Shown one piece after another: positions 1 to 64,000 of a stretch of DNA of 64,000 nt. The DNA lies in NCBI GenBank assembly GCA_026770705.1, contig JANJGN010000019.1, positions 79,732,001 through 79,796,000 on the forward strand, in the 5' to 3' direction. This DNA is from Isurus oxyrinchus. Its lineage: Eukaryota. Under the pieces are notes generated by a model. The model made no database searches, was not told where the DNA came from, and saw only the letters and a list, made by a program, of their open reading frames with translations. A program made the position numbers and the translations under genes. The first letter of the stretch is position 1; every line of letters begins with the position of its first letter.

Positions 1-247
1 TGTGTGGCTTGCTAGGTCGTTTCAGAGGGCAGTTAAGAGTCAACTACATTTCTGTGGGTCTGGAGTCACATGTAGGCCAGACCACGTAAGGATGGCAGAT
101 TTCCTTCCTTAAAGGACATTAGTGAACCAAAGATTGCTGTAAAAGCCTATATCAGGTGAGACTAGCTTTATATTCCAGATTTATTAATTGAATTTAAATT
201 CCACCAGCTGCCATGCTGGGATTTGACCCCATGTCCCCATAACATTA
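1..247 (-). mobile_element. tRNA-derived SINE / LINE-tail repeat split by PLE copy A (continues at 2333-2390)
   Basis: The same sequence family occurs uninterrupted at 33435-33635; the reading continues across the TSD. Confidence 0.65.
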
Positions 248-2320
248 AGATAAAAACAAAATACTGTGGATGCTGGAAATCTGAAACAAAAATAAAAATA
301 GCTGGAAAACCTCAGCAGGTCTGACAGCATCTGCGGAGAGGAACACAGTTAATGTTTCGAGTCCATATGACCCTTCATCAGAACTAAGGAAATAGAGAAA
401 TTAGGTGAAATATAAGTTGGTAGAGGCAGGTGGAACAGGTAGAGCTGGATAGAGGGCCAGTGATAGGTGGAGGCAAAGAAGAGATTGCCAAAGATGTCAT
501 AGACAAAAGGACAAAGGGGTATTGACGGTGGTGATATTATCTAAGGAATGTGCTAATGGGAACATTAAGGGTAGCAAGCAGGACAAACAAGTGGCAGATG
601 GCTCGAGTGGGGGGAAGGGATTGAAATGGGTTAAAAGTGTGGAGATAAGTCTCACTTCCTCCAATTAAAAGGTGTGGCTATGGGTAACTGCATGGGCCCC
701 AGTTATGCCTGTCTCTTGGTGAGCTATGTGGAACATTCCTTGTTCCAGTCCTACTCCGGCCCCCTCCCACAACTCTTTCTCCGGTACATCGATGACTGCT
801 TCGATGCCATTTCATGCTCTCGTCTGGATCTGGAAAAATTTATTAATTTTGCTTCCAATTTCCACCCCTCCATCATTTTCACATGGTCCATCACTGACAC
901 TTCCCTTCCCTTCCTTGACCTCTCAGTCTCAATTTCTGGTGATAGACTGTCCACCAATATTCATTATAAGCCTACTGACTCCCACAGCTACCTTGACTAC
1001 AGCTCCTCACACCTTGCTTCCTTTAAGGACTCCATCCCATTCTCTCAGTTTCTTTGCCTCCGTCGCATTTGTTCTGATGATGCCACTTTCCAAAACAGTT
1101 CCTCTGACATGTCTTCCTTCTTCCTTAACCAAGGTTTTCCACTCACAGTGGTTGACAGGGCCCTCAACCGTGTCCGGCCCAGTTACCATGCATCCGGCCT
1201 CACCTTCCTCTCCCTCCCAGAACCTTGTCCTCACTTATCACCCCACCAGCCTCCGCATTCAAGGGATCATCCTCTGCCATTTCCGGCAACCCAGCATGAT
1301 GCCACCACCAAACACATCTTCCCTTCACCCCACCCCTGGCAGCTTTCCACAGGGATCGTTCCCTCTGAGACACCCTGGTCCACTCCTCCATCACCACCTA
1401 CACCTCAACCCCCTCCCACAGCACCTTTCCATGCAATTGCAAAAGGTGCAACACCTGCCCCTTTACTTCCCCCCTCCTCACCATCCAAGGGCCCAAACAC
1501 TCCTTTCAAGTGAAGCAGCACTTCCCTCAATTTAGTCTTCTGCATTCGCTGTTCCCAATGCAGTCTCCTCTACATTGGAGAGACCAAACACAGGCTGGGT
1601 GACCGCTTTGCGGAACACCTTGAGTCTGTCTGCAAGCATGACCCAGACATCCCTGTCGCTTGCCATTTCAATACATCACCCCGATCTTATGCCCACGTGT
1701 CCATCCTTGGCCTGCTGCCATGTTCCAGTGAAGCTCAATGCAAACTAGAGGAACAGCACCTCATCTTCCGACTAGGCACTTTACAGCCTTCCGGACTTAA
1801 TATTGAGTTCAACAACTTCAGATCATGAACTCTCTCCTTCATCTTCACCCCTTTCTGATGTCCCTTTTTCCAATAATTTATAATTTAAAAAATATATATT
1901 TTTCTTTTCCCACCTATTTTAGAATTTATTTCGATCCATTGTTTTATGTCCACCTTTTAGCCCATTTTGATCCCCCCCACCCCCCCCACCCCACTAGGGC
2001 CATCTGCCACTTGCTTGTCCTGCTTGCTACCCTTAATGTCCCCATTAGCATATTCCTTAGATAATATCACCACCGTCAATACCCCTTTGTCCTTTTGTCT
2101 ATGACATCTTTGGCAATCTCTTCTTTGCCTCCACCTATCACTGGCCCTCTATCCAGCTCTACCTGTCCCACCCCCTCTACCAGCTTATATTTCACCTAAT
2201 TTCTCTATTTCCTTAGTTCTGATGAAGAGTCATACGGACTCAAAATGTCAACTGTGTTCCTCTCTGCAGATGCTGTCAGACCTGCTAAGTTTTTGCAGCT
2301 ATTTTAATTTTGGTTTTGTT
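248..2320 (+). mobile_element. Neptune-type Penelope-like element copy A, 5'-truncated, with inverted terminal pseudo-LTR
   Basis: 650-1820 encodes decayed RT (GVAMG, FLRYIDD, PFLD, YKPTD) and GIY-YIG; 248-648 is the reverse complement of ~1943-2320; 12-bp TSD CCCATAACATTA at 236-247 and 2321-2332. Confidence 0.92.
347..385 (-). ncRNA. Minimal hammerhead motif with canonical CUGAUGA core (inverted arm of copy A)
   Basis: AGUU-CUGAUGA-A-GGGUC auaug GACUC-GAAA-CA-UU-AACU. Confidence 0.7.
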
Positions 2321-2568
2321 CCCATAACATTAGCCTGGGCCTCAGAATTACTAGCCTAGTAACATTACCAGTACACCACCATCTCCCCAATCTTACTCTG
2401 ATTCAAGCATTACCCAGTGTTCTCTTAAAAGATGCACTGGTTTCTACCTCAATCACCCCCTGGTACAAAGTATCCCACGCTCCCAACAACCCCCTGTGTA
2501 AAGGAATCTCTCTATCCAAAGTTTTTTGAAGTAACAGAAATAGTTGGTAAAGTAGATATTATATATAT

Positions 2569-3610
2569 CAAGCTTGTCCAACCTATGGTCCACTGGCCAC
2601 AGCTTGGCCCCAAAGCCTCTGTATCTGGCCCGCAGAGCCACTGTTAGAACTATGGGTAAGTTCATCGAAAGATTCTGCAAGGAGCTGCGCCTCCAATCAA
2701 AGGCTGGTTCTCTCCTGTGTTTGCTGCTGACAGGCTAATGAGCCAATCAGCAGAAAATCTGGGAGAGAAACAGTCTGACTGGAGGAGCAGTGAGCATTGG
2801 GAGGATAAATGGCTTCTCTTTGTTTTCTCAGTGCGATCAATGTCATCCTCCCGTCCAGGCTCCAGTCCCTAAAGGAGCACAAGGCTCAAAATGGCAAAGT
2901 GGCCCAGGGAGGCCATGAGAAACAGCAGAATTGCAGCAACAGCACTCGCCTTGGGTAACTGGAGCCCCAGACAGGATGCAGTGAGGAATTGTGTCCCTTC
3001 ACAGTGTTCTGAATACCTTGGCGGTAAGATGTTCAAACTTAGCGGGCTCAGGTGGCAAGCGAGTAAGTCTGGGTGCAAGCAAGAATCCTGAGACTGGGAG
3101 TAAGCCGGACACGCGCACACCCTGTCCTCCCTTTCCTCCTTCCGAAAAACCTATCCACAAAGCAGGCCAGGAGAGGAGGAAAAACCAGGCTGAAAGGTAA
3201 TCAACTTCCAGCCTCCACTTTTATATGAATTCAGCCAAGACCATCACAGTGTGTGTCACCAGAGGCAAATGCAAGGTCAACGTTAGTTAAACCCAACTCT
3301 TTAGCTCAGCCCTGGTCCCCACCCCTTCCCTGGTGACCAAGACTTGGGGGAGGTCTAGTCTGTCTCTCTAGCTCTGCTTAAGCAAAAAGGCAAAAAAGGT
3401 TTTATTAGTCAACTCAGCTGCTTGGCACTTTTTGGTGATTTTTATTAATTTTTAAAAATTGTCTGTTTATTGCTTTAACATTGATTTTTTTTTTAAATTC
3501 ATGTTTAATGTTGTGCTAAACCTTACCCTGTCAAAATTTGCTCATCAGCCCCTTGCGTGAGAAAAAGCTTGAAATGTGGCCCCACCACATGAAAAGGTTG
3601 GACAATCCTG
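2569..3610. mobile_element. Non-autonomous hAT (Charlie-like) DNA transposon
   Basis: TIRs CAAGCTTGTCCAACCT / AGGTTGGACAATCCTG; degenerate 8-bp TSD ATATATAT / GTATCTAT. Confidence 0.75.
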
Positions 3611-3689
3611 GTATCTATGGACTTACAAAAGATATCTGATAAAGTGCCACGTAACAGACTTATTTGGAAAATAGAGGCACAAGACATTA

Positions 3690-4720
3690 GACAGTTGTAA
3701 CTTGGGTGTGAAATTGGCTAAGGGATATAAGGCAGAGAATCGTGCTGAATGGATGTTTTTCTGACTGTAGAGAAGTAGGCAATGCGATAATGTAAAAAAT
3801 AGGTACAGGAGTAGACCATACGGCCCCCTTAAGCCTGCTGTGTCATTCAATGTGATCTTCTGCCTTAGTTCCACTTTCTTGCCCACTCTCCATATCCCTT
3901 GATTTACCTAGCGATCAAGAATCTGCCTATTTCAGGCTTAAATACATTCACTAATGTAGCATCCACAACTCTTTGGGGTAGACTATCTTTTTGTATACAA
4001 ACGACTTTGGTATAGGCAGTACAACTTTGAAGTTTGAAGCTTGTACAAATCTTGGCAACATAGTAAATAATGACTAAGATAGTATAGGTAGAGTACTTCA
4101 AACCTGGCCACCCAAAACCAGCAGTGTTCGAAAACAAGACATTTTTTCCCATGCTCTGAGTGGGTTAGTGATCCTTAACCCCACCCAATCCAGAGAGAAG
4201 AGAGATCATCTTCACTGAATTAAGGGCTTCCAACTTTTTTTTTCTGAAATCTGTCACGGACTTAGTCCTGAGATTGCTGGATTTTGGTACTCTGTAACAG
4301 ATTTTAGGAGGACACAGACAAACTGATGAAATGGCAGACACATGGACATTAGATTTATTGCAGTTTTAATGTGTGAAGTGATGCACTTTGGGAGAAACAA
4401 CATGACAAGTAATCTATGTGGCACTGTTTTGAGGGCGTGCAAGAACAGAGGGACCTGCTTTAGGGAGGGGGGTGCTGCATATTTACGAATCTTTGAAGGT
4501 GGCAAAGCAAGCTTAGGAGATGGTTAAGAAAACTACAGACACTTGGCTTTGCAAATAGGGTCATTGAATACAAGATCAAGCCTTTAAATTATTGATTAAG
4601 CTTCAACTGGAGTAAGTACTGTGTACATTTCGGAGCACTACAGTTTAAGTAGGATTTCAAGGCCTTGGTAAGGATGCAGAAGAGGTTTACCAGGATGATA
4701 CCAGGGATGAGGAAGATTGG
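3690..4720. mobile_element. Decayed CR1 LINE fragments in both orientations
   Basis: CEVMHFGRNN-like and PQLEYCVQFW-like remnants on +; CR1 3' tail on - at ~3800-3980. Confidence 0.6.
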
Positions 4721-4727
4721 TAAGTGG

Positions 4728-4900
4728 AAATAAAAGCAAAATATTGCAATGCTGGAGATCTGAAAAAGAAACAGTGCTGGAAAATTCAGTACTGTCTGAC
4801 AGCATCTGTGGAGAGAGAAACAGAGTTAACGTTTCAAGTCCGTATGACTTCTTCAGAACTGAAGAGAGGTAGGGATGTGATGGGTTTTATGCTGTTGAAA
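4728..4900 (-). mobile_element. Short PLE 3'-terminal fragment with near-intact hammerhead motif (4824-4860)
   Basis: Minus strand AGTT-CTGAAGA-AGTC atacg GACTT-GAAAC-GTT-AACT followed by the same terminal sequence as copies A and E. Confidence 0.75.
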
Positions 4901-6169
4901 AAGTTTCGATGCAACAAGATTGTGCATGTCAAAAAGGCACTGAGACCAGGGAAACCTTCATAGTGAGTCCCCTCTTCCTCACCCGAGTGCATTTTTAAAC
5001 AGGTCTCTGGATGACAGTTAGCACTGATGTTCAGATCAGGTAAATCCTTCCTTAACCCAGAATCACACTTATTTCCACTAAAGCTGAGATCAGCTAATTC
5101 AGCACAGTAAAGGAATTGAAGGAACACTTTTTAAAATGAGCTAATCTCCTGTTGCATTGCCATTAGCTAAATGCATTTTTAAAAATAAACTTTAAACTGT
5201 ATTTTGTACATTTTGTAGAACTATATCTACATCTGTAGTCGCCTCTCCCTGTCTCCCCTTGTGTTCTTTCTTCAGTTTTTATCTTCTCCTTGAATTCTCT
5301 CTCTCTCTCTCTTCCTCTGTCACTCACAAGTAGCTGAGTCTCTAGTTTTACTCTTCATTTTTCAACTTTTGTAAGTCCACCCTGGCCAAGCTTTTGTTCA
5401 CATCCCTTCCTTTGGTTCAGTGTGAATTATTTATCTCTGATTGCGTTATTTTTCTCATGTGTGTCTTGATATATATCTCAAACCGTCTTTCTCATTTTCT
5501 TTCATACATGAAAGAAAAAGGAAGAAAATGACATTGTTTTTCTACAACTAACTTGCCTCTTTCTCTTACAGTTTCTAGAGCAATCGCAGGGTTTCAACTG
5601 CCTGATAGCTGCAGAAATGATATTGTCTGTCTCTGATTATGTAAGAGAGTGAGTAGGAAGTACGCACCACAATAATGAGCTGCATTCTATTCCCATTCTG
5701 CTGAATGGGAGTCAAATCCTAACTAGTTGTGATATATCTAGGAGCTAAACCAATTTTTAATGGGGAGAGGTGGAACTTCCTGTTGGCATGTGTAGAAAAG
5801 CTGCAATGAGTCTCTTTTAAAGGGAGAGCATTTTCATTTTGAATTCCTAAAGAATTTGGAGTGCTGTTATTGTGAAAATAAGGCTTTGACCAAAACAATT
5901 AGTTTTTAAACCCATTGAAGTGTCATAATAGTAAATTAATCTCATACAATGCACCCTTATGTATAATACACAATTATGAATAATTTGGAATCAAATTACT
6001 TTTCCACTGTATCTTGTGATGTTTACTGTCTTTTGTAATTAGCCCACTCCTTGTTGAATGCTTAATGAGTTCCTATTTTATGCTTGTCATCTGTGAACAT
6101 CAACGACTATGATGTTGTAGATATGAGGGCCATGTAATATGATATAATGAAGCCCTCAAAGATCCCACC

Positions 6170-8345
6170 AAAACAGCTGTTCTCAGTCAGCACCTCACTG
6201 GCAACCTCTCAATCTCCAGCCACCAGAAGCTACAATGTGTCATAGTGCATGGTTGATCCTAGAGTCCACCATAACTAGCACCAGCAAAGAGGTCCTTGGC
6301 CCCTTTACTAGGGAAAATCTTGACTGTTTTGATGGTTTGATGAAAACAACCAAGAGATACAGGACCTAAACAAGCATATGTGCAAAACTTTCGCCGACTG
6401 GAAACTTTGCCATGCCTCAAGAGAAAAGCAGCTGTCCTACAGGCATCTGAAGGCAGCAGTACAGCATAAAATCTGCAACATAAGGAACAAATGGTGGGTA
6501 GAAAGAGTGCAGGAGATCCAACAACTCGTAGACACCAACGATGTGTGCAGTTTCTTCAGCGCTTTCAAGACTATCTATGGTCCAAGCATTTGAGGGCCCT
6601 TCCCACTGAGAAACAAGCATGGAGGGAGCTCATAAAGGACAGGGAAGCAGTCATGCTCACTGGAAAGAAGATTTTGAAGAACTCCTCAATTGGGACTCTC
6701 TTCAACATGAATGCCCTCAACTTCATTCCTTTGTATTCTGTCCTCAGTCTTGCCACTGCTCTGGTCTGGAGCAATGTTGAAAATGCCATTCAACAACTGA
6801 TAAACAAAGAAATCTCTGGAGCAGGTGGAATCCCTGCTGAAATTCTGAAACATGGAGATGTGCTTCTGGCACAGCTGCACAACCTCACGTCCTTCATCTG
6901 GGAAGAGGAGTGCATGACAGGTGATATCAGGGACGCTGTGATGGTGACTATATTCAAGAAGAAAGACGAATATCTGCAGGGGAGCCTTCCTGCTGTCTAC
7001 CTCTGGGAAGATAGTTGCCAGCATCCTCCTCAACCCAGTGACTGAAGAACTCCTTCCAGAGTCACAGACACCCCAGACTTGACCTTCACTGCACAACAAA
7101 TCCAAGAACAGCACCAACCCCGGTACATGGCTTTTTTCGACCTCGGAGACGCCTTTGACTCTGTCAACCATGAAGGCCTGTGGAATATCCTCCTCAAATT
7201 GCCTGGCCTCAGAAATTTGTCACCTTCCTCTGCCTATTCCATGATGACATGTGACAATGATTCTGACCAATGGAATCACCACTGCCCCAATCTGTAAAGA
7301 CCTGAGGTTAAACAAGGCTGTGTCATCGCACCAACCCTCTTCTCCATCTTTCCTGTTGCAATACTGCACCTCACCTCCAGCAAACTAGCTGTAGGCATGG
7401 AGATCATGGGAAACTGCTCAATTTATACTGTCTTCAATCCAAAACCAAAATGACTCCAACCTTGGTCATAGTTTCAGTGTGCATATGATGCTTTTGTGTA
7501 TGCTCACTTAGAAACTGAGCTCCAGGTCATTGTCAACTCCTTTTCTAAAGCACATGAGAAAATGGGCCTTTCATTAAACACCGGAAAACCTAAGGTCATC
7601 TTCCAACCAATCTCCACAGCACAACCACAACACCCCCCCCCCGCCCCCCCCAAACTAATTATGATCAACGGTCAGATCTTGGAAATGGTGGACCATTTCC
7701 CATACCTTGGGAGCCTCTTCTTGATGAAGGCAGACATAGACGAAATTCATCATTGTCTCCAATATGCTAGCTCAGCCTTCGACCGAAGAAGAGAGTATTT
7801 GAGGACCAGGATCTCGAACCTGAGACTAAGGTCATGGTTTACAGGGCAGCAGTGATCCCTGTGCTCTGGAGACTTGGACAACCTATAACAGGCACTGGAG
7901 TAGTATGACTAGCAATGCCGTCGCAAGATCCTCCAAACCCGATGGCAAGTGGTCCAATAGCAGCATCCTCTCTCAAGCCAATAGGCCCAGCATCAAGGCA
8001 TTAGGGCATTAGTCACTCAAAACCATCTCCACTGGGCAGGGCATGTCATTCGTTGCAGCAGGAGACTCCAAGGAGGGCAGCAGAATCCCTTTAGAGATGT
8101 CTTCGAAGCATCCCTGAAAAGATCAAACATACTCATCGACTCATGGGACAGACCCTGGCTTGTGACCGACCGAAATAAGATTTATTTGGGAACATAGAGA
8201 GTTGAAGCCAAGAGTGTACAATCCTCCAAAGCACTTCTCTACCTGATCCTTCAAGGCAGAGTCTGCAGATTGCGAATCAGCCATCTCAGAACCCATTGAA
8301 CTGGAGTGGAAGCAAATCATCCTTGATCCCGAGGGACTGCCTAAC
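6170..8345 (+). mobile_element. RTE-clade LINE, decayed RT region and 3' end
   Basis: Remnants FFSAFKTIYGP, GIPAEILKHG, YMAFFDL..AFDSVN..GLW, VKQGCVIAPTLFSIF, DHFPYLGS; many frameshifts. Confidence 0.85.
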
Positions 8346-10075
8346 AATGTACAGAAATCTATAGCTATGCCTCTCTCCCAAACCCATAACTCGATAGTAA
8401 AACATGAATCCACAGTGCAGGTCGGTGAGACTGTGATCAAGCAGTGAATTCCAAAGGTGGCCTGAGAAAAAGGCAGGGAGGTGAACAGGAAACTGGGTGT
8501 GGTTCTATTTGGCAGAGTGGTGTTTATCTCTGACTTATCATGTTTTCTCTCCTTTTGAGTTTACTGCCCTATTTTCCTCCCAAAATCTCCCTCAATGTAA
8601 ATTGCCTTTGTCCATGGTAATGACTGATAGTACGTGATTTTCCATGGACCTGTCTTTCCATGTCTTACTATAAATGCAGCTGACCACAGATTTCCTGACA
8701 CATAGGGAGCTCTTCTCCTTGATCAGTTCTGAGTATACCTCTATACGGTTATTGTTGCTGTTATTACATTGTGCTGTTAGTTTAAGTGGCAAACCAACAA
8801 GAGATCTTGGTAAAAAATATTTAATTATTTTGTGTTAAAATCCCAAAAGGGGGGAAAATAATTGCACTACACTGGGCCTGGCATGGTTTATTACGTAGAA
8901 TTTATGGTGGATGTAGGCCAGTCAGCCTTATGCTGGCGTGTATGCTCCATATGAGTCTTCTCCCACCCTATTTTGTATAACTGTGTCAGCATATCCCTCC
9001 TCCATGACTTATCTAGCTCCCTCTTAAATGTATCGATATCATTTGCCACAATTACTGCTTGTGGTAGCAAGTTCCACATTCTAACCATTCTCTGGGTAAA
9101 GAGGTTTCACCCGAATTCCTCATCGGACATCCCACCCCCACCCCCCACGACAAATGGAAATCTCTACATTTGCTATCAAATCCCTTGATATTTTTAAAAT
9201 CTTCACCTCTCAGTCTTCTCTTTCCCAGTGAAAAGAGTCAAGAATCCCGGCTTGTTCTGTTAGTCTTTTCTGTTAGTTCTAATCTTTTGGTTCTGATATT
9301 ATCCTTGAATCTTGTGGAGTTACTTATTTCTAGTATTACATGGTAGCTGAAATACATTCTGTGCTTCTGCTAACCTATCTGTAGGGTAACAAAACTGTTT
9401 AACAGAGTGGTGTTTATCTTTGACTTATTATGTTTTCTCTCCTTTTGAGTTCACTGTCCTATTTTCCTCCCAAAATCTCTCTCAATGTAAATTCCTCGAC
9501 CCGTATTCATGGCCGCTCCCTTGACCCTGCCATCTCACGTAGTCTCGCTCTGCCCATCATACCGATCACCGGCAAGATCATTTCTGATTACTTCCTTGTA
9601 TCACATTCCAACCACATCCCAACCTTACTTCCTTCTGTGTCCGCCCCTAGAAAATACTATCCCACAATTCATTTACAACTGCACTTTCAGAATCCCAATG
9701 ACTACGCTTTGGCTCTTCATTTACCATGGTATTTCTACAGCTACTAACATGCTAAACTGCACTGGCACTTCCATCTTTGATGCCATGGCCACCACTATTA
9801 CTATTACATTTGATCACTCTGGCTATTTCCCCTGGTATGGCCATCATCTCTGTTCCCTTAACTTCAGGAGACGCAAGTTGAAAGGCTATGGCAGAAAATT
9901 GGTTTAACTATTCATTGCGAGATCTCTCTCTCTACTATACTACTGGGTCCTGCTCTCATTTGCTAAAACTGCTGGAATGCAAAGATAACCCACAACTTTA
10001 TTTTCTCTACTATAAACTGTCTTAAACCCATCCCCCTTTCTCCTCCAACAATAGCTGCTAGGAGCTCATGAACTT

Positions 10076-11651
10076 TGTTACAAGTCCTGCAGAGACTAAC
10101 AACTTCTAAAAAGAAATTCGAATTTCCAGTTGATAGTTAAACGGATGACACAATAAGGTTTCATGTTTTAACATTTTTTTTTATTTATTCATGGGCTGTG
10201 GGCGTTGCTGGTTAGGCTAGCATTTATTGCCCATCCCTAATTGTCCTTGAGAAGGTGGTGATGAACCACTGCCTTGAACTGCTGTAGTCCATGTGGTGTA
10301 GGTGCACCCACAGTGCTGTTTTGAAGGGAGTTCCAGGATTTTGACCCAGCAACAGTGAAGGAACGTGATATAGTTCCAAGTCATGATGGTGTGAGGCTCG
10401 GAGGGGAACTTACAGGTGGTGGTGTTCCCATGCTGCCCTTGTCCTTCTAGGTGGTAGAGGTCTTGATTTTGGAAGGTGGTGTCGAAGAAGCCTTGTTGAG
10501 TTTCTGAGTGTATCTTGTAAATGGTGCACACTACTGCCACTGCGTCGTTGATGGGAGGGTTTGAATGTTGAAACTGATGGATGGGATGCCAAACAAGTGA
10601 GCTGTTTTGTCCTGGATGGTGTCGTCTTGGGTGTTGTTGGAGTTGCACTCATCCAGACAGGTGGAGCGTATTCCATCACATTCCTGACTTGTTCCTGGTA
10701 GATGGTGGACAGGCTTTGAGGAGTCAGGAGGTGAGTTACTCTGCAGAATTCCCAGCCTCAAACTGTTTATTATAACAAACAGTGGCACATGACCAAATGC
10801 TATTTTTCTAAACAACTTCTGTAGGCAATTTTAAATTACAGAAAATAATTTTTAACAGCCAAAAAAAACCAACTATCGGGTATATGTTACATTGCTCTTT
10901 AAGTAGACATTCAATTCTTCCAGAATCAGTCCAAAATGATTCTTGGTTCCTGAGAGTTTACTTCTGATCTTTTCCTTTCGCAGCCTGGAAACTTTTAACT
11001 TCAGAAATGTTTTTCATGGTGCGAGTTTTCCTGGAGACTTCTCCCTCTAGCTAAAGCTAGGCAAATCTTCCAGCCTCTTTTTAATTTCCCACAAATTTGG
11101 TCTTTACAATCTGAGCACGAGCTCCTACGCACATTCCTGCATGGTGAACCACAGTGTTTTGCTGCCTGTAGCTCCTCTCCCTCCCCAGAATAACATCTGA
11201 TATTCAGTGATATTTTAGGAAAGCCGGTAACCCAATATCACAATGGCTTCCTCCCTATCCTTCCATCACCATGGCAATGCAAATTATGGACCTTGTATCT
11301 AGGTAGAAATGTTGATTAGCTATTGTTGAGAGCCCAACTCCCTCTCATCTTGGAACTAAATGGTCAGTTTAAAACACAGCTGTTTATAAACTGATATTCT
11401 CAACACATTTCTGAGAATTTGGAGATTCTCAGGCTGCTGTCATTGTCTCCAAACACCTTGCACCTTCTTCCTAGTAAAACAATTTAGACCCCGCTTTAAA
11501 CTCTAACAATCAAACCACCCAGGCTTGCTGCCAGGCAGACGTTAGGATAAGTCACATGACCCCTTCATTTTACCTTTAAATTAAAGAGAGTCTCAAAAAT
11601 GACAACCTCAGAATTGACAGTCCCAAAAATAACAACCTCAGAATTGTAACA
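10076..11651. mobile_element. Solo LTR (Gypsy-like) containing a nested LINE 3' fragment
   Basis: Termini TGTTACAA...TTGTAACA; 4-bp TSD ACTT at 10072-10075 and 11652-11655; ~30-bp tandem duplication near the right end. Confidence 0.8.
10175..10760 (-). mobile_element. CR1-group LINE 3' fragment
   Basis: VMEYAPPVWMSATPTT..DTIQDK remnants; same family at 19260-20100 (-), 37480-37610 (-) and 57215-57980 (+). Confidence 0.75.
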
Positions 11652-14600
11652 ACTTCTTTGCCACTAGAATTGAGACTATCTGATCAGCTACCTCTGCCAC
11701 TTCCCTCCCCCTAGCCCACCAGGCCAAACTTCCTCTAAAGATCCCCCTGCCCTAGCCCTGAACTCAAGTTTTTCTCTAGTTTCTCTCCTTAAGCCCTCTT
11801 CAATCTTGTCCTTGAGACCCAACACCTATTCCTATAAATTACTGACCATCCAACTTACCCTCTGGTCCCCATGTTAGTTGATATTTTAAACAGTTCTCTC
11901 TTCAGGTGTTGTCCCTCTCGCCTTTAAAATAGCTGTCATCACTCCACCCCAAAAAAAAAACCCTTGACTCATTCCATCCTTGCAAATTGCTGCCCCATCT
12001 CCCTTTCCTCTCAAGTTGTTAAGTGTTGTCGCCTGCCAAATCCATTCCCATAATTCCTGTTTGAATCCTTCCAATCAAGTTTCTGCCACTGTCACATCAT
12101 TTGGCTCTTATCAAAGTCACTAATGACATCCATGTGACTGTGACAAAGATAAATCTTCCTTTGTCATCCATCTTGACCTGTCTGCAGCCTTTGATATGGC
12201 TAACAACATTATCCTCTCCCACACAATCTCCTCCATTGTCCAGCTGGGTGAGACCACACTAGCCTGGTTCCATTTTTATCTCTAATCAAAGCCAGAGTGA
12301 TCCTGCAATGCCTTCTCTTCCTTCATTGTTTCTCTGGTGTACCCCAAGTATCTGTCCTTGCATGCCCCCCCACCCCCGCCCCAACTATTTTTCATGTACG
12401 TGCATCATGCATTACATACCCTCAGTCACATCATCTGGAAACACTTAGTTTTCACATTTATGCTGATGACATCCAGCTCTACCTCACCAGCATCTTTCTC
12501 AGCTCCTCCACTATTGCTAAATTACCAGGCTACTTATCATGTATTAGATGAGCAGAAATTTTCTCCAGTTAAGTATTAGGAAGATGAAAGTCATTGTCTT
12601 CTGTTCCATAGCTACTGACTCCATCCCTCTCCCTGGCAACTGCCTGAGATGTGAACTAGACTGTTCGCAACTTGGTGTCATGTTTGCCCCTGGGAGCTTC
12701 TTCAGAGCTTTGAGGAAATGTTAACTCTGTTTCTCTCTCCACAGATGCTGTCAAACTGGCTGAGTTTTTCCAGCATTTTCTGTTTATATTCCGTCCCTGC
12801 TTTAGTTCATCTGCTGCTGAAACCGTCATGTTTTTGTTAGCTGTAGACTTGACTACCTACATTCTGCCCTCTGTAAACTTGAGGTTATTAAGAACTCTGC
12901 CGCTCCTGTTCTCACTTGCGCCAAGTCACCTATCGCACCTGTGCTTATTGACCTACATTGGCTTCCAGTTAGGCAATGCATCATTTATAAAATTCTTATG
13001 CTTATTTTAAAATCCCTCCATGGCTTTGCTCCTTCCTATCTCTAATCTCTTCCAGCCCCACAACCTTCTGAGATATCTGCACTCTCATCTAATTCTAGCC
13101 ACTTGAGCATCCCCAATTTTCATTGTTCGTTCATTTTTTGGCATGTCTTCAGCTGCCAAGAGCCTAAGCTCTGGAATTTCCTCTGCGTCTCTATGTCTCT
13201 TTCTTACAATAAGACGCTCCTTAAAATCTAGTTCTTAACCAAGCTTTTAGCCATCTGCCCTAATATCCCCTTGTTTGGCCCAGTACCAAGCATTTGCCTT
13301 AGCGTCTTTTTGCAATGCCTTGGGACACTTTATGCTCCTAAAGGTGCAATATAAATAAGTTGTTATTTGGCTGTTATGATGGTGGACATCTTCAGACTGA
13401 ACTCTGGTTTCAGCAAAAAGTGACTAACTTAATCAACTTAGGTCTTAAGAACAATATAGATTTTAAAGAAAACATTTTTCTCTGGCACAGATTCATTTGC
13501 GGTGTTGTAAATCTATTTACGTTGTTTGAAAGATGCCAGCCTGGGCCAGTGTGCTTTGAAACTCTACCTGGAGTGGGCAGGCATGACAGGAATTGTTGGT
13601 TAAGTAGGCATCTAGATCTCAGTTAAAGCTAATGAGATGCACAGTTTTGATATTTGGATTTGCAGGTCTGATTTTCAGTGAAAACTTTTTTTTTCCCCCA
13701 CCTAAGTCGGCAAAATGCAGCACCACAACAATTGAGAAAAGAGCACTGCAAGAAAAATTAACTTAAGAGAACGGAGGGAAGATCAAAAGACAAAGTGTGA
13801 GCTATCAAATGAAAAAGAAATGGGAAATTGTGAAGAAAGAAAGGGAATGGGGAAAAATGTCTAATAGGAAAGTAAAAGAGAAGGGAAGGTACTTGTACAA
13901 ATAAATTGGATCACATTTTTGTTCTACTGTAATGATCTTTTGCATGATGTGCAGCTACAATGAATAATGAAATAATTGTGCCGCCATTTTGTACAAGCAA
14001 TGTTAAAGATTGCAAGGTATGCAAAATGCGAAGGGCTGCAGACAGTGCGACCATATTCTGAGTGTTTTAAGCAGATGTGGGATGCCCTGTCTACTCTGTC
14101 ATTATTTAGGTGCAAGCCATCGAGCCATTCTAGGTAACAAAGGCAGGAAACACATGTCAATCCGGAGTTAAAAGAGAAAGTTTAAGCAAACATTTAAGTT
14201 GGGAAATGTCCACCAAAGTAGATACCTTCCTGAGCTCTGAGGCCCTAGCTGAAATGTTTTCGGATTCTGGTCAAATTGAAATACATCTCAAACATGATTT
14301 ATTTTTTCTCTAATTTCCAGCTTGTGCATAATATTTCATTTTAATGTACCCTAGTTATTTTTTTCCTTTTAAGCATTGCCTCTACTAGTAATTTTGTGAA
14401 GGGGGAGGAGGAGGTAGTGTATGTACATTCATCTAAGTTATGAGAACTGACTGAAACCCGGTTTTACAATTAGCTTAGAACCAGCACGTTTGTAGAATGA
14501 AGCGTCCCTTTTTCTTTCTGAATTTAAGGACAAATTTGCCAATGTCATGCTAGAAGGAAACGGCAGTTCTCCAACTTGTGAACCATTCAACCATAGCTCC

Positions 14601-14714
14601 TGCTGGAAGTCAGTTTGCCCTATGGAGTTCTTGACTGTAAATTATAACAATAGCAATACAATCTTTCATGAAAAGAAAATAATTTTAACAGACAAAAGTC
14701 TACAGTAAAAAAAA

Positions 14715-15125
14715 CTTGTATTTCTACAGCACCTTGCCCTGTAACATCCCAAAGCACTTTACAGCCAATGAAAGCACTTTTGAAGTATATTCACTGTATA
14801 TTGTGGAAGATGCAGTAGCCAGTTTGCACACAGCAAGTTCATACAAACTAAGGAGCTGAATGTCCAGAAAGTGATGTTGGCTGAGGGATAAATATTGGCC
14901 TGGATGTGGGGTGAAACTCCCTTGCTCCTCTCAAAATTGTGCCATTGGGACCTTTTGCATTCAGCTTTAGAGGTCAGTTGGGGCCCTGGTTTAACATCTC
15001 ATCCAAATGGTGCTGTGATACTGGGTGTGTGTCAGCCTAGATTATGTGCTGAAGTTTCTGGATTAGCATTTGAACCCACAACCTTTTGATTGAGGGGGTG
15101 AGAGTGTTACAGTTGACATGCTGAT
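14715..15125 (-). mobile_element. Deu-domain SINE (SacSINE1-like)
   Basis: Reverse complement of TTGCTGTGTGCAAA..GCT..CATTGGCTGTAAAGTGCTTTGGGA with a tRNA-like head (GGTTCAA B-box); related pieces at 46680-46930, 48240-48540, 49330-49430 and 53745-53905; family name from recall. Confidence 0.6.
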
Positions 15126-16239
15126 GAATTAGTAAACTAGGATCTCTTAATTAATATAGAAACATCCACATTTTTTAATTCTGTTCAAAGCTGCTGAAAA
15201 ACTTGTCAACTATTTCTATCCTCCCATGTATCATATTTTTAGGGTATTCACCAAGTCTATATGTTGTATATGAGCGCAGCAGTCTTTGCTTTAGTGCTAT
15301 TCCTCTTTTGAAGGCTCTGACTCACAGGCACGTAGTTCTACAAATACTGATCATCCTCTGTTACTATAGCCAAACCTTCAGTCTTTGTGCTTAGATGGTG
15401 AGTGCCAGGTTGTTTGGCAATGGGGTCGTTCACAGTTGATCGTGATCCTGTCCTCCTCCAGTGGCCACCCATTATACCAGCAGGGACACTAAATAGTAAT
15501 CAAGATTGGGAGTCTCTGAGCCTCTCCCAGAGCGCTGCAGTGAATTTTCTGCTGACTCTATTGTTGATCTGGCTGAGAACAACCAACTCAGCATAGCTCC
15601 AAGGTTGAATGTCGGACCTTTCCAGTTGATGTGGCTCAGTTTCACCTTGACCAGTGTACCTCTTTGAGTATACTATTGGACAAGCTTGCTTTTTCATTGT
15701 AAAATTGCTACTAATTTAATGTGTGTATGTGGTACTAGAAGCAACCACTTTTGAAATTGCAGGTTTATTTGAGTCATAGACATCTTGTAACTTCAATTTA
15801 TTTTAGTTAAAATTTAGTATGGTCTTTGTAAACTGCTGGAGTGAACCCCTGCAGCAGTGACATATCCAAAAATTTGGTTGCGTTTTTTTAAGAAAATAAG
15901 TAGAATGCACAGGACTTCATTAGGAAACAGGGTTTTCAAGTGAATCATTACTATGAATTACAGACACTGTCTTTTGCCCAATTCATATTCTACTGTAATG
16001 AACATATAACTGCAGTTACCATAAAACATATCAGCGAGTTTCGAAGGAATCTTGGAACACTTGGGACAGTCTCTAACAGTGCTGCATTGTCACAAGGAAA
16101 AGGAGCCAGGAGCTTCACAAATGGGTAATCGTTCAGGAGCTGTTCAAACTGAAACTGAAGCAGGTTAAGTTTGGGTTTGTTCCCCTTGTATGAGGTGGCA
16201 GGTTTGTTTACTTTGTGTTTTTTTAATCTCCACAGTTTA

Positions 16240-16800
16240 ATAAATTGTATTTATGCAGCACCTTTAACATAATATAAACAGTTAAGGGTGCTTTGCAAAA
16301 TGTGATCATATAAATTTGATGCCCAGCTGCATAAAATTAGGACAAGTGGCCAAAAGTTTGGTCAGAGGTTTGAAGGAACATCTTAAAGGCGTAGAAAGTT
16401 GTGAAGAAGTTTAGGGAGGGAATTTCAAAGTTTAGTGCCTTAGCAGCTGAAGGTATATCTCCAACTGGTAGAGCAATGAAAACCAGGAATGCACAAGAAA
16501 CCACAATTAGATGAGCGCAGAGATGTGAGGGTTGTGGCAATGTTCCCACTGAGCTACATGTGTGCATGTGGCCGAGGAACAGCTTGGAAGGTACCGTGCT
16601 TTTTTTTTTTAAAAAAAAAAGCTGGCCACACACATCAAAACTTTGAAGGGAACTTTGGTTTTAGGGATGGAGGAGGCTACAGCGATAGAAGATGGCGGCC
16701 ATGGAGTGTCTTTTGGACATGGGGATTAGAATGTTAAAATCGCAGAATTGCCTGACTGGGAGCCATTATAGGACAGTGAGTGCAGAGTGATGGGCAAAGG
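16240..16800 (-). mobile_element. L2 3' fragment with a nested 120-bp hAT-type MITE (16538-16657)
   Basis: Reverse complement of the L2 tail seen at 13000-13368; MITE TIRs CAATGTTCCC / GGGAACTTTG with degenerate TSD GTTGT(A)GG / GTTTTAGG. Confidence 0.65.
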
Positions 16801-16899
16801 TCCCACTGATTTTCCTGTGTTGTGCACAGCCTGATTGTTGCATTGTATGATATCTTTAAGATTTGCTCTTCGGGCATGCATCAAAAAGGCCCTGTTTGT

Positions 16900-18120
16900 T
16901 GCTTTTGTGGCACATTACCAATTCGAACAAGCAGCAGTTCAGTAAGCTAGCTTTGAACCTAAACTCTGGTTTCGATATGCCAATGACACTTTCGTCATAT
17001 GGCAACATGATAGGTGAGAATATTATAATTTCCTGCAACACCTTAACAATCAACATTCGAGTATTAATTTTACCATGGAGACAGAACAACAACTTTCCAC
17101 AACATTTCTTGATGTTCTCATTGCCAAGACTTACAGTGGCATAACAATACATTTAAGTCAACAGTAAGCCCACTCACACTGACAGATACCTGATCCACTG
17201 ATCTTTCCATCATCCTTTCACCATCCAATTGGTTTCCGAAATGCTCATTAGAAGAGCCTAAACTATCGAGGACAAGAAACATCTACAACGAGCACTTCGC
17301 CATGTTAAGCCTAGACTTCAACGTGATGAACTCCCTTCACATAAGATTAAGACATACCCATCTATTACTCATTCCATAACAACTACTTCCATTAAGACAA
17401 GAGTTCCATACATCGGTTCCACCTTGTGCATTCTGCAACATATACACAAATCATCTAAGAAGCTCCACTCCATCCTTCGTACCCACAAAGACAAGAAACC
17501 ATTTCACAATAAACCAGGAATTTACAGCACACTATGCGATTGTGGACTCATCTACATTGGGAAAACAGGCAGCAGCCTCCACACTTGACTCAAGGAACAT
17601 CAGACCTGCTTCAGGCACAGCAAATGATACAAGTCATCTATCATCAAACATGCTCAACTTAACTACCACATCCAATGGTCCAACTCCAGATTTGATCTCA
17701 TCCACCACACACTGACATACAAGATGCGCTGGGGGGGGTTGATGAAGATCTACCAACAACACACCAATCCCCTCAACAGTAGCCTTCTCATCAGTGACAT
17801 CTGGCTACCCTCACACAAGACAATAAAATCCATTCTGTGCAGTCGACCATTCTACACAGTTGGCCGATCAACAAGAAGAATATTTTCATGTACTGACTAT
17901 TACAAACACATTAATCTGACCAACCAGCAGTAAGATCCTGCCCATATTCCCCTGCACCACTATATCTAACTACCTCTTTCATCTAATGCAGTCATTCTTC
18001 CAGACAGTTCTTTGAAGGGATTCTTTTCAGGTAACAACTCTTCAGAGCAAATTTTAGATGGTGTGACTATAAAATCGTCTTACTCAATGTTACCGCTCTC
18101 ACTATGAAAACCTTCAAACA
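16900..18120 (+). mobile_element. Decayed Penelope-like element, second family (Poseidon/Penelope-like)
   Basis: Manual translation: PKLWFRYANDTFVIW, FLQHLNNQHSSINFTME, KPTHTDRYL, and GIY-YIG KPGIYSTLCDCGLIYIGKTG..L..*LKEH; no Cys-rich linker seen. Confidence 0.8.
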
Positions 18121-19259
18121 ACTTTTAACGTGACCAATTGCTGCCCACCCATGCAGCTTTACAGGAAATGTCGGTAATGGGTGAAGATGCCTTTTATTGA
18201 ATTAGTTACTTTGAACAATGTGCATATTTTAATTTGCTGGTTTGGTGAACCAAGATCGCTGACCTCCCTAGATTTGGATTGTTCTTGATAGTCAATAGAA
18301 CTTTTATGAAGCTTATGAAGTTTGTCCAAAAATATATTGTCTGGCAGCATTTAATGCCCGTCCCTGATTGTTTTGTGGAGGTAATGGTAATTGTACTTGC
18401 AACCAAGTGGTTTGCTTGGCCAATTGAGGGAGCTTTTGGAGTTATCCAGTTTCCATTAGTAAATCCACTCCTACAGTGTGTAGTTTCCCTGTTACTTTTA
18501 CAGAAGAGTGAGACTAATGGGATAATTCTTTAAGATGGGCTGAACGGTCTCTCTCTGCTTTAAGGTTCTATAATCGCCAGATGCAAAGCACTGGAGGTAA
18601 ACACCTGTAGGCTGAGTTGTAAGGCAGTAATACAGCATGTGTTGTAACTTCCATCATTGTGATTTGAATCTCTGATATCTTGCACCCCTGGAGCACTCTG
18701 ATGTTGTTCTATATAAAGGCATGTTTAATTCTAGGTTTTGGGTTTATTTTCCACCCACTTGTTATTCTGCTGGTCATTGGGGCTTCTGCAGTTGATTGTG
18801 CCTAATCTGGTTTTGGTCACCCCCTGTTGCAGTGAAACTACCACTGTGCATCCCAAATCCACTGCACACTTTTCTATTCATCCTTCCCTTTTGCATTCAA
18901 TATTTTCTTAGCTGCTTTATCTAGTACTACTTTCCAGCCCACTGGCTTCATGCTTCAGTGGTTCCATTCTCCTGGATTTCCTTGTTTCATGTGTGTTAAT
19001 TCCACACAGGAAGGGGTGGGGGCAGTGTCAACTAGCTGAAACCTGTTTTGGGCTTGAAATTATTTCCTGCAGAACAGATTTGTTCTGCTGGAGAAAGTTG
19101 AGTAGAAGTGGGGAAATGTGTGATGGTGAGCAGTGGGCTAAGATTTGTATCCAAAAAGTTGGCAAACTTGAACAAATACATTGGGGTCAGTGTCACAGGT
19201 AACTTATAAATTATATCCCCTCCCCAATGGCTTCAGAATGTTGTGCAAATACCATTTTT

Positions 19260-20100
19260 AGTGTATTTGTTCTCAGATGTGGATGACACTGATAAGAATT
19301 GCTTTCATTGCCCATTCACAATTGCCCTGAAAAGATAGAAGTGGGCCTCCTCTTTGAACAGCTGCAGTCCTTGAGGTGATGGTGCTCCCACAATGATATG
19401 GAAAGGGACTTTTAGGATTTTGATCCAACAACAATGAAGAAAAGGTGATGCATATCTGATGTAGGCCGAAATATGACTTGGAGAAGAGCCCTGAGGTGAT
19501 GGTGTTCCCACAACATTGTCAATCTTGTATATCTTAGTGAAAGAGGCTACAGGGGTTGGAGGTGCTATTGAAATAACCTTGGTGAATTAAGCCAAGCATC
19601 CTGTGGATCATACATTCTGCAGCCACAATACACCAATGGCTGGGGGCACATTGATTTTAGCCTCAGTCATACGGATCACACTGTTTCACCCTGGATAGTG
19701 TCAAGCTTGTTAAATATTTTTGCGAGTGCCTGCGTCCATGCATGTACTGATTATTCCATTATACTCCTGTCTTGCACCTTGTAAATGATGGATAGGCTTT
19801 GAGCTGTCAGGTGATGAACCACATGTCATAGAGTACCCAGCCTCTGCCTTGCTCCTGTAGCCACAGTGTTGATGTGACTGTTCGAGTTAAGCTTCTGATT
19901 AGATGTGACCCCAAAGATGATGGTGGGTAAATGACAGTGTCATTAAAGGTCAGAAAGAATTGGCAGGCCTTTGCCTTGTTTGAGATGGTCATTACCTGGC
20001 ATTTATTTGGTACCAGTGTTACTATTGGTCAGCTCAAGCCTGGATGTTACTCAAGCAAGCAGTGTTGTAGACGGACATGGGCTGCTTCATTCTGGGAAGA
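19260..20100 (-). mobile_element. Older CR1-group LINE 3' fragment
   Basis: Diverged homologue of 10175-10760 and 57215-57980. Confidence 0.65.
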
Positions 20101-20859
20101 ATTGTGAATTGACTGGGATGCCACAGAGCCTCTGCTGATAATTATGATTACCTTCTTTGCGTCAGCTATGATTTCAGCCACTGAAGGTTTTCCCTTTGAC
20201 CTTGTTACCCTTGGTTTTGTCACATGTTAAAATAACATAGGTAGTAGATGGACAATGGGTGAAAGTAATTGGGGGGAAATAGCCAGGTTCTTGGGTAGCA
20301 GGAACACTGAGTGGCTATTGGACTGTTGTGTGATTTGAGCCTAGCATGTTGGACTCATTCCTTTCAAATGGTAAAATATTTCAGTGATTAAAACATGATG
20401 TCACCTTGATGGAAAAAATACGTCGTTAGGTTTGGTAACTCGCTCAAATCCAAATCCAATACAGGCCTTCTCTTTCTGGCTTCTCTAATTTGGGGATGGG
20501 CAACAAATATAAAAACAAAAAACTGCGGATGCTGGCCTAGCTGATGATGCCCACAGCCTGTGAAAAAATAAATTTAACTTCTTAGTGTCAATACTCTGTA
20601 GTGAAAAGATTCCAAATTAATCTTGTGTGGCTGAAATTTTATCAACTGGACGATAGCGTGTTACATAGGGTAAGCACACAAGTAATTTAACACATTTTCC
20701 TGTCTGAGACCCCCCCAGTCTCTTTGGGAACCCTTCCTTAATGTCTAAAAGACACTACCAGCAATTCAAAGTAAAGCACTGCTGTCATTGAAGAGTGTGT
20801 TTATTAGGAGGCAGTAAATAAATAACTGGCTAGTAATTCAACATGTACAGAAATAGAGT

Positions 20860-21891
20860 ATTGTTGAAAACTTACTCTTTGTCTTGCACTCATCAGGATA
20901 ATTCACAAGAATACCAAATGTAAAGGGAACAACAATTTAAACTGCATGAGAAGAGAGTGTTGGTTGGCAAATGGACTCTGGTAGAGGTGTTGCCACGGAG
21001 AATGCACCACCAGTTAACTGCAAGCTTTATTTAAATTCAAACCAGGCAGGTTAACTCTGGTCAAGGCATTGCCCTGCAGAATGAAGCAGAGAATGGGTGG
21101 TGATGTGTGTACATGGTCTTTCTGTCTGCAAAGGACAGGGCCCTGTGTATTGATATGTAGTTTCTAGCATATGTAAGGTGAGCCATACTACGAGCGCAAC
21201 TGATAATCTTAAATTGGTTGTCAATGTAATTTCTTAGCACACACAGGATTGTTTAGCAAATGTCCAATCGCGGAATCGCATATAATGTTGGACACTGTTT
21301 TCAGTTTTGCAAGCACGGGCTTGTTGGGTAGGTAGGGCACCTTGCCTGTTGTGAACAGCCGAACGTTTGCTACGATCCGCCAGTCTTTGGGATATACGGC
21401 TCCATACCTAGCATCACACTGGCACTGAAATTCATATACCACATTACTCATTTTTGTGATAGGCAAAATGTCTCTTTAGCTTGACACCAATCGTGTTGCT
21501 ACTGCATTGTAACAGCATGAAATGGCTAGCTGTTGCTAAAATATTTTGGGATACCTTACCCCAGGGTAATTGAGGTAGACTGGACAATTTTAGGACCCAA
21601 AATGGCAGCTTTGGGTCCAATCATGAGATTGTGTGATATACAGCAAGCAAAGATCAGATCAGATCATTATCTCACAGGATAGCTTTGATAAACCCTACTT
21701 CAGCATCAAGCTTGCACCGTGAGCAATTGGCTCGGGGCCCTATTTACAAGGTAGCCGATAAGGCCAATCTTCTAGCATGTGGAACTGTAGGAACCTCAAC
21801 ACCTATATTGATTCGTAAAGGTATACTCGTGGTAGACCATGGTAGAGAACCGCCTGACAGATTTCTCAACTAGCACATCAAGGAAAGGGAT
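20860..21891 (-). mobile_element. Decayed Penelope-like element, third family
   Basis: Minus strand PFLDVLVEK..FSTMVY, SNVVYEFQCQCDARY (GIY-YIG), SAIGHLLNNP.C; degenerate hammerhead CTGATGA-GT gcaag AC-AAAG near 20878-20896. Confidence 0.75.
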
Positions 21892-21892
21892 G

Positions 21893-24213
21893 AAAACAAA
21901 GAAAACTGCGGATGCTGGAAATCCAAAACAAAAACAGAATTACCTGGAAAAACTCAGCAGGTCTGGCAGCATCGGCGGAGAAGAAAAGAGTTGACATTTC
22001 GAGTCCTCATGACCCTTCGACAGAACTTGATTTCGAGTCCAAGAAAGAGTTGAAATATAAGCTGGTTTAAGGTGTGTGTGTGGGGGGGGGAGGAGAGAGA
22101 GAGAGAGACAGAGGTGCTTGTGTAGACAAACAAGCAGTGATAGAAGCAGATCATCAAAAGATGTCAGTGACAATGGTGCAAAAGAACACATAGGTGTTAA
22201 GGTTAAAGTTGGTGATATTATCTAAACGAATGTGCTAATTAAGAATAGATGGTAGGGCACTCAAGGTACAGCTCTAGTGGGGGTGGGGGAGCATAAAAGA
22301 TTTTAAAATATTTAAAAATAATGGAAATAGGTGGGAAAAGAAAAATCTATAAAATTTATAGGGAAAAAAGGGGAAAAAAGGGGGAAACAGAAAGGGGGTG
22401 GGGATGGGGGAGGGAGCTCACGACCTAAAGTTATTGAATTCAATATTCAGACCGGAAGGCTGTAAGGTGCCTAGTCGGAAGATGAGGTGTTGTTCCTCCA
22501 GTTTGCGTTGGGCTTCACTGGAACAATGCAGTAAGCCAAGGACAGACATGTGGGCAAGAGAGCAGGGTGGAGTGTTAAAATGGCAAGCGACAGGGAGGTT
22601 TGGGTCATTCTTGCGGACAGACCGCAGGTGTTCTGCAAAGCGGTCGCCCAGTTTACGTTTGGTCTCTCCAATGTAGAGGAGACCACATTGGGAGCAACGA
22701 ATGCAGTAGACTAAGTTGGGGGAAATGCAAGTGAAATGCTGCTTCACTTGAAAGGAATGTTTGGGCCCTTGGACGGTGAGGAGAGAGGAAGTGAAGGGGC
22801 AGGTGTTACATCTTTTGCGTGGGCATGGGGTGGTGCCATAGGAGGGGGTTGAGGAGTAGGGGGTGATGGAGGAGTGGACCAGGGTGTCCCGGAGGGAGCG
22901 ATCCCTACGGAATGCCGATAAGGGGGGTGAAGGGAAGATGTGTTTGGTGGTGGCATCATGCTGGAGTTGGCGGAAATGGCGGAGGATGATCCTTTGAATG
23001 CGGAGGCTGGTGGGGTGATAAGTGAGGACAAGGGGGACCCTATCATGTTTCTGGGAGGGAGGAGAAGGCGTGAGGGCGGATGCGCGGGAGATGGGCCGGA
23101 CACGGTTGAGGGCCCTGTCAACGACCGTGGGTGGAAAACCTCGGTTAAGGAAGAAGGAGGACATGTCAGAGGAACCGTTTTTGAAGGTAGCATCATCGGA
23201 ACAGATGCGACGAAGGCGAAGGAACTGGGAGAATGGGATGGAGTCCTTACAGGAAGCGGGGTGTGAGGAGCTGTAGTCGAGGTAGCTGTGGGAGTCGGTG
23301 GGTTTGTAGTGGATATTGGTGGACAGTCTATCACCAGAGATTGAGACAGAGATTGTCTGGCGCACTGACCTCTACCTCGCGGAGGCTGAGCGTCAACTCG
23401 CAGACACTTCCTCCTACCTCTCCCTGGACCATGACCCCTCCACTGAACATCAAGCCATTGTTTCCAGGACTGTCGCTGACCTCATCTCCTCTGGGGATCT
23501 CCCTCCCACAGCTTCCAACCTGATAGTCGCCCAACCTCGGACGGCCCGCTTCTATCTCCTACCCAGAATCCACAAACAGAACTGCCCTGGTAGGCCGATC
23601 GTCTCAGCTTGCTCCTGCCCCACAGAACTCATTTCTCGTTATCTTGACTCCCTTCTCTCTCCCCTTGTCCAGTCCCTTCCCACCTACATCCGTGATTCCT
23701 CTGACACCTTATGTCACATCAACAATTTCCAGTTCCCTGGCTCCAACCGCTTCCTCTTCACCATGGACATCCAATCCCTCTACACCTCCATCCCCCACCA
23801 GGATGGTCTGAGGGCCCTTAGCTTCTTCCTCGAACAGAGGCCCGAACAATCCCCATCCACCACTACTCTCCTCCGTCTGGCTGAACTTGTTCTCACGTTG
23901 AACAATTTCTCCTTCAACTCCTCTCACTTTCTCCAAATAAAAGGTGTGGCTATGGGTACCCGCATGGGCCCCAGCTATGCCTGTCTCTTTATGGGGTATG
24001 TGGAACATTCCTTGTTGCAGTCCTACCCCGGCCCCCTTCCACAACTTTTTCTCCGGTACATCGATGATTACTTCGGTGCTGCTTCATGCTCTCGTCGGGA
24101 CTTGGAAAAATTTATTAATTTTGCTTCCAATCTCCACCCCTCCATCATTTTCACGTGGTCCATCTCTGACACTTCCCTTCCCTTCCTTGACCTCTCTGTC
24201 TCAATCTCTGGTG
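21893..24213 (-). mobile_element. Neptune-type PLE copy B, young, with inverted 5' segment
   Basis: 23352 to 22418 (-) is a stop-free RT thumb, CPRKRCNTC linker and GIY-YIG; 23353-24213 (+) is the stop-free upstream RT core (YLLPRIHK, GRPIVS, MDIQSLYTSIP, GVAMG, YIDD). Confidence 0.95.
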
Positions 24214-25932
24214 TGTGTGTGGGGGGGGGGGGGCGGTGGGGGGGAGAGACAGGTGAAGCTGGATAGAAGGCAATTGATAGGTGGAGGCAAGGAAGAGATT
24301 GCCAAAGATGTCATAAACAAAAGATCGAAGGGGTGTTGATGGTGGTGATGCTGGCTAAAGGAGGTGCTAATGGTGACGAGTAGAAAGCAGGATGAGCAAG
24401 TGCCCTAGTGAGGTTGGGGTGGAGGAGGGGATGGTGTGGGAGTAAAGATAGAAAAAGGCTAAAAGCTGGGGAAAAAACAATGAATGGAAATAAATTTTAA
24501 AAATAATAATAGAAATAAGTGGGGGAAAATATTTACATATAAAAATTACAAATTAAATATTGAAAAAAGGGGATCAAAAAGGGGTGAGGATGGAGGAGAG
24601 TGTTCATGATCTGAAGCTTTTGAACTCGAAGTTAAGTCAGGAAGATGAGGTGCTTTTCCTCCAGTTTGCATAGGGCTTCATTGAAACATTGCAGCAGGCC
24701 AAGGACGGACATGTGGACATGAGAGCAGGATGGTGTGTTGAAATGGCAAGCGACAGGAAGGTCTGGGTCATGCTTGCGGACAGACCGAAGGTGTTCTGCA
24801 AATTGGTCATCCAGTCTGCGTTTGGCCTCTCCAATGTAGAGGAGACCACAGTGGGAGCAGCGAATGCAGCAGACCAAATTGAGGGAAGTGCAAGGAGCGT
24901 TTGGGCCCTTGGACGTTGAGGAGGGGGGAAGTAAAGGGGCAGGTGTTGCAACTTCTGTGATTGCATGGGAAGGTGCCGTGGGAGGGGGTTGAGGTATAGG
25001 GGGTGATGGAGGAGTGGACCAGGATATCTCAGAGGGAACGGTTCCTATGAATGCCAGCGGGGGGGACAGAAGGGAAGATCTGTTTGGTGGCATCATGCTG
25101 GATTTGGTGGAAATGGAGGATAATGATCCTTTGAATGCGGAGGCTGGTGGGATGAAAAGTGAGGACAAGGGGTACTCTATTATGGTCCTGGAAGGGAGAG
25201 GCACTGAAGATGGGTTGGACATGGTTGAGGGCTCTGTCAACCACCGTGGGTGGAAAACCTCAGTTAAGGAAGAAGGAAGACATGTCAGAAGCACTGTTTT
25301 GGAAAATGGCATCATCGGAACAGTTGTGACGGAGGCAAAGGAACTGAGAGAATGGGATGGAGTCCTTACAGGAAGCAGGGTGTGAGGAGCTGTAGTCGAG
25401 GTAGCTGTGGGAGCCGGTGGGCTTGTAATGAATATTGTTGGACAGTCTATCACCAGAAATGGAGACAGAGGTCAAGAAAGGGAAGGGAAGTATCAGATGG
25501 ACCATGTGAAAGTGATGGAGGGGTGAAAATTGGAAGCAAAATTAATAAATTTTTCCAGGTCCAGACGAGAGCATGAGGTGGCACTGAAACAGTCATCGAT
25601 GTACCGGAGAAAGAGTTGTGGAATGGGGCCTGAGTAGGATTGGAAGAAGGAATCTTCCACATACTCCATAAAGAGACAGGCATAACCGGGGCCCATGCAG
25701 GTACCCATAGCCAATCCTTTTATCTGGAGAAAATGATACAAGTTTAAGGAGAAATTATTCAGTGAGATAACAAGTTCAGCCAGACGGAGCAAGAGACCAT
25801 CCCCCACCAGGATGGTCTGAGGGCTCTCTGCTTCTTCCTGGAACAGAGGCCCGAGCAATCCCCAAACACCGCCACTCTCCTCCGTCTGGCTGAATTTGTT
25901 CTCTCACTGAATAATTTCTCCTTAAACTTGTC
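24214..25932 (-). mobile_element. Neptune-type PLE copy C, older, lacking its terminal ~190 bp, with a short 5' inversion
   Basis: Decayed RT and GIY-YIG on - (25795 to 24610); 25797-25932 is an upstream RT segment in + orientation. Confidence 0.9.
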
Positions 25933-26713
25933 TGCTGTTAAAAGCAGCAGATGTGTTTGTAAAACTGTTAGATGCTACTTGGATTGATAGATTGATTTAT
26001 TCATATTTACAGTGACCCTTAATGGAGTGTACTTCATGGCTTTTTTCCACTGTTTGCTGAATTAGTGAATTAAACAAGGGCTAAACTCCTTATTAATACA
26101 TGAACGTTAAAGGGCTAGTTGGAAACATTTTTTCACGAAGCGTTATTGGGATTGTTATAATCAGTTAGGGACTGCTAACATTTAAAGAGAAATCTGAACA
26201 GTTCAACTAAATGAATAATGCCACAAGATTTAACATGAACACACTACGGTTATTTATTTCTGTAGGGCCCACTCATAGGTATGCAGTCCTCTGGAAACTA
26301 TCTAATTCTTCTCAGCTATAGCTTTCTCGGAGGTAAAACTTTCATTCACTATCTTTTGACTGTGGAGGCCTCAATCCCTGATCTGGTTACTTTTTGATAT
26401 TTCCAAGCTAATTCAGCTGATTACTTTCTTTTGCTACAAGACAGAGGCCCACTGCAGATTCCTCCCACTAGCTTCAAACTAGACAATCTTCCAGCTTCTG
26501 TCCCCCCTCAAAATTCAAATTGAGATTAAACCTTCCCTGCAGCGAATGAAGAAGTTTGTTTTTTGCTCTGCTATAGCGTAGGCCTATCTAACTATCATTT
26601 ACTTCAGCTATAAAAACAAAAAAACTGCGGATGCTGGAAATCCAAAACAAAAACAAAAACAGAATTCCCTGGAAAAACTCAGCAGGTCTGGCAGCATCGG
26701 CGGAGAAGAAAAG

Positions 26714-26752
26714 AGTTGACGTTTCGAGTCCTCATGACCCTTCGACAGAACT
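26714..26752 (-). ncRNA. Minimal type I hammerhead ribozyme motif (PLE-associated, A6U variant)
   Basis: AGUU-CUGUCGA-A-GGGUC augag GACUC-GAAA-CG-UC-AACU: 4-bp stem I, 5-bp stem II, palindromic ACGU in place of stem III. Confidence 0.7.
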
Positions 26753-26815
26753 TGAGTTCGAGTCCAAGAAAGAGTTGAAATATAAGCTGGTTTAAGGTGT
26801 GTGTGTGGGGGGGCG

Positions 26816-26848
<33 letters not shown>

Positions 26849-27148
26849 GTTGGTGTTGGTGGGGGGGGGGTGATGTGGTTGTATGGACAAACAAGCAGTG
26901 ATAGAAGCAGATCATCAAAAGATGTCAACAACAATAGTACAAAAGAACACATAGGTGTTAAAGTTGGTGATATTATCTAAACGAATGTGCTAATTAAGAA
27001 TGCAAGGTAGGGCACTCAAGGTATAGCTCTAGTGGGGGTGTTTTTTTTTAAATAATGGAAATAGGTGGGAAAAGGAAAATCTTTATAATTTATTGGAAAA
27101 AAAAAAGGAAGGGGGAAACAGAAAGGGGGTCGGGATGGGGGAGGGAGC

Positions 27149-29900
27149 TCATGACCTAAAGTTGTTGAATTCAATATTCAGTCCGGAAGGCTGTAAAGTG
27201 CCTAGTCGGAAGATGAGGTGTTGTTCCTCCAGTTTGCGTTGGGCTTCACTGGAACAATGCAGCAAGCCAAGGACAGACATATGGGCAAGAGAGCAGGGTG
27301 GAGTGTTAAAATGGCAAGCGACAGGGAGGTTTGAGTCATTCTTGCGGACAGACCGCAGGTGTTCTGCAAAGCGGTCGCCCAGTTTACGTTTGGTCTCTCC
27401 AATGTAGAGGAGACCACATTGGGAGCAACGAATGCAGTAGACTAAATTGGGGGAAATGCAAGTGAAATGCTGCTTCACTTGAAAGGAGTGTTTGGGTCCT
27501 TGGACGGTGAGGAGAGAGGAAGTGAAGGGGCAGGTGTTGCATCTTTTGCGTGGGCATGGGGTGGTGCCATAGGAAGGGGTTGAGGAGTAGGGGGTGATGG
27601 AGGAGTGGACCAGGGTGTCCCAGAAGGAGCGATCCCTACGGAATGCCGATAGGGGGGGTGAAGGGAAGATGTGTTTGGTGGTGGCATCATGCTGGAGCTG
27701 GCGGAAATGGTGGAGGATGATCCTTTGAATGCGGAGGCTGGTGGGGTGATAAGTGAGGACAAGGGGGACCCTATCATGTTTCTGGGAGGGAGGAGAAGGC
27801 ATGAGGGCGGATGCGCGGGAGATGGGCCGGACACGGTTGAGGGCCCTGTCAATGACCGTGGGTGGAAAACCTCAGTTAAGGAAGAAGGAGGACATGTCAG
27901 AGGAACTGTTTTTGAAGGTAGCATCATCGGAACAGATGCGACGGAGGCGAAGGAACTGAGAGAATGGGATGGAGTCCTTACAGGAAGCGGGGTGTGAGGA
28001 GCTGTAGTCGAGGTAGCTGTGGGAGTCGGTGGGTTTGTAATGGATATTGGTGGACAGTCTATCACCAGAGATTGAGACAGAGAGGTCAAGGAAGGGAAGG
28101 GAAGTGTCAGAGATGGACCACGTGAAAATGATGGAGGGGTGGAGATTGGAAGCAAAATTAAAAAATTTTTCCAAGTCCCGATGAGAGCATGAAGTGGCAC
28201 CGAAGTAATCATCGATGTACCGGAGAAAGAGTTGTGGAAGGGGGCCGGAGTCGGACTGGAACAAGGAATGTTCCACATACCCCATAAAGAAACAGGCATA
28301 GCTGGGGCCCATGCGGGTACCCATAGCCACACCTTTTATTTGGAGGAAGTGAGAGGAGTTGAAGGAGAAATTGTTCAGCGTGAGAACAAGTTCAGCCAGA
28401 CGGAGGAGAGTAGTGGTGGATGGGGATTGTTCGGGCCTCTGTTCGAGGAAGAAGCTAAGGGCCCTCAGACCTCCTGGTAGGGGATGGAGGTGTAGAGGGA
28501 TTGGACGTCCATGGTGAAGAGGAAGCGGTTGGGGCCAGGGAACTGGAAATTGTTGATGTGACGTAAGGTGTCGGAGGAATCACGGATGTAGGTGGGAAGG
28601 GACTGGACAAGGGGAGAGAGAAGGGAGTCAAGATAACAAGAAATGAGTTCTGTGGGGCAGGAGCAAGCTGAGACGATCGGTCTACCGGGTCTGTTCTGTT
28701 TGTGGATTTTGGGTAGAAGATAGAAGCGGGCCGTCCGAGGTTGGGCGACTATCAGGTTGGAAGCTGTGGGAGGGAGATCCCCAGAGGAGATGAGGTCAGT
28801 GACAGTCCTGGAAACAATGGCTTGATGTTCAGTGTTGGGGTCATGGTCCAGGGAGAGGTAGGAGGAAGTGTCTGCGAGTTGACGCTCAGCCTCCGCGAGG
28901 TAGAGGTCAGTGCGCCAGACAACAACAGCACCACCCTTGTCAGTGGGTTTGATGACAATGTCAGGGTTGGACCTGAGAGAATGGAGTGCAGTAAGTTCAG
29001 AGAGAGACAGGTTAGAATGGGTGAGAGGAGCAGAGAAATTGAGACGACTAATGTCGCGCCGACAGTTCTCAATGAAAAGATCAAGAGAAGGTAAGAATCC
29101 AGAGGGAGGGGTCCAGGTGGAGGGAGAATATTGGCGATGGGTAAAAGGATCCGTTGAACTGGGAGAGGACTCCTGCCCAAAGAAGTGAGCCCGGAGACGA
29201 AGACGGCGGAAGAAGAGTTCAGCATCATGCCGAGCCCGAAATACATTGAGGTGAGGGCGTAAGGGTATGAAACTAAATCCTTTGCTGAGCACTGAACGTT
29301 CAGCATCGGAGAGGGGAAGGTCAGGGGGTATAGTGAATACACGGCTGGGGTAGGGACTGGAAGAAAGGGTGGGGATGGAGGGACAGGCAGGGGTGGAGGG
29401 TCCTAGATGGGTGTTGGTGTCGTTGAGTTGTTGGAGCTTGCGTTCCTTAGCATTTGAGAGAAAGAGAAAAAGTTCCTTGTTGAGGCGTCCGATGAGCCGA
29501 AGGATAAAAACTGGGGGCACGCGCAGCTTTGAAACAGGGTACGGCGGCGCTGCTGGAGGGAGAGGTCGAGTGTGTTCATATGACGGCGCATGGCACTGAG
29601 TGTGGATTTCAGAATGTAACGGGAACAGCAGTCCGAGAAACGTTTTATGTCCCGGAGATACCTGTAATCCTGGGTGGGTTCGAAACATGAGGGGTGGAAT
29701 TTCAGTTGAAATCCACGTGGGGTAAGTCGGAGATGGAGACAGTCACTGAGAAAGGAGATATGGTTGTGAAAGCAAGTTTTAGTAAACACCTTGTCAAACA
29801 CCAGGAGGGAAATGGAAAGCAAGGAAGGTGAGCAGGGCAAAAGAGAGGAACAGAAATCTTGTCGCAGAAAAGAACAGAACTTCTTCAAGGAGGTAGGCAT
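27149..29900 (-). pseudogene. PLE RT / GIY-YIG endonuclease ORF (~915-920 codons) with about two frameshifts and one nonsense codon
   Basis: Stitched ORFs 29403-29924, 28465-29688, 27872-28330 and 27149-27802: HISFLSDC..TPRGF, VLSKGFSF, IKPTDKGG, YLLPKIHK, YIDD, CPRKRCNTC, LVYCIRC..LYIGET, GLN; 1-bp deletion near 28470 relative to copy B; TGA at 27872. Confidence 0.92.
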
Positions 29901-30038
29901 TTCTTGAACAGCAGTGGCAGTCAATTAAACACAGATAAAAACAAAAAAACTGCGGATGCTGGAAATCCAAAACAAAAACAAAAACAGAATTACCTGGAAA
30001 AACTCAGCAGGTCTCGCAGCATCGGCGGAGAAGAAAAG

Positions 30039-30077
30039 AGTTGACGTTTCGAATCCTCATGACCCTTCCACAGAACT
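30039..30077 (-). ncRNA. Minimal hammerhead motif in the 5' pseudo-LTR of copy D
   Basis: AGUU-CUGUGGA-A-GGGUC augag GAUUC-GAAA-CG-UC-AACU. Confidence 0.65.
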
Positions 30078-30806
30078 TGAGTTCGAGTCCAAGAAAGAGT
30101 TGAAATATAAGCTGGTTTAAGGTGTGTGTGTGCTATCTTAGTGAGCTGAAAACTACATACACTAGTTCCAAACTGCAACTAACTTTTCCAGCAAATGCTC
30201 AGATAAATTAAAATAAGAGAATCTTCCTCCACTGTACCCATCTCCATTATGACATAGCATGCTCTGCAATGTCCTCAAACTGACCTTTAGATTAAGTATC
30301 CCCAATTTGCAATTTTTTGTTTGATCCAAAGGATGCAAATGTGCAAATGGGTTTTACAACTATTCATGGTTCACTGAATGAATGCTTTTGAACTAATTTA
30401 GCTCTATCTCCCAAAACAAAATCATCTTTCTGGAATTCCCTTGTTCTTGCAAGCATTGCAGACATCTTGTCTCCAGTTCTTTCATTAAGTAAGCCCACCT
30501 GCTGTTTTATGGTTCTCGCTCTATTCTATTCTGGTTTTTTAATCAAACATGCCATTTCTTGAGATTTTCAGCTTTTTAATTACCTTACCTTTACAAAAAG
30601 GTTAACATGAACCATGAACTAGATATTCACAAGAATGCTTTAATGTTGATAGCTTTGAAAGCTGAGTCAATCATATTTAATGAGGAATTAGGTAAATATT
30701 AAAGTAGGAGTTGGCACAGATGCAATAACCTTTCTATGGTGAAAATTCCCTATCAACATTTTCCTGCAAAAAAAATCAAAGTTATTTTTGGTTTATTTCT
30801 CTCCAG

Positions 30807-30915
30807 GAAAGGTTGAAGTTGGTGACGGTTCTTGGTGCTGGACTTCTGTGTGGCACTGCTCTAGCAGTCATCGTTCCTGAAGGGGTTCACGCACTCTACG
30901 AGGATGCTCTGCATG
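30807..30915 (+). CDS. SLC39A9: Zinc transporter ZIP9, coding exon 2
   Basis: ctccag acceptor and G|gtaag donor; 109 nt; translates [36 protein letters not shown], near-identical to vertebrate ZIP9. Confidence 0.97.
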
Positions 30916-31129
30916 GTAAGGTTTAGTTCCAAAGCCCAGTCCTGTTTGAAAGCACTGCAGTGCACAGAATGAAAGTAACTATATGCCCTATAATCATTAG
31001 GCCAATAAATTTGTTCTTGATTAATGACTGCACTGTCACGACTGATCCGATTAATTTAAACAGCACTAATTTCTCCTCTCACCGCCCATCTGTAAACAAA
31101 GGCATTTTGATTTGTTTCCCTTTTTATAA

Positions 31130-32025
31130 ATGGTGGCATATTTCCCAACCCCTCAGTTTGATGCAATCTGATTTTCTATTAATAACCCCACAACAAACCT
31201 GAGATACCTGACAGAACTCAAAGAGTCAGTTTATTTGCAGACAAAATGCGAAAAGAGCGTTCAAAACATCCCCCTCCCCTCCAGACTAATCAGAGGGATA
31301 AAGGAAAGAAATATTGTTTCACATGGGTTTCAAAGTCCAGAATCAGAGTCCAATGAGGTATTCCTTCACTGAAGTTGGTGGGCTGAAAACCGATGTTGTA
31401 GAATTCCCTTTTCTGGCAGTGTTCACCTCAGAAGATGAAATAGGTGTGCAGAGATGAATCAATCTTCTAGGTAACAGCACAGAACTTCCGAGAGAAGTAG
31501 GGTAAGTGGGGCCATGTGTTCAACCTAGGCCAGAGCTCCTTGAGTGTGGTCTCCAAGTCAGATGTTAAACAGCATACTGAGCTATGTGGTTCAGCAAGGC
31601 AATATTACTTGTTTCACAAGCCAGAGGCCCATGTCACATGACTCCCCAACTCTCACCATCTTTGACAAAGGATGTGTATCCATTGTCTGGATTCCAAAGA
31701 GTCTTAACCATTAGGAATTGAAAGGAAGGTTGTGGGGCCTTTACCTTTGCAGATGACCAATCTCCTGGCCAGTCTGGGTTATTAAATGCAGATGGCCTTG
31801 GGCATAGCTCTTTGAAGTTGGGCTATACAGTCCACAGGAGGTCATCAGTGGCTTCTCAGAGATAACGAGGTGTGAGTTTTCCTAAAACTGCCAAGTGACT
31901 TCTTTTGTTCAGAAGTCACCCACAGTTTCAGCTATTTTAAAGGTCATTATTCAGTTTTTTAAATTTTAGAAAGCTATGAGCATAAAAATATACATTGAGG
32001 TCTTAGTCCCTCATGCATACCAGAG
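31130..32025. mobile_element. Possible solo LTR / unclassified interspersed repeat
   Basis: TGGT..ACCA ends, minus-strand AATAAA, GTCACATGAC motif shared with LTR 10076-11651; no TSD found. Confidence 0.3.
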
Positions 32026-32776
32026 TGTAGGTGGCTAATTTATTAGGTTAAAAAGGTCATCAGAGCCATTACAGGTGAATTTGGACCATCTAATGTCCAA
32101 TCTTATGAATTATTTTGGCACTGTAGAGATCAAGACCAATTGTATTCTTCAAGTGACTTGGAGTAAGAGAGCAATGGCTGAATGGACCAGGACACAAATC
32201 TAATTCAGTCAATATTTTAAAGTCAAAGTTTGGTTCTTTATTTTTACAAGATGCTTTGTCTTGATTATTTAAATTTAAATAGAAAAAAAATACCCTCAGA
32301 GAAGTGGAGTTGATTGGAGTTTAAGTATTTCTCACGATGGCATGCCTTTGCTGACTCTTTGAAAGAGTAGTCCTGTTTTTTGGCCTTAAATCTAAGTACT
32401 TGTCCAACTCCCTTAAAATTATTTTTGGAAGCAGCTTTCACCATCTTTCCAGATACACGGATGGAGGGGGGTAAAAGAATGGAGGAATTTCTCCTCATCT
32501 TCCCTCTAGGTGTCTTTCCGGTGGCTTTAAATCTGTGACCTCTGGTTGTTTGCTCTTCAGGTAATAATTTTTCCCTATCTTGCAAGCCTCTTTTTAGCTC
32601 ACCTCTTAACCTTCACTGCTCCAAGGAAAACAGTCCTACCTTATCCACCCTCTCTTCATAACTGAAGTCCCACCTCCCTCATAACATCCTAGGAGACCTT
32701 TTCCGACCCCTTTTTAAGTCCTTGACATCTTTCCTGAAGTGTGGTGTCAGGAACTGAGACCTAACCATTGAGTAAT

Positions 32777-32828
32777 TGTCAGGAAGATATAATAATTCTC
32801 AATGTTATTGGAATTTATTGTAAAATAG

Positions 32829-32898
<70 letters not shown>

Positions 32899-33700
32899 CT
32901 TAATTGGATTAAAGGCAGCTGGTCTCAAAGCTTTGATGTGATAGAAGATGAGCTAGGTTTGAAGTGTTAAATAGGTAAGCACAGGTGTCAAGGGAACATT
33001 TGCATTTTGAAATAAACCAGCCTAGATTGGTTAGTGGGAGTGAAATGTGTCACCAGGCCAGGTGGAGTTCAGAAACTTTATTTTTCTCACAGTTTACTAG
33101 TAAAACTTAATACAATGAGAGATTTTTATTATCAGAAAGGCATAGTCCAACGATACATCCAAAGGGGAAAATAGGTTTAAAGGAGCGACGGCTGTGTGCA
33201 AGGGGTAGGCATTTTAGGATCCAACAAGTGTGAAAAGCTGCTGTCATCAAAGAACTAAGTTAAGAAAACTCACTTTGAATTAGACTGGTTCAGGGTATTG
33301 TGTGTCACCTTGCCTGGGTCTTTTAAAATCTATGTGTCTGTTGCCTTAATGAAAGTGTAACAGAGTTAAATTAATTAGGGGATAGTAATTTGTAAATGTG
33401 TGTGCTTAAAAATCATTTTTCTTAATAAATATTTAATCCTTCCCTAAAGACATTAGTAAACCAGATGGGCTTTTACACCAATCGACAATGGGTTTATTAG
33501 ACTTTTAAGTCCAGATTTTTATTGAGTTCAAATTCCACCACCATGGCAGAATTTGAACCCAGGTCCCCAAAGTATTATCCTGGGTTTCTGGATTACAGTC
33601 CAGCGACAATACCACTATGCTATCACCTCCCCTGTGACAGTTGCTTCAAGTTTCCCTTTGGGATTTGAACAGTGCAGCATTTACCACCAGCTGTGCCATA
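32777..33700 (+). mobile_element. LTR-like insertion containing (GT)n and a nested SINE (33435-33635)
   Basis: Interrupts the CR1; has AATAAA and LTR-like composition; termini and TSD not resolved. Confidence 0.4.
32831..32894. repeat. (GT)32 microsatellite
   Basis: Perfect dinucleotide run. Confidence 0.98.
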
Positions 33701-34286
33701 AAGTTGTAGCTTGATGTAATTGCTTTTATATTCTATTCCTCTGCTTATAAAACCAAGTAAGCCGTGTGCATATTTTTAACCACCTTACTAATTTGTCCTG
33801 CCAGCTATAAGGATTTGTGTAGATGGACATCAAGGTCTCTGCTCATCTACACTTTTCAAAATTGTTTCTAAAAACGTATAGTTTACAGACTTACCAGATC
33901 AGTCATCCTAAAGTGCATCATGTCATACTTCTTCACGTTGAGCTCAATCTGCCATGTTCTGCACATTGCACCATCCTGTCCATTATTCTGAAGCTATAAC
34001 TATTGTCATCATGAACTGCTACCTTGTCATGACTTATCATCTGTAAGCTTTACAGTGCTGCTCCCTACACCCAAGTCTAGGCTGTTAATAAGAATTTACA
34101 ATGTGTAATGTATCCAAAACTGACCCTTGGGGAACACTATTGCAAATCACTTTCTAGCCTGACAAACACTATCCAACACTATCCTTTGCTTCCTAAAACT
34201 GAGCCAATTTTGAATCCATATTGCCAATTTCCCCTTAATTCCAATGGTCTTCCATCTTCATAATCATACCTTTCAAAAGTCCATGT

Positions 34287-35563
34287 TGTTAATAGATCAA
34301 AACTTATCTTGTTGTTGGGCAGAGGTCAGGAACAACAAATCCCGACATGTCTGTTAAACTCATTGCTCATTTGCTGAATAAAGGACAAACCTGGAGCCAG
34401 TATTTTTCTTAACATAGGTTTGTTCACAAAACCCAGAGACCATAGCCACAGGCTTCCTTTTCCTCTTACCCACACAGGGTGGAAACCGGTTCTTATATAC
34501 TTAAGAATAATTCCCTAATCCTTCTCCAATTAGTAACCGCTGCTCACACTTACAAACTAAAGCATGCTTTCATTGCAACAGGGTTCTAACATTAACATTG
34601 CCCTGGGAGTTTATGCACATGTGTGGATCAAGAGTAGGCTATGCATGCACATTCCAGTGTTTTGGAGATCTTTGGGCCAGGGGCAAGTACTCAGTGTGCC
34701 TATAGTGGGTGGGGGAGAGAGGAAGGGAAACCCAATCACGGGACCCAGAAATGGGGCACCATACCAAGAGGGGTTCCAGGATAGAGAGAGGACCAGACAA
34801 GGAGCTACTGGGAGGAGGAGACCATCAGTAGGAACCACCAGGGAGAGAAACCACTGGGGAGAGGAGCAAAGAAAGAGCCTCCAGCAGTAAAAGTGCTACG
34901 GTTGGCAGGCTTTAAATAGTGAGGGCCGGGAGAAGCCCTGGAGAGTAATTAGGCAGGGGAAGATTGATGGCTGTGTGCGGCGGGTCACTGGTAACCCTTT
35001 GGAGCAATGGTGTTCAGCTCAGCATAGCTGAAGAGCTGGAGTTGTGCCTGAGAGTCGGTGCTGGAGTGCAGACTTGGAAATCCAGGGGAACGTAGTCTCA
35101 GGATTGAAATCCTGAGAGGTGAGCAGTTTTGAGGCAGTCTGAGTCAGAACAGCTTTGAGGAAATTCAGAGACTTGATATTCGAAAGTGAAAAGTTTGAAA
35201 TCCCTTATGAGGGTATCAGAGTTTCAATGAGATTGGTTAACTCACTTTACTGATGTTTGGGTAGGTTGCTGAGAAATCTGTGGGATCCATCTTGGTCGCA
35301 TCTGCCATTTATTGTGCAATATAGTGTGTTCAACCAGTTTGCCTGTTAATTCACGCGTATCTCATGTTGATTGAGTATAAGATATATGTTGGAAATTGTT
35401 TTACATTTCTGATTTACTTTTACTGTTCAAAAACTAGAATCTTGTGGCTTTATTCTCTTAGCAAATACCTGGGATCTCAAATTTTGTCTACATTAAACAA
35501 AAAGATATTGGTCCCTACCCAGATCATAACATAAATTTGGGGGTTTGGTCCAGGATCATAACA
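34287..35563 (+). mobile_element. Gypsy-like LTR with retained tRNA-Pro primer binding site
   Basis: TGTTA...GATCATAACA (ends 35531), PBS-like TGGGGGTTTGGTCCAGGAT at 35538-35556, second CATAACA to 35563; 4-bp TSD ATGT at 34283-34286 and 35564-35567. Confidence 0.85.
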
Positions 35564-36280
35564 ATGTACACTGTCTTACCTTGATCAATCTTCTGTTGTC
35601 TCATCAAAGAATTCAGTAAGTTAAGTTATACATCATTTACCCATGATAAATCCATGCTGGCTCTCTTTGATTAACCCATGCCTTCCCAAATGAAACTTTC
35701 TTTTTTCCCTGGTAATTGCTTCCAATAACATCCTGCCATGATGTTAGGCTGATTGGCCTGCAGTTTCATGATTTATCCCCTCTCCCCATTGTTGAATAGT
35801 GGTATAACATGTAGCAGCCCTTCAGTCATGTGGCACTACTGTATCCAAATGTGGATTAAAAGATTGTGTACCAATGCCTCTGCTGTTTCTACATTCTTTT
35901 TTCAGTAACCTAGGATGCATTCTGTCCAGACCAGGTGATTTACAAACTTTCAGTAATACTGATCTTTTTAATACATCTTCTCTAATACATTCTATCTGTT
36001 TATAACTTCCCACTCCTTTTTAGTTTAACCTTCATATCGGCATGCTTGTTTTATGAAGACAGATGCAAAATGCACATTTAATACTTTAACCATGTCCTCT
36101 GCCCCTACATGAGGATTTCTCTTTGGCTCCTTAATAGGCCCAATTTTTTACCTAACTAAACATTTACACTTTGTGTTTTGATATGAAACAATGTAGCATA
36201 TTTAATAACTAAACTATGGGAGATTTCTCTCATCTTGTATAGTTTTAATTAGCAGATCAAAATTACAAATCTAAGCAAGT

Positions 36281-37310
36281 ACCATAGAAAACCATAGAAA
36301 AGTTACAGCACAGAAGGAGGCCATCTTGTCCATGCCAGCCTGAGGACACCCAGGTGCCCCTTCTAATCCCACCTTCCTGCATCCAGTGCAAAGCCCTGCA
36401 GTTTACAGCACTTAAGGTGCAAATCCAGGTACTTTTTAAAAGAGTTTAGAGTTTCTGCCTCTACCACCAACTTGGGCAGCAAATTCCAGACACCCACTAC
36501 CCTCTGTGTAAAAAAAAAAAAAGTTGTTCCTCATGTCCCCCCTACACCTTCTGCCACTTATCTTGAATCTATGTACCCCAATTCTAGAATTCTCCAAGGG
36601 AAACAATTTTATCCTGTCCACTCTGTCTATTCCCCTCATAATTTTGTGCACCTCAATCAATTCACCTCTCAGTCTTCTTTGTTCTAAGGAAAATAACCCC
36701 AACCTATCCAATCTCTCCTCGTAGCTAATCTTTTCTAACCCTGGCAACATCCTTGTAAACCTCCTCTGCACTCTCTCCAGAGCTATTACGTCCTTCCTGT
36801 AATATGGTGACCAGAACTGCACACGATACTCCAGTTGTGGCCTCACCAGTGTTTTATACAATTCCAACGTTATATCCTTACTTTTATATTCTATACCTCT
36901 GCCAGTGAAGGAGAGTATTCCATATGCCTTCTTTACAACCTTGTCTACTTGAACTGCTGCCTTCAGGGACCTGTATACTTGTACGCCAAAATCTCTCACT
37001 TCATCTTTCCCTCTTAGTATATTCCCATTTTATTGTGTAATCCCTGTAACTGTTTGACCTCCCTAAATGTATGACCTCACACTTCTCTATGTTAAAATTC
37101 ATCTGCCACTTTACCCGCTCCATCAACCCATCTATATCATTTTGGAGATTATAGCTTTCCTCTACACTATCCACTACTCGGCCAATCTTTGTCTCATCTG
37201 CAAATTTCCCAATTGTGCATCCCACGTTCACATCCAAATCGTTAATATATAACACAAACAGCAAGGGTCCCAACACCGAGCCCTGTGGAACACCACTTGA
37301 AACAACTTTT
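36281..37310 (-). mobile_element. CR1 LINE 3' ~1 kb, relatively young
   Basis: SGVPQGSVLGPLLFVLYINDLD..KFADETK, CEVIHLG, LYKTLVRPQLEY.VQFWSP, ERVQRRFTRMLPG; tandem ACCATAGAAA tail repeat. Confidence 0.92.
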
Positions 37311-38413
37311 CCAAGTGTACCAAAGTTGCCAGAGAAGGCATGAAGAAAAGTCATTTTTGGTGGAACAACTATTTTGATCAGGACAGAGGTGGAAACTCTT
37401 TTATTGACATTGAATTGTCTGCAGGTGGCCTTTTCATGTTGCACTGCCTGACATCAGTCATGTTTTTGTTTAATCTTTCATGGAATATGAGCATCACTGG
37501 AAAGACCAGCATTTGTTGCCCATCCCTAATTGACCTTGAGAAGGTGTTGGTGAGTTGCCTGCTTGAACTGCTGCAGTCCATCTGGTGTAGGTACACCTGC
37601 AGTGCTTTAGGAATAGAAAATATAAATGGATCTCAGTGTAATTGACTAAACTGGTTTCTGTAGCATCTGAAAATATGGCCGACGTTTTTAATTGTTTAAT
37701 ACTTATTGAAAATTATAGAATTTTGTCATGCAATAAGAGACCATTCAACCCATTGTGCCTATTCTTGCTCTTTGAAACAGCTATTTAAGTAGTCAACTTC
37801 TCCTACTCTTTCTTCTTAACCTTGCAAATTTTTCCTTTTTAAGTGCTTATCCAATTCCCTTTTGAATGTTACCATTGAATGATTTCACCACCCTTTCAGA
37901 CTGTGTGCATTCCGGATCATGATATAGTTATAATGATGAAGGATAATCATCATGGGGATGCTGAGAACTGTCGAAAGCTTTGAGCACTGGCAGAAGTTTG
38001 GAATTCCTCCAGTCAGAGGAGGGGACTACCTTGAGGTCAGGTCAAATGCCTGTATTGCAAGGACAGCAACAGGGAATTTTAGCTTGCTGTTGCCTGCGCA
38101 GCACTCAGAATTGCCAAATGGTACAAAGCGGCAGAGGAAGTTGCTGTGATTCACTATAACTGCAAACCTGTTTGATCAATTGATGTTATTGAAGACATGT
38201 GAAGTTTTAAAAGTGCTTAAATGGAGAGTGACCTGTGGGGTCCCTGAATCCATACAGGGTTTGCACATTCCAGTTCATGTGGTGAAGAAAGGCTCTTGCT
38301 CTCTTTCCCCCAGTGTACCACACATACACACAAACACCACCCCCCGCCCCCAAACCACCACCACCACCATCAAAAATATGTGAACAGATTTTATCTATTT
38401 TCCTCTTCCTCAG

Positions 38414-38602
38414 ATAAACACCCCCATGGAGATGAAGCAGAAAAGGTGGAGGATCCATTAAAGACAGGACAATCTACAGAGACTGAGCATGATCACATGC
38501 ACATTGCTTTACATGCCTATATTGGTGTTTCACTGGTCCTTGGATTTGTTTTTATGCTCCTGGTCGACCAAATAGGCAGTTCTCATATGCATTCCAGTGA
38601 TG
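38414..38602 (+). CDS. SLC39A9: ZIP9 coding exon 3
   Basis: cctcag acceptor, G|gtaag donor, phase 1-1, 189 nt; (D)KHPHG...[39 protein letters not shown]. Confidence 0.96.
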
Positions 38603-38869
38603 GTAAGAGGCACAAAATCTCAATGACTATTTTTTTTTAAATGCTGAGACCTGGTGAGCTGAAGCCACTGTGTCATTTATCCTGTGTGCGAATGTAAAAT
38701 ATCTTTAATTTAACTGGGCTGTATCGTATGGGTATTTTGCATCTGAACTATTGATGGTTGAGGTTTGCTCAAACAATCTACCTGAGGCCAACTGAGAAAA
38801 GATGATTAGCCCAGATAAGGAAGCACTAGTCTTAAAATGGCTGCTAATTTTTAATCCAAGCTGAACAAG

Positions 38870-40840
38870 TGAAGCATTCAAGGCTTTGTTCATACTATGA
38901 TTTATGTTGGTAGGAAGAATGAGGAGAAGCAATATAAACTTGATGATGCAACGTTTAAGGAATGCAGGAACAAAAGCCTTGGGAACATGTACCCAAATTT
39001 AAAGGTGGCAGGACAAGTTGAAATGATTATTAAAAAGGCAAACAGCACCCTTGGCTTTGTAAATAGAGGCAGAGGACAAAAGCAAGGCGCTGCCAGCTTA
39101 TGTTTGGGAATGTGAAGTTGCTGCTGAAATATTAGGAGTGTATGGAAGGCAACCCATCAAATGTGGTTTTTCTTCAATCCTATACTTGATGATGCATACC
39201 GGCTGTCATGAAGCTAGGCTAAAATTCAGTTTATTTTGTGCAATAATTAGACTGGTAGAATGAAAGTACTGCACCAGATAAACTCTTATTTTAATGCAGA
39301 CTCTCTTCCTTTCCTCTTCTCTAGTTTGACTACACCAATGCTGCCATTTTTACCACACCCTTGGAAACAAGTGTTTTGAAGTTAGAGCAACAAGCCATTG
39401 TTTTATCCTTATGCCCTGTTTTCCAAGTAAGGTGCCTCTTAAATGAGGGATGATCAATTCTTGCATTGTGGGTTGAGAATGGTATGATGAGAAGAAACAT
39501 GTCACAGAGTCATATAGCCCATGATGATGCATGTGCCAGCTCTTTGAAAGAGCTATCCAATTAGTTCCCCTGTTTTTTTGTCAAAGCTATGCAACTTTTA
39601 TTTTCCCCTTTAAGTATTCATCTAATTCCCTTTGAAAGTTAGCATTGAATCTGTTTCCACCATCCTTGAAGACATTACATTCCAGATTATAACAACTCAC
39701 TGTACAATAAAAAAATTCTCCTCATCTTGCCTCTGCTTTTGCTGAATACATTAAATCTGTGACTTCTGGCTATCAAACTTTCTACCATCAGAAGTTATTT
39801 CACTTTATTCATGGTATCAAAATCTTCTCATAACTTTCTCTGTTCTGAGGAGAACAACTCCAGTTCGGTCCATCTAATTGAAGTCATTCATCCTTGGTAC
39901 TATTCTAGTAAATCTCCTCTTTACCCTCTCCAAAGCCTTAACATCCTTCCTAAATTGTGATGCCCAGAATTGGACACGTTATTCTACTGAGCTTGACCAG
40001 TGTTTAATAGCTTCCTTGCCTTTGTCCACTGCCTCTATTTACAAAGCTAAGGGTCCTGTTTGCCTTTTTAATAATCATCTCAACTTGTCCTGCCACCTTA
40101 AAATTTGTGTTCATACAGCCCAAGGTCTTTGTTCCTGCATCCCTTTAAAATTGCATCATCTAGTTTATATTGCCTCTCCTCATTCTTCCTACCAATATAA
40201 ATCACTTTACACTACTCTGAGAGTTGGATTTCATCTCATGTATGCCCATTTCATCAGTCTATGTTCTCCTGATGTCTGATACTGCCCTCCTATCACTTTA
40301 TTACATTTGAGTTTCAAGTGCATACTTTGAAATATGTACCCAAGTACAGGTTATTGATATCAAAAAGAGTTGTAGACCCATCTGATTTCAAACAAGTTAT
40401 TTTCTACATAGGACCAAAAGTAGGACATTCAGCAGATAATTGATCTGCATCTCAACTCCATTTACTTGCCTTTCTGTTGTGTGGAAAAAGTATTTCCTGA
40501 TTTCGCTCTTTGAACAGTCTGGCTCTAATTTTAAGATTGGTTTGTATTTAATCACAAGAGGAAATAGTTTCTCTGTAGCTACCCTATCGAATTGTTTTAT
40601 TGTTTTAAATGCCTCGTTTAGGTCACCCCATAATCTTCTAATCTCAAGGAATACAAAGCCAGTTCATGCAAACTAGCTTCATAACTTTTTTAATCCCTGG
40701 TATCGTTCTAGTGAATCTGCACACTGCATGCCCTCCAAGACCTGTATCTTCTTCCTGAGATTTGATGCCAGAACTGAATGCTGTACTCTAGATGGGTTCT
40801 AACCAAGGGTCTGGATAACTGAAACACCACTTCCTCCCCT
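38870..40840. mobile_element. Cluster of decayed CR1 fragments in intron 3
   Basis: LKVAGQVE..IKKA (+) and PLVRTHLEYSIQFW (-) remnants; CR1 tails. Confidence 0.6.
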
Positions 40841-41662
40841 TCCACACATTGAAACCTCTGTGAAATATTCGCAGCTCTGTAGCAGTGAGCAGTTTTCTTT
40901 ACAAAATCATAAATAAAAGCTATATTTTGGTGTGTGGATTCTGTCATATTGTGACATGAAGTATTAATCAGTAGTCCACCCACACACTGCTCCAGCTTGT
41001 GAGATGACTTCAGAATTTTTCCACCAGTTAGGAAGATCCAGAAATCAGAACTGACTTTTTTCCAAATTACCAGAATTTATGATAGCTCCTTTACATGAAA
41101 AAATTTAATTCAGAATTGTTCTACAATGAGAAAATAATTTGTTGAAAATGTTGTAAGACAGACTTTTGGTTCGTTATGTGTGTATAATGGTGTTTGGGAG
41201 TTGGCAACAATGCTGACTCTGTGTTTTGCTAACTTTTGGATGATTATACAGGATTACATAGAATATACGCTGCAAAAACAGGCCATTCTGCCCAACCAGT
41301 CCATGCTCATGTTCATGCTCCACTCAAGCCCCCTCCCATCTTTTCTCATCTGAATAAATATATTATCCACCTTGGTTAATAATCTAGACTTGGTCAAGAG
41401 GGTAGATACCATTGGTGTAACAAGGACAGCAGCATGCCTTGGTGTGAGGTGTTGGAACAACTAGAATAATTCAAAGAGACCTATTGTATCTACTGGTGGT
41501 CAGATACAAAGAGGCTTGGCCACAAGCATTCAAACAAGTGAAGGGATATGGGGATCAAAGGAATGGCTTGTTTGTAAAAATATTGCATTGAAATGTTGAT
41601 TGTGCAGTTCAGCTTTTAGGAATTCTCTACAGAGTTCATTTTGTTTCTAAAATGTTTTTCAG

Positions 41663-41731
41663 ACCCTGAAGCTGCAAGAACAGCAAATACCAAGATCACC
41701 ACCACGCTTGGACTGGTGGTTCATGCAGCAG
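41663..41731 (+). CDS. SLC39A9: ZIP9 coding exon 4
   Basis: tttcag acceptor, G|gtaatg donor, 69 nt; (D)PEAARTANTKITTTLGLVVHAA. Confidence 0.96.
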
Positions 41732-43883
41732 GTAATGCTTCTTCATGTTGTGTGACAGCTTTAATAGCACCACTTCAGTGCTGTTCCCACTGTGTCCAAA
41801 ATACTAGCTAGGGTTCCAATATAAGCAACTGATGGTGCAATCCCAGAACTGCTGGTGCTCTTTCAGTGGCTCGATTCATTGTTCAGAGTGCTGATGTGTG
41901 ATCCCTTCAAATAAATGGTAAACCAAATATAAGCACAGAATATTCCAAACCACATGCAGTCCACTCCCCCTTTTATCAGTTACCTGATTAAAGTGTACTG
42001 CTAAAATACAAAGATTTTTCAAAGTTGCTGTAATCTTGATCTTTTGAGTGAAGGACCCCTATCACTGCTTTGATGCTGCAGAGGTTTTGATTCTGATAAT
42101 TTCTTACATTAACCAGCAGGGGGCCTGCTATTATGTCTTGTGTAACTTCATTTTCATTCAATCCCTTTGTTTCACAACTTATGACTTTGAAGAGTTTTCT
42201 TGCGGCAGTTCAGGTCTGATATAGTAGAAGTGCCTGCAAAAGGATTTTGTTGTATAGCTCCTTGAGCAATGGGAGGTGGGAGTGGAGTTTTTTCTCCTTG
42301 AAGTCTTGTTTCATGGAATAGGAAATTCACAACTGGCCCCAATCCAACCTCTTGTTCTCTCTTTGTCCCCTCCTCTTGCTCTTCTTGGCCCCTTCAGCTG
42401 TGTGCAGTACAATTATTACGGTCAACCTATATTTGTATTCAGTAAATTAAGCAATTCACCAATCCCTGAGGTTTTTTTTTGGAGCAAATTCTCATAGTGC
42501 TAGTGTGGGCCAGTTTTACATTTTGATCTTTTTAGGAGTAGGATTTAGGAAATGCGTGTTCCTGAACCTACATCCAGGTATATCAGGTTATACGTTTTAG
42601 TGCTTAATATGGTAAATATAGAGTTCATGTGACTTTAATCTGGGGAGAATGAAAAAATCAGTTAGAGTGGTCACTATCTCATAACTTCTGGTGTGAAGTG
42701 TGAGAATAGGTGGAGAGTTGGTTGTGAGGTGCCCATGATTGAATATTCTAACAGTTGCTGTTTTAACATGCAGGAAGAATGGCTGCTTTGTGTGAGATAC
42801 TAGAGATCTACAGAATGGCACCTAGCTTGAGCACTGCCATTCCAGAGGTGCTGAGTCCAGTCATAATACCCTGTTGCTATCACTGTATTCACCTAAATCG
42901 GTTCAAAGCAGAGACTGAACTCAGCACGCTGAGTCAGTTAAATGAATCATAGAATCATACAGCACAGAAGCAGGCTATTCAGCCCATCCTGCTGTTGTCA
43001 GCTCTTGGAAAGAGCTGTCCAATTAGTCCCATTCCTCTACACATTTTCATAGCCCTGCAAATGTTTTCAAACGTACAGTGAACCACTGGGAATTCTGTTA
43101 TCGTTGTAAGTGATTTTTCAATATTCAAAAGTAAACTAAATTCAGATTTAAATGGTTTCATGGATTAACAGAAAATCAGCACCACTGGTAAGTTATTCTT
43201 GTTATATGTCGTCAGAAGAATTCCTACATACTTAACCTATGATTAATCAGTGCCACCTATATTTCTACTTGTATGCTACCTCCAGAAATCCCTTGCTTCT
43301 TGAAATTTTAAAATGCTGTGTGCATCTCCCGTACATACTCACCTACTGAGAGTTGTATCTTCTGAGCCATTCCCTCTTCTGCTTTGTTCACTTCTGCTCC
43401 TTTTTATTTTTATTTTTTTGGCTATCTCTCAGTGCGAGTATTGGGATATGTAATCTCTAGCCGAATCAGACCCAACTGGCTGGGATCAAACCCACAACCT
43501 TACTCGTGCATGTAGTGCATGATTTTTAAAACAAAAAATTCGTGCCAATTTGCTACAGGTCATATTGGCCTTTTGCTGGGAGCCAGGATCGTGGAAAGGA
43601 TAACCAACTACAAATGATGCCTGTTGGCAGTGTTTTGAGTCATTGTTTCCCTTTCCTGTCTCAGCTTAATGTCTCAGTTCTGAACTATTCATGACTCTAT
43701 ACGGTAACCCAGTTCTCCTCACAGCGCAGCCTTTTAATCAAGATTCGTGGTCTAGCAAAATCAATTTAGCTTTCTAATTGTATAGTCTATTTTTTATTGA
43801 GCAAGCATAAGTAACAGTGACCATTTTCAGTTTCAGTTTTGCCCGTTGTGTAGAGTTATTGGGTTTGAAGAAGAGCATTTTAT

Positions 43884-44529
43884 TTCTGCCAATTCCAGTG
43901 TGGTGCCACCACCAAACACATCTTCCCTCCACTGCTCCCTTGTCAGCATTCCGTAGGGACCTTTCCCTCCAGGATATCCTGGCCCACTCCTCCAGCACTG
44001 CCAACACCTCATCGCACCTTCCCATACAATCGCAGAAGGTGCAACACCTGCCCCTTTACCTCCTGCTACTTCACTGTCCAAGGCCCAAACACTCCTTTCA
44101 GGTGATGCAGCACTTCTTCACTTGCACCTCCTTCAATTTGGTCTACTGCATTCACTGCTCCCAATGTGGTCTCCTCTACATTGGAGAGACCAAACGCAGA
44201 GTGGGTGACCGCTTTGCGGAACACCTTTGGTCTGTCCACATGCATGACCCAGGCCTCACTGTTGCTTGCCATTTCAACACACCACCCTGCTCTCATGCCC
44301 ACATGTCCCCCCCCCCTTGGCCTGCTGCAATGTTCCAGTGATGCCTAATGCAAACTGGAGGAACAGCACCTCATCTTCCAATGAGGCACTTTATAGCCTT
44401 CAGGACTTGACATTGAGTTTAACAACCTCAAACCATGAACTCTCGCCTCTATTTTCACCCTTTTTTATATCCCTTTTTAAAATTTATTTTTATTAATTTT
44501 TTATCCCATTTTTTATCTCTTTTTATCAC

Positions 44530-44565
<36 letters not shown>

Positions 44566-45070
44566 ACCTTACCAGTTCAGGTTCCTCACCCCATTTCGGG
44601 TTCCACCCCCCCTTTCTAGTTCCCCATTTTCCCCCAACCATTGCCCCTTACCCTCCACCCCACCCCCAAAAGGGCTATCTGTTAGTTGTTCCATGATGTT
44701 CTTTCACAGTGGTGACCCTTGTTCTGCTATTCACACATTCTGCTTTCTTACCTTTATGCCACTATCAGCACCTTGCTTAGCCTTTATCACTACCATTAAC
44801 ACTTCCTTTGTCTTTTTGTCCATGACATCTTTGTCAATCTCTCCTTAGCCCCATCTGTTGCTGACCTTCTAACCAGCTTTACCTGCTCCACCCCCCCCCC
44901 CAAAACAGTATAAATTCCATCACATTTCTACTTCTCTTTAGCTCTGAAGAAGAGTCATACAGACTCAGTGTTAACTCTGTTTCTCTTTCCACAGATGCTG
45001 TCAGACCTGAGTTTTTTCCAGCATTTTCTGTTTTTATTTCAAATTTCCAGCATCTGCAGTATTTTGCTTT
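43884..45070 (+). mobile_element. Neptune-type PLE copy E, 3' fragment in intron 4
   Basis: FNLVYCIHCSQCGLLYIGETKRRVGDRFAEHL; 3' UTR with a 33-C run and a disabled hammerhead at 44940-44976. Confidence 0.9.
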
Positions 45071-45132
45071 AATCATTTTATTTCTATATTTCCCCCGCAT
45101 TACTGAGCCTCATCTATTCCTTTCCCTTACAG

Positions 45133-45218
45133 CGGATGGCATTGCCTTGGGTGCAGCAGCTTCCACATCACAAACAAGTGTACAGTTGATTGTATTTGTA
45201 GCCATTATGCTGCACAAA
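45133..45218 (+). CDS. SLC39A9: ZIP9 coding exon 5
   Basis: ttacag acceptor, |gtaagt donor, 86 nt; (A)[28 protein letters not shown]. Confidence 0.97.
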
Positions 45219-45678
45219 GTAAGTATCCAAATCTTGAATTTCTTAATTTTTCTTTAAGGTGTTCCACATTTTAGGGTATAAGATCAATTTTCAGTGATTG
45301 TATTTAAATAGACATTCCCCCTTCAGAAATGGGTACAATTGTATAGTTGATTGGTAAATTAGTGGATTGGCCTGGGCAGTAGAGTAGTGGCTATGTCTCT
45401 GGACATATAAGAGGCCTAGACTAATAATCCGGAAACATAGTTCCAATCCCGTCAAGGTATTTTGTGAATTTGAATTCCATTTTGTTTTAAATAAATCTGG
45501 ATTGTTGTAAACTTCCATTGGGGAAGGAAACCTGCCATCCTTACCAAGTATGGCCTGTATGTAGTCATATACACGCAGAGATGTGCATGCTCTCAGTTTG
45601 CCTCATTGGCTGTGAAGCAGTTTGAGACATCCCAAGATTGTTGGGGAATCTCGTGGTATGAATAACTGTAAACACCAT

Positions 45679-46326
45679 AGACAGAATTTTGCCGTTGGCG
45701 AGCAGGGGGCATCCCGACATCATCCCGCCCCAATTTTCAGGAAGGTAAAATCAGCTGCGGGCCCGCTGACCTGTCAATGGCCAATTGAGGCCACTGACAG
45801 GATCATTTAAACAATTAAAGGACCTGCCAGTCCAATCTTAAGGTTGGCGGGCAGGCCAGGAGCCCTGGCAGCAAATAGAAAAACATGAAACCTCATCCAC
45901 TGGTGGGATGAGGTTTCATGCAGGGTTATAAAAATTTTAATAAAGTTATTATGTAAATTATTTACATGTCCCAACTCATGTGACATTGTCACATGAGGGG
46001 GACATGTAAAGGATTTTTTTTTTCTATTTTTTTTTAATAGTTTTCAAACTCCAGGCTATCTCCCTGAGGCAGCACTTAGCCTCAGGGAGATGTGCTCTCT
46101 TTCATGTGCATGCGCAAAAGAGTGCAGTTTCGCTTTTAGGGAATTCTCCCCCCCCACCGCCCCCGTGCACAGGAAGCGCATAGCGTTTCCCGCCATACAT
46201 CATGCTGGGCGGGCCTTAATTAGCCCACCCACGTAAAATGGCAGCGCGGCCTGCTTCGCTGGTGAGGATCGACTCCGCCAGAGATTGGGTCGGGCCCACC
46301 TGCCCGACAGACAGAAAATTCTGCCC
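45679..46326. mobile_element. MITE, PIF/Harbinger-like
   Basis: TIRs AGACAGAATTTT / AAAATTCTGCCC; 3-bp TSD CAT on both sides; internal palindromes at ~45965-46006 and ~46059-46090; CpG-rich. Confidence 0.75.
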
Positions 46327-46387
46327 CATGTGTCTGCTTACTCAATAATTCACCTCAATATATGTATTCCTTTCTTCCTGTTTTTAG

Positions 46388-46522
46388 GCTCCAGCTGCTT
46401 TTGGTTTGGTTTCTTTCCTCATGCATGCAGGGCTTGAGAGGAATCGAATCAGGAAACACCTACTGGTGTTTGCTTTGGCAGCACCACTACTCTCCATGGT
46501 CACTTACCTGGGCCTGAGTAAG
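46388..46522 (+). CDS. SLC39A9: ZIP9 coding exon 6
   Basis: ttttag acceptor, AAG|gtacat donor, 135 nt; [45 protein letters not shown]. Confidence 0.97.
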
Positions 46523-47029
46523 GTACATAACATGACTTAGTGCTTTTGTTTATCCAGTACTTGCCACAGTAAAACACATTGAAGCACTGTGATAAAAATT
46601 TACAACATCGTTACCATTATGTTAGCAACATATTGAAAGCAATGATGTTCATAGTCCATTGATCCACTTTTTGGTATCATTTGGGAAGATATTGGTCAGG
46701 ACACCAGGAGCACTCCTTTGCTCCTGTTTGAATAGTGCCATGGGATTTAATATTCACCTGAACAGGCCGGTCTGTGTTTAACAATTTATCTGGATGGGGC
46801 CTCTCTGCCTTCCTCCATACTGCATTGAAGATGTTGGTCCAGGTGTCAGATTTTAGTCTGATGCTGGAACACTTGAACCCATGACTTCTGATGCAGAGGT
46901 AGGGATGCTGCCAAGTAAGCCAAACCAACATATGTAACTTTTGGCACACTTTCAGGCATTAATTGTTTAAAATCATTATTGTTGCATCACTATAAAACTG
47001 TCATATAATTGAAGGAAGATTTTCCACAT

Positions 47030-47705
47030 CATAATGTCATAATGGCACAGGACACGGCCATTCAATCCATTTAGTCTGTGCTGACTCTCTGTAAAGCAAT
47101 CCAGTCAATCCTATTCTCGTGCCCTATCCCACAGCCATGCAAGTTTAAACCCTTCAAGTGTCTATCTAGTTTTCTTTTGAAATCATTAATTGTCTCTACT
47201 TCCACTACCTTCCTAGGCAGAGAGTTTCAGTTCATTACCACTCACTCTGCAATAATGTTCTTCCTCACATCATCCCTGCATCTGTTGCTTGGAACCTCAA
47301 ATCAGTGACCCTGTGTCCTTGTACCATCAGCTAATGGGAACAGTATTTCTTTGCCACCTGATTAACCCTGTCATAATCTTCAATGCATCTGTCAAATCTC
47401 TGCTCAATCTCCTTTGCTCCAAGGAGAACAACCCCAGCTTCTCCAACCTAACCTAGCATCTAAAATCCCTCATCATTGGAACCATTCATTTCCACACCCT
47501 CTCACAGACCCAACTACTTCTTAACATGTGACGACCAGAATGGATGCATTACTCTCATTATGGCCTAACCAAAACTTTATACAGGCTCAGCATAATTCCC
47601 TGTTTTTGTACTCAGTGCCTCTTATTTATGAAGTCCAAGATCCCATATGCTTTGCTAACTGCTCTCTCAAGATGTCCTCCCATTTTCAAAGATCTATGCA
47701 CACGA
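47030..47705 (-). mobile_element. CR1 LINE 3' fragment
   Basis: Homologous to the 36300-36960 region; further CR1 tails at ~48600-48960 and ~51255-51590. Confidence 0.7.
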
Positions 47706-49742
47706 AGTATGCATTATGAATGATTCAAATATCAAACCATTACAAGAAAAATGGTACACATTGTAATTTTTGTGTTTTAATTTTTTGGAATGGTAAATCC
47801 TCCTGATCTAATTAGAGAGCACTGACTTTGAGGGATTGCTGACATGATGGTGCAAAGGAGCTGAATCAATATAATCTCAACATTTTCACTAATGCTAGGA
47901 GCTTTGGCTGTGCCTGCTAATTCAGTCCCCTGGTAGCATTGAGCTTGGCAAGGCCTTGAAATAATTCCCCTATAATCTGTACTCCAATATGATTCTTCAA
48001 CTCCTTACTAAAATACAATTTCAGGGAGGCCTCTGGTATCTCACCCTAATTCCAGTTCTTCATGTGTGAGTATCCAAAGGGCAAGCACAGCCAAAATAAA
48101 TCCTGCTCTCGCTTAATGGCCACACTTGCACCTTCCAGCAGGGATGCCAGAGCAAGCTCCTTATGCCCCACTTCAGGAAATTTCAAATCACTTTGCATCC
48201 AATAGATTACTTTCTGAATTAGAGACTAGTGTAGCACAGCCAAACTTGGCAGTCAATTTCCATAAACATCCATAGAATGACCAGTGACCAATCTGTTGAT
48301 GGTGATAATTGATGGACGACTTGTCCAGAACACCGGGAGAACTTCCCTGCTTTGCTCTGAATTATGCCATTTGATCTTTAATGCCCACTTGGATCATGTA
48401 AGTAGACCCTCAGTTAAACTTTTCATCTGAAAGATAGCACCTCTGACTGTGCAGCACTTCCTCGCTACTGCACTGGACTGCCAGGCTAGATTATATACTC
48501 AGGTGAAAATTCTAGCAATTGAGCCAGGCTGACTTCATTCTGAGTGGAATTATTAGATGATAATCAGGAAATAGAAGTCGCACTTTTTTTCCCTAACCCT
48601 CATAGGAACAGGAGGGAAGCTATGTGGCCCTTCAAACCTGTTCTGCCATTCATTTAGATCATGGCTGATCTGTATGTTAACTCCATTTAACCTGCCTTGG
48701 TTACATAACCCTTAATATCTTTGGCTAACAATCTCAGTTTTGAAATTTTTAATTTACCTCCAGCCTCGACAGCATTTTAGTGGAAGGAGTTTTAAGATTT
48801 GTGTTATTCTTTGTGTGAAGAAGTGCTTCCTGACATTTCCCCCCGCCCACTCCCACATCGCCCGAACACTCAGCTCAAATTTTAAGGTTATGTCCCCTTT
48901 CTGTGGACATCTACGCCAGAGGAAATAGTTTCTCTCTAACTACCCTATCAAATTTTTTCACTTCTGAATAAGTTATATTTGACTTGCTCTCTGCGGATGC
49001 TCCCATACCTGTTGAGTATTTCCAGGACTTTGTTTTTTTTTTCAACATTCAATCTTTTTTTTAAATTACAGACGCATTTGTAGGAAATTCTCCTTTTCGC
49101 TATTTTAAAATATCTAGGCTAAAGTCCTTGCTCAAGTGGCAGAGAAAGGGATTTCATTCATTACTCGTATTACACAGCACAATTTCAACATGATGGAATA
49201 AATGAGCAGGATTTGACTAATCCAGATAATGGTTTGTATTTGGGTTTGACGCTGTGCAGTTGCATGATCTGATAGAAAGTGCTAATATATTCACTGTACA
49301 ACAGCATTAACAGACACCACTGATCATCAGAACAGTTTACCTGGTCATCTCATTGCTCTTTGTGAGATCTTACTGTGTGCAAATTGGTTTCTGTATTTTG
49401 TGAAAGGTGCTATATAAATGCAAGTCTTTATGTTTCTTCAATGTCAGCAGGGATATGCTTTTGTTTCCCACTTCTGAGTGAGATTGCTAATTTAGTTACA
49501 TTAAGAAGCAGTTTTATACTTGGAAACTGGTTGAGAAGGTCCATCTCCATTCACATGAGATCCTGTCAATATGGGCTAAATTTTATAAACTAATTTGAAA
49601 ACCAAAATTTCACCTTGGCTGACCTTATTGCTTGATATGATTTTGAGAATTGAAAAATATCGAACTGTTTATTGCACTCCCGGCAAGTATTTACTGAATT
49701 ATTGATGTGTGTTTTCTTCTCTTTCATGTCTTCTGATTGTAG

Positions 49743-49970
49743 AGCAGTAAAGAAGCACTTTCAGAAGTGAATGCCACTGGAATCGCCATGCTGTTTTCAG
49801 CAGGAACTTTCCTATATGTAGCCACTGTGCATGTGCTCCCAGAAGTGGGAGGCACTGGTCACAGTCACAAAGCCGAGTCCGGTGGGAAGGGACTCAGTCG
49901 ACTCGAGGTGTGCACCCTCGTCCTGGGCTGCTTGATTCCATTGGTCCTTTCGGTGGGTCACCAGCATTAA
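49743..49970 (+). CDS. SLC39A9: ZIP9 terminal coding exon 7
   Basis: ttgtag acceptor; [37 protein letters not shown]...LSVGHQH then TAA; matches the ZIP9 C-terminus. Confidence 0.97.
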
Positions 49971-51197
49971 CCAGCAGTGGAGCAAAGAGGAGTGTGGATA
50001 ATAAGGGTCTGCAGCGGTCCCATATCAGCAGAGCGGAATTGCTGCATGTGTTAGGGTTTCCCCCCTTCAGTTTTACCCTGTGAAATTCCAAATGAAATGG
50101 GATTGAAAATATAAATACTAAATTAAATTTGGCCAGGTTGCAAATAGGAAGTCGAAACGAATTCTTACAGTGTAGTCATTTTGAAAATGTAACTAAGTTT
50201 TGTCTTTGTGTTGACAACCAAAACCAGACATCTCTTGGTCCAGCCAAATAAGAGAATGTAACATTAACCAAACAGTGTCCTGGTAAAAAGGACGGAATTC
50301 AGCTACTTAATTAAGAACTTGGGGTACGTTAGAGATAATCCATGGCATTAATCAAGCCAAGGGAATTAACACTGGGTTTGTTACACAATATGTGAAATAT
50401 AATTTTTAATGAATTTTATTCATAAGTGTACAGTCTTCACATTCAGCTGCAGTCTTAAAGAGTTGGTTAGCCTGAGAGTTTGGTGCCTGCTAGTTCAGTG
50501 TCTGTGTGTTCAATTGATTGGATTTTGACTCCTATATTTGGGGAGAGATGCTTTTGTTAAAAGTGCTTTGTTAATGTACATGGGAAAAGGAAATAAAAAG
50601 AAGCAGCCTGGATCTTCGATGTAAATGGCTAAACAAATCACACCAGGATTGGGAGAAGAGTAATGGCGGTGGGGACGGGGGTTATACTGTGTGGTGGATC
50701 AAGGATGGGAGGGGAGAGAAGTAGGTGACTCACGGGCGGGGGGGTAGCGGGGCGTGAAACTCGGTGGCGGGTCAAGGAGATGACATTCTGGTGGGCCAGG
50801 AGGGGGTAACCGTCAGTGGGGGCACGAGTGAGGTGGGTCAACAATCAGGAAAGCTTTACATTGATCCATCGTAGTTTTTATGTGTGAAGAATGAAATGTC
50901 ATTGGTATGACTGTGCTGACTTGTGAATATTGATTGTTCTGAACCATGTCCTATTGCTTCAGTTGTTTTATGTGAACTGAAATCATTCCATGGACGACTG
51001 CCTTATTTTCCCTACTCTCTCTGTGCACATTAACAGATGTTGCAGTTTTTTTTTTGTTTTTAAGATAAATATGTATGAATAAATTTTTAATAAGTGGCTA
51101 TTTTATTTTTGTACAACTTTTTTATGCCATCTCTTGCATCATGTAAACACCTCCCTTCAAACTGAAACATTCTGCTTTTTCTGCTGGTTACAGAGCA

Positions 51198-51203
51198 AAT
51201 AAA
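51198..51203 (+). promoter_or_regulatory. Candidate polyadenylation signal of SLC39A9 (alternatives at 50592 and 51078)
   Basis: AATAAA at the end of a U-rich, largely repeat-free 1.2 kb stretch after the stop codon, just before repeats resume. Confidence 0.5.
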
Positions 51204-54200
51204 ATTGTACATGTGTCATTTATCAATGGATGGGGTTTATATCACTGATTTCTGTTAGAATCTTACAGCGCAGAAGGAGGCCATTTGGCCCATCATGCCA
51301 GTACTAGCTCTTTCAAAAGCAATCTGATTAATCCCACACCCCTGCTTTTTCCTTATAACCCAGCAATTTTCTTCTCTTCATGTATGTATCCTACTCCCTT
51401 TTGAAAGTTACTATTGGATCTGTTTCCATCACTCTTTTGGATAGTGCAATCCAAATCATAACTCGCTGTTACAAATTCTCATCTTCTCGCTTTTTTTTGG
51501 TCAATTACCTTAAATTGTGCCCTCTTGGTTTTGACCCTCCTGCCAATGGAAACTGTTTCTCCTTACCACTCTATCAAGACTTCGTTATTTTGACTGTATC
51601 CATTTTCTGTTTTTTTTTTAAATTTTATATACCAGTGGTCGTCATCTACCTCCATATACCTAGGGAGTTAGCCTGGTTATCTAGGTCATTTACAGGAAAG
51701 AAGACAATGAGCAATGTCTCTTCACAAGATTTTAATAATGGGACCTCACTCATTTGTGCAATTAAATTTATTTACAGGGTAGATTTTCCTGTTTATTTAC
51801 CCTCCACCTCTGAATACTCTGTTCATACTTTACAAAATCCAGTCACAAGAGCTGGCTTCATCTGCAGCTCTCCCTTTAATAGTAGCAGAGTGTCCCTAGG
51901 TGCCTTCTGTTCAACTAGGACCCAACTTCCTTATATAAATGTGCACACATCAACCAATACACCTGCAACCATTAATGATGCTGTTCAAAAAACTGAAAAC
52001 TCAAATGACCCTGGAGTGCAGAAACAAGCATTTACACACAGGTTTTAACTTGAAGCAAGAGGCATGCATGACATTCCGTCATTTGTTTTGGGAGAGGACA
52101 CAAAACACAAGTACCTGCAGAAGTAATCTAAATTTTTCATTTTCAGGGATGCAGAATGTTGGGTTATGTTGCCTTGTGTTTTTAAACTAAAAATTATGTA
52201 TTCTGGTTAATCAGTTTGTTCAAATATAAGAAATAAGGCTTCAAAACAAAATGTTGAAAATATCAGCAGGTCAGGTAGTATCTGGAGAGAAATAGAGCTA
52301 AAGGTTCAGGTTGATGACCCACAATCTCATTTCCATATTCAATTTCCATCCAACTCCCCATCCTTTCTCTCTCACACACAAGCACAACCCCATCCAACTC
52401 CACAGTTTCTCTCACTGTACCCCATGGAACTCCCCAACCTTTCACTATGTGAAAAGTTCAATATAAATGCTAATTGTTGTTAACACAAGTCTGTCAGATC
52501 CCAAAAATGTTAGTTGTCAGTGTGAAATACTAACAATTGGCATGCATAGGCTGTCGGGATCAACCTCCAACAATGAGAAGGCACTTTCCCAAATCTCTTC
52601 CATGGGTGCACTTACTACTGAATAAGTATCATCAATCCTGATGTTGAATCATTATCTTATGACCTCACTTGAATGCAGTCTACTTTGTCGCTTTGTCTTC
52701 CAGCCTATTTGAAATTATGCAAACAAATGCAACCTTTGGACTAGCTTGGTGAATGCTACTGTACTGGATTTTGTTTGAGTGCACAGACTTATGAAGACTG
52801 CAGCAGATAGTTGATTTTTTTTTTACAGTATTCATTTTTTTCTCTCTGATTTCCTTGGTTAAATGCACCAACACATATAGTGGGATCTGCATTAGCTGAT
52901 CCAACGCTTCCTGTCAAAGCAGGTAACTCTGGTGAAACCTAATCTCTATATCAGGGCAGAAATCAGCCAGGATCCTTGCTCCTTAATGCTGTTTAGTGAG
53001 CCCTGGTCAAAAGTGAAACTCTTCAACGATTACTTGCATTTCATGTAGGAAAACATCTGAAAAGTGCTCCACAGAATCCTAATCAAAATAAAAATGGATA
53101 TTGAGTCAAAGATGATGACAATAGAAAGCTTGGGGTTTTTAAGGAGGGCCTTGAAGGAAGAGAGGTAAAGTGCTTTTTAGGAGGGTGTTCTACACTGTTG
53201 AGTCTAGGTAGCTGCTCAATAATGGGGCAAAGGGAGGGGGGTGGGGTGAAGGTTGGAATCAGCAATTAGCTATGGAAGTGGAATGGATGGAGGGCTGGAG
53301 GAAATGATGGAGAAGGGCAGCCAAAGACCAACGGATTTATCAAGAGGGTGAAAGTGTTAAAATTTGAGGCTTTGGGGGCCTGGGAACTATATAGATTTGT
53401 CAAGAGTGGGACTTGACGAGGTTAGGATATGGGCTGCAGGGTTTAGAATAAACGTGAAATTTACAGAAAGCGACGGGTGGGATATTGGGTATAGTGGATA
53501 GGTTTGATCTGGATTTCAAGGCCTTAGTTAAGTTGGCACTACTTGCTGTCTCAAACCTGAGAGGTATTGGCACTTGTGCAGATTCAGAGTCTGGTATGGT
53601 TCCACATGCAGGAGAGACAGAGAAATGATGGAGAATTATCTCCACAATGGCCTGGTTGTATCCAGAATGCACAGTAAATAAATTATTCAATAGTTCCAAA
53701 GCAAAATTGTAGGAGGATTTGTATTCATCAATCAACATTACTAAAACTGATTAGCTGGTCATTATCACATTTCTGTTTGTGCAAGCTTGCAGTGCACAAA
53801 TTGACTGCTACATATCTTATAACACTACAAAAGTACTACATTGGCTGTGAAGTGCTTTGGGACATCCTGAAGTTGTGATAGGTGCTATAAAAATGTAAGT
53901 TGTTTATTTTACACTTCTGAGTGAGCACACTATTGGTGAGCCGAGGTTGCAGTGGGATGTTCCTCAGATAATTTTTAGCGCACAATTTAAAGCAAACTTT
54001 TTCAAACCTTTTCAATCATCAACCACTTTGGTGGGGCAAAAGATCCTGCAGACCAATGGTCCAACCCCACCCACTTATACTTGCCACCACAAAAAGACTC
54101 GTAAGAATTTGTGCGAAGAATGAAGCTGCCTTTCATCAGATGATGGTATTTCATGAGATACCAATGAGATGATGTCTGGTTCCAAACTGGAGAGGTTTAG

Positions 54201-55109
54201 TCTCGTCCAGCTCCACATTTAGTCAGTTCCTCCTCTTTGTTTCAGCCCCACAAGCTTTGGAAATCCAACCTGAGTTTGATCTCAATCTCAAGGGTTTTAG
54301 GGAGCAGACAGGGAAGTGGAATGAAGACCACAAGCTGATTAATGACAATCTTACTGACTGGCAGAGCAGGCCCGAGGAGCCAAATGGCTTACTCTTGGTC
54401 CTATTTCTTATGTTCGCACATTGTAACAGTAATATAATCTTGCATATAAAGCTACATTATTGTTTGCGCTTACAATGCCTGGTGCTGTGCATGCAGGAGC
54501 CAGCCTGGTTGTGTGACAGCGCTCAAGCGGTGGAGATGAGGATTCTGGCCTGTTCTTTCATTTGGCCTCTGGCTGTCGCGTTGTGCATTAATGACTTGCA
54601 TTTGGGCCTACCTGGAGGACATTCAAGACCACCAGTGGCTTGCGGACCGCACTTTGACTGGTTTGAACTGCTCATTCTAGCCCAGATAGTGAAAACTGTC
54701 TCCAGGTTATTGTTGTGTCTTTGGAACATGGTCTATTCAGGATAAGGTTCAAACAGGATAGAGTAGCATGCGACAGCATCTTCGGTTTATACTTTTTTTG
54801 TTGCCATAGGGATGGCTGATGTGGGACACGGTCGTCCAATATAAATTGCTGATTAGCCACAAGTGTTGACCCAGTTTTAGCCGCCCACACAAAACCTAGT
54901 AGAAACTGGCACACAATCCGAATACATGCACATTACATGTGTTTATTTACTTAGCAAACATCTCCCATCATTCAGTGACCAAGTAAAGCAGCTTCATTAA
55001 TCAAAAAATACTCTCACTCTGCTTTTGATCTTACCATTTTATCAATAAATTCACAAAGGTTAAAGCTCAGTACTATACTCCTAAGTACCTCTGTAATATT
55101 GCCCAGCTT

Positions 55110-55705
55110 TGCCTCCGCCTTGGCTCATCTGCTGTTGAAACTGTCATCCATGCCTTCATTACCTCTGGACTTTGATTATTCCAACTCACTCCTGACCTGT
55201 CTCCCACATTCTACCTTCCAAAACCCTGCTGCCCATGTTTTGTCCCAGTCCCATATCACCCTTTTGCTTGCTGGCCTACATTGGTTCTCAGTCAAGCAAT
55301 GCCATGATTTTAAAATTCTCATCCTTGTTTTCAAATCTATCCATGGCCTCACCCCTCCCTATCTCTAGAATTTTCTCAGCCCCAAGCCCTTTGAGATATC
55401 TGCACTCCTCTAATTCTGGCTTCTTGTGCGTCCCCAATTTGAATCGCTCTGCTGCTGTTGGTTGCCAGGCCTTCAGCTGCCTGGGCCCTAAACACTGGAA
55501 TATCCTCCCTACAACTCTCCTTGCCTCTACTATGCTTTCCTCCTTTAAGATGTCTCTTAAAACCTACTTTGACCAAGATTTTGTTCACCTGGCCTGATAT
55601 ATCCATATGTGACTTAATGTCAAATGTTTCTTTATTATACACTTGTGAAGTGGCTCAGGGCATTTTACTACATTAAAGATGCTATAAAAATACAAGTTGT
55701 TATTG
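55110..55705 (+). mobile_element. L2 LINE 3' fragment
   Basis: DYSNSLL..LP, QNPAAHVL, HITLLLAGLHW, FKILILVFKSIHGL.PPYL; L2 tail. Confidence 0.85.
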
Positions 55706-56034
55706 TTGCAGTTGAATTAGAGCACAGCAATGTTTGGTATGCTTAACCTGCGTTTCAGATCTGGGATTGCACACCACTCCCAGTGAAAGATAAAACCAGT
55801 CCATAAATCCTTAGCAGTGATGCTCTTCACCTTCCCAGTCCAAATTCTACAGTACACTAACACAGGGGAGGGTCTTGTGGCACACTGGGTAGCGTCCCTA
55901 CCTCTTGAGCCAGAAGATCTGGGTTCAAGTCTCATCCCAGGACTTGGTGGCCAAGGAAGGTGCATTCATAACCTGGCCAAACCTGTATCAACCTGTAAAT
56001 CCTTCCAACACATGCCAATGGCAGGTGGTTTCCT

Positions 56035-56416
56035 AAACAAAAACAGAATTACCTGGAAAAACTCAGCAGGTCTGGCAGTATCGGTGGAGAAGAAAAGAGT
56101 TGACGTTTCGAGTCCTCATGACCCTTCAACAGAACTGAGTGAATCTTAGGAAAGGAGTGAAATATAAGGTGGGGGGGGGGTGGTGTGGTTGTAGGGACAA
56201 GCAAGCAGTGATAGGAGCAGATAATCAAAAGATGTCACAGACAAAAGAACAGGTGTTGAAGGTAGTGAAATTATCCAAACGAATGTGCTAATTAAGAATG
56301 GATGATAGGGCACTCAAGATACAGCTCTAGTGGGGGTGGGGTGGAAAGATGTAAAAATAATGGAAATAGGTGGGAAAAGAAAAATCTATATAAATTATTG
56401 GAAAAAACAAAAGGAA
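56035..56416 (-). mobile_element. Solo Neptune pseudo-LTR / 3' UTR inserted into a tRNA-derived SINE
   Basis: Homologous to 21920-22380; 8-bp TSD GGTTTCCT at 56027-56034 and 56417-56424; hammerhead CUGUUGA at 56098-56136; SINE head at ~55865-55945. Confidence 0.88.
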
Positions 56417-57214
56417 GGTTTCCTGGTCATCTATATGATGGAAAGAAAATTGGAGCCTCTACCACCACTATCCATAGCTCTGGACTAAAATATGCATATA
56501 AAAGTGCATGTTGCCACAGCCACCCGGATTTCTTGGCTGGGGGTGTGGTGGGGCAGTTGGCTCAGTTGGCTGGACGCCCAGCGTGGATCAGATTGGTGCC
56601 AATAGCACAGGGTTTGATCTCTGTTCCGGTTGGGGTGGATTTGGGACCTGCCTCCTTATTCCGCTGTGGGCCCAATCTTTTTTCAGGCCAAGAACTAAAG
56701 AAGCAGCAGTACAGGATTCAGTTCCAAGCCAGTGAATTAAATTGTGTGAACCAGATCTTCCGTTGCGTCACAACAGCTCCAAGGAGTAAGATATAAATGT
56801 TGGAATGTTACAGAGTAACAGATCAGACTGTACTTTGAGGCTGTAATGCATCTTGGGCTAAGAAATGGTTGGAACTTGCCTTTTCTGTTGCTGTTTTGGT
56901 GCAATGTCCTCAATCCATGAATATCTAGAAATGTAGCACACTTACAATTTGCGTGTTATATATGTCATTCCTTTTTGGCTTTTGTATTCATTTTTGAAAA
57001 ATAATTGTGAGGCAATTTTACACCATTTGCACAGCAGCAATGTGGTAACTGTTGTTGAAATGGATTAAGTAGAGCCTCATGCCACGGCTTGCAGATCTGA
57101 GGCTATTAATTAATTAAAGATTTAAATACCAGTTCTAAGCAAGTCAAGTGTTGAGCACATAAAGCATCATAAGAGCAAGGATTTATCCAACATTTATCCT
57201 TCGAACATTCACCC

Positions 57215-57980
57215 TACTCAGGTGCCAGGCAATGACCATTTCCAACAATAGAGATTCTAACCATCTTCTCCTGTCTTTCAATAGCATTACCATTGTTAAA
57301 ACCACCACCACCAACATCCTAGGGGTTACCATTGATCAGAAACTGAACTGGACCAGCCATATATACAGTACATAACAGTGGTTACAAAAGCAGGTCAGAG
57401 ACTGGGAATTCTGAGGTGAGTAATACACCTGACTCCCCAAAGCCTGTCCAGCATCTACAATCAACAAGTCAGGAGTGTGATGGAATACTCTCCACTTGCC
57501 TGGATGACTGCGGCTCCAAAACACTCAAGAAGCTCGACACCATCCCGCACAACCACTTGATTGGTACCCCAACCACCAACATGAATATTCACTCCCTCCA
57601 TCACCGTCGCAAAGTGGCAGCAGTGTGTAATATATACAAGGTGCACTGCAGCAACTCACCCATGGCTCCTTCAACTGCACCTTCCAAACCCATGACTTTC
57701 ACCACCTAGAACGACAAAGCAGCAGGCACATGGGAACACCCACCATCTTCAAGTTCCCTTTCAAGCCACATAGCATCCTGACTTGGAACCATATTACTGT
57801 CCCTTCACATTCACCAGGTCAAAATCCTGGAACTCCTTAACAGCACTTTGGGTGTATCTGTGGTACACCTGCAGCGGTTCAAGCAGGAAGATCACCACCT
57901 CCTTCTCAAGGGCAATTAGGGATGGATGGTAAATTCCAGCCTTGTCAACGATGCCCACATTCTGTGAAAGAATGAAAAAA
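57215..57980 (+). mobile_element. CR1-group LINE 3' fragment
   Basis: QVRSVMEYSPLAWM..KTLKKLDTI remnants and the shared tail CTTCTCAAGGGCAATTAGGGATGG. Confidence 0.8.
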
Positions 57981-58919
57981 ACAACATTGCTAAAACAGGA
58001 CTATCAAATTGTTAAAAACCCATCCTGTTCACTATTATACTTTGGGAAAGGAAACCTGCTGTTTTTACCAGGCCTGGCCTGTAAGTGACCCCAGTCACAC
58101 ACCAGTGTGACTGCTTTTTAACTGCCATCTGAAGTGGCCCAGCAAGGCTTTTAGTCACAAACAAAAACAAACATACCTGGAAAAACTCAGCAGGTCTGAC
58201 AGCATCTGCGGAGAGGAATACAGTTGACGTTTCGTGTCATATCAAATTGCCTGCAGCGATTCAAGAAAAAACACCACCGCCTTCTCAGGGCTCCCAATAC
58301 CTTGCTAACACCACCAACATCCCAAGTGTTCTAGCAGTATTGGAGGTTGCGTTCTCCTCTGCTTAATGCTTTGGGATGTTCATTCGTTCATCAAATTGCT
58401 TTGCTGTCTGGAAGTTTTGCATTCTATTGCTGCTCTTGCCCAGCAGGTGGTGTACTAGTTTGCCAGTCTCCCTCATTGGGGCCTGCCCGGCATGTTCCCC
58501 ACACAAGGCTCTGCTGGCTGGGCCCAAAAACATCAACAAAAGCTAGTGGAGACATCCATTAGTTAACATCCCCTTTCCACTTGAGAGGCACAAGGCTTTA
58601 GGCAATCACTGCATGAAGGCTTCAACTCATGCAAGCTCTTCAGGGTTCTGATCTCACCAATAAAGTCACCAACTTAAAAGGTTTGCGTGTTTATTTCCTA
58701 TCAGATAATTGTTTTAAACATCAAAAGGAATAGAATATCTGCACTGCAGCTCTTAGTCATTCAAAATATGTATTTTTTTCAACAAAGGCACTTTCTTCGT
58801 CCCCCAATCTCCCTCTCTCCTCTCCCCGTCTCTCTCCGCTCCCTCTCTACCCACCCCCCCCGCCCCCCACCCCCTTCCTCTTTCCATCCTCCCTCTCTAT
58901 ACAAAACTTTGAAGGAGAC

Positions 58920-59630
58920 TCAATAAAATAAATTATAACAATTTTAAAGGGGGTTCAGGAACAAAGCAACTGGGGGGAGGTGGCAGTGGGGGGTGGAGGG
59001 GAGGTGTATATACATAAGTCTTTGATAGTGCAGTTGAGAAGGTGTTTTAAAAAAGAGGCAGAATCCTTAATAATAGAATACAAAGAAAAGGAAGTTAAGC
59101 TAAATGGTTATAAATCAGTGACTAGGCCTCAGCTGGAGCATTGTGTCCAGTTCTGGGCACCACAAGAGGGTGGAGAGGAGATTTAGTAGAATGATGCCAG
59201 AAATGGGGGTCTTCAGTTATGTCGAGAAACTGTAGAAGCTGGCACTGTTCTCCTTAAAGCAAGGAAGATTAAGGGGAGATTTAATGGATGTTCTCAAAAT
59301 TATGAGGCGTTTTAATAGAACAGATAGGGAGAAACCGTTTCCATTAGTGGGGGAGGGTCAATAACCAGAGGACACAGATTTAAGATAGCGTAATTGGCAA
59401 AAGAAACAGAAGAGAGATAGGGATTTTTTTTAATGTACTGAGTTGTTGTATTTGGAATGCAAGCCTGAAAGAGTGGGTGGCAGCAGGTCGAATTGTAACA
59501 AAGGGCACTGAATTATTACTTGAAAATAAAACTTAACAGGACAGCAAAAATGGGACTAATTGGCTAGTTCTATCAAAAAGTGTCTCAGACACAATGGGAT
59601 GGGATGTGCTATAAGATTTTATGATTCTAT
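58920..59630 (+). mobile_element. Decayed CR1 3' fragment
   Basis: YKSVTRPQLEHCVQFWAP, LRGDL, TRGHRFK. Confidence 0.8.
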
Positions 59631-60016
59631 ATTCACATGTATATAGACATATTCATGATTTAATACAGTTGCAATATTTATATCACTGTTAAAATGATCC
59701 AGGAGCTGTTCCTTAACCGTTACATGGGGTTTAGGGACAGGGGGAAGCCAGTCCGCCACTCAGTTAGGACCTGTATCTCAATTTCATTAATCTGCCTTTG
59801 CTCTATGTCAATTGATATCCTTATACAATAAAAATCTATCAATCCCAGTCTTGAAAGCTCTAATTGACCCCCAGCATCCACAGCCTTTTAGGGAATAGAG
59901 TTCCAGATTTCCACCACCCTTTGTTTGAAGAAGTGCTTCCAGACATCACTCTTGAACAGCCGAGCTCTGATTTTAAGATTATGCTTGTTCTGGATTCCCC
60001 TGCCAGAGAAAATAAT

Positions 60017-60695
60017 TTCTTTGTGGAACGTGCCTTTGCAAAGAAGGTCTGTAGAGAGATGCAGTGGTTTTTATCGAGGTTCATCACAAGGAGTTCTGTG
60101 ACAGGACTCTGTGCTCTACGGGCTGTTCCCAAGGACACACACCGAGACAAACATCAACTGCAGCTGGAGGATCATCAACTTGTTGAAAAACGCTCTTTGG
60201 TCTGCCTGAAACTTGTTGGTCTTCCAGCGCAAAGAGTTGTCCCCAACCGAGTGTTGCAGACTGGCACATTCCAAGGTCCAGGGCTACGTGCTGAGGGACG
60301 CACTAAAGCTTGGGGCAGCCGCAGCAACGGTGTAATGGGAAAAGGTCGCTGTCTAAGACCTTTCAGCCACAGTGCACCGAGGGGCTGGGAATTGTTTAGA
60401 CCACTTGGGCTGTATGACTCACATTGAATGTATACAGTGAATACTACATGTATCACAATTGTATTGAAGCACTTCAGAGTGCAACATGATCTATGTGGAT
60501 GACTTAAATACAATTGCACTGTCTGACCGTCTGTAATAACCATGTTGAAATGACTGTAATGTTCGTTGATTGTATTGAAGCACCTCATGACTTCATGAAA
60601 GTTGAATATGATTGCACTTTTTGTGTTGGCCATTTTGAAATGTTTTGTAATGTTCTTTCAGCTATTTTATAAATAAAGTATATTTTTCCAAAAAA
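60017..60695 (+). mobile_element. Tx1/L1-clade LINE 3' end inserted into a CR1 fragment
   Basis: Manual translation DSVLYGLFP..INCSWRIINLLKNALWSA*NLLVFQ (WxxRN-type C-terminal motif); 3' UTR ends AATAAA...A7; CR1 resumes afterwards. Confidence 0.7.
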
Positions 60696-61119
60696 ATCTC
60701 TGTATCTGCCCTGGTGAATCCCTTTAACCCTGCAAACACTTCAATTAGACCACTCGCAACCTGTAGATTCCCCACAGAATACAAATCAAGACTTTGCAAT
60801 CTCTTCTTACAATTTTACACTTTAAGTTCCAGGCAGCAGCTGCGTGATTCTGAAACCTGAAAAATTAGGATGAATTTTTGGAAACTTTTTTTACAAATTC
60901 AATGGTTGTCATCTGGATAAATTTAAAAGTAAATTCTGAGATTAGGGTCATCCCTTAAACAAGTAAATATTTAACAAATAAAAACAGAAAATTCTAGAAA
61001 TACTCAGCAGGTCTGGCAGCATCTGTTGAAACAGAAACAGACTTAATGTTTCAGGTTGATGACCTTTCAGATATTCGTTTCTGTTTGTTTTGTTCAAAGT
61101 TATTTTTTTAAAGTAAAAA

Positions 61120-62780
61120 GGAGAGTGACCACAGTGTGTCCAGTGTTAGGACAGTGTAGACCCACCGTACAGAGGACAGTGACCACACTGTGTCCAGCGT
61201 TAGGACAGTGTTGACCCACAGTACAGAAAAGAGTGGCCACTGCGTGGCTAGTGTTAGGACAATACAGACCAGGAGACCAGGGATGCACTTTTTCATCTGG
61301 CCTGCGATGAGATTTCAAAATCTGCACCCCCAACCACCCCCCCCCCCCCCACCCCCCCCCCCCCCCCAACCACCAGCATGCTGCTCTCCAGGTCAGCCGC
61401 CGCCAAGTTCTGATGCCTAAGCCTCAGCCTCAGTCATCAGTGGCCCAGGCTGTGGGGAGAGAGCGAGGCCCGAGATCCAGGAGCAGGAGCGCAAGGCAAG
61501 GACGGGAAGCTTCTGGCTGCCAGTCAGGTGGTGAGAAAGAGAGACAGAGTGGGAAAGGAGAGAGAGAGAGAGACAGCCAGAGTGGGAAAGCAGAGAGAGA
61601 GACAGACAGAGTAGGAAAGGGGAGAGAGAGAGAGAGAGAGAGATACAGAGTGGGAAAGGGGAGAGAGACACACACAGAGTGGGAATGAGAGAGAGAGACA
61701 GACAGATAGAAAGAGTGAGAAAGGAGAGAGACAGAGGGAGACAGAGAGAGAGAAAAGCCAGCTGCGAGTGGCAATATTATCAGTGCCAGCAGACATAACA
61801 AGGCTCATTAAGGAAAAGCAAACTCAGCCATTGCATTAAAGCAATGGGTGATTTGAACATTTTTACATTCTCTCTGAAAATATGTAAACTAAATTGGTTT
61901 TTACATGTTTGGCCTGCGACTGATTTTGTCTATGTGTGAGTGGCTTTTGATAAGAAAATGGTTGCCTACCCCTGATATAGACCTACAGTACATAGAAGAG
62001 TGACCACTGTGTGACCAGTGTTGGGACAGTGTAGACCCACAGTACAGATGAGAGTGACCACAGTGTGTCCAGTGTTGGGACAATGTAGACCCACAATACA
62101 GAGGAGAGTGATTGCAGTGTGTCCAGTGTTGGGACAGTGTAGACCCACAGTACATAGAAGAGTGACCACAGTTATTTTTTTAAAGTAAAAAGGAGAATGA
62201 TCACAGTGTCTCCTGTGTTAGGATAGTGTCGACCCACAATAGGGGGGAGTGACCACTGTGTGTCTAGTGTTGAGACAGTGTAGACCCACAGTACATAGAA
62301 GAATGACCACAGTGTGTCCAGTGTTGGGACAGTGTTGATCTACAGTACAGAGGAGAGTGGCCACAGTTGTCCAGTGATGGGACAGTGTTGATCCACAGTA
62401 CAGAGAGTGACCACAGTGTGTCCAGTGTTGGGACAGTGTAGATCCACAATACAGAGGAGAACGACCACAGTGCATCCAGAATTGGGACAGTGTAGATCCA
62501 TAGTACAGGGAGAAAGACCACAGTGTGTCCAGTGTTGGAACAGTGTAGATCCACAGTACAGAGGAGAATGACCACAGTGCATCCAGAGTTGGGACAGTGT
62601 AGATCCATAGTACAAGGAGAATGACCACAGTGTGTCCAGTGTTGGGACAGTGTAGATCCATTGTACAGAGGAGAGTGACCACAATGTGTCCAGTGTTAGG
62701 GGACAGTGTCGATACACAGTACAGAGAAGAATGACCACACTGTCTCCAGTGTTGGGACAGTGTTGACCCACAATACAGAA
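61120..62780. repeat. 54-bp minisatellite (about 18 units) interrupted by a hAT element
   Basis: Unit GAGTGACCACAGTGTGTCCAGTGTTGGGACAGTGTAGACCCACAGTACAGAGGA. Confidence 0.92.
61270..61974. mobile_element. Non-autonomous hAT (Charlie-like) transposon with internal (GA)-rich tract
   Basis: CAGG...GGTTGCCTACCCCTG ends; 8-bp TSD ATACAGAC / ATATAGAC. Confidence 0.75.
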
Positions 62781-63046
62781 GGGAGCCTTTTAGTCAGAAA
62801 AATTAATGGAATTTCATAATGATAGCTGGGCTAAATGGGTTATATTTTGGGTAAAGTTTGCATAGACTTAGCTTGTATTCCCTGGAGTGTACAAGATAAG
62901 TGGTGATCTAATTGAGGTGTTTAAAATGAACAAAGGATTTGATATGATAGATAAAGAGAAACAACTCTTTCCCCCATAAAGCTGTTAGGAAGCGGAGGGC
63001 AGTGGTGGTGTCAATTGAACATTTCAAAACTGAGATTGATAGAATT

Positions 63047-64000
63047 TAAAACAAAAACAGAATTACCTGGAAAAACTCAGCAGGTCTGGCAGCATCGGCG
63101 GAGAAGAAAAAAGTTAACGTTTCGAGTCCTCATGACCCTTCAAGAGAACTGAGTAAAAATAGGAGAGGGGTGAAATATAAGCTGGTTTGGGGGTGGTGGT
63201 GGTGGGGGGGGGGGGGGGGTGGTGGTTGTAGGGACAAGCAAGCTGTGATAGGAGCAGATAATCAAAAGATGTCACAGACAAAAGAACAAAGAGGTGTTGA
63301 AGGTAGTGATATTATCTAAAAGAATGTGCTAATTAAGAATGGATGGCAGGACACACAAGGTACATCTCTAGTGGGGGTGGGGTGGAAAGACTAACAGGGC
63401 ATACAAGATATAGATTTAAAAATAATGGAAATAGGTGTGAAAAGAAAAATCTATATAAATTATTGGAAAAAACAAAAGGGGGAAGAAACGGAAAGGGGGT
63501 GGGGAGTTCAAGATCTAAAGTTGTTGAATTCAATATTCAGTCCAGAAGGCTGTAAAGTGCCTAGTTGGAAGATGAGGTGCTGTTCCTCCAGTTTGTGTTT
63601 GTTTCACTGGAACAATGCAGCAAGCCGAGGACAGATATGTGGGCAAGAGAGCAGGGTGGAGTGTTAAAATGGCAAGCCACAAGGAGGTTTGGGTCTTTCT
63701 TGCGGACAGACCACAGGTGTTCTGCAAAGCGGTTACCCAGTTTGCGTTTGGTCTCTCCAATGTAGAGGAGATCGCATTGGGAGCAACGTATGCAGTAGAC
63801 TAAGTTGGGGGAAATGTGTTTGCATGCGGAGGTGCCTTAGGTGGGGAGTGAGGAGTAGGGGGTGATGGAGGAGTGGACCAGGGTGTCCCGGAGGGAACGA
63901 TCCCTACAGAATGCCACCAGGGGAGTGAAGGGAAGATGTGTTTGGTGGTGGCATCATGCTGGATTTGGCGGAAATGCGGAGGATGATCCTTTGAATGCGG
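63047..64000 (-). mobile_element. Neptune-type PLE copy F, 3' part running off the window end
   Basis: Homologous to 21920-23000; GIY-YIG remnants, internal deletion near 63817, mutated hammerhead CUCUUGA at 63112-63150. Confidence 0.92.

Follow-up and report, generated by a model that had tools for sequence, protein, structure and literature searches.

The window, a stretch of 64,000 nucleotides of shark DNA, contains several copies of a Penelope-like element whose pseudo-LTRs carry hammerhead ribozyme motifs (Table 1). As the preliminary description had recognized, the element has the hallmarks of this class: a single ORF codes for a reverse transcriptase (RT) followed by a C-terminal GIY-YIG endonuclease (RVT_1, E 1.8e-8; GIY-YIG, E 8.3e-5), direct pseudo-LTRs surround the ORF in insertion P1, and insertion P2 is inverted at its 5' part. 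The two pseudo-LTRs of P1 differ by 4 substitutions in 198 aligned bases, and each contains a hammerhead motif, at 30039 (5') and 26714 (3'). Hence, the five young copies with U at core position 6 (U6) listed in the preliminary description are all present but amount to four insertions, two of which occupy the span 21989-30077. A 904-aa relative is colinear with P1 from 29900 to 27167, its residue 1 falling on the ATG of P1 at 29900; the ORF of P1 starts about 140 bases past the motif. Between P1 and P2 lies an older copy of the same family, which has not kept its hammerhead and whose last piece (25797-25928) is inverted; at the other end of the window, the 63112 motif is joined to endonuclease coding sequence that reaches the window end. 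No convincing target-site duplication of at least 7 bases was found at the ends of P1 or P2. Judged from its translation, the host is probably a Neptune-type element and not a Nematis one, a label that is based on the C-X4-C-X2-C linker and the C..C/H..H residues of the CCHH motif, matched by eye to the Neptune1_Nv row; in a tree of relatives, the placement of the window's element is unresolved.

Table 1. Features of the Penelope-like element copies in the window (positions count from the first letter of the window).
Feature	Position	Strand	Remarks
5' pseudo-LTR of P1	29934..30132	minus	98% identical to the 3' one
3' pseudo-LTR of P1	26610..26807	minus	P1 is a full-length insertion
Single ORF of P1	27149..29900	minus	RT followed by GIY-YIG; contains one stop and two frameshifts
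Candidate 5' UTR intron	29903..29993	minus	GTAATT ... AG directly before the ATG; proposed from sequence
TATA-like box	30103..30110	minus	36 bases before core position 3; putative promoter
3' part of P2	21891..23352	minus	RT thumb, C-X4-C-X2-C linker, GIY-YIG endonuclease in an open frame free of stops, 3' UTR, pseudo-LTR
Inverted 5' part of P2	23353..24213	plus	RT core, RVT_1 E 1.8e-8, no stop
Decayed older copy, same element family	24240..25928	minus	~80-87% identical to the young copies
3' end fragment, sister subfamily	56031-56418		carries the 56098 motif
U6 motif CUGUCGA	21989..22027	minus	3' pseudo-LTR of P2; position 6 = 22020
U6 motif CUGUCGA	26714..26752	minus	position 6 = 26745; cleavage predicted to follow C17 (26718)
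U6 motif CUGUGGA	30039..30077	minus	position 6 = 30070; private G-U in stem II
U6 motif CUGUUGA	56098..56136	minus	position 6 = 56129; sister subfamily, different upstream spacer
U6 motif CUCUUGA	63112..63150	minus	position 6 = 63143; sister subfamily; G5 decayed (G5C)
Older A6 motif CUGAUGA	347..385	minus	decayed, 15.2/16.2 broken
Older A6 motif CUGAUGA	2215..2253	plus	G12A; behind older RT-EN copy 649-2318
Older A6 motif CUGAAGA	4824..4860	minus	2-base deletion in stem II
Older A6 motif CUGAAGA	44940..44976	plus	GAAA lost; behind older EN fragment 43882-44500

Position 6 of the hammerhead core is normally fixed as A and is held to be essential. All nine motifs were found with the cores and at the coordinates previously reported, and position 6 is U in the five young copies and A in the four older ones; the latter, however, are all decayed, and none passes the full descriptor. 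The young motifs combine a stem I of 4 bp (AGUU/AACU), as had been noted, with a stem II of 5 bp, one additional A following A9, an intact GAAA, and C-G at 15.2/16.2, which is U-G in the 21989 motif owing to a CpG-type change of 15.2 to U. Their cleavage triplet is GUC, or GUU in the 63112 motif. Thus the minimal hammerhead features other than the core (stems I and II, G10.1-C11.1, GAAA, the 15.2-16.2 pair, NUH) are present in five of five young copies, whereas the consensus core CUGANGA is broken by U6 in each of them and additionally by the G5 change at 63112. We file these motifs, by their sequence, as a variant descendant of the minimal hammerhead and not as a member with the consensus core. 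With at most two core mismatches allowed, the descriptor recovers precisely the five young sites in the two strands of the window (128 kb); when a single mismatch is permitted, it yields no site in five shuffles of ~64 kb of DNA downstream of relatives and one site on the reverse strand of that DNA. Hence the young U6 motifs are not chance occurrences. Comparison of the window with the Rfam covariance models gave no hammerhead hit with an E value of 1 or less, whether for U6 or for A6 copies. A TATA-like box precedes core position 3 by 33-36 bases in nine of nine window copies.

In a tree of six copies of the endonuclease region, the U6 copies form one clade (support 100/99) nested among A6 copies; two subfamilies with different upstream spacers have U6 in common. 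Three public runs under two organism labels provided 51,780, 92,199 and 5,682 aligned contigs. In all three runs giving alignments, no other letter accounts for at least 4% of the depth at 26745 or within 26728-26758, although 26726 and 26759 do show single-letter variants; these frequencies are depth-weighted, so that old families are under-counted. U6 is therefore derived and near-fixed, a subfamily trait and not random decay, the latter as the preliminary description had argued, nor is it rare among young copies; the change from A6 likely occurred once. Depth over position 6 amounts to 66-83% of that over stem II in these runs. Variants are absent at core positions, but not significantly so relative to the flank (0/12 versus 17/103, p=0.21; CpG sides, p=0.13), and conservation of the motif is matched by that of the 50 bases downstream of it. 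Loose ends at 26669 were considered as splicing at a GT site and rejected, since they represent old-family DNA and are present alike in DNA runs and in runs guessed to be RNA. Nor did these runs contain a spliced read in support of the candidate 5' UTR intron.

P1 and P2 are 97-98% alike, and their C-terminal parts differ by 16 synonymous and 7 nonsynonymous changes (p=6e-6), a synonymous excess; the RT half looks neutral (8 versus 18, p=0.29), and the two halves differ from each other (Fisher p=0.01). Pooled U6 copies show 24 synonymous versus 25 nonsynonymous changes (p=1.6e-4), and the comparison of P2 with the sister subfamily gives 17/20 (p=0.003). Because of this excess, the lineage likely stayed active, and its coding sequences suggest that it continued retrotransposing, to high copy number. 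It spans a dS of only 0.08-0.17, and we are probably dealing with a young and very abundant shark lineage.

How unusual the variant is can be judged from relatives found by protein. Of 89 loci fetched, the 63 with at least 150 bases downstream were scanned without regard to the core, GAAA being fixed by the search. The scan produced 30 motifs, which represent about nine lineages, and none in 33 of the 63 loci; the controls gave 0/63 on the reverse strand and two in 20x63 shuffles. Position 6 is A in 27 motifs, U in two and G in one, and position 4 is U in 21 and C in nine, while G5 and A9 are constant (30/30 each). U3-A8 is retained in both U6 relatives (L003 and L018), and two C3 motifs carry G8A (L023, L034). 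Carriers of U6, of G6 and of several C4 cores have no stop or one stop (L003, L018, L041, L081). A6U is a shared trait of the shark subfamilies, as had been stated, but less distinctive than it appeared, since U6 and G6 also occur in other intact-looking Neptune-type elements. The varying positions (4, 6 and the 3-8 pair) are those at which published natural variants retain low activity. As 12 of the 30 motifs deviate from CUGANGA, the scan suggests that descriptor searches requiring this core under-count such motifs. The relatives have the same motif as Cervera's Acropora digitifera Neptune element, and the spacing of the TATA-like box is fixed both in sharks and in the coral-type family. The shark-type motif pattern had no match among contigs from viruses or metagenomes, scanning the viral contigs at the protein level revealed no relative, and no solved structure matched by sequence.

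The preliminary description had named a lack of compensatory stem changes as evidence against its reading, and such a lack is observed within the window: in the nine window copies, which are too close for a strong test, none of ten stem pairs has changed at both of its bases. Of their stem cells, 97.7% are paired, with one-sided A-U/G-U differences at 10.2-11.2. In predicted folds with flanks, stems I and II are lost in young and most old copies alike, and neither such folding nor two-copy cofolding recovers the hammerhead, single or double, whether the copies have U6 or A6; folding hence does not discriminate between them. An upstream partial repeat of the youngest subfamily, GGACUCGAA, can pair with the core; because it is absent from the 56098 and 63112 copies, it was rejected as an explanation of U6.

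We propose, with a probability of roughly one half, that the motif is a minimal hammerhead whose A6 was replaced by U, likely in a single event, in the source of a lineage that likely kept amplifying, and that it has remained a slow, attenuated, hammerhead-folded sequence and has not decayed. Going by sequence comparison, A6U is probably a tolerated but strongly attenuated core variant. According to this model, transcription would start near the motif, with the TATA-like box about 30 bases upstream, and within one transcript the motif of the 5' pseudo-LTR would pair with that of the 3' pseudo-LTR via the palindromic A-C-G-U of stem III, by extension from Cervera 2014. With U6, the core would lose one or two hydrogen bonds and the rate would fall, as it does with A6C, and residual cutting may depend on dimer formation and on help from the protein that the element encodes, for which the anole element is a reported example. 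Selection would keep the stems and GAAA as well as G5, A9 and the 3-8 pair, and would tolerate rate-lowering changes at 4 and 6, we propose because fast cutting is not needed for insertion. In favour of this, anole-element mutants with a dead hammerhead retain insertion in vitro, and cleavage in that element requires its protein (PMC11167929).

By analogy with published variants, the change should, as a prediction, make cutting much slower. Among natural variants, activity is low but retained: A6C cleaves at <0.1/min, and U4C is low in vitro in a viroid that is still infectious (PMC3088659; PMC7151607). A6C slows the rate ~1e5-fold at 0.3 mM Mg in one ribozyme (PMC7151607), single and double changes in the CUGA region all give low activity except the C3-G8 swap in a comprehensive mutagenesis (PMC9901934), and dimers of canonical minimal hammerheads themselves show hardly any cleavage. 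For these reasons, the residual activity of U6 may be nil.

A possible, though clearly less probable, explanation is that catalysis was lost: A6U would have been fixed by drift or hitch-hiking with cleavage dispensable, and the motif would survive through youth or as a protein-binding, transcription-start or splice signal. In line with this are the low activity of CUGA mutants in the absence of rescue, the low dS of the lineage, the fixed-spacing TATA-like box and the lack of two-sided covariation among window copies. Furthermore, cleavage-dead mutants of the anole element insert normally, and no RNA reads end at its cut site (Frangieh 2024, PMC11167929); Naiad elements thrive without canonical hammerheads. 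Against it stand the relatives: loss of function should free G5 and A9 to drift like positions 4 and 6, yet both are constant, and the 3-8 pair, which is important in the active fold, is kept together with U6 in L003 and L018. Since changes fall at 4, 6 and the 3-8 pair and never at G5 or A9, the pattern leans towards an attenuated catalyst over a fold kept after loss of catalysis.

A rather unlikely alternative regards U6 as near-neutral or even helpful. It would break a trap, an off-pathway 5-bp helix of core positions 4-8 with 15.2-1.1 in the A6/C7 monomer, and so trade chemistry for folding, the dimer or protein restoring the rate. Modelled monomers fit, with a predicted energy of -7.3 kcal/mol for U6 versus -11.3 for the consensus letter and a trap probability of 0.72 versus 1.00; in the coral-type family this helix is weakened by U4C, and protein assistance is known from the anole hammerhead. 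However, any change of position 6 breaks the A6-U16.1 pair, which makes this outcome in part a foregone one; some ten canonical relatives retain the entire helix, and position-6 changes in the literature lower the rate. Very improbable is an ion-selective ribozyme that would, like A6C, prefer Mn over Mg and so cleave conditionally: A6C retains good activity in Mn in two ribozymes (PMC7151607), but the effect is demonstrated for C6 only, in non-minimal ribozymes, and its authors doubt its biological relevance. Least probable of all, and largely refuted, is a local accident in which a few related or trans-mobilised dead copies share a mutation; the three copies at 21989-30077 are indeed only two closely similar insertions, but U6 is common to two subfamilies, near-fixed under two organism labels and linked to ORFs with a synonymous excess.

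The A6U lineage bears on a debated question, namely whether Penelope-like elements need hammerhead cleavage. A high-copy vertebrate lineage that has fixed a change at a position held essential is an experiment made by nature, whose control differs in one base. Should U6 be inactive, these elements can amplify in vivo without cleavage and the motif serves some other function; should U6 cleave, the natural hammerhead core is widened and rescue by protein or dimer is indicated. A bolder generalization, which we consider doubtful, is that Neptune-type elements repeatedly evolve cores (U6, G6, C4) that are near-dead when naked and cleave in their own ribonucleoprotein. The A6U shark lineage would then be a protein-gated ribozyme, and consensus-core searches would have missed whole high-copy animal families.

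Within the literature searched, which was not exhaustive, no hammerhead with A6U was found, while A6C and U4C are published; judged by sequence, A6U is apparently an undescribed core variant, and the refuting condition of the preliminary description that it be already catalogued finds no support in that literature. The closest known motifs are the minimal hammerheads that metazoan Penelope-like elements carry in their pseudo-LTRs (Cervera and De la Pena 2014, PMC4209133), with which the window's motifs share the type I layout, short stem I, additional base between 9 and 10.1, G10.1-C11.1, GAAA, palindromic 15.2-16.2, NUH triplet, and a copy per pseudo-LTR ~3.3 kb apart, but not position 6. All 56 rows of Fig. 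S3 of that paper, which include no cartilaginous fish, have A6; its search descriptor used the consensus core, and U3-A8 is the sole core variant named in the part considered here. The A6C hammerhead of phage Bcep176 (Perreault 2011, PMC3088659; Naghdi 2020, PMC7151607) is likewise a natural substitution at position 6 with a predicted loss of one or two hydrogen bonds; it differs in having C instead of U, in being a single phage locus and not a high-copy retroelement lineage, and in its measured activity, low in Mg and good in Mn, whereas the window's U6 is known from sequence. Poseidon PAc of the green anole is also a Penelope-like element from a vertebrate, and the pseudo-LTR that lies upstream of its ORF likewise contains a minimal hammerhead. 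Its core is a canonical A6 one with demonstrated protein-assisted cleavage, and its ORF begins inside stem II, unlike the window's element, with its more distant ORF start and Neptune-type linker. With the Neptune clade (Craig 2021, PMC8557442), finally, the window's element shares the single ORF of RT and C-terminal GIY-YIG, the CX2-5CxxC linker, and tandem and 5'-inverted insertions.

Nine hammerhead motifs had been located in the preliminary description, and the present analysis recovers every one of them in place. The five young copies, all on the minus strand, follow the layout AGUU-core-A-GGGUC-AUGAG-GACUC-GAAA-CG-UC-AACU with small private changes per copy, and core position 6 is U in each (22020, 26745, 30070, 56129 and 63143); the four older copies (347, 2215, 4824 and 44940) have A6. 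With up to two core mismatches allowed, a structural descriptor applied to both strands of the window matches exactly the five young copies; none of the four older ones passes, each having decayed at other sites. An Rfam search of the window returned a hammerhead family match for none of the nine copies. The U6 motif looks like the Penelope minimal hammerhead and probably has the same fold; it fails the consensus-core test and is therefore classified as a variant of that hammerhead, not as a consensus member.

Three of the U6 motifs lie in two Penelope-like element insertions, i.e. P1 (30039 and 26714) and P2 (21989). The two P1 motifs are not independent, because its pseudo-LTRs, the direct terminal repeats that carry the minimal hammerhead, show just 4 differences in 198 aligned bases (5 of 199 only if an end gap is counted). 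Motifs 56098 and 63112 come from a sister subfamily, whose spacer upstream of stem I is different. The five U6 motifs therefore count as four insertions and go back to two or three source lineages. In the youngest subfamily, a new upstream spacer (26753-26770, 22028-22045, 30078-30095) holds the partial motif repeats GGACUCGAA and UCAACUCUUU, whose sequence allows pairing to stem I and to the core. Elsewhere in the window, a tandem array of ~54-base units occupies 61095-62785. The element has Pfam matches to RVT_1 (E 1.8e-8) and GIY-YIG (E 8.3e-5), and N-terminal to the nuclease its ORF carries a C-X4-C-X2-C linker, a feature of Neptune/Nematis elements (PMC8557442, in part; one supplement row compared by eye). 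Of the named relatives among the matches listed, a bamboo shark protein has the highest identity (62-72%), which makes a cartilaginous fish the likely host. Both insertions have antisense orientation relative to the host gene, because its ZIP-transporter-like exons (weak Pfam scores, below the cut-off) run on the plus strand; this gene presumably resembles SLC39A9. The old motif 44940 is sense to it, ~160 bases upstream of one exon.

Coordinates of features in the window and, for L003 and L018, in fetched loci of relatives (other L numbers are likewise such loci)
Feature	Position	Strand	Remarks
P1, full-length insertion	26610-30132	minus	
P1 5' pseudo-LTR	29934-30132	minus	
P1 ORF, ATG at 29900	29900 to 27149	minus	two frameshifts, one stop
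P1 3' pseudo-LTR	26610-26807	minus	
P2, second insertion	21891-24213		RT part inverted; no stop in either part
TATA-like box in P1	30103-30110		same offset in all nine window copies; also L012, L014, L032 and others
ZIP zinc-transporter-like exons	about 30800, 38460, 41700, 45140, 46400, 49760	plus	
L003 motif	2792-2826		UUGUCAA, U6 with U3-A8 pair; no stop over 729 aligned residues, one frameshift
L018 motif	1507-1540		UCGUAAA, U6 with U3-A8 pair, also C4; no stop over 417 aligned residues

In a tree of six copies of the endonuclease region, the three U6-linked copies group together (100/99) among older A6-linked or motif-less ones, and because of this nested position A6 is taken as ancestral under midpoint rooting. 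Contigs from three of the 24 listed public sequencing runs (X4, 51,780; X1, 92,199; X15, 5,682) were aligned to 26610-26795, with 85% likeness required and differences listed from 4%; a fourth run, X21, yielded no alignments. In none of the three does 26745, or any other position of 26728-26758, show an alternative letter at the listing threshold; single-letter variants are present at 26726 (8.6, 7.3 and 2.0% in X4, X1 and X15) and at 26759. Mean depth of the position-6 bin is 83, 66 and 68% of stem II depth, respectively, these depths being those of depth-weighted unitigs that give no copy count, with X1 flagged as incompletely counted and X15 RNA only by guess. Sequences of old A6 families either are clipped at 26706 or do not reach the likeness required. 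The alignment shows that an abundant young-type A6 subfamily is absent from the three runs, which bear two organism labels. Clade and runs alike uphold the earlier proposal that U6 is a shared subfamily trait, here a derived one; in the three runs it is no rarity among young copies.

Between P1 and P2, 307 C-terminal codons contain 16 synonymous and 7 non-synonymous differences (dN/dS 0.13, p=6e-6), whereas 283 RT codons appear neutral (8 and 18, p=0.29); pooled, the counts are 24 and 25 (p=1.6e-4). The difference between the halves (Fisher p=0.01) may reflect mosaic sources or chance. P2 and the sister subfamily differ over 158 codons by 17 synonymous and 20 non-synonymous changes (dN/dS 0.35, p=0.003). 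From the sequences we infer that U6 was transmitted via successive source elements under protein-coding constraint.

The C-terminal part was aligned with 43 of the 120 homologues listed, and this alignment served to fetch 89 loci (the best 80 of 476 in metagenomes, and 9 in genome contigs). The 63 loci with at least 150 bases 3' of the nuclease were scanned with positions 3-9 ignored and stems, GAAA and NN-UH required, which gave 30 motifs and 33 loci without one; as controls, the reverse strands yielded no motif (0/63), and shuffled sequences yielded 2 over 20 rounds with 63 shuffles each. These 30 motifs, about nine lineages by our own grouping from motif and tree, read C28/U2 at position 3, U21/C9 at 4, G30 at 5, A27/U2/G1 at 6, G26/A4 at 8 and A30 at 9, and 12 of them do not match CUGANGA. 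The U6 carriers L003 and L018 have Neptune-type ORFs, each a single copy that the tree does not place; since shark U6 derives from shark A6 relatives, U6 had at least two origins. Upstream of its ORF, L003 has a long near-perfect inverted repeat (95-190) with the word CUGAUGAAG in the loop region. The G6 motif belongs to a locus with 592 open codons (L041). C4 marks a supported sub-lineage (95/89) within the coral-type Neptune family: the core CCGACGA, which a CUGANGA-based descriptor would overlook, is carried by L015, L059, L067, L081, L083, L084 and L086, and C4 is also found in L034 and L018. The C4 motifs stand 110-280 bases 3' of the nuclease, some with long open frames (775 codons in L081). 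G8A together with C3 in L023 and L034 is probably decay, and it counts against the pattern of core conservation. Several animal-type Penelope elements with hammerheads occur in records titled bacterial MAGs (L081-L087, L089), probably as host DNA in the bins.

In 9/9 window copies a TATA-like box precedes core position 3 by 33-36 bases, and in most of the coral-type family it does so by 37-41 bases; its spacing is near-constant though the spacer sequence differs between subfamilies, and it is missing from several other lineages (L004, L016, L057, L085). TATA/Inr in pseudo-LTRs has already been noted (PMC3846280, in part). This spacing suggests a transcript start at about stem I. Directly after the motif, older copies have a branch-point, a pyrimidine tract and an AG (26699 equivalent; 7/7). 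That AG is lost in 5/5 U6 copies, and four of these five have a GTAATT donor-like site further downstream (26667-26668 equivalents; 29903-29993). With the U6 lineage, the splice layout may also have changed; spliced reads were seen neither at 29903-29993 nor at the donor-like site.

We give a probability of about one half to the U6 motif being attenuated but still hammerhead-folded, the most likely reading. The changes in relatives fall where published natural variants retain low activity, G5 and A9 being spared; insertion would not require fast cleavage; and, were transcription to begin near stem I, cleavage would take off the cap, which could explain why low activity is tolerated. That the motif is dead, and retained through its youth or another role, is less likely but the leading rival. 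For the green anole element, cleavage has been described as protein-assisted, with dead mutants still inserting and RNA reads not terminating where the cut would fall (PMC11167929, in part). Scored stem pair by stem pair, 97.7% of the cells in the nine window copies are base-paired, and the compensatory changes to which the preliminary description had looked are absent, no stem pair having changed on both sides at this little divergence. For the isolated motif, four of the five young copies are predicted to form stem II (probability 0.82-0.98); once flanks are included, the predicted fold loses it in the young copies and most of the old ones, and cofolding of copies yielded no double hammerhead. 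U6 is rather improbably a near-neutral or folding-helpful variant: in the predicted monomer with the consensus letter at position 6, core and cleavage strand form a 5-bp trap helix, which U6 would weaken by 4 kcal/mol, and this relief is conjectural because any change at position 6 would in part have that effect and because the helix is retained in canonical relatives. A Mn switch, recalling A6C, which prefers Mn and drops ~1e5-fold in rate at 0.3 mM Mg (PMC7151607, in part), has very little credit, and a local accident has still less beside the presence of U6 in two subfamilies, its near-fixed state in three runs and the synonymous excess in the linked ORFs.

The attenuated, folded reading can be set beside published hammerheads, as far as the available parts of the papers go. 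Aligned motifs in PMC4209133 have A6 in 56 of 56, with no cartilaginous fish among them and with consensus figures (S2, S4, S5) that could hide variants; minimal hammerheads are there weakly active even as dimers, and the C4-bearing family has the motif shown for the Acropora digitifera Neptune element in Cervera Fig. S3. A6C has a rate below 0.1/min, and U4C is low in vitro with the viroid still infectious (PMC3088659). CUGA-region mutants are low, rescued only by a 3-8 swap, and no A6U rate figure was found in the part of that paper available (PMC9901934). The comparison also takes in parts of PMC6765202, PMC6155905 and bioRxiv 10.64898/2026.07.22.740005. As to whether the variant is already catalogued, a question raised in the preliminary description, the literature search, whose scope excludes Lunse et al. 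2017, showed, among the records listed, no hammerhead with an A6U/U6 core and nothing on point for shark Penelope hammerheads. Lunse et al. 2017, reportedly the largest catalogue of such motifs, and Ruffner 1990 may bear on novelty and the A6U rate. Compared with the systems covered here, A6U is a new core variant of the Penelope minimal hammerhead, which is itself already known.
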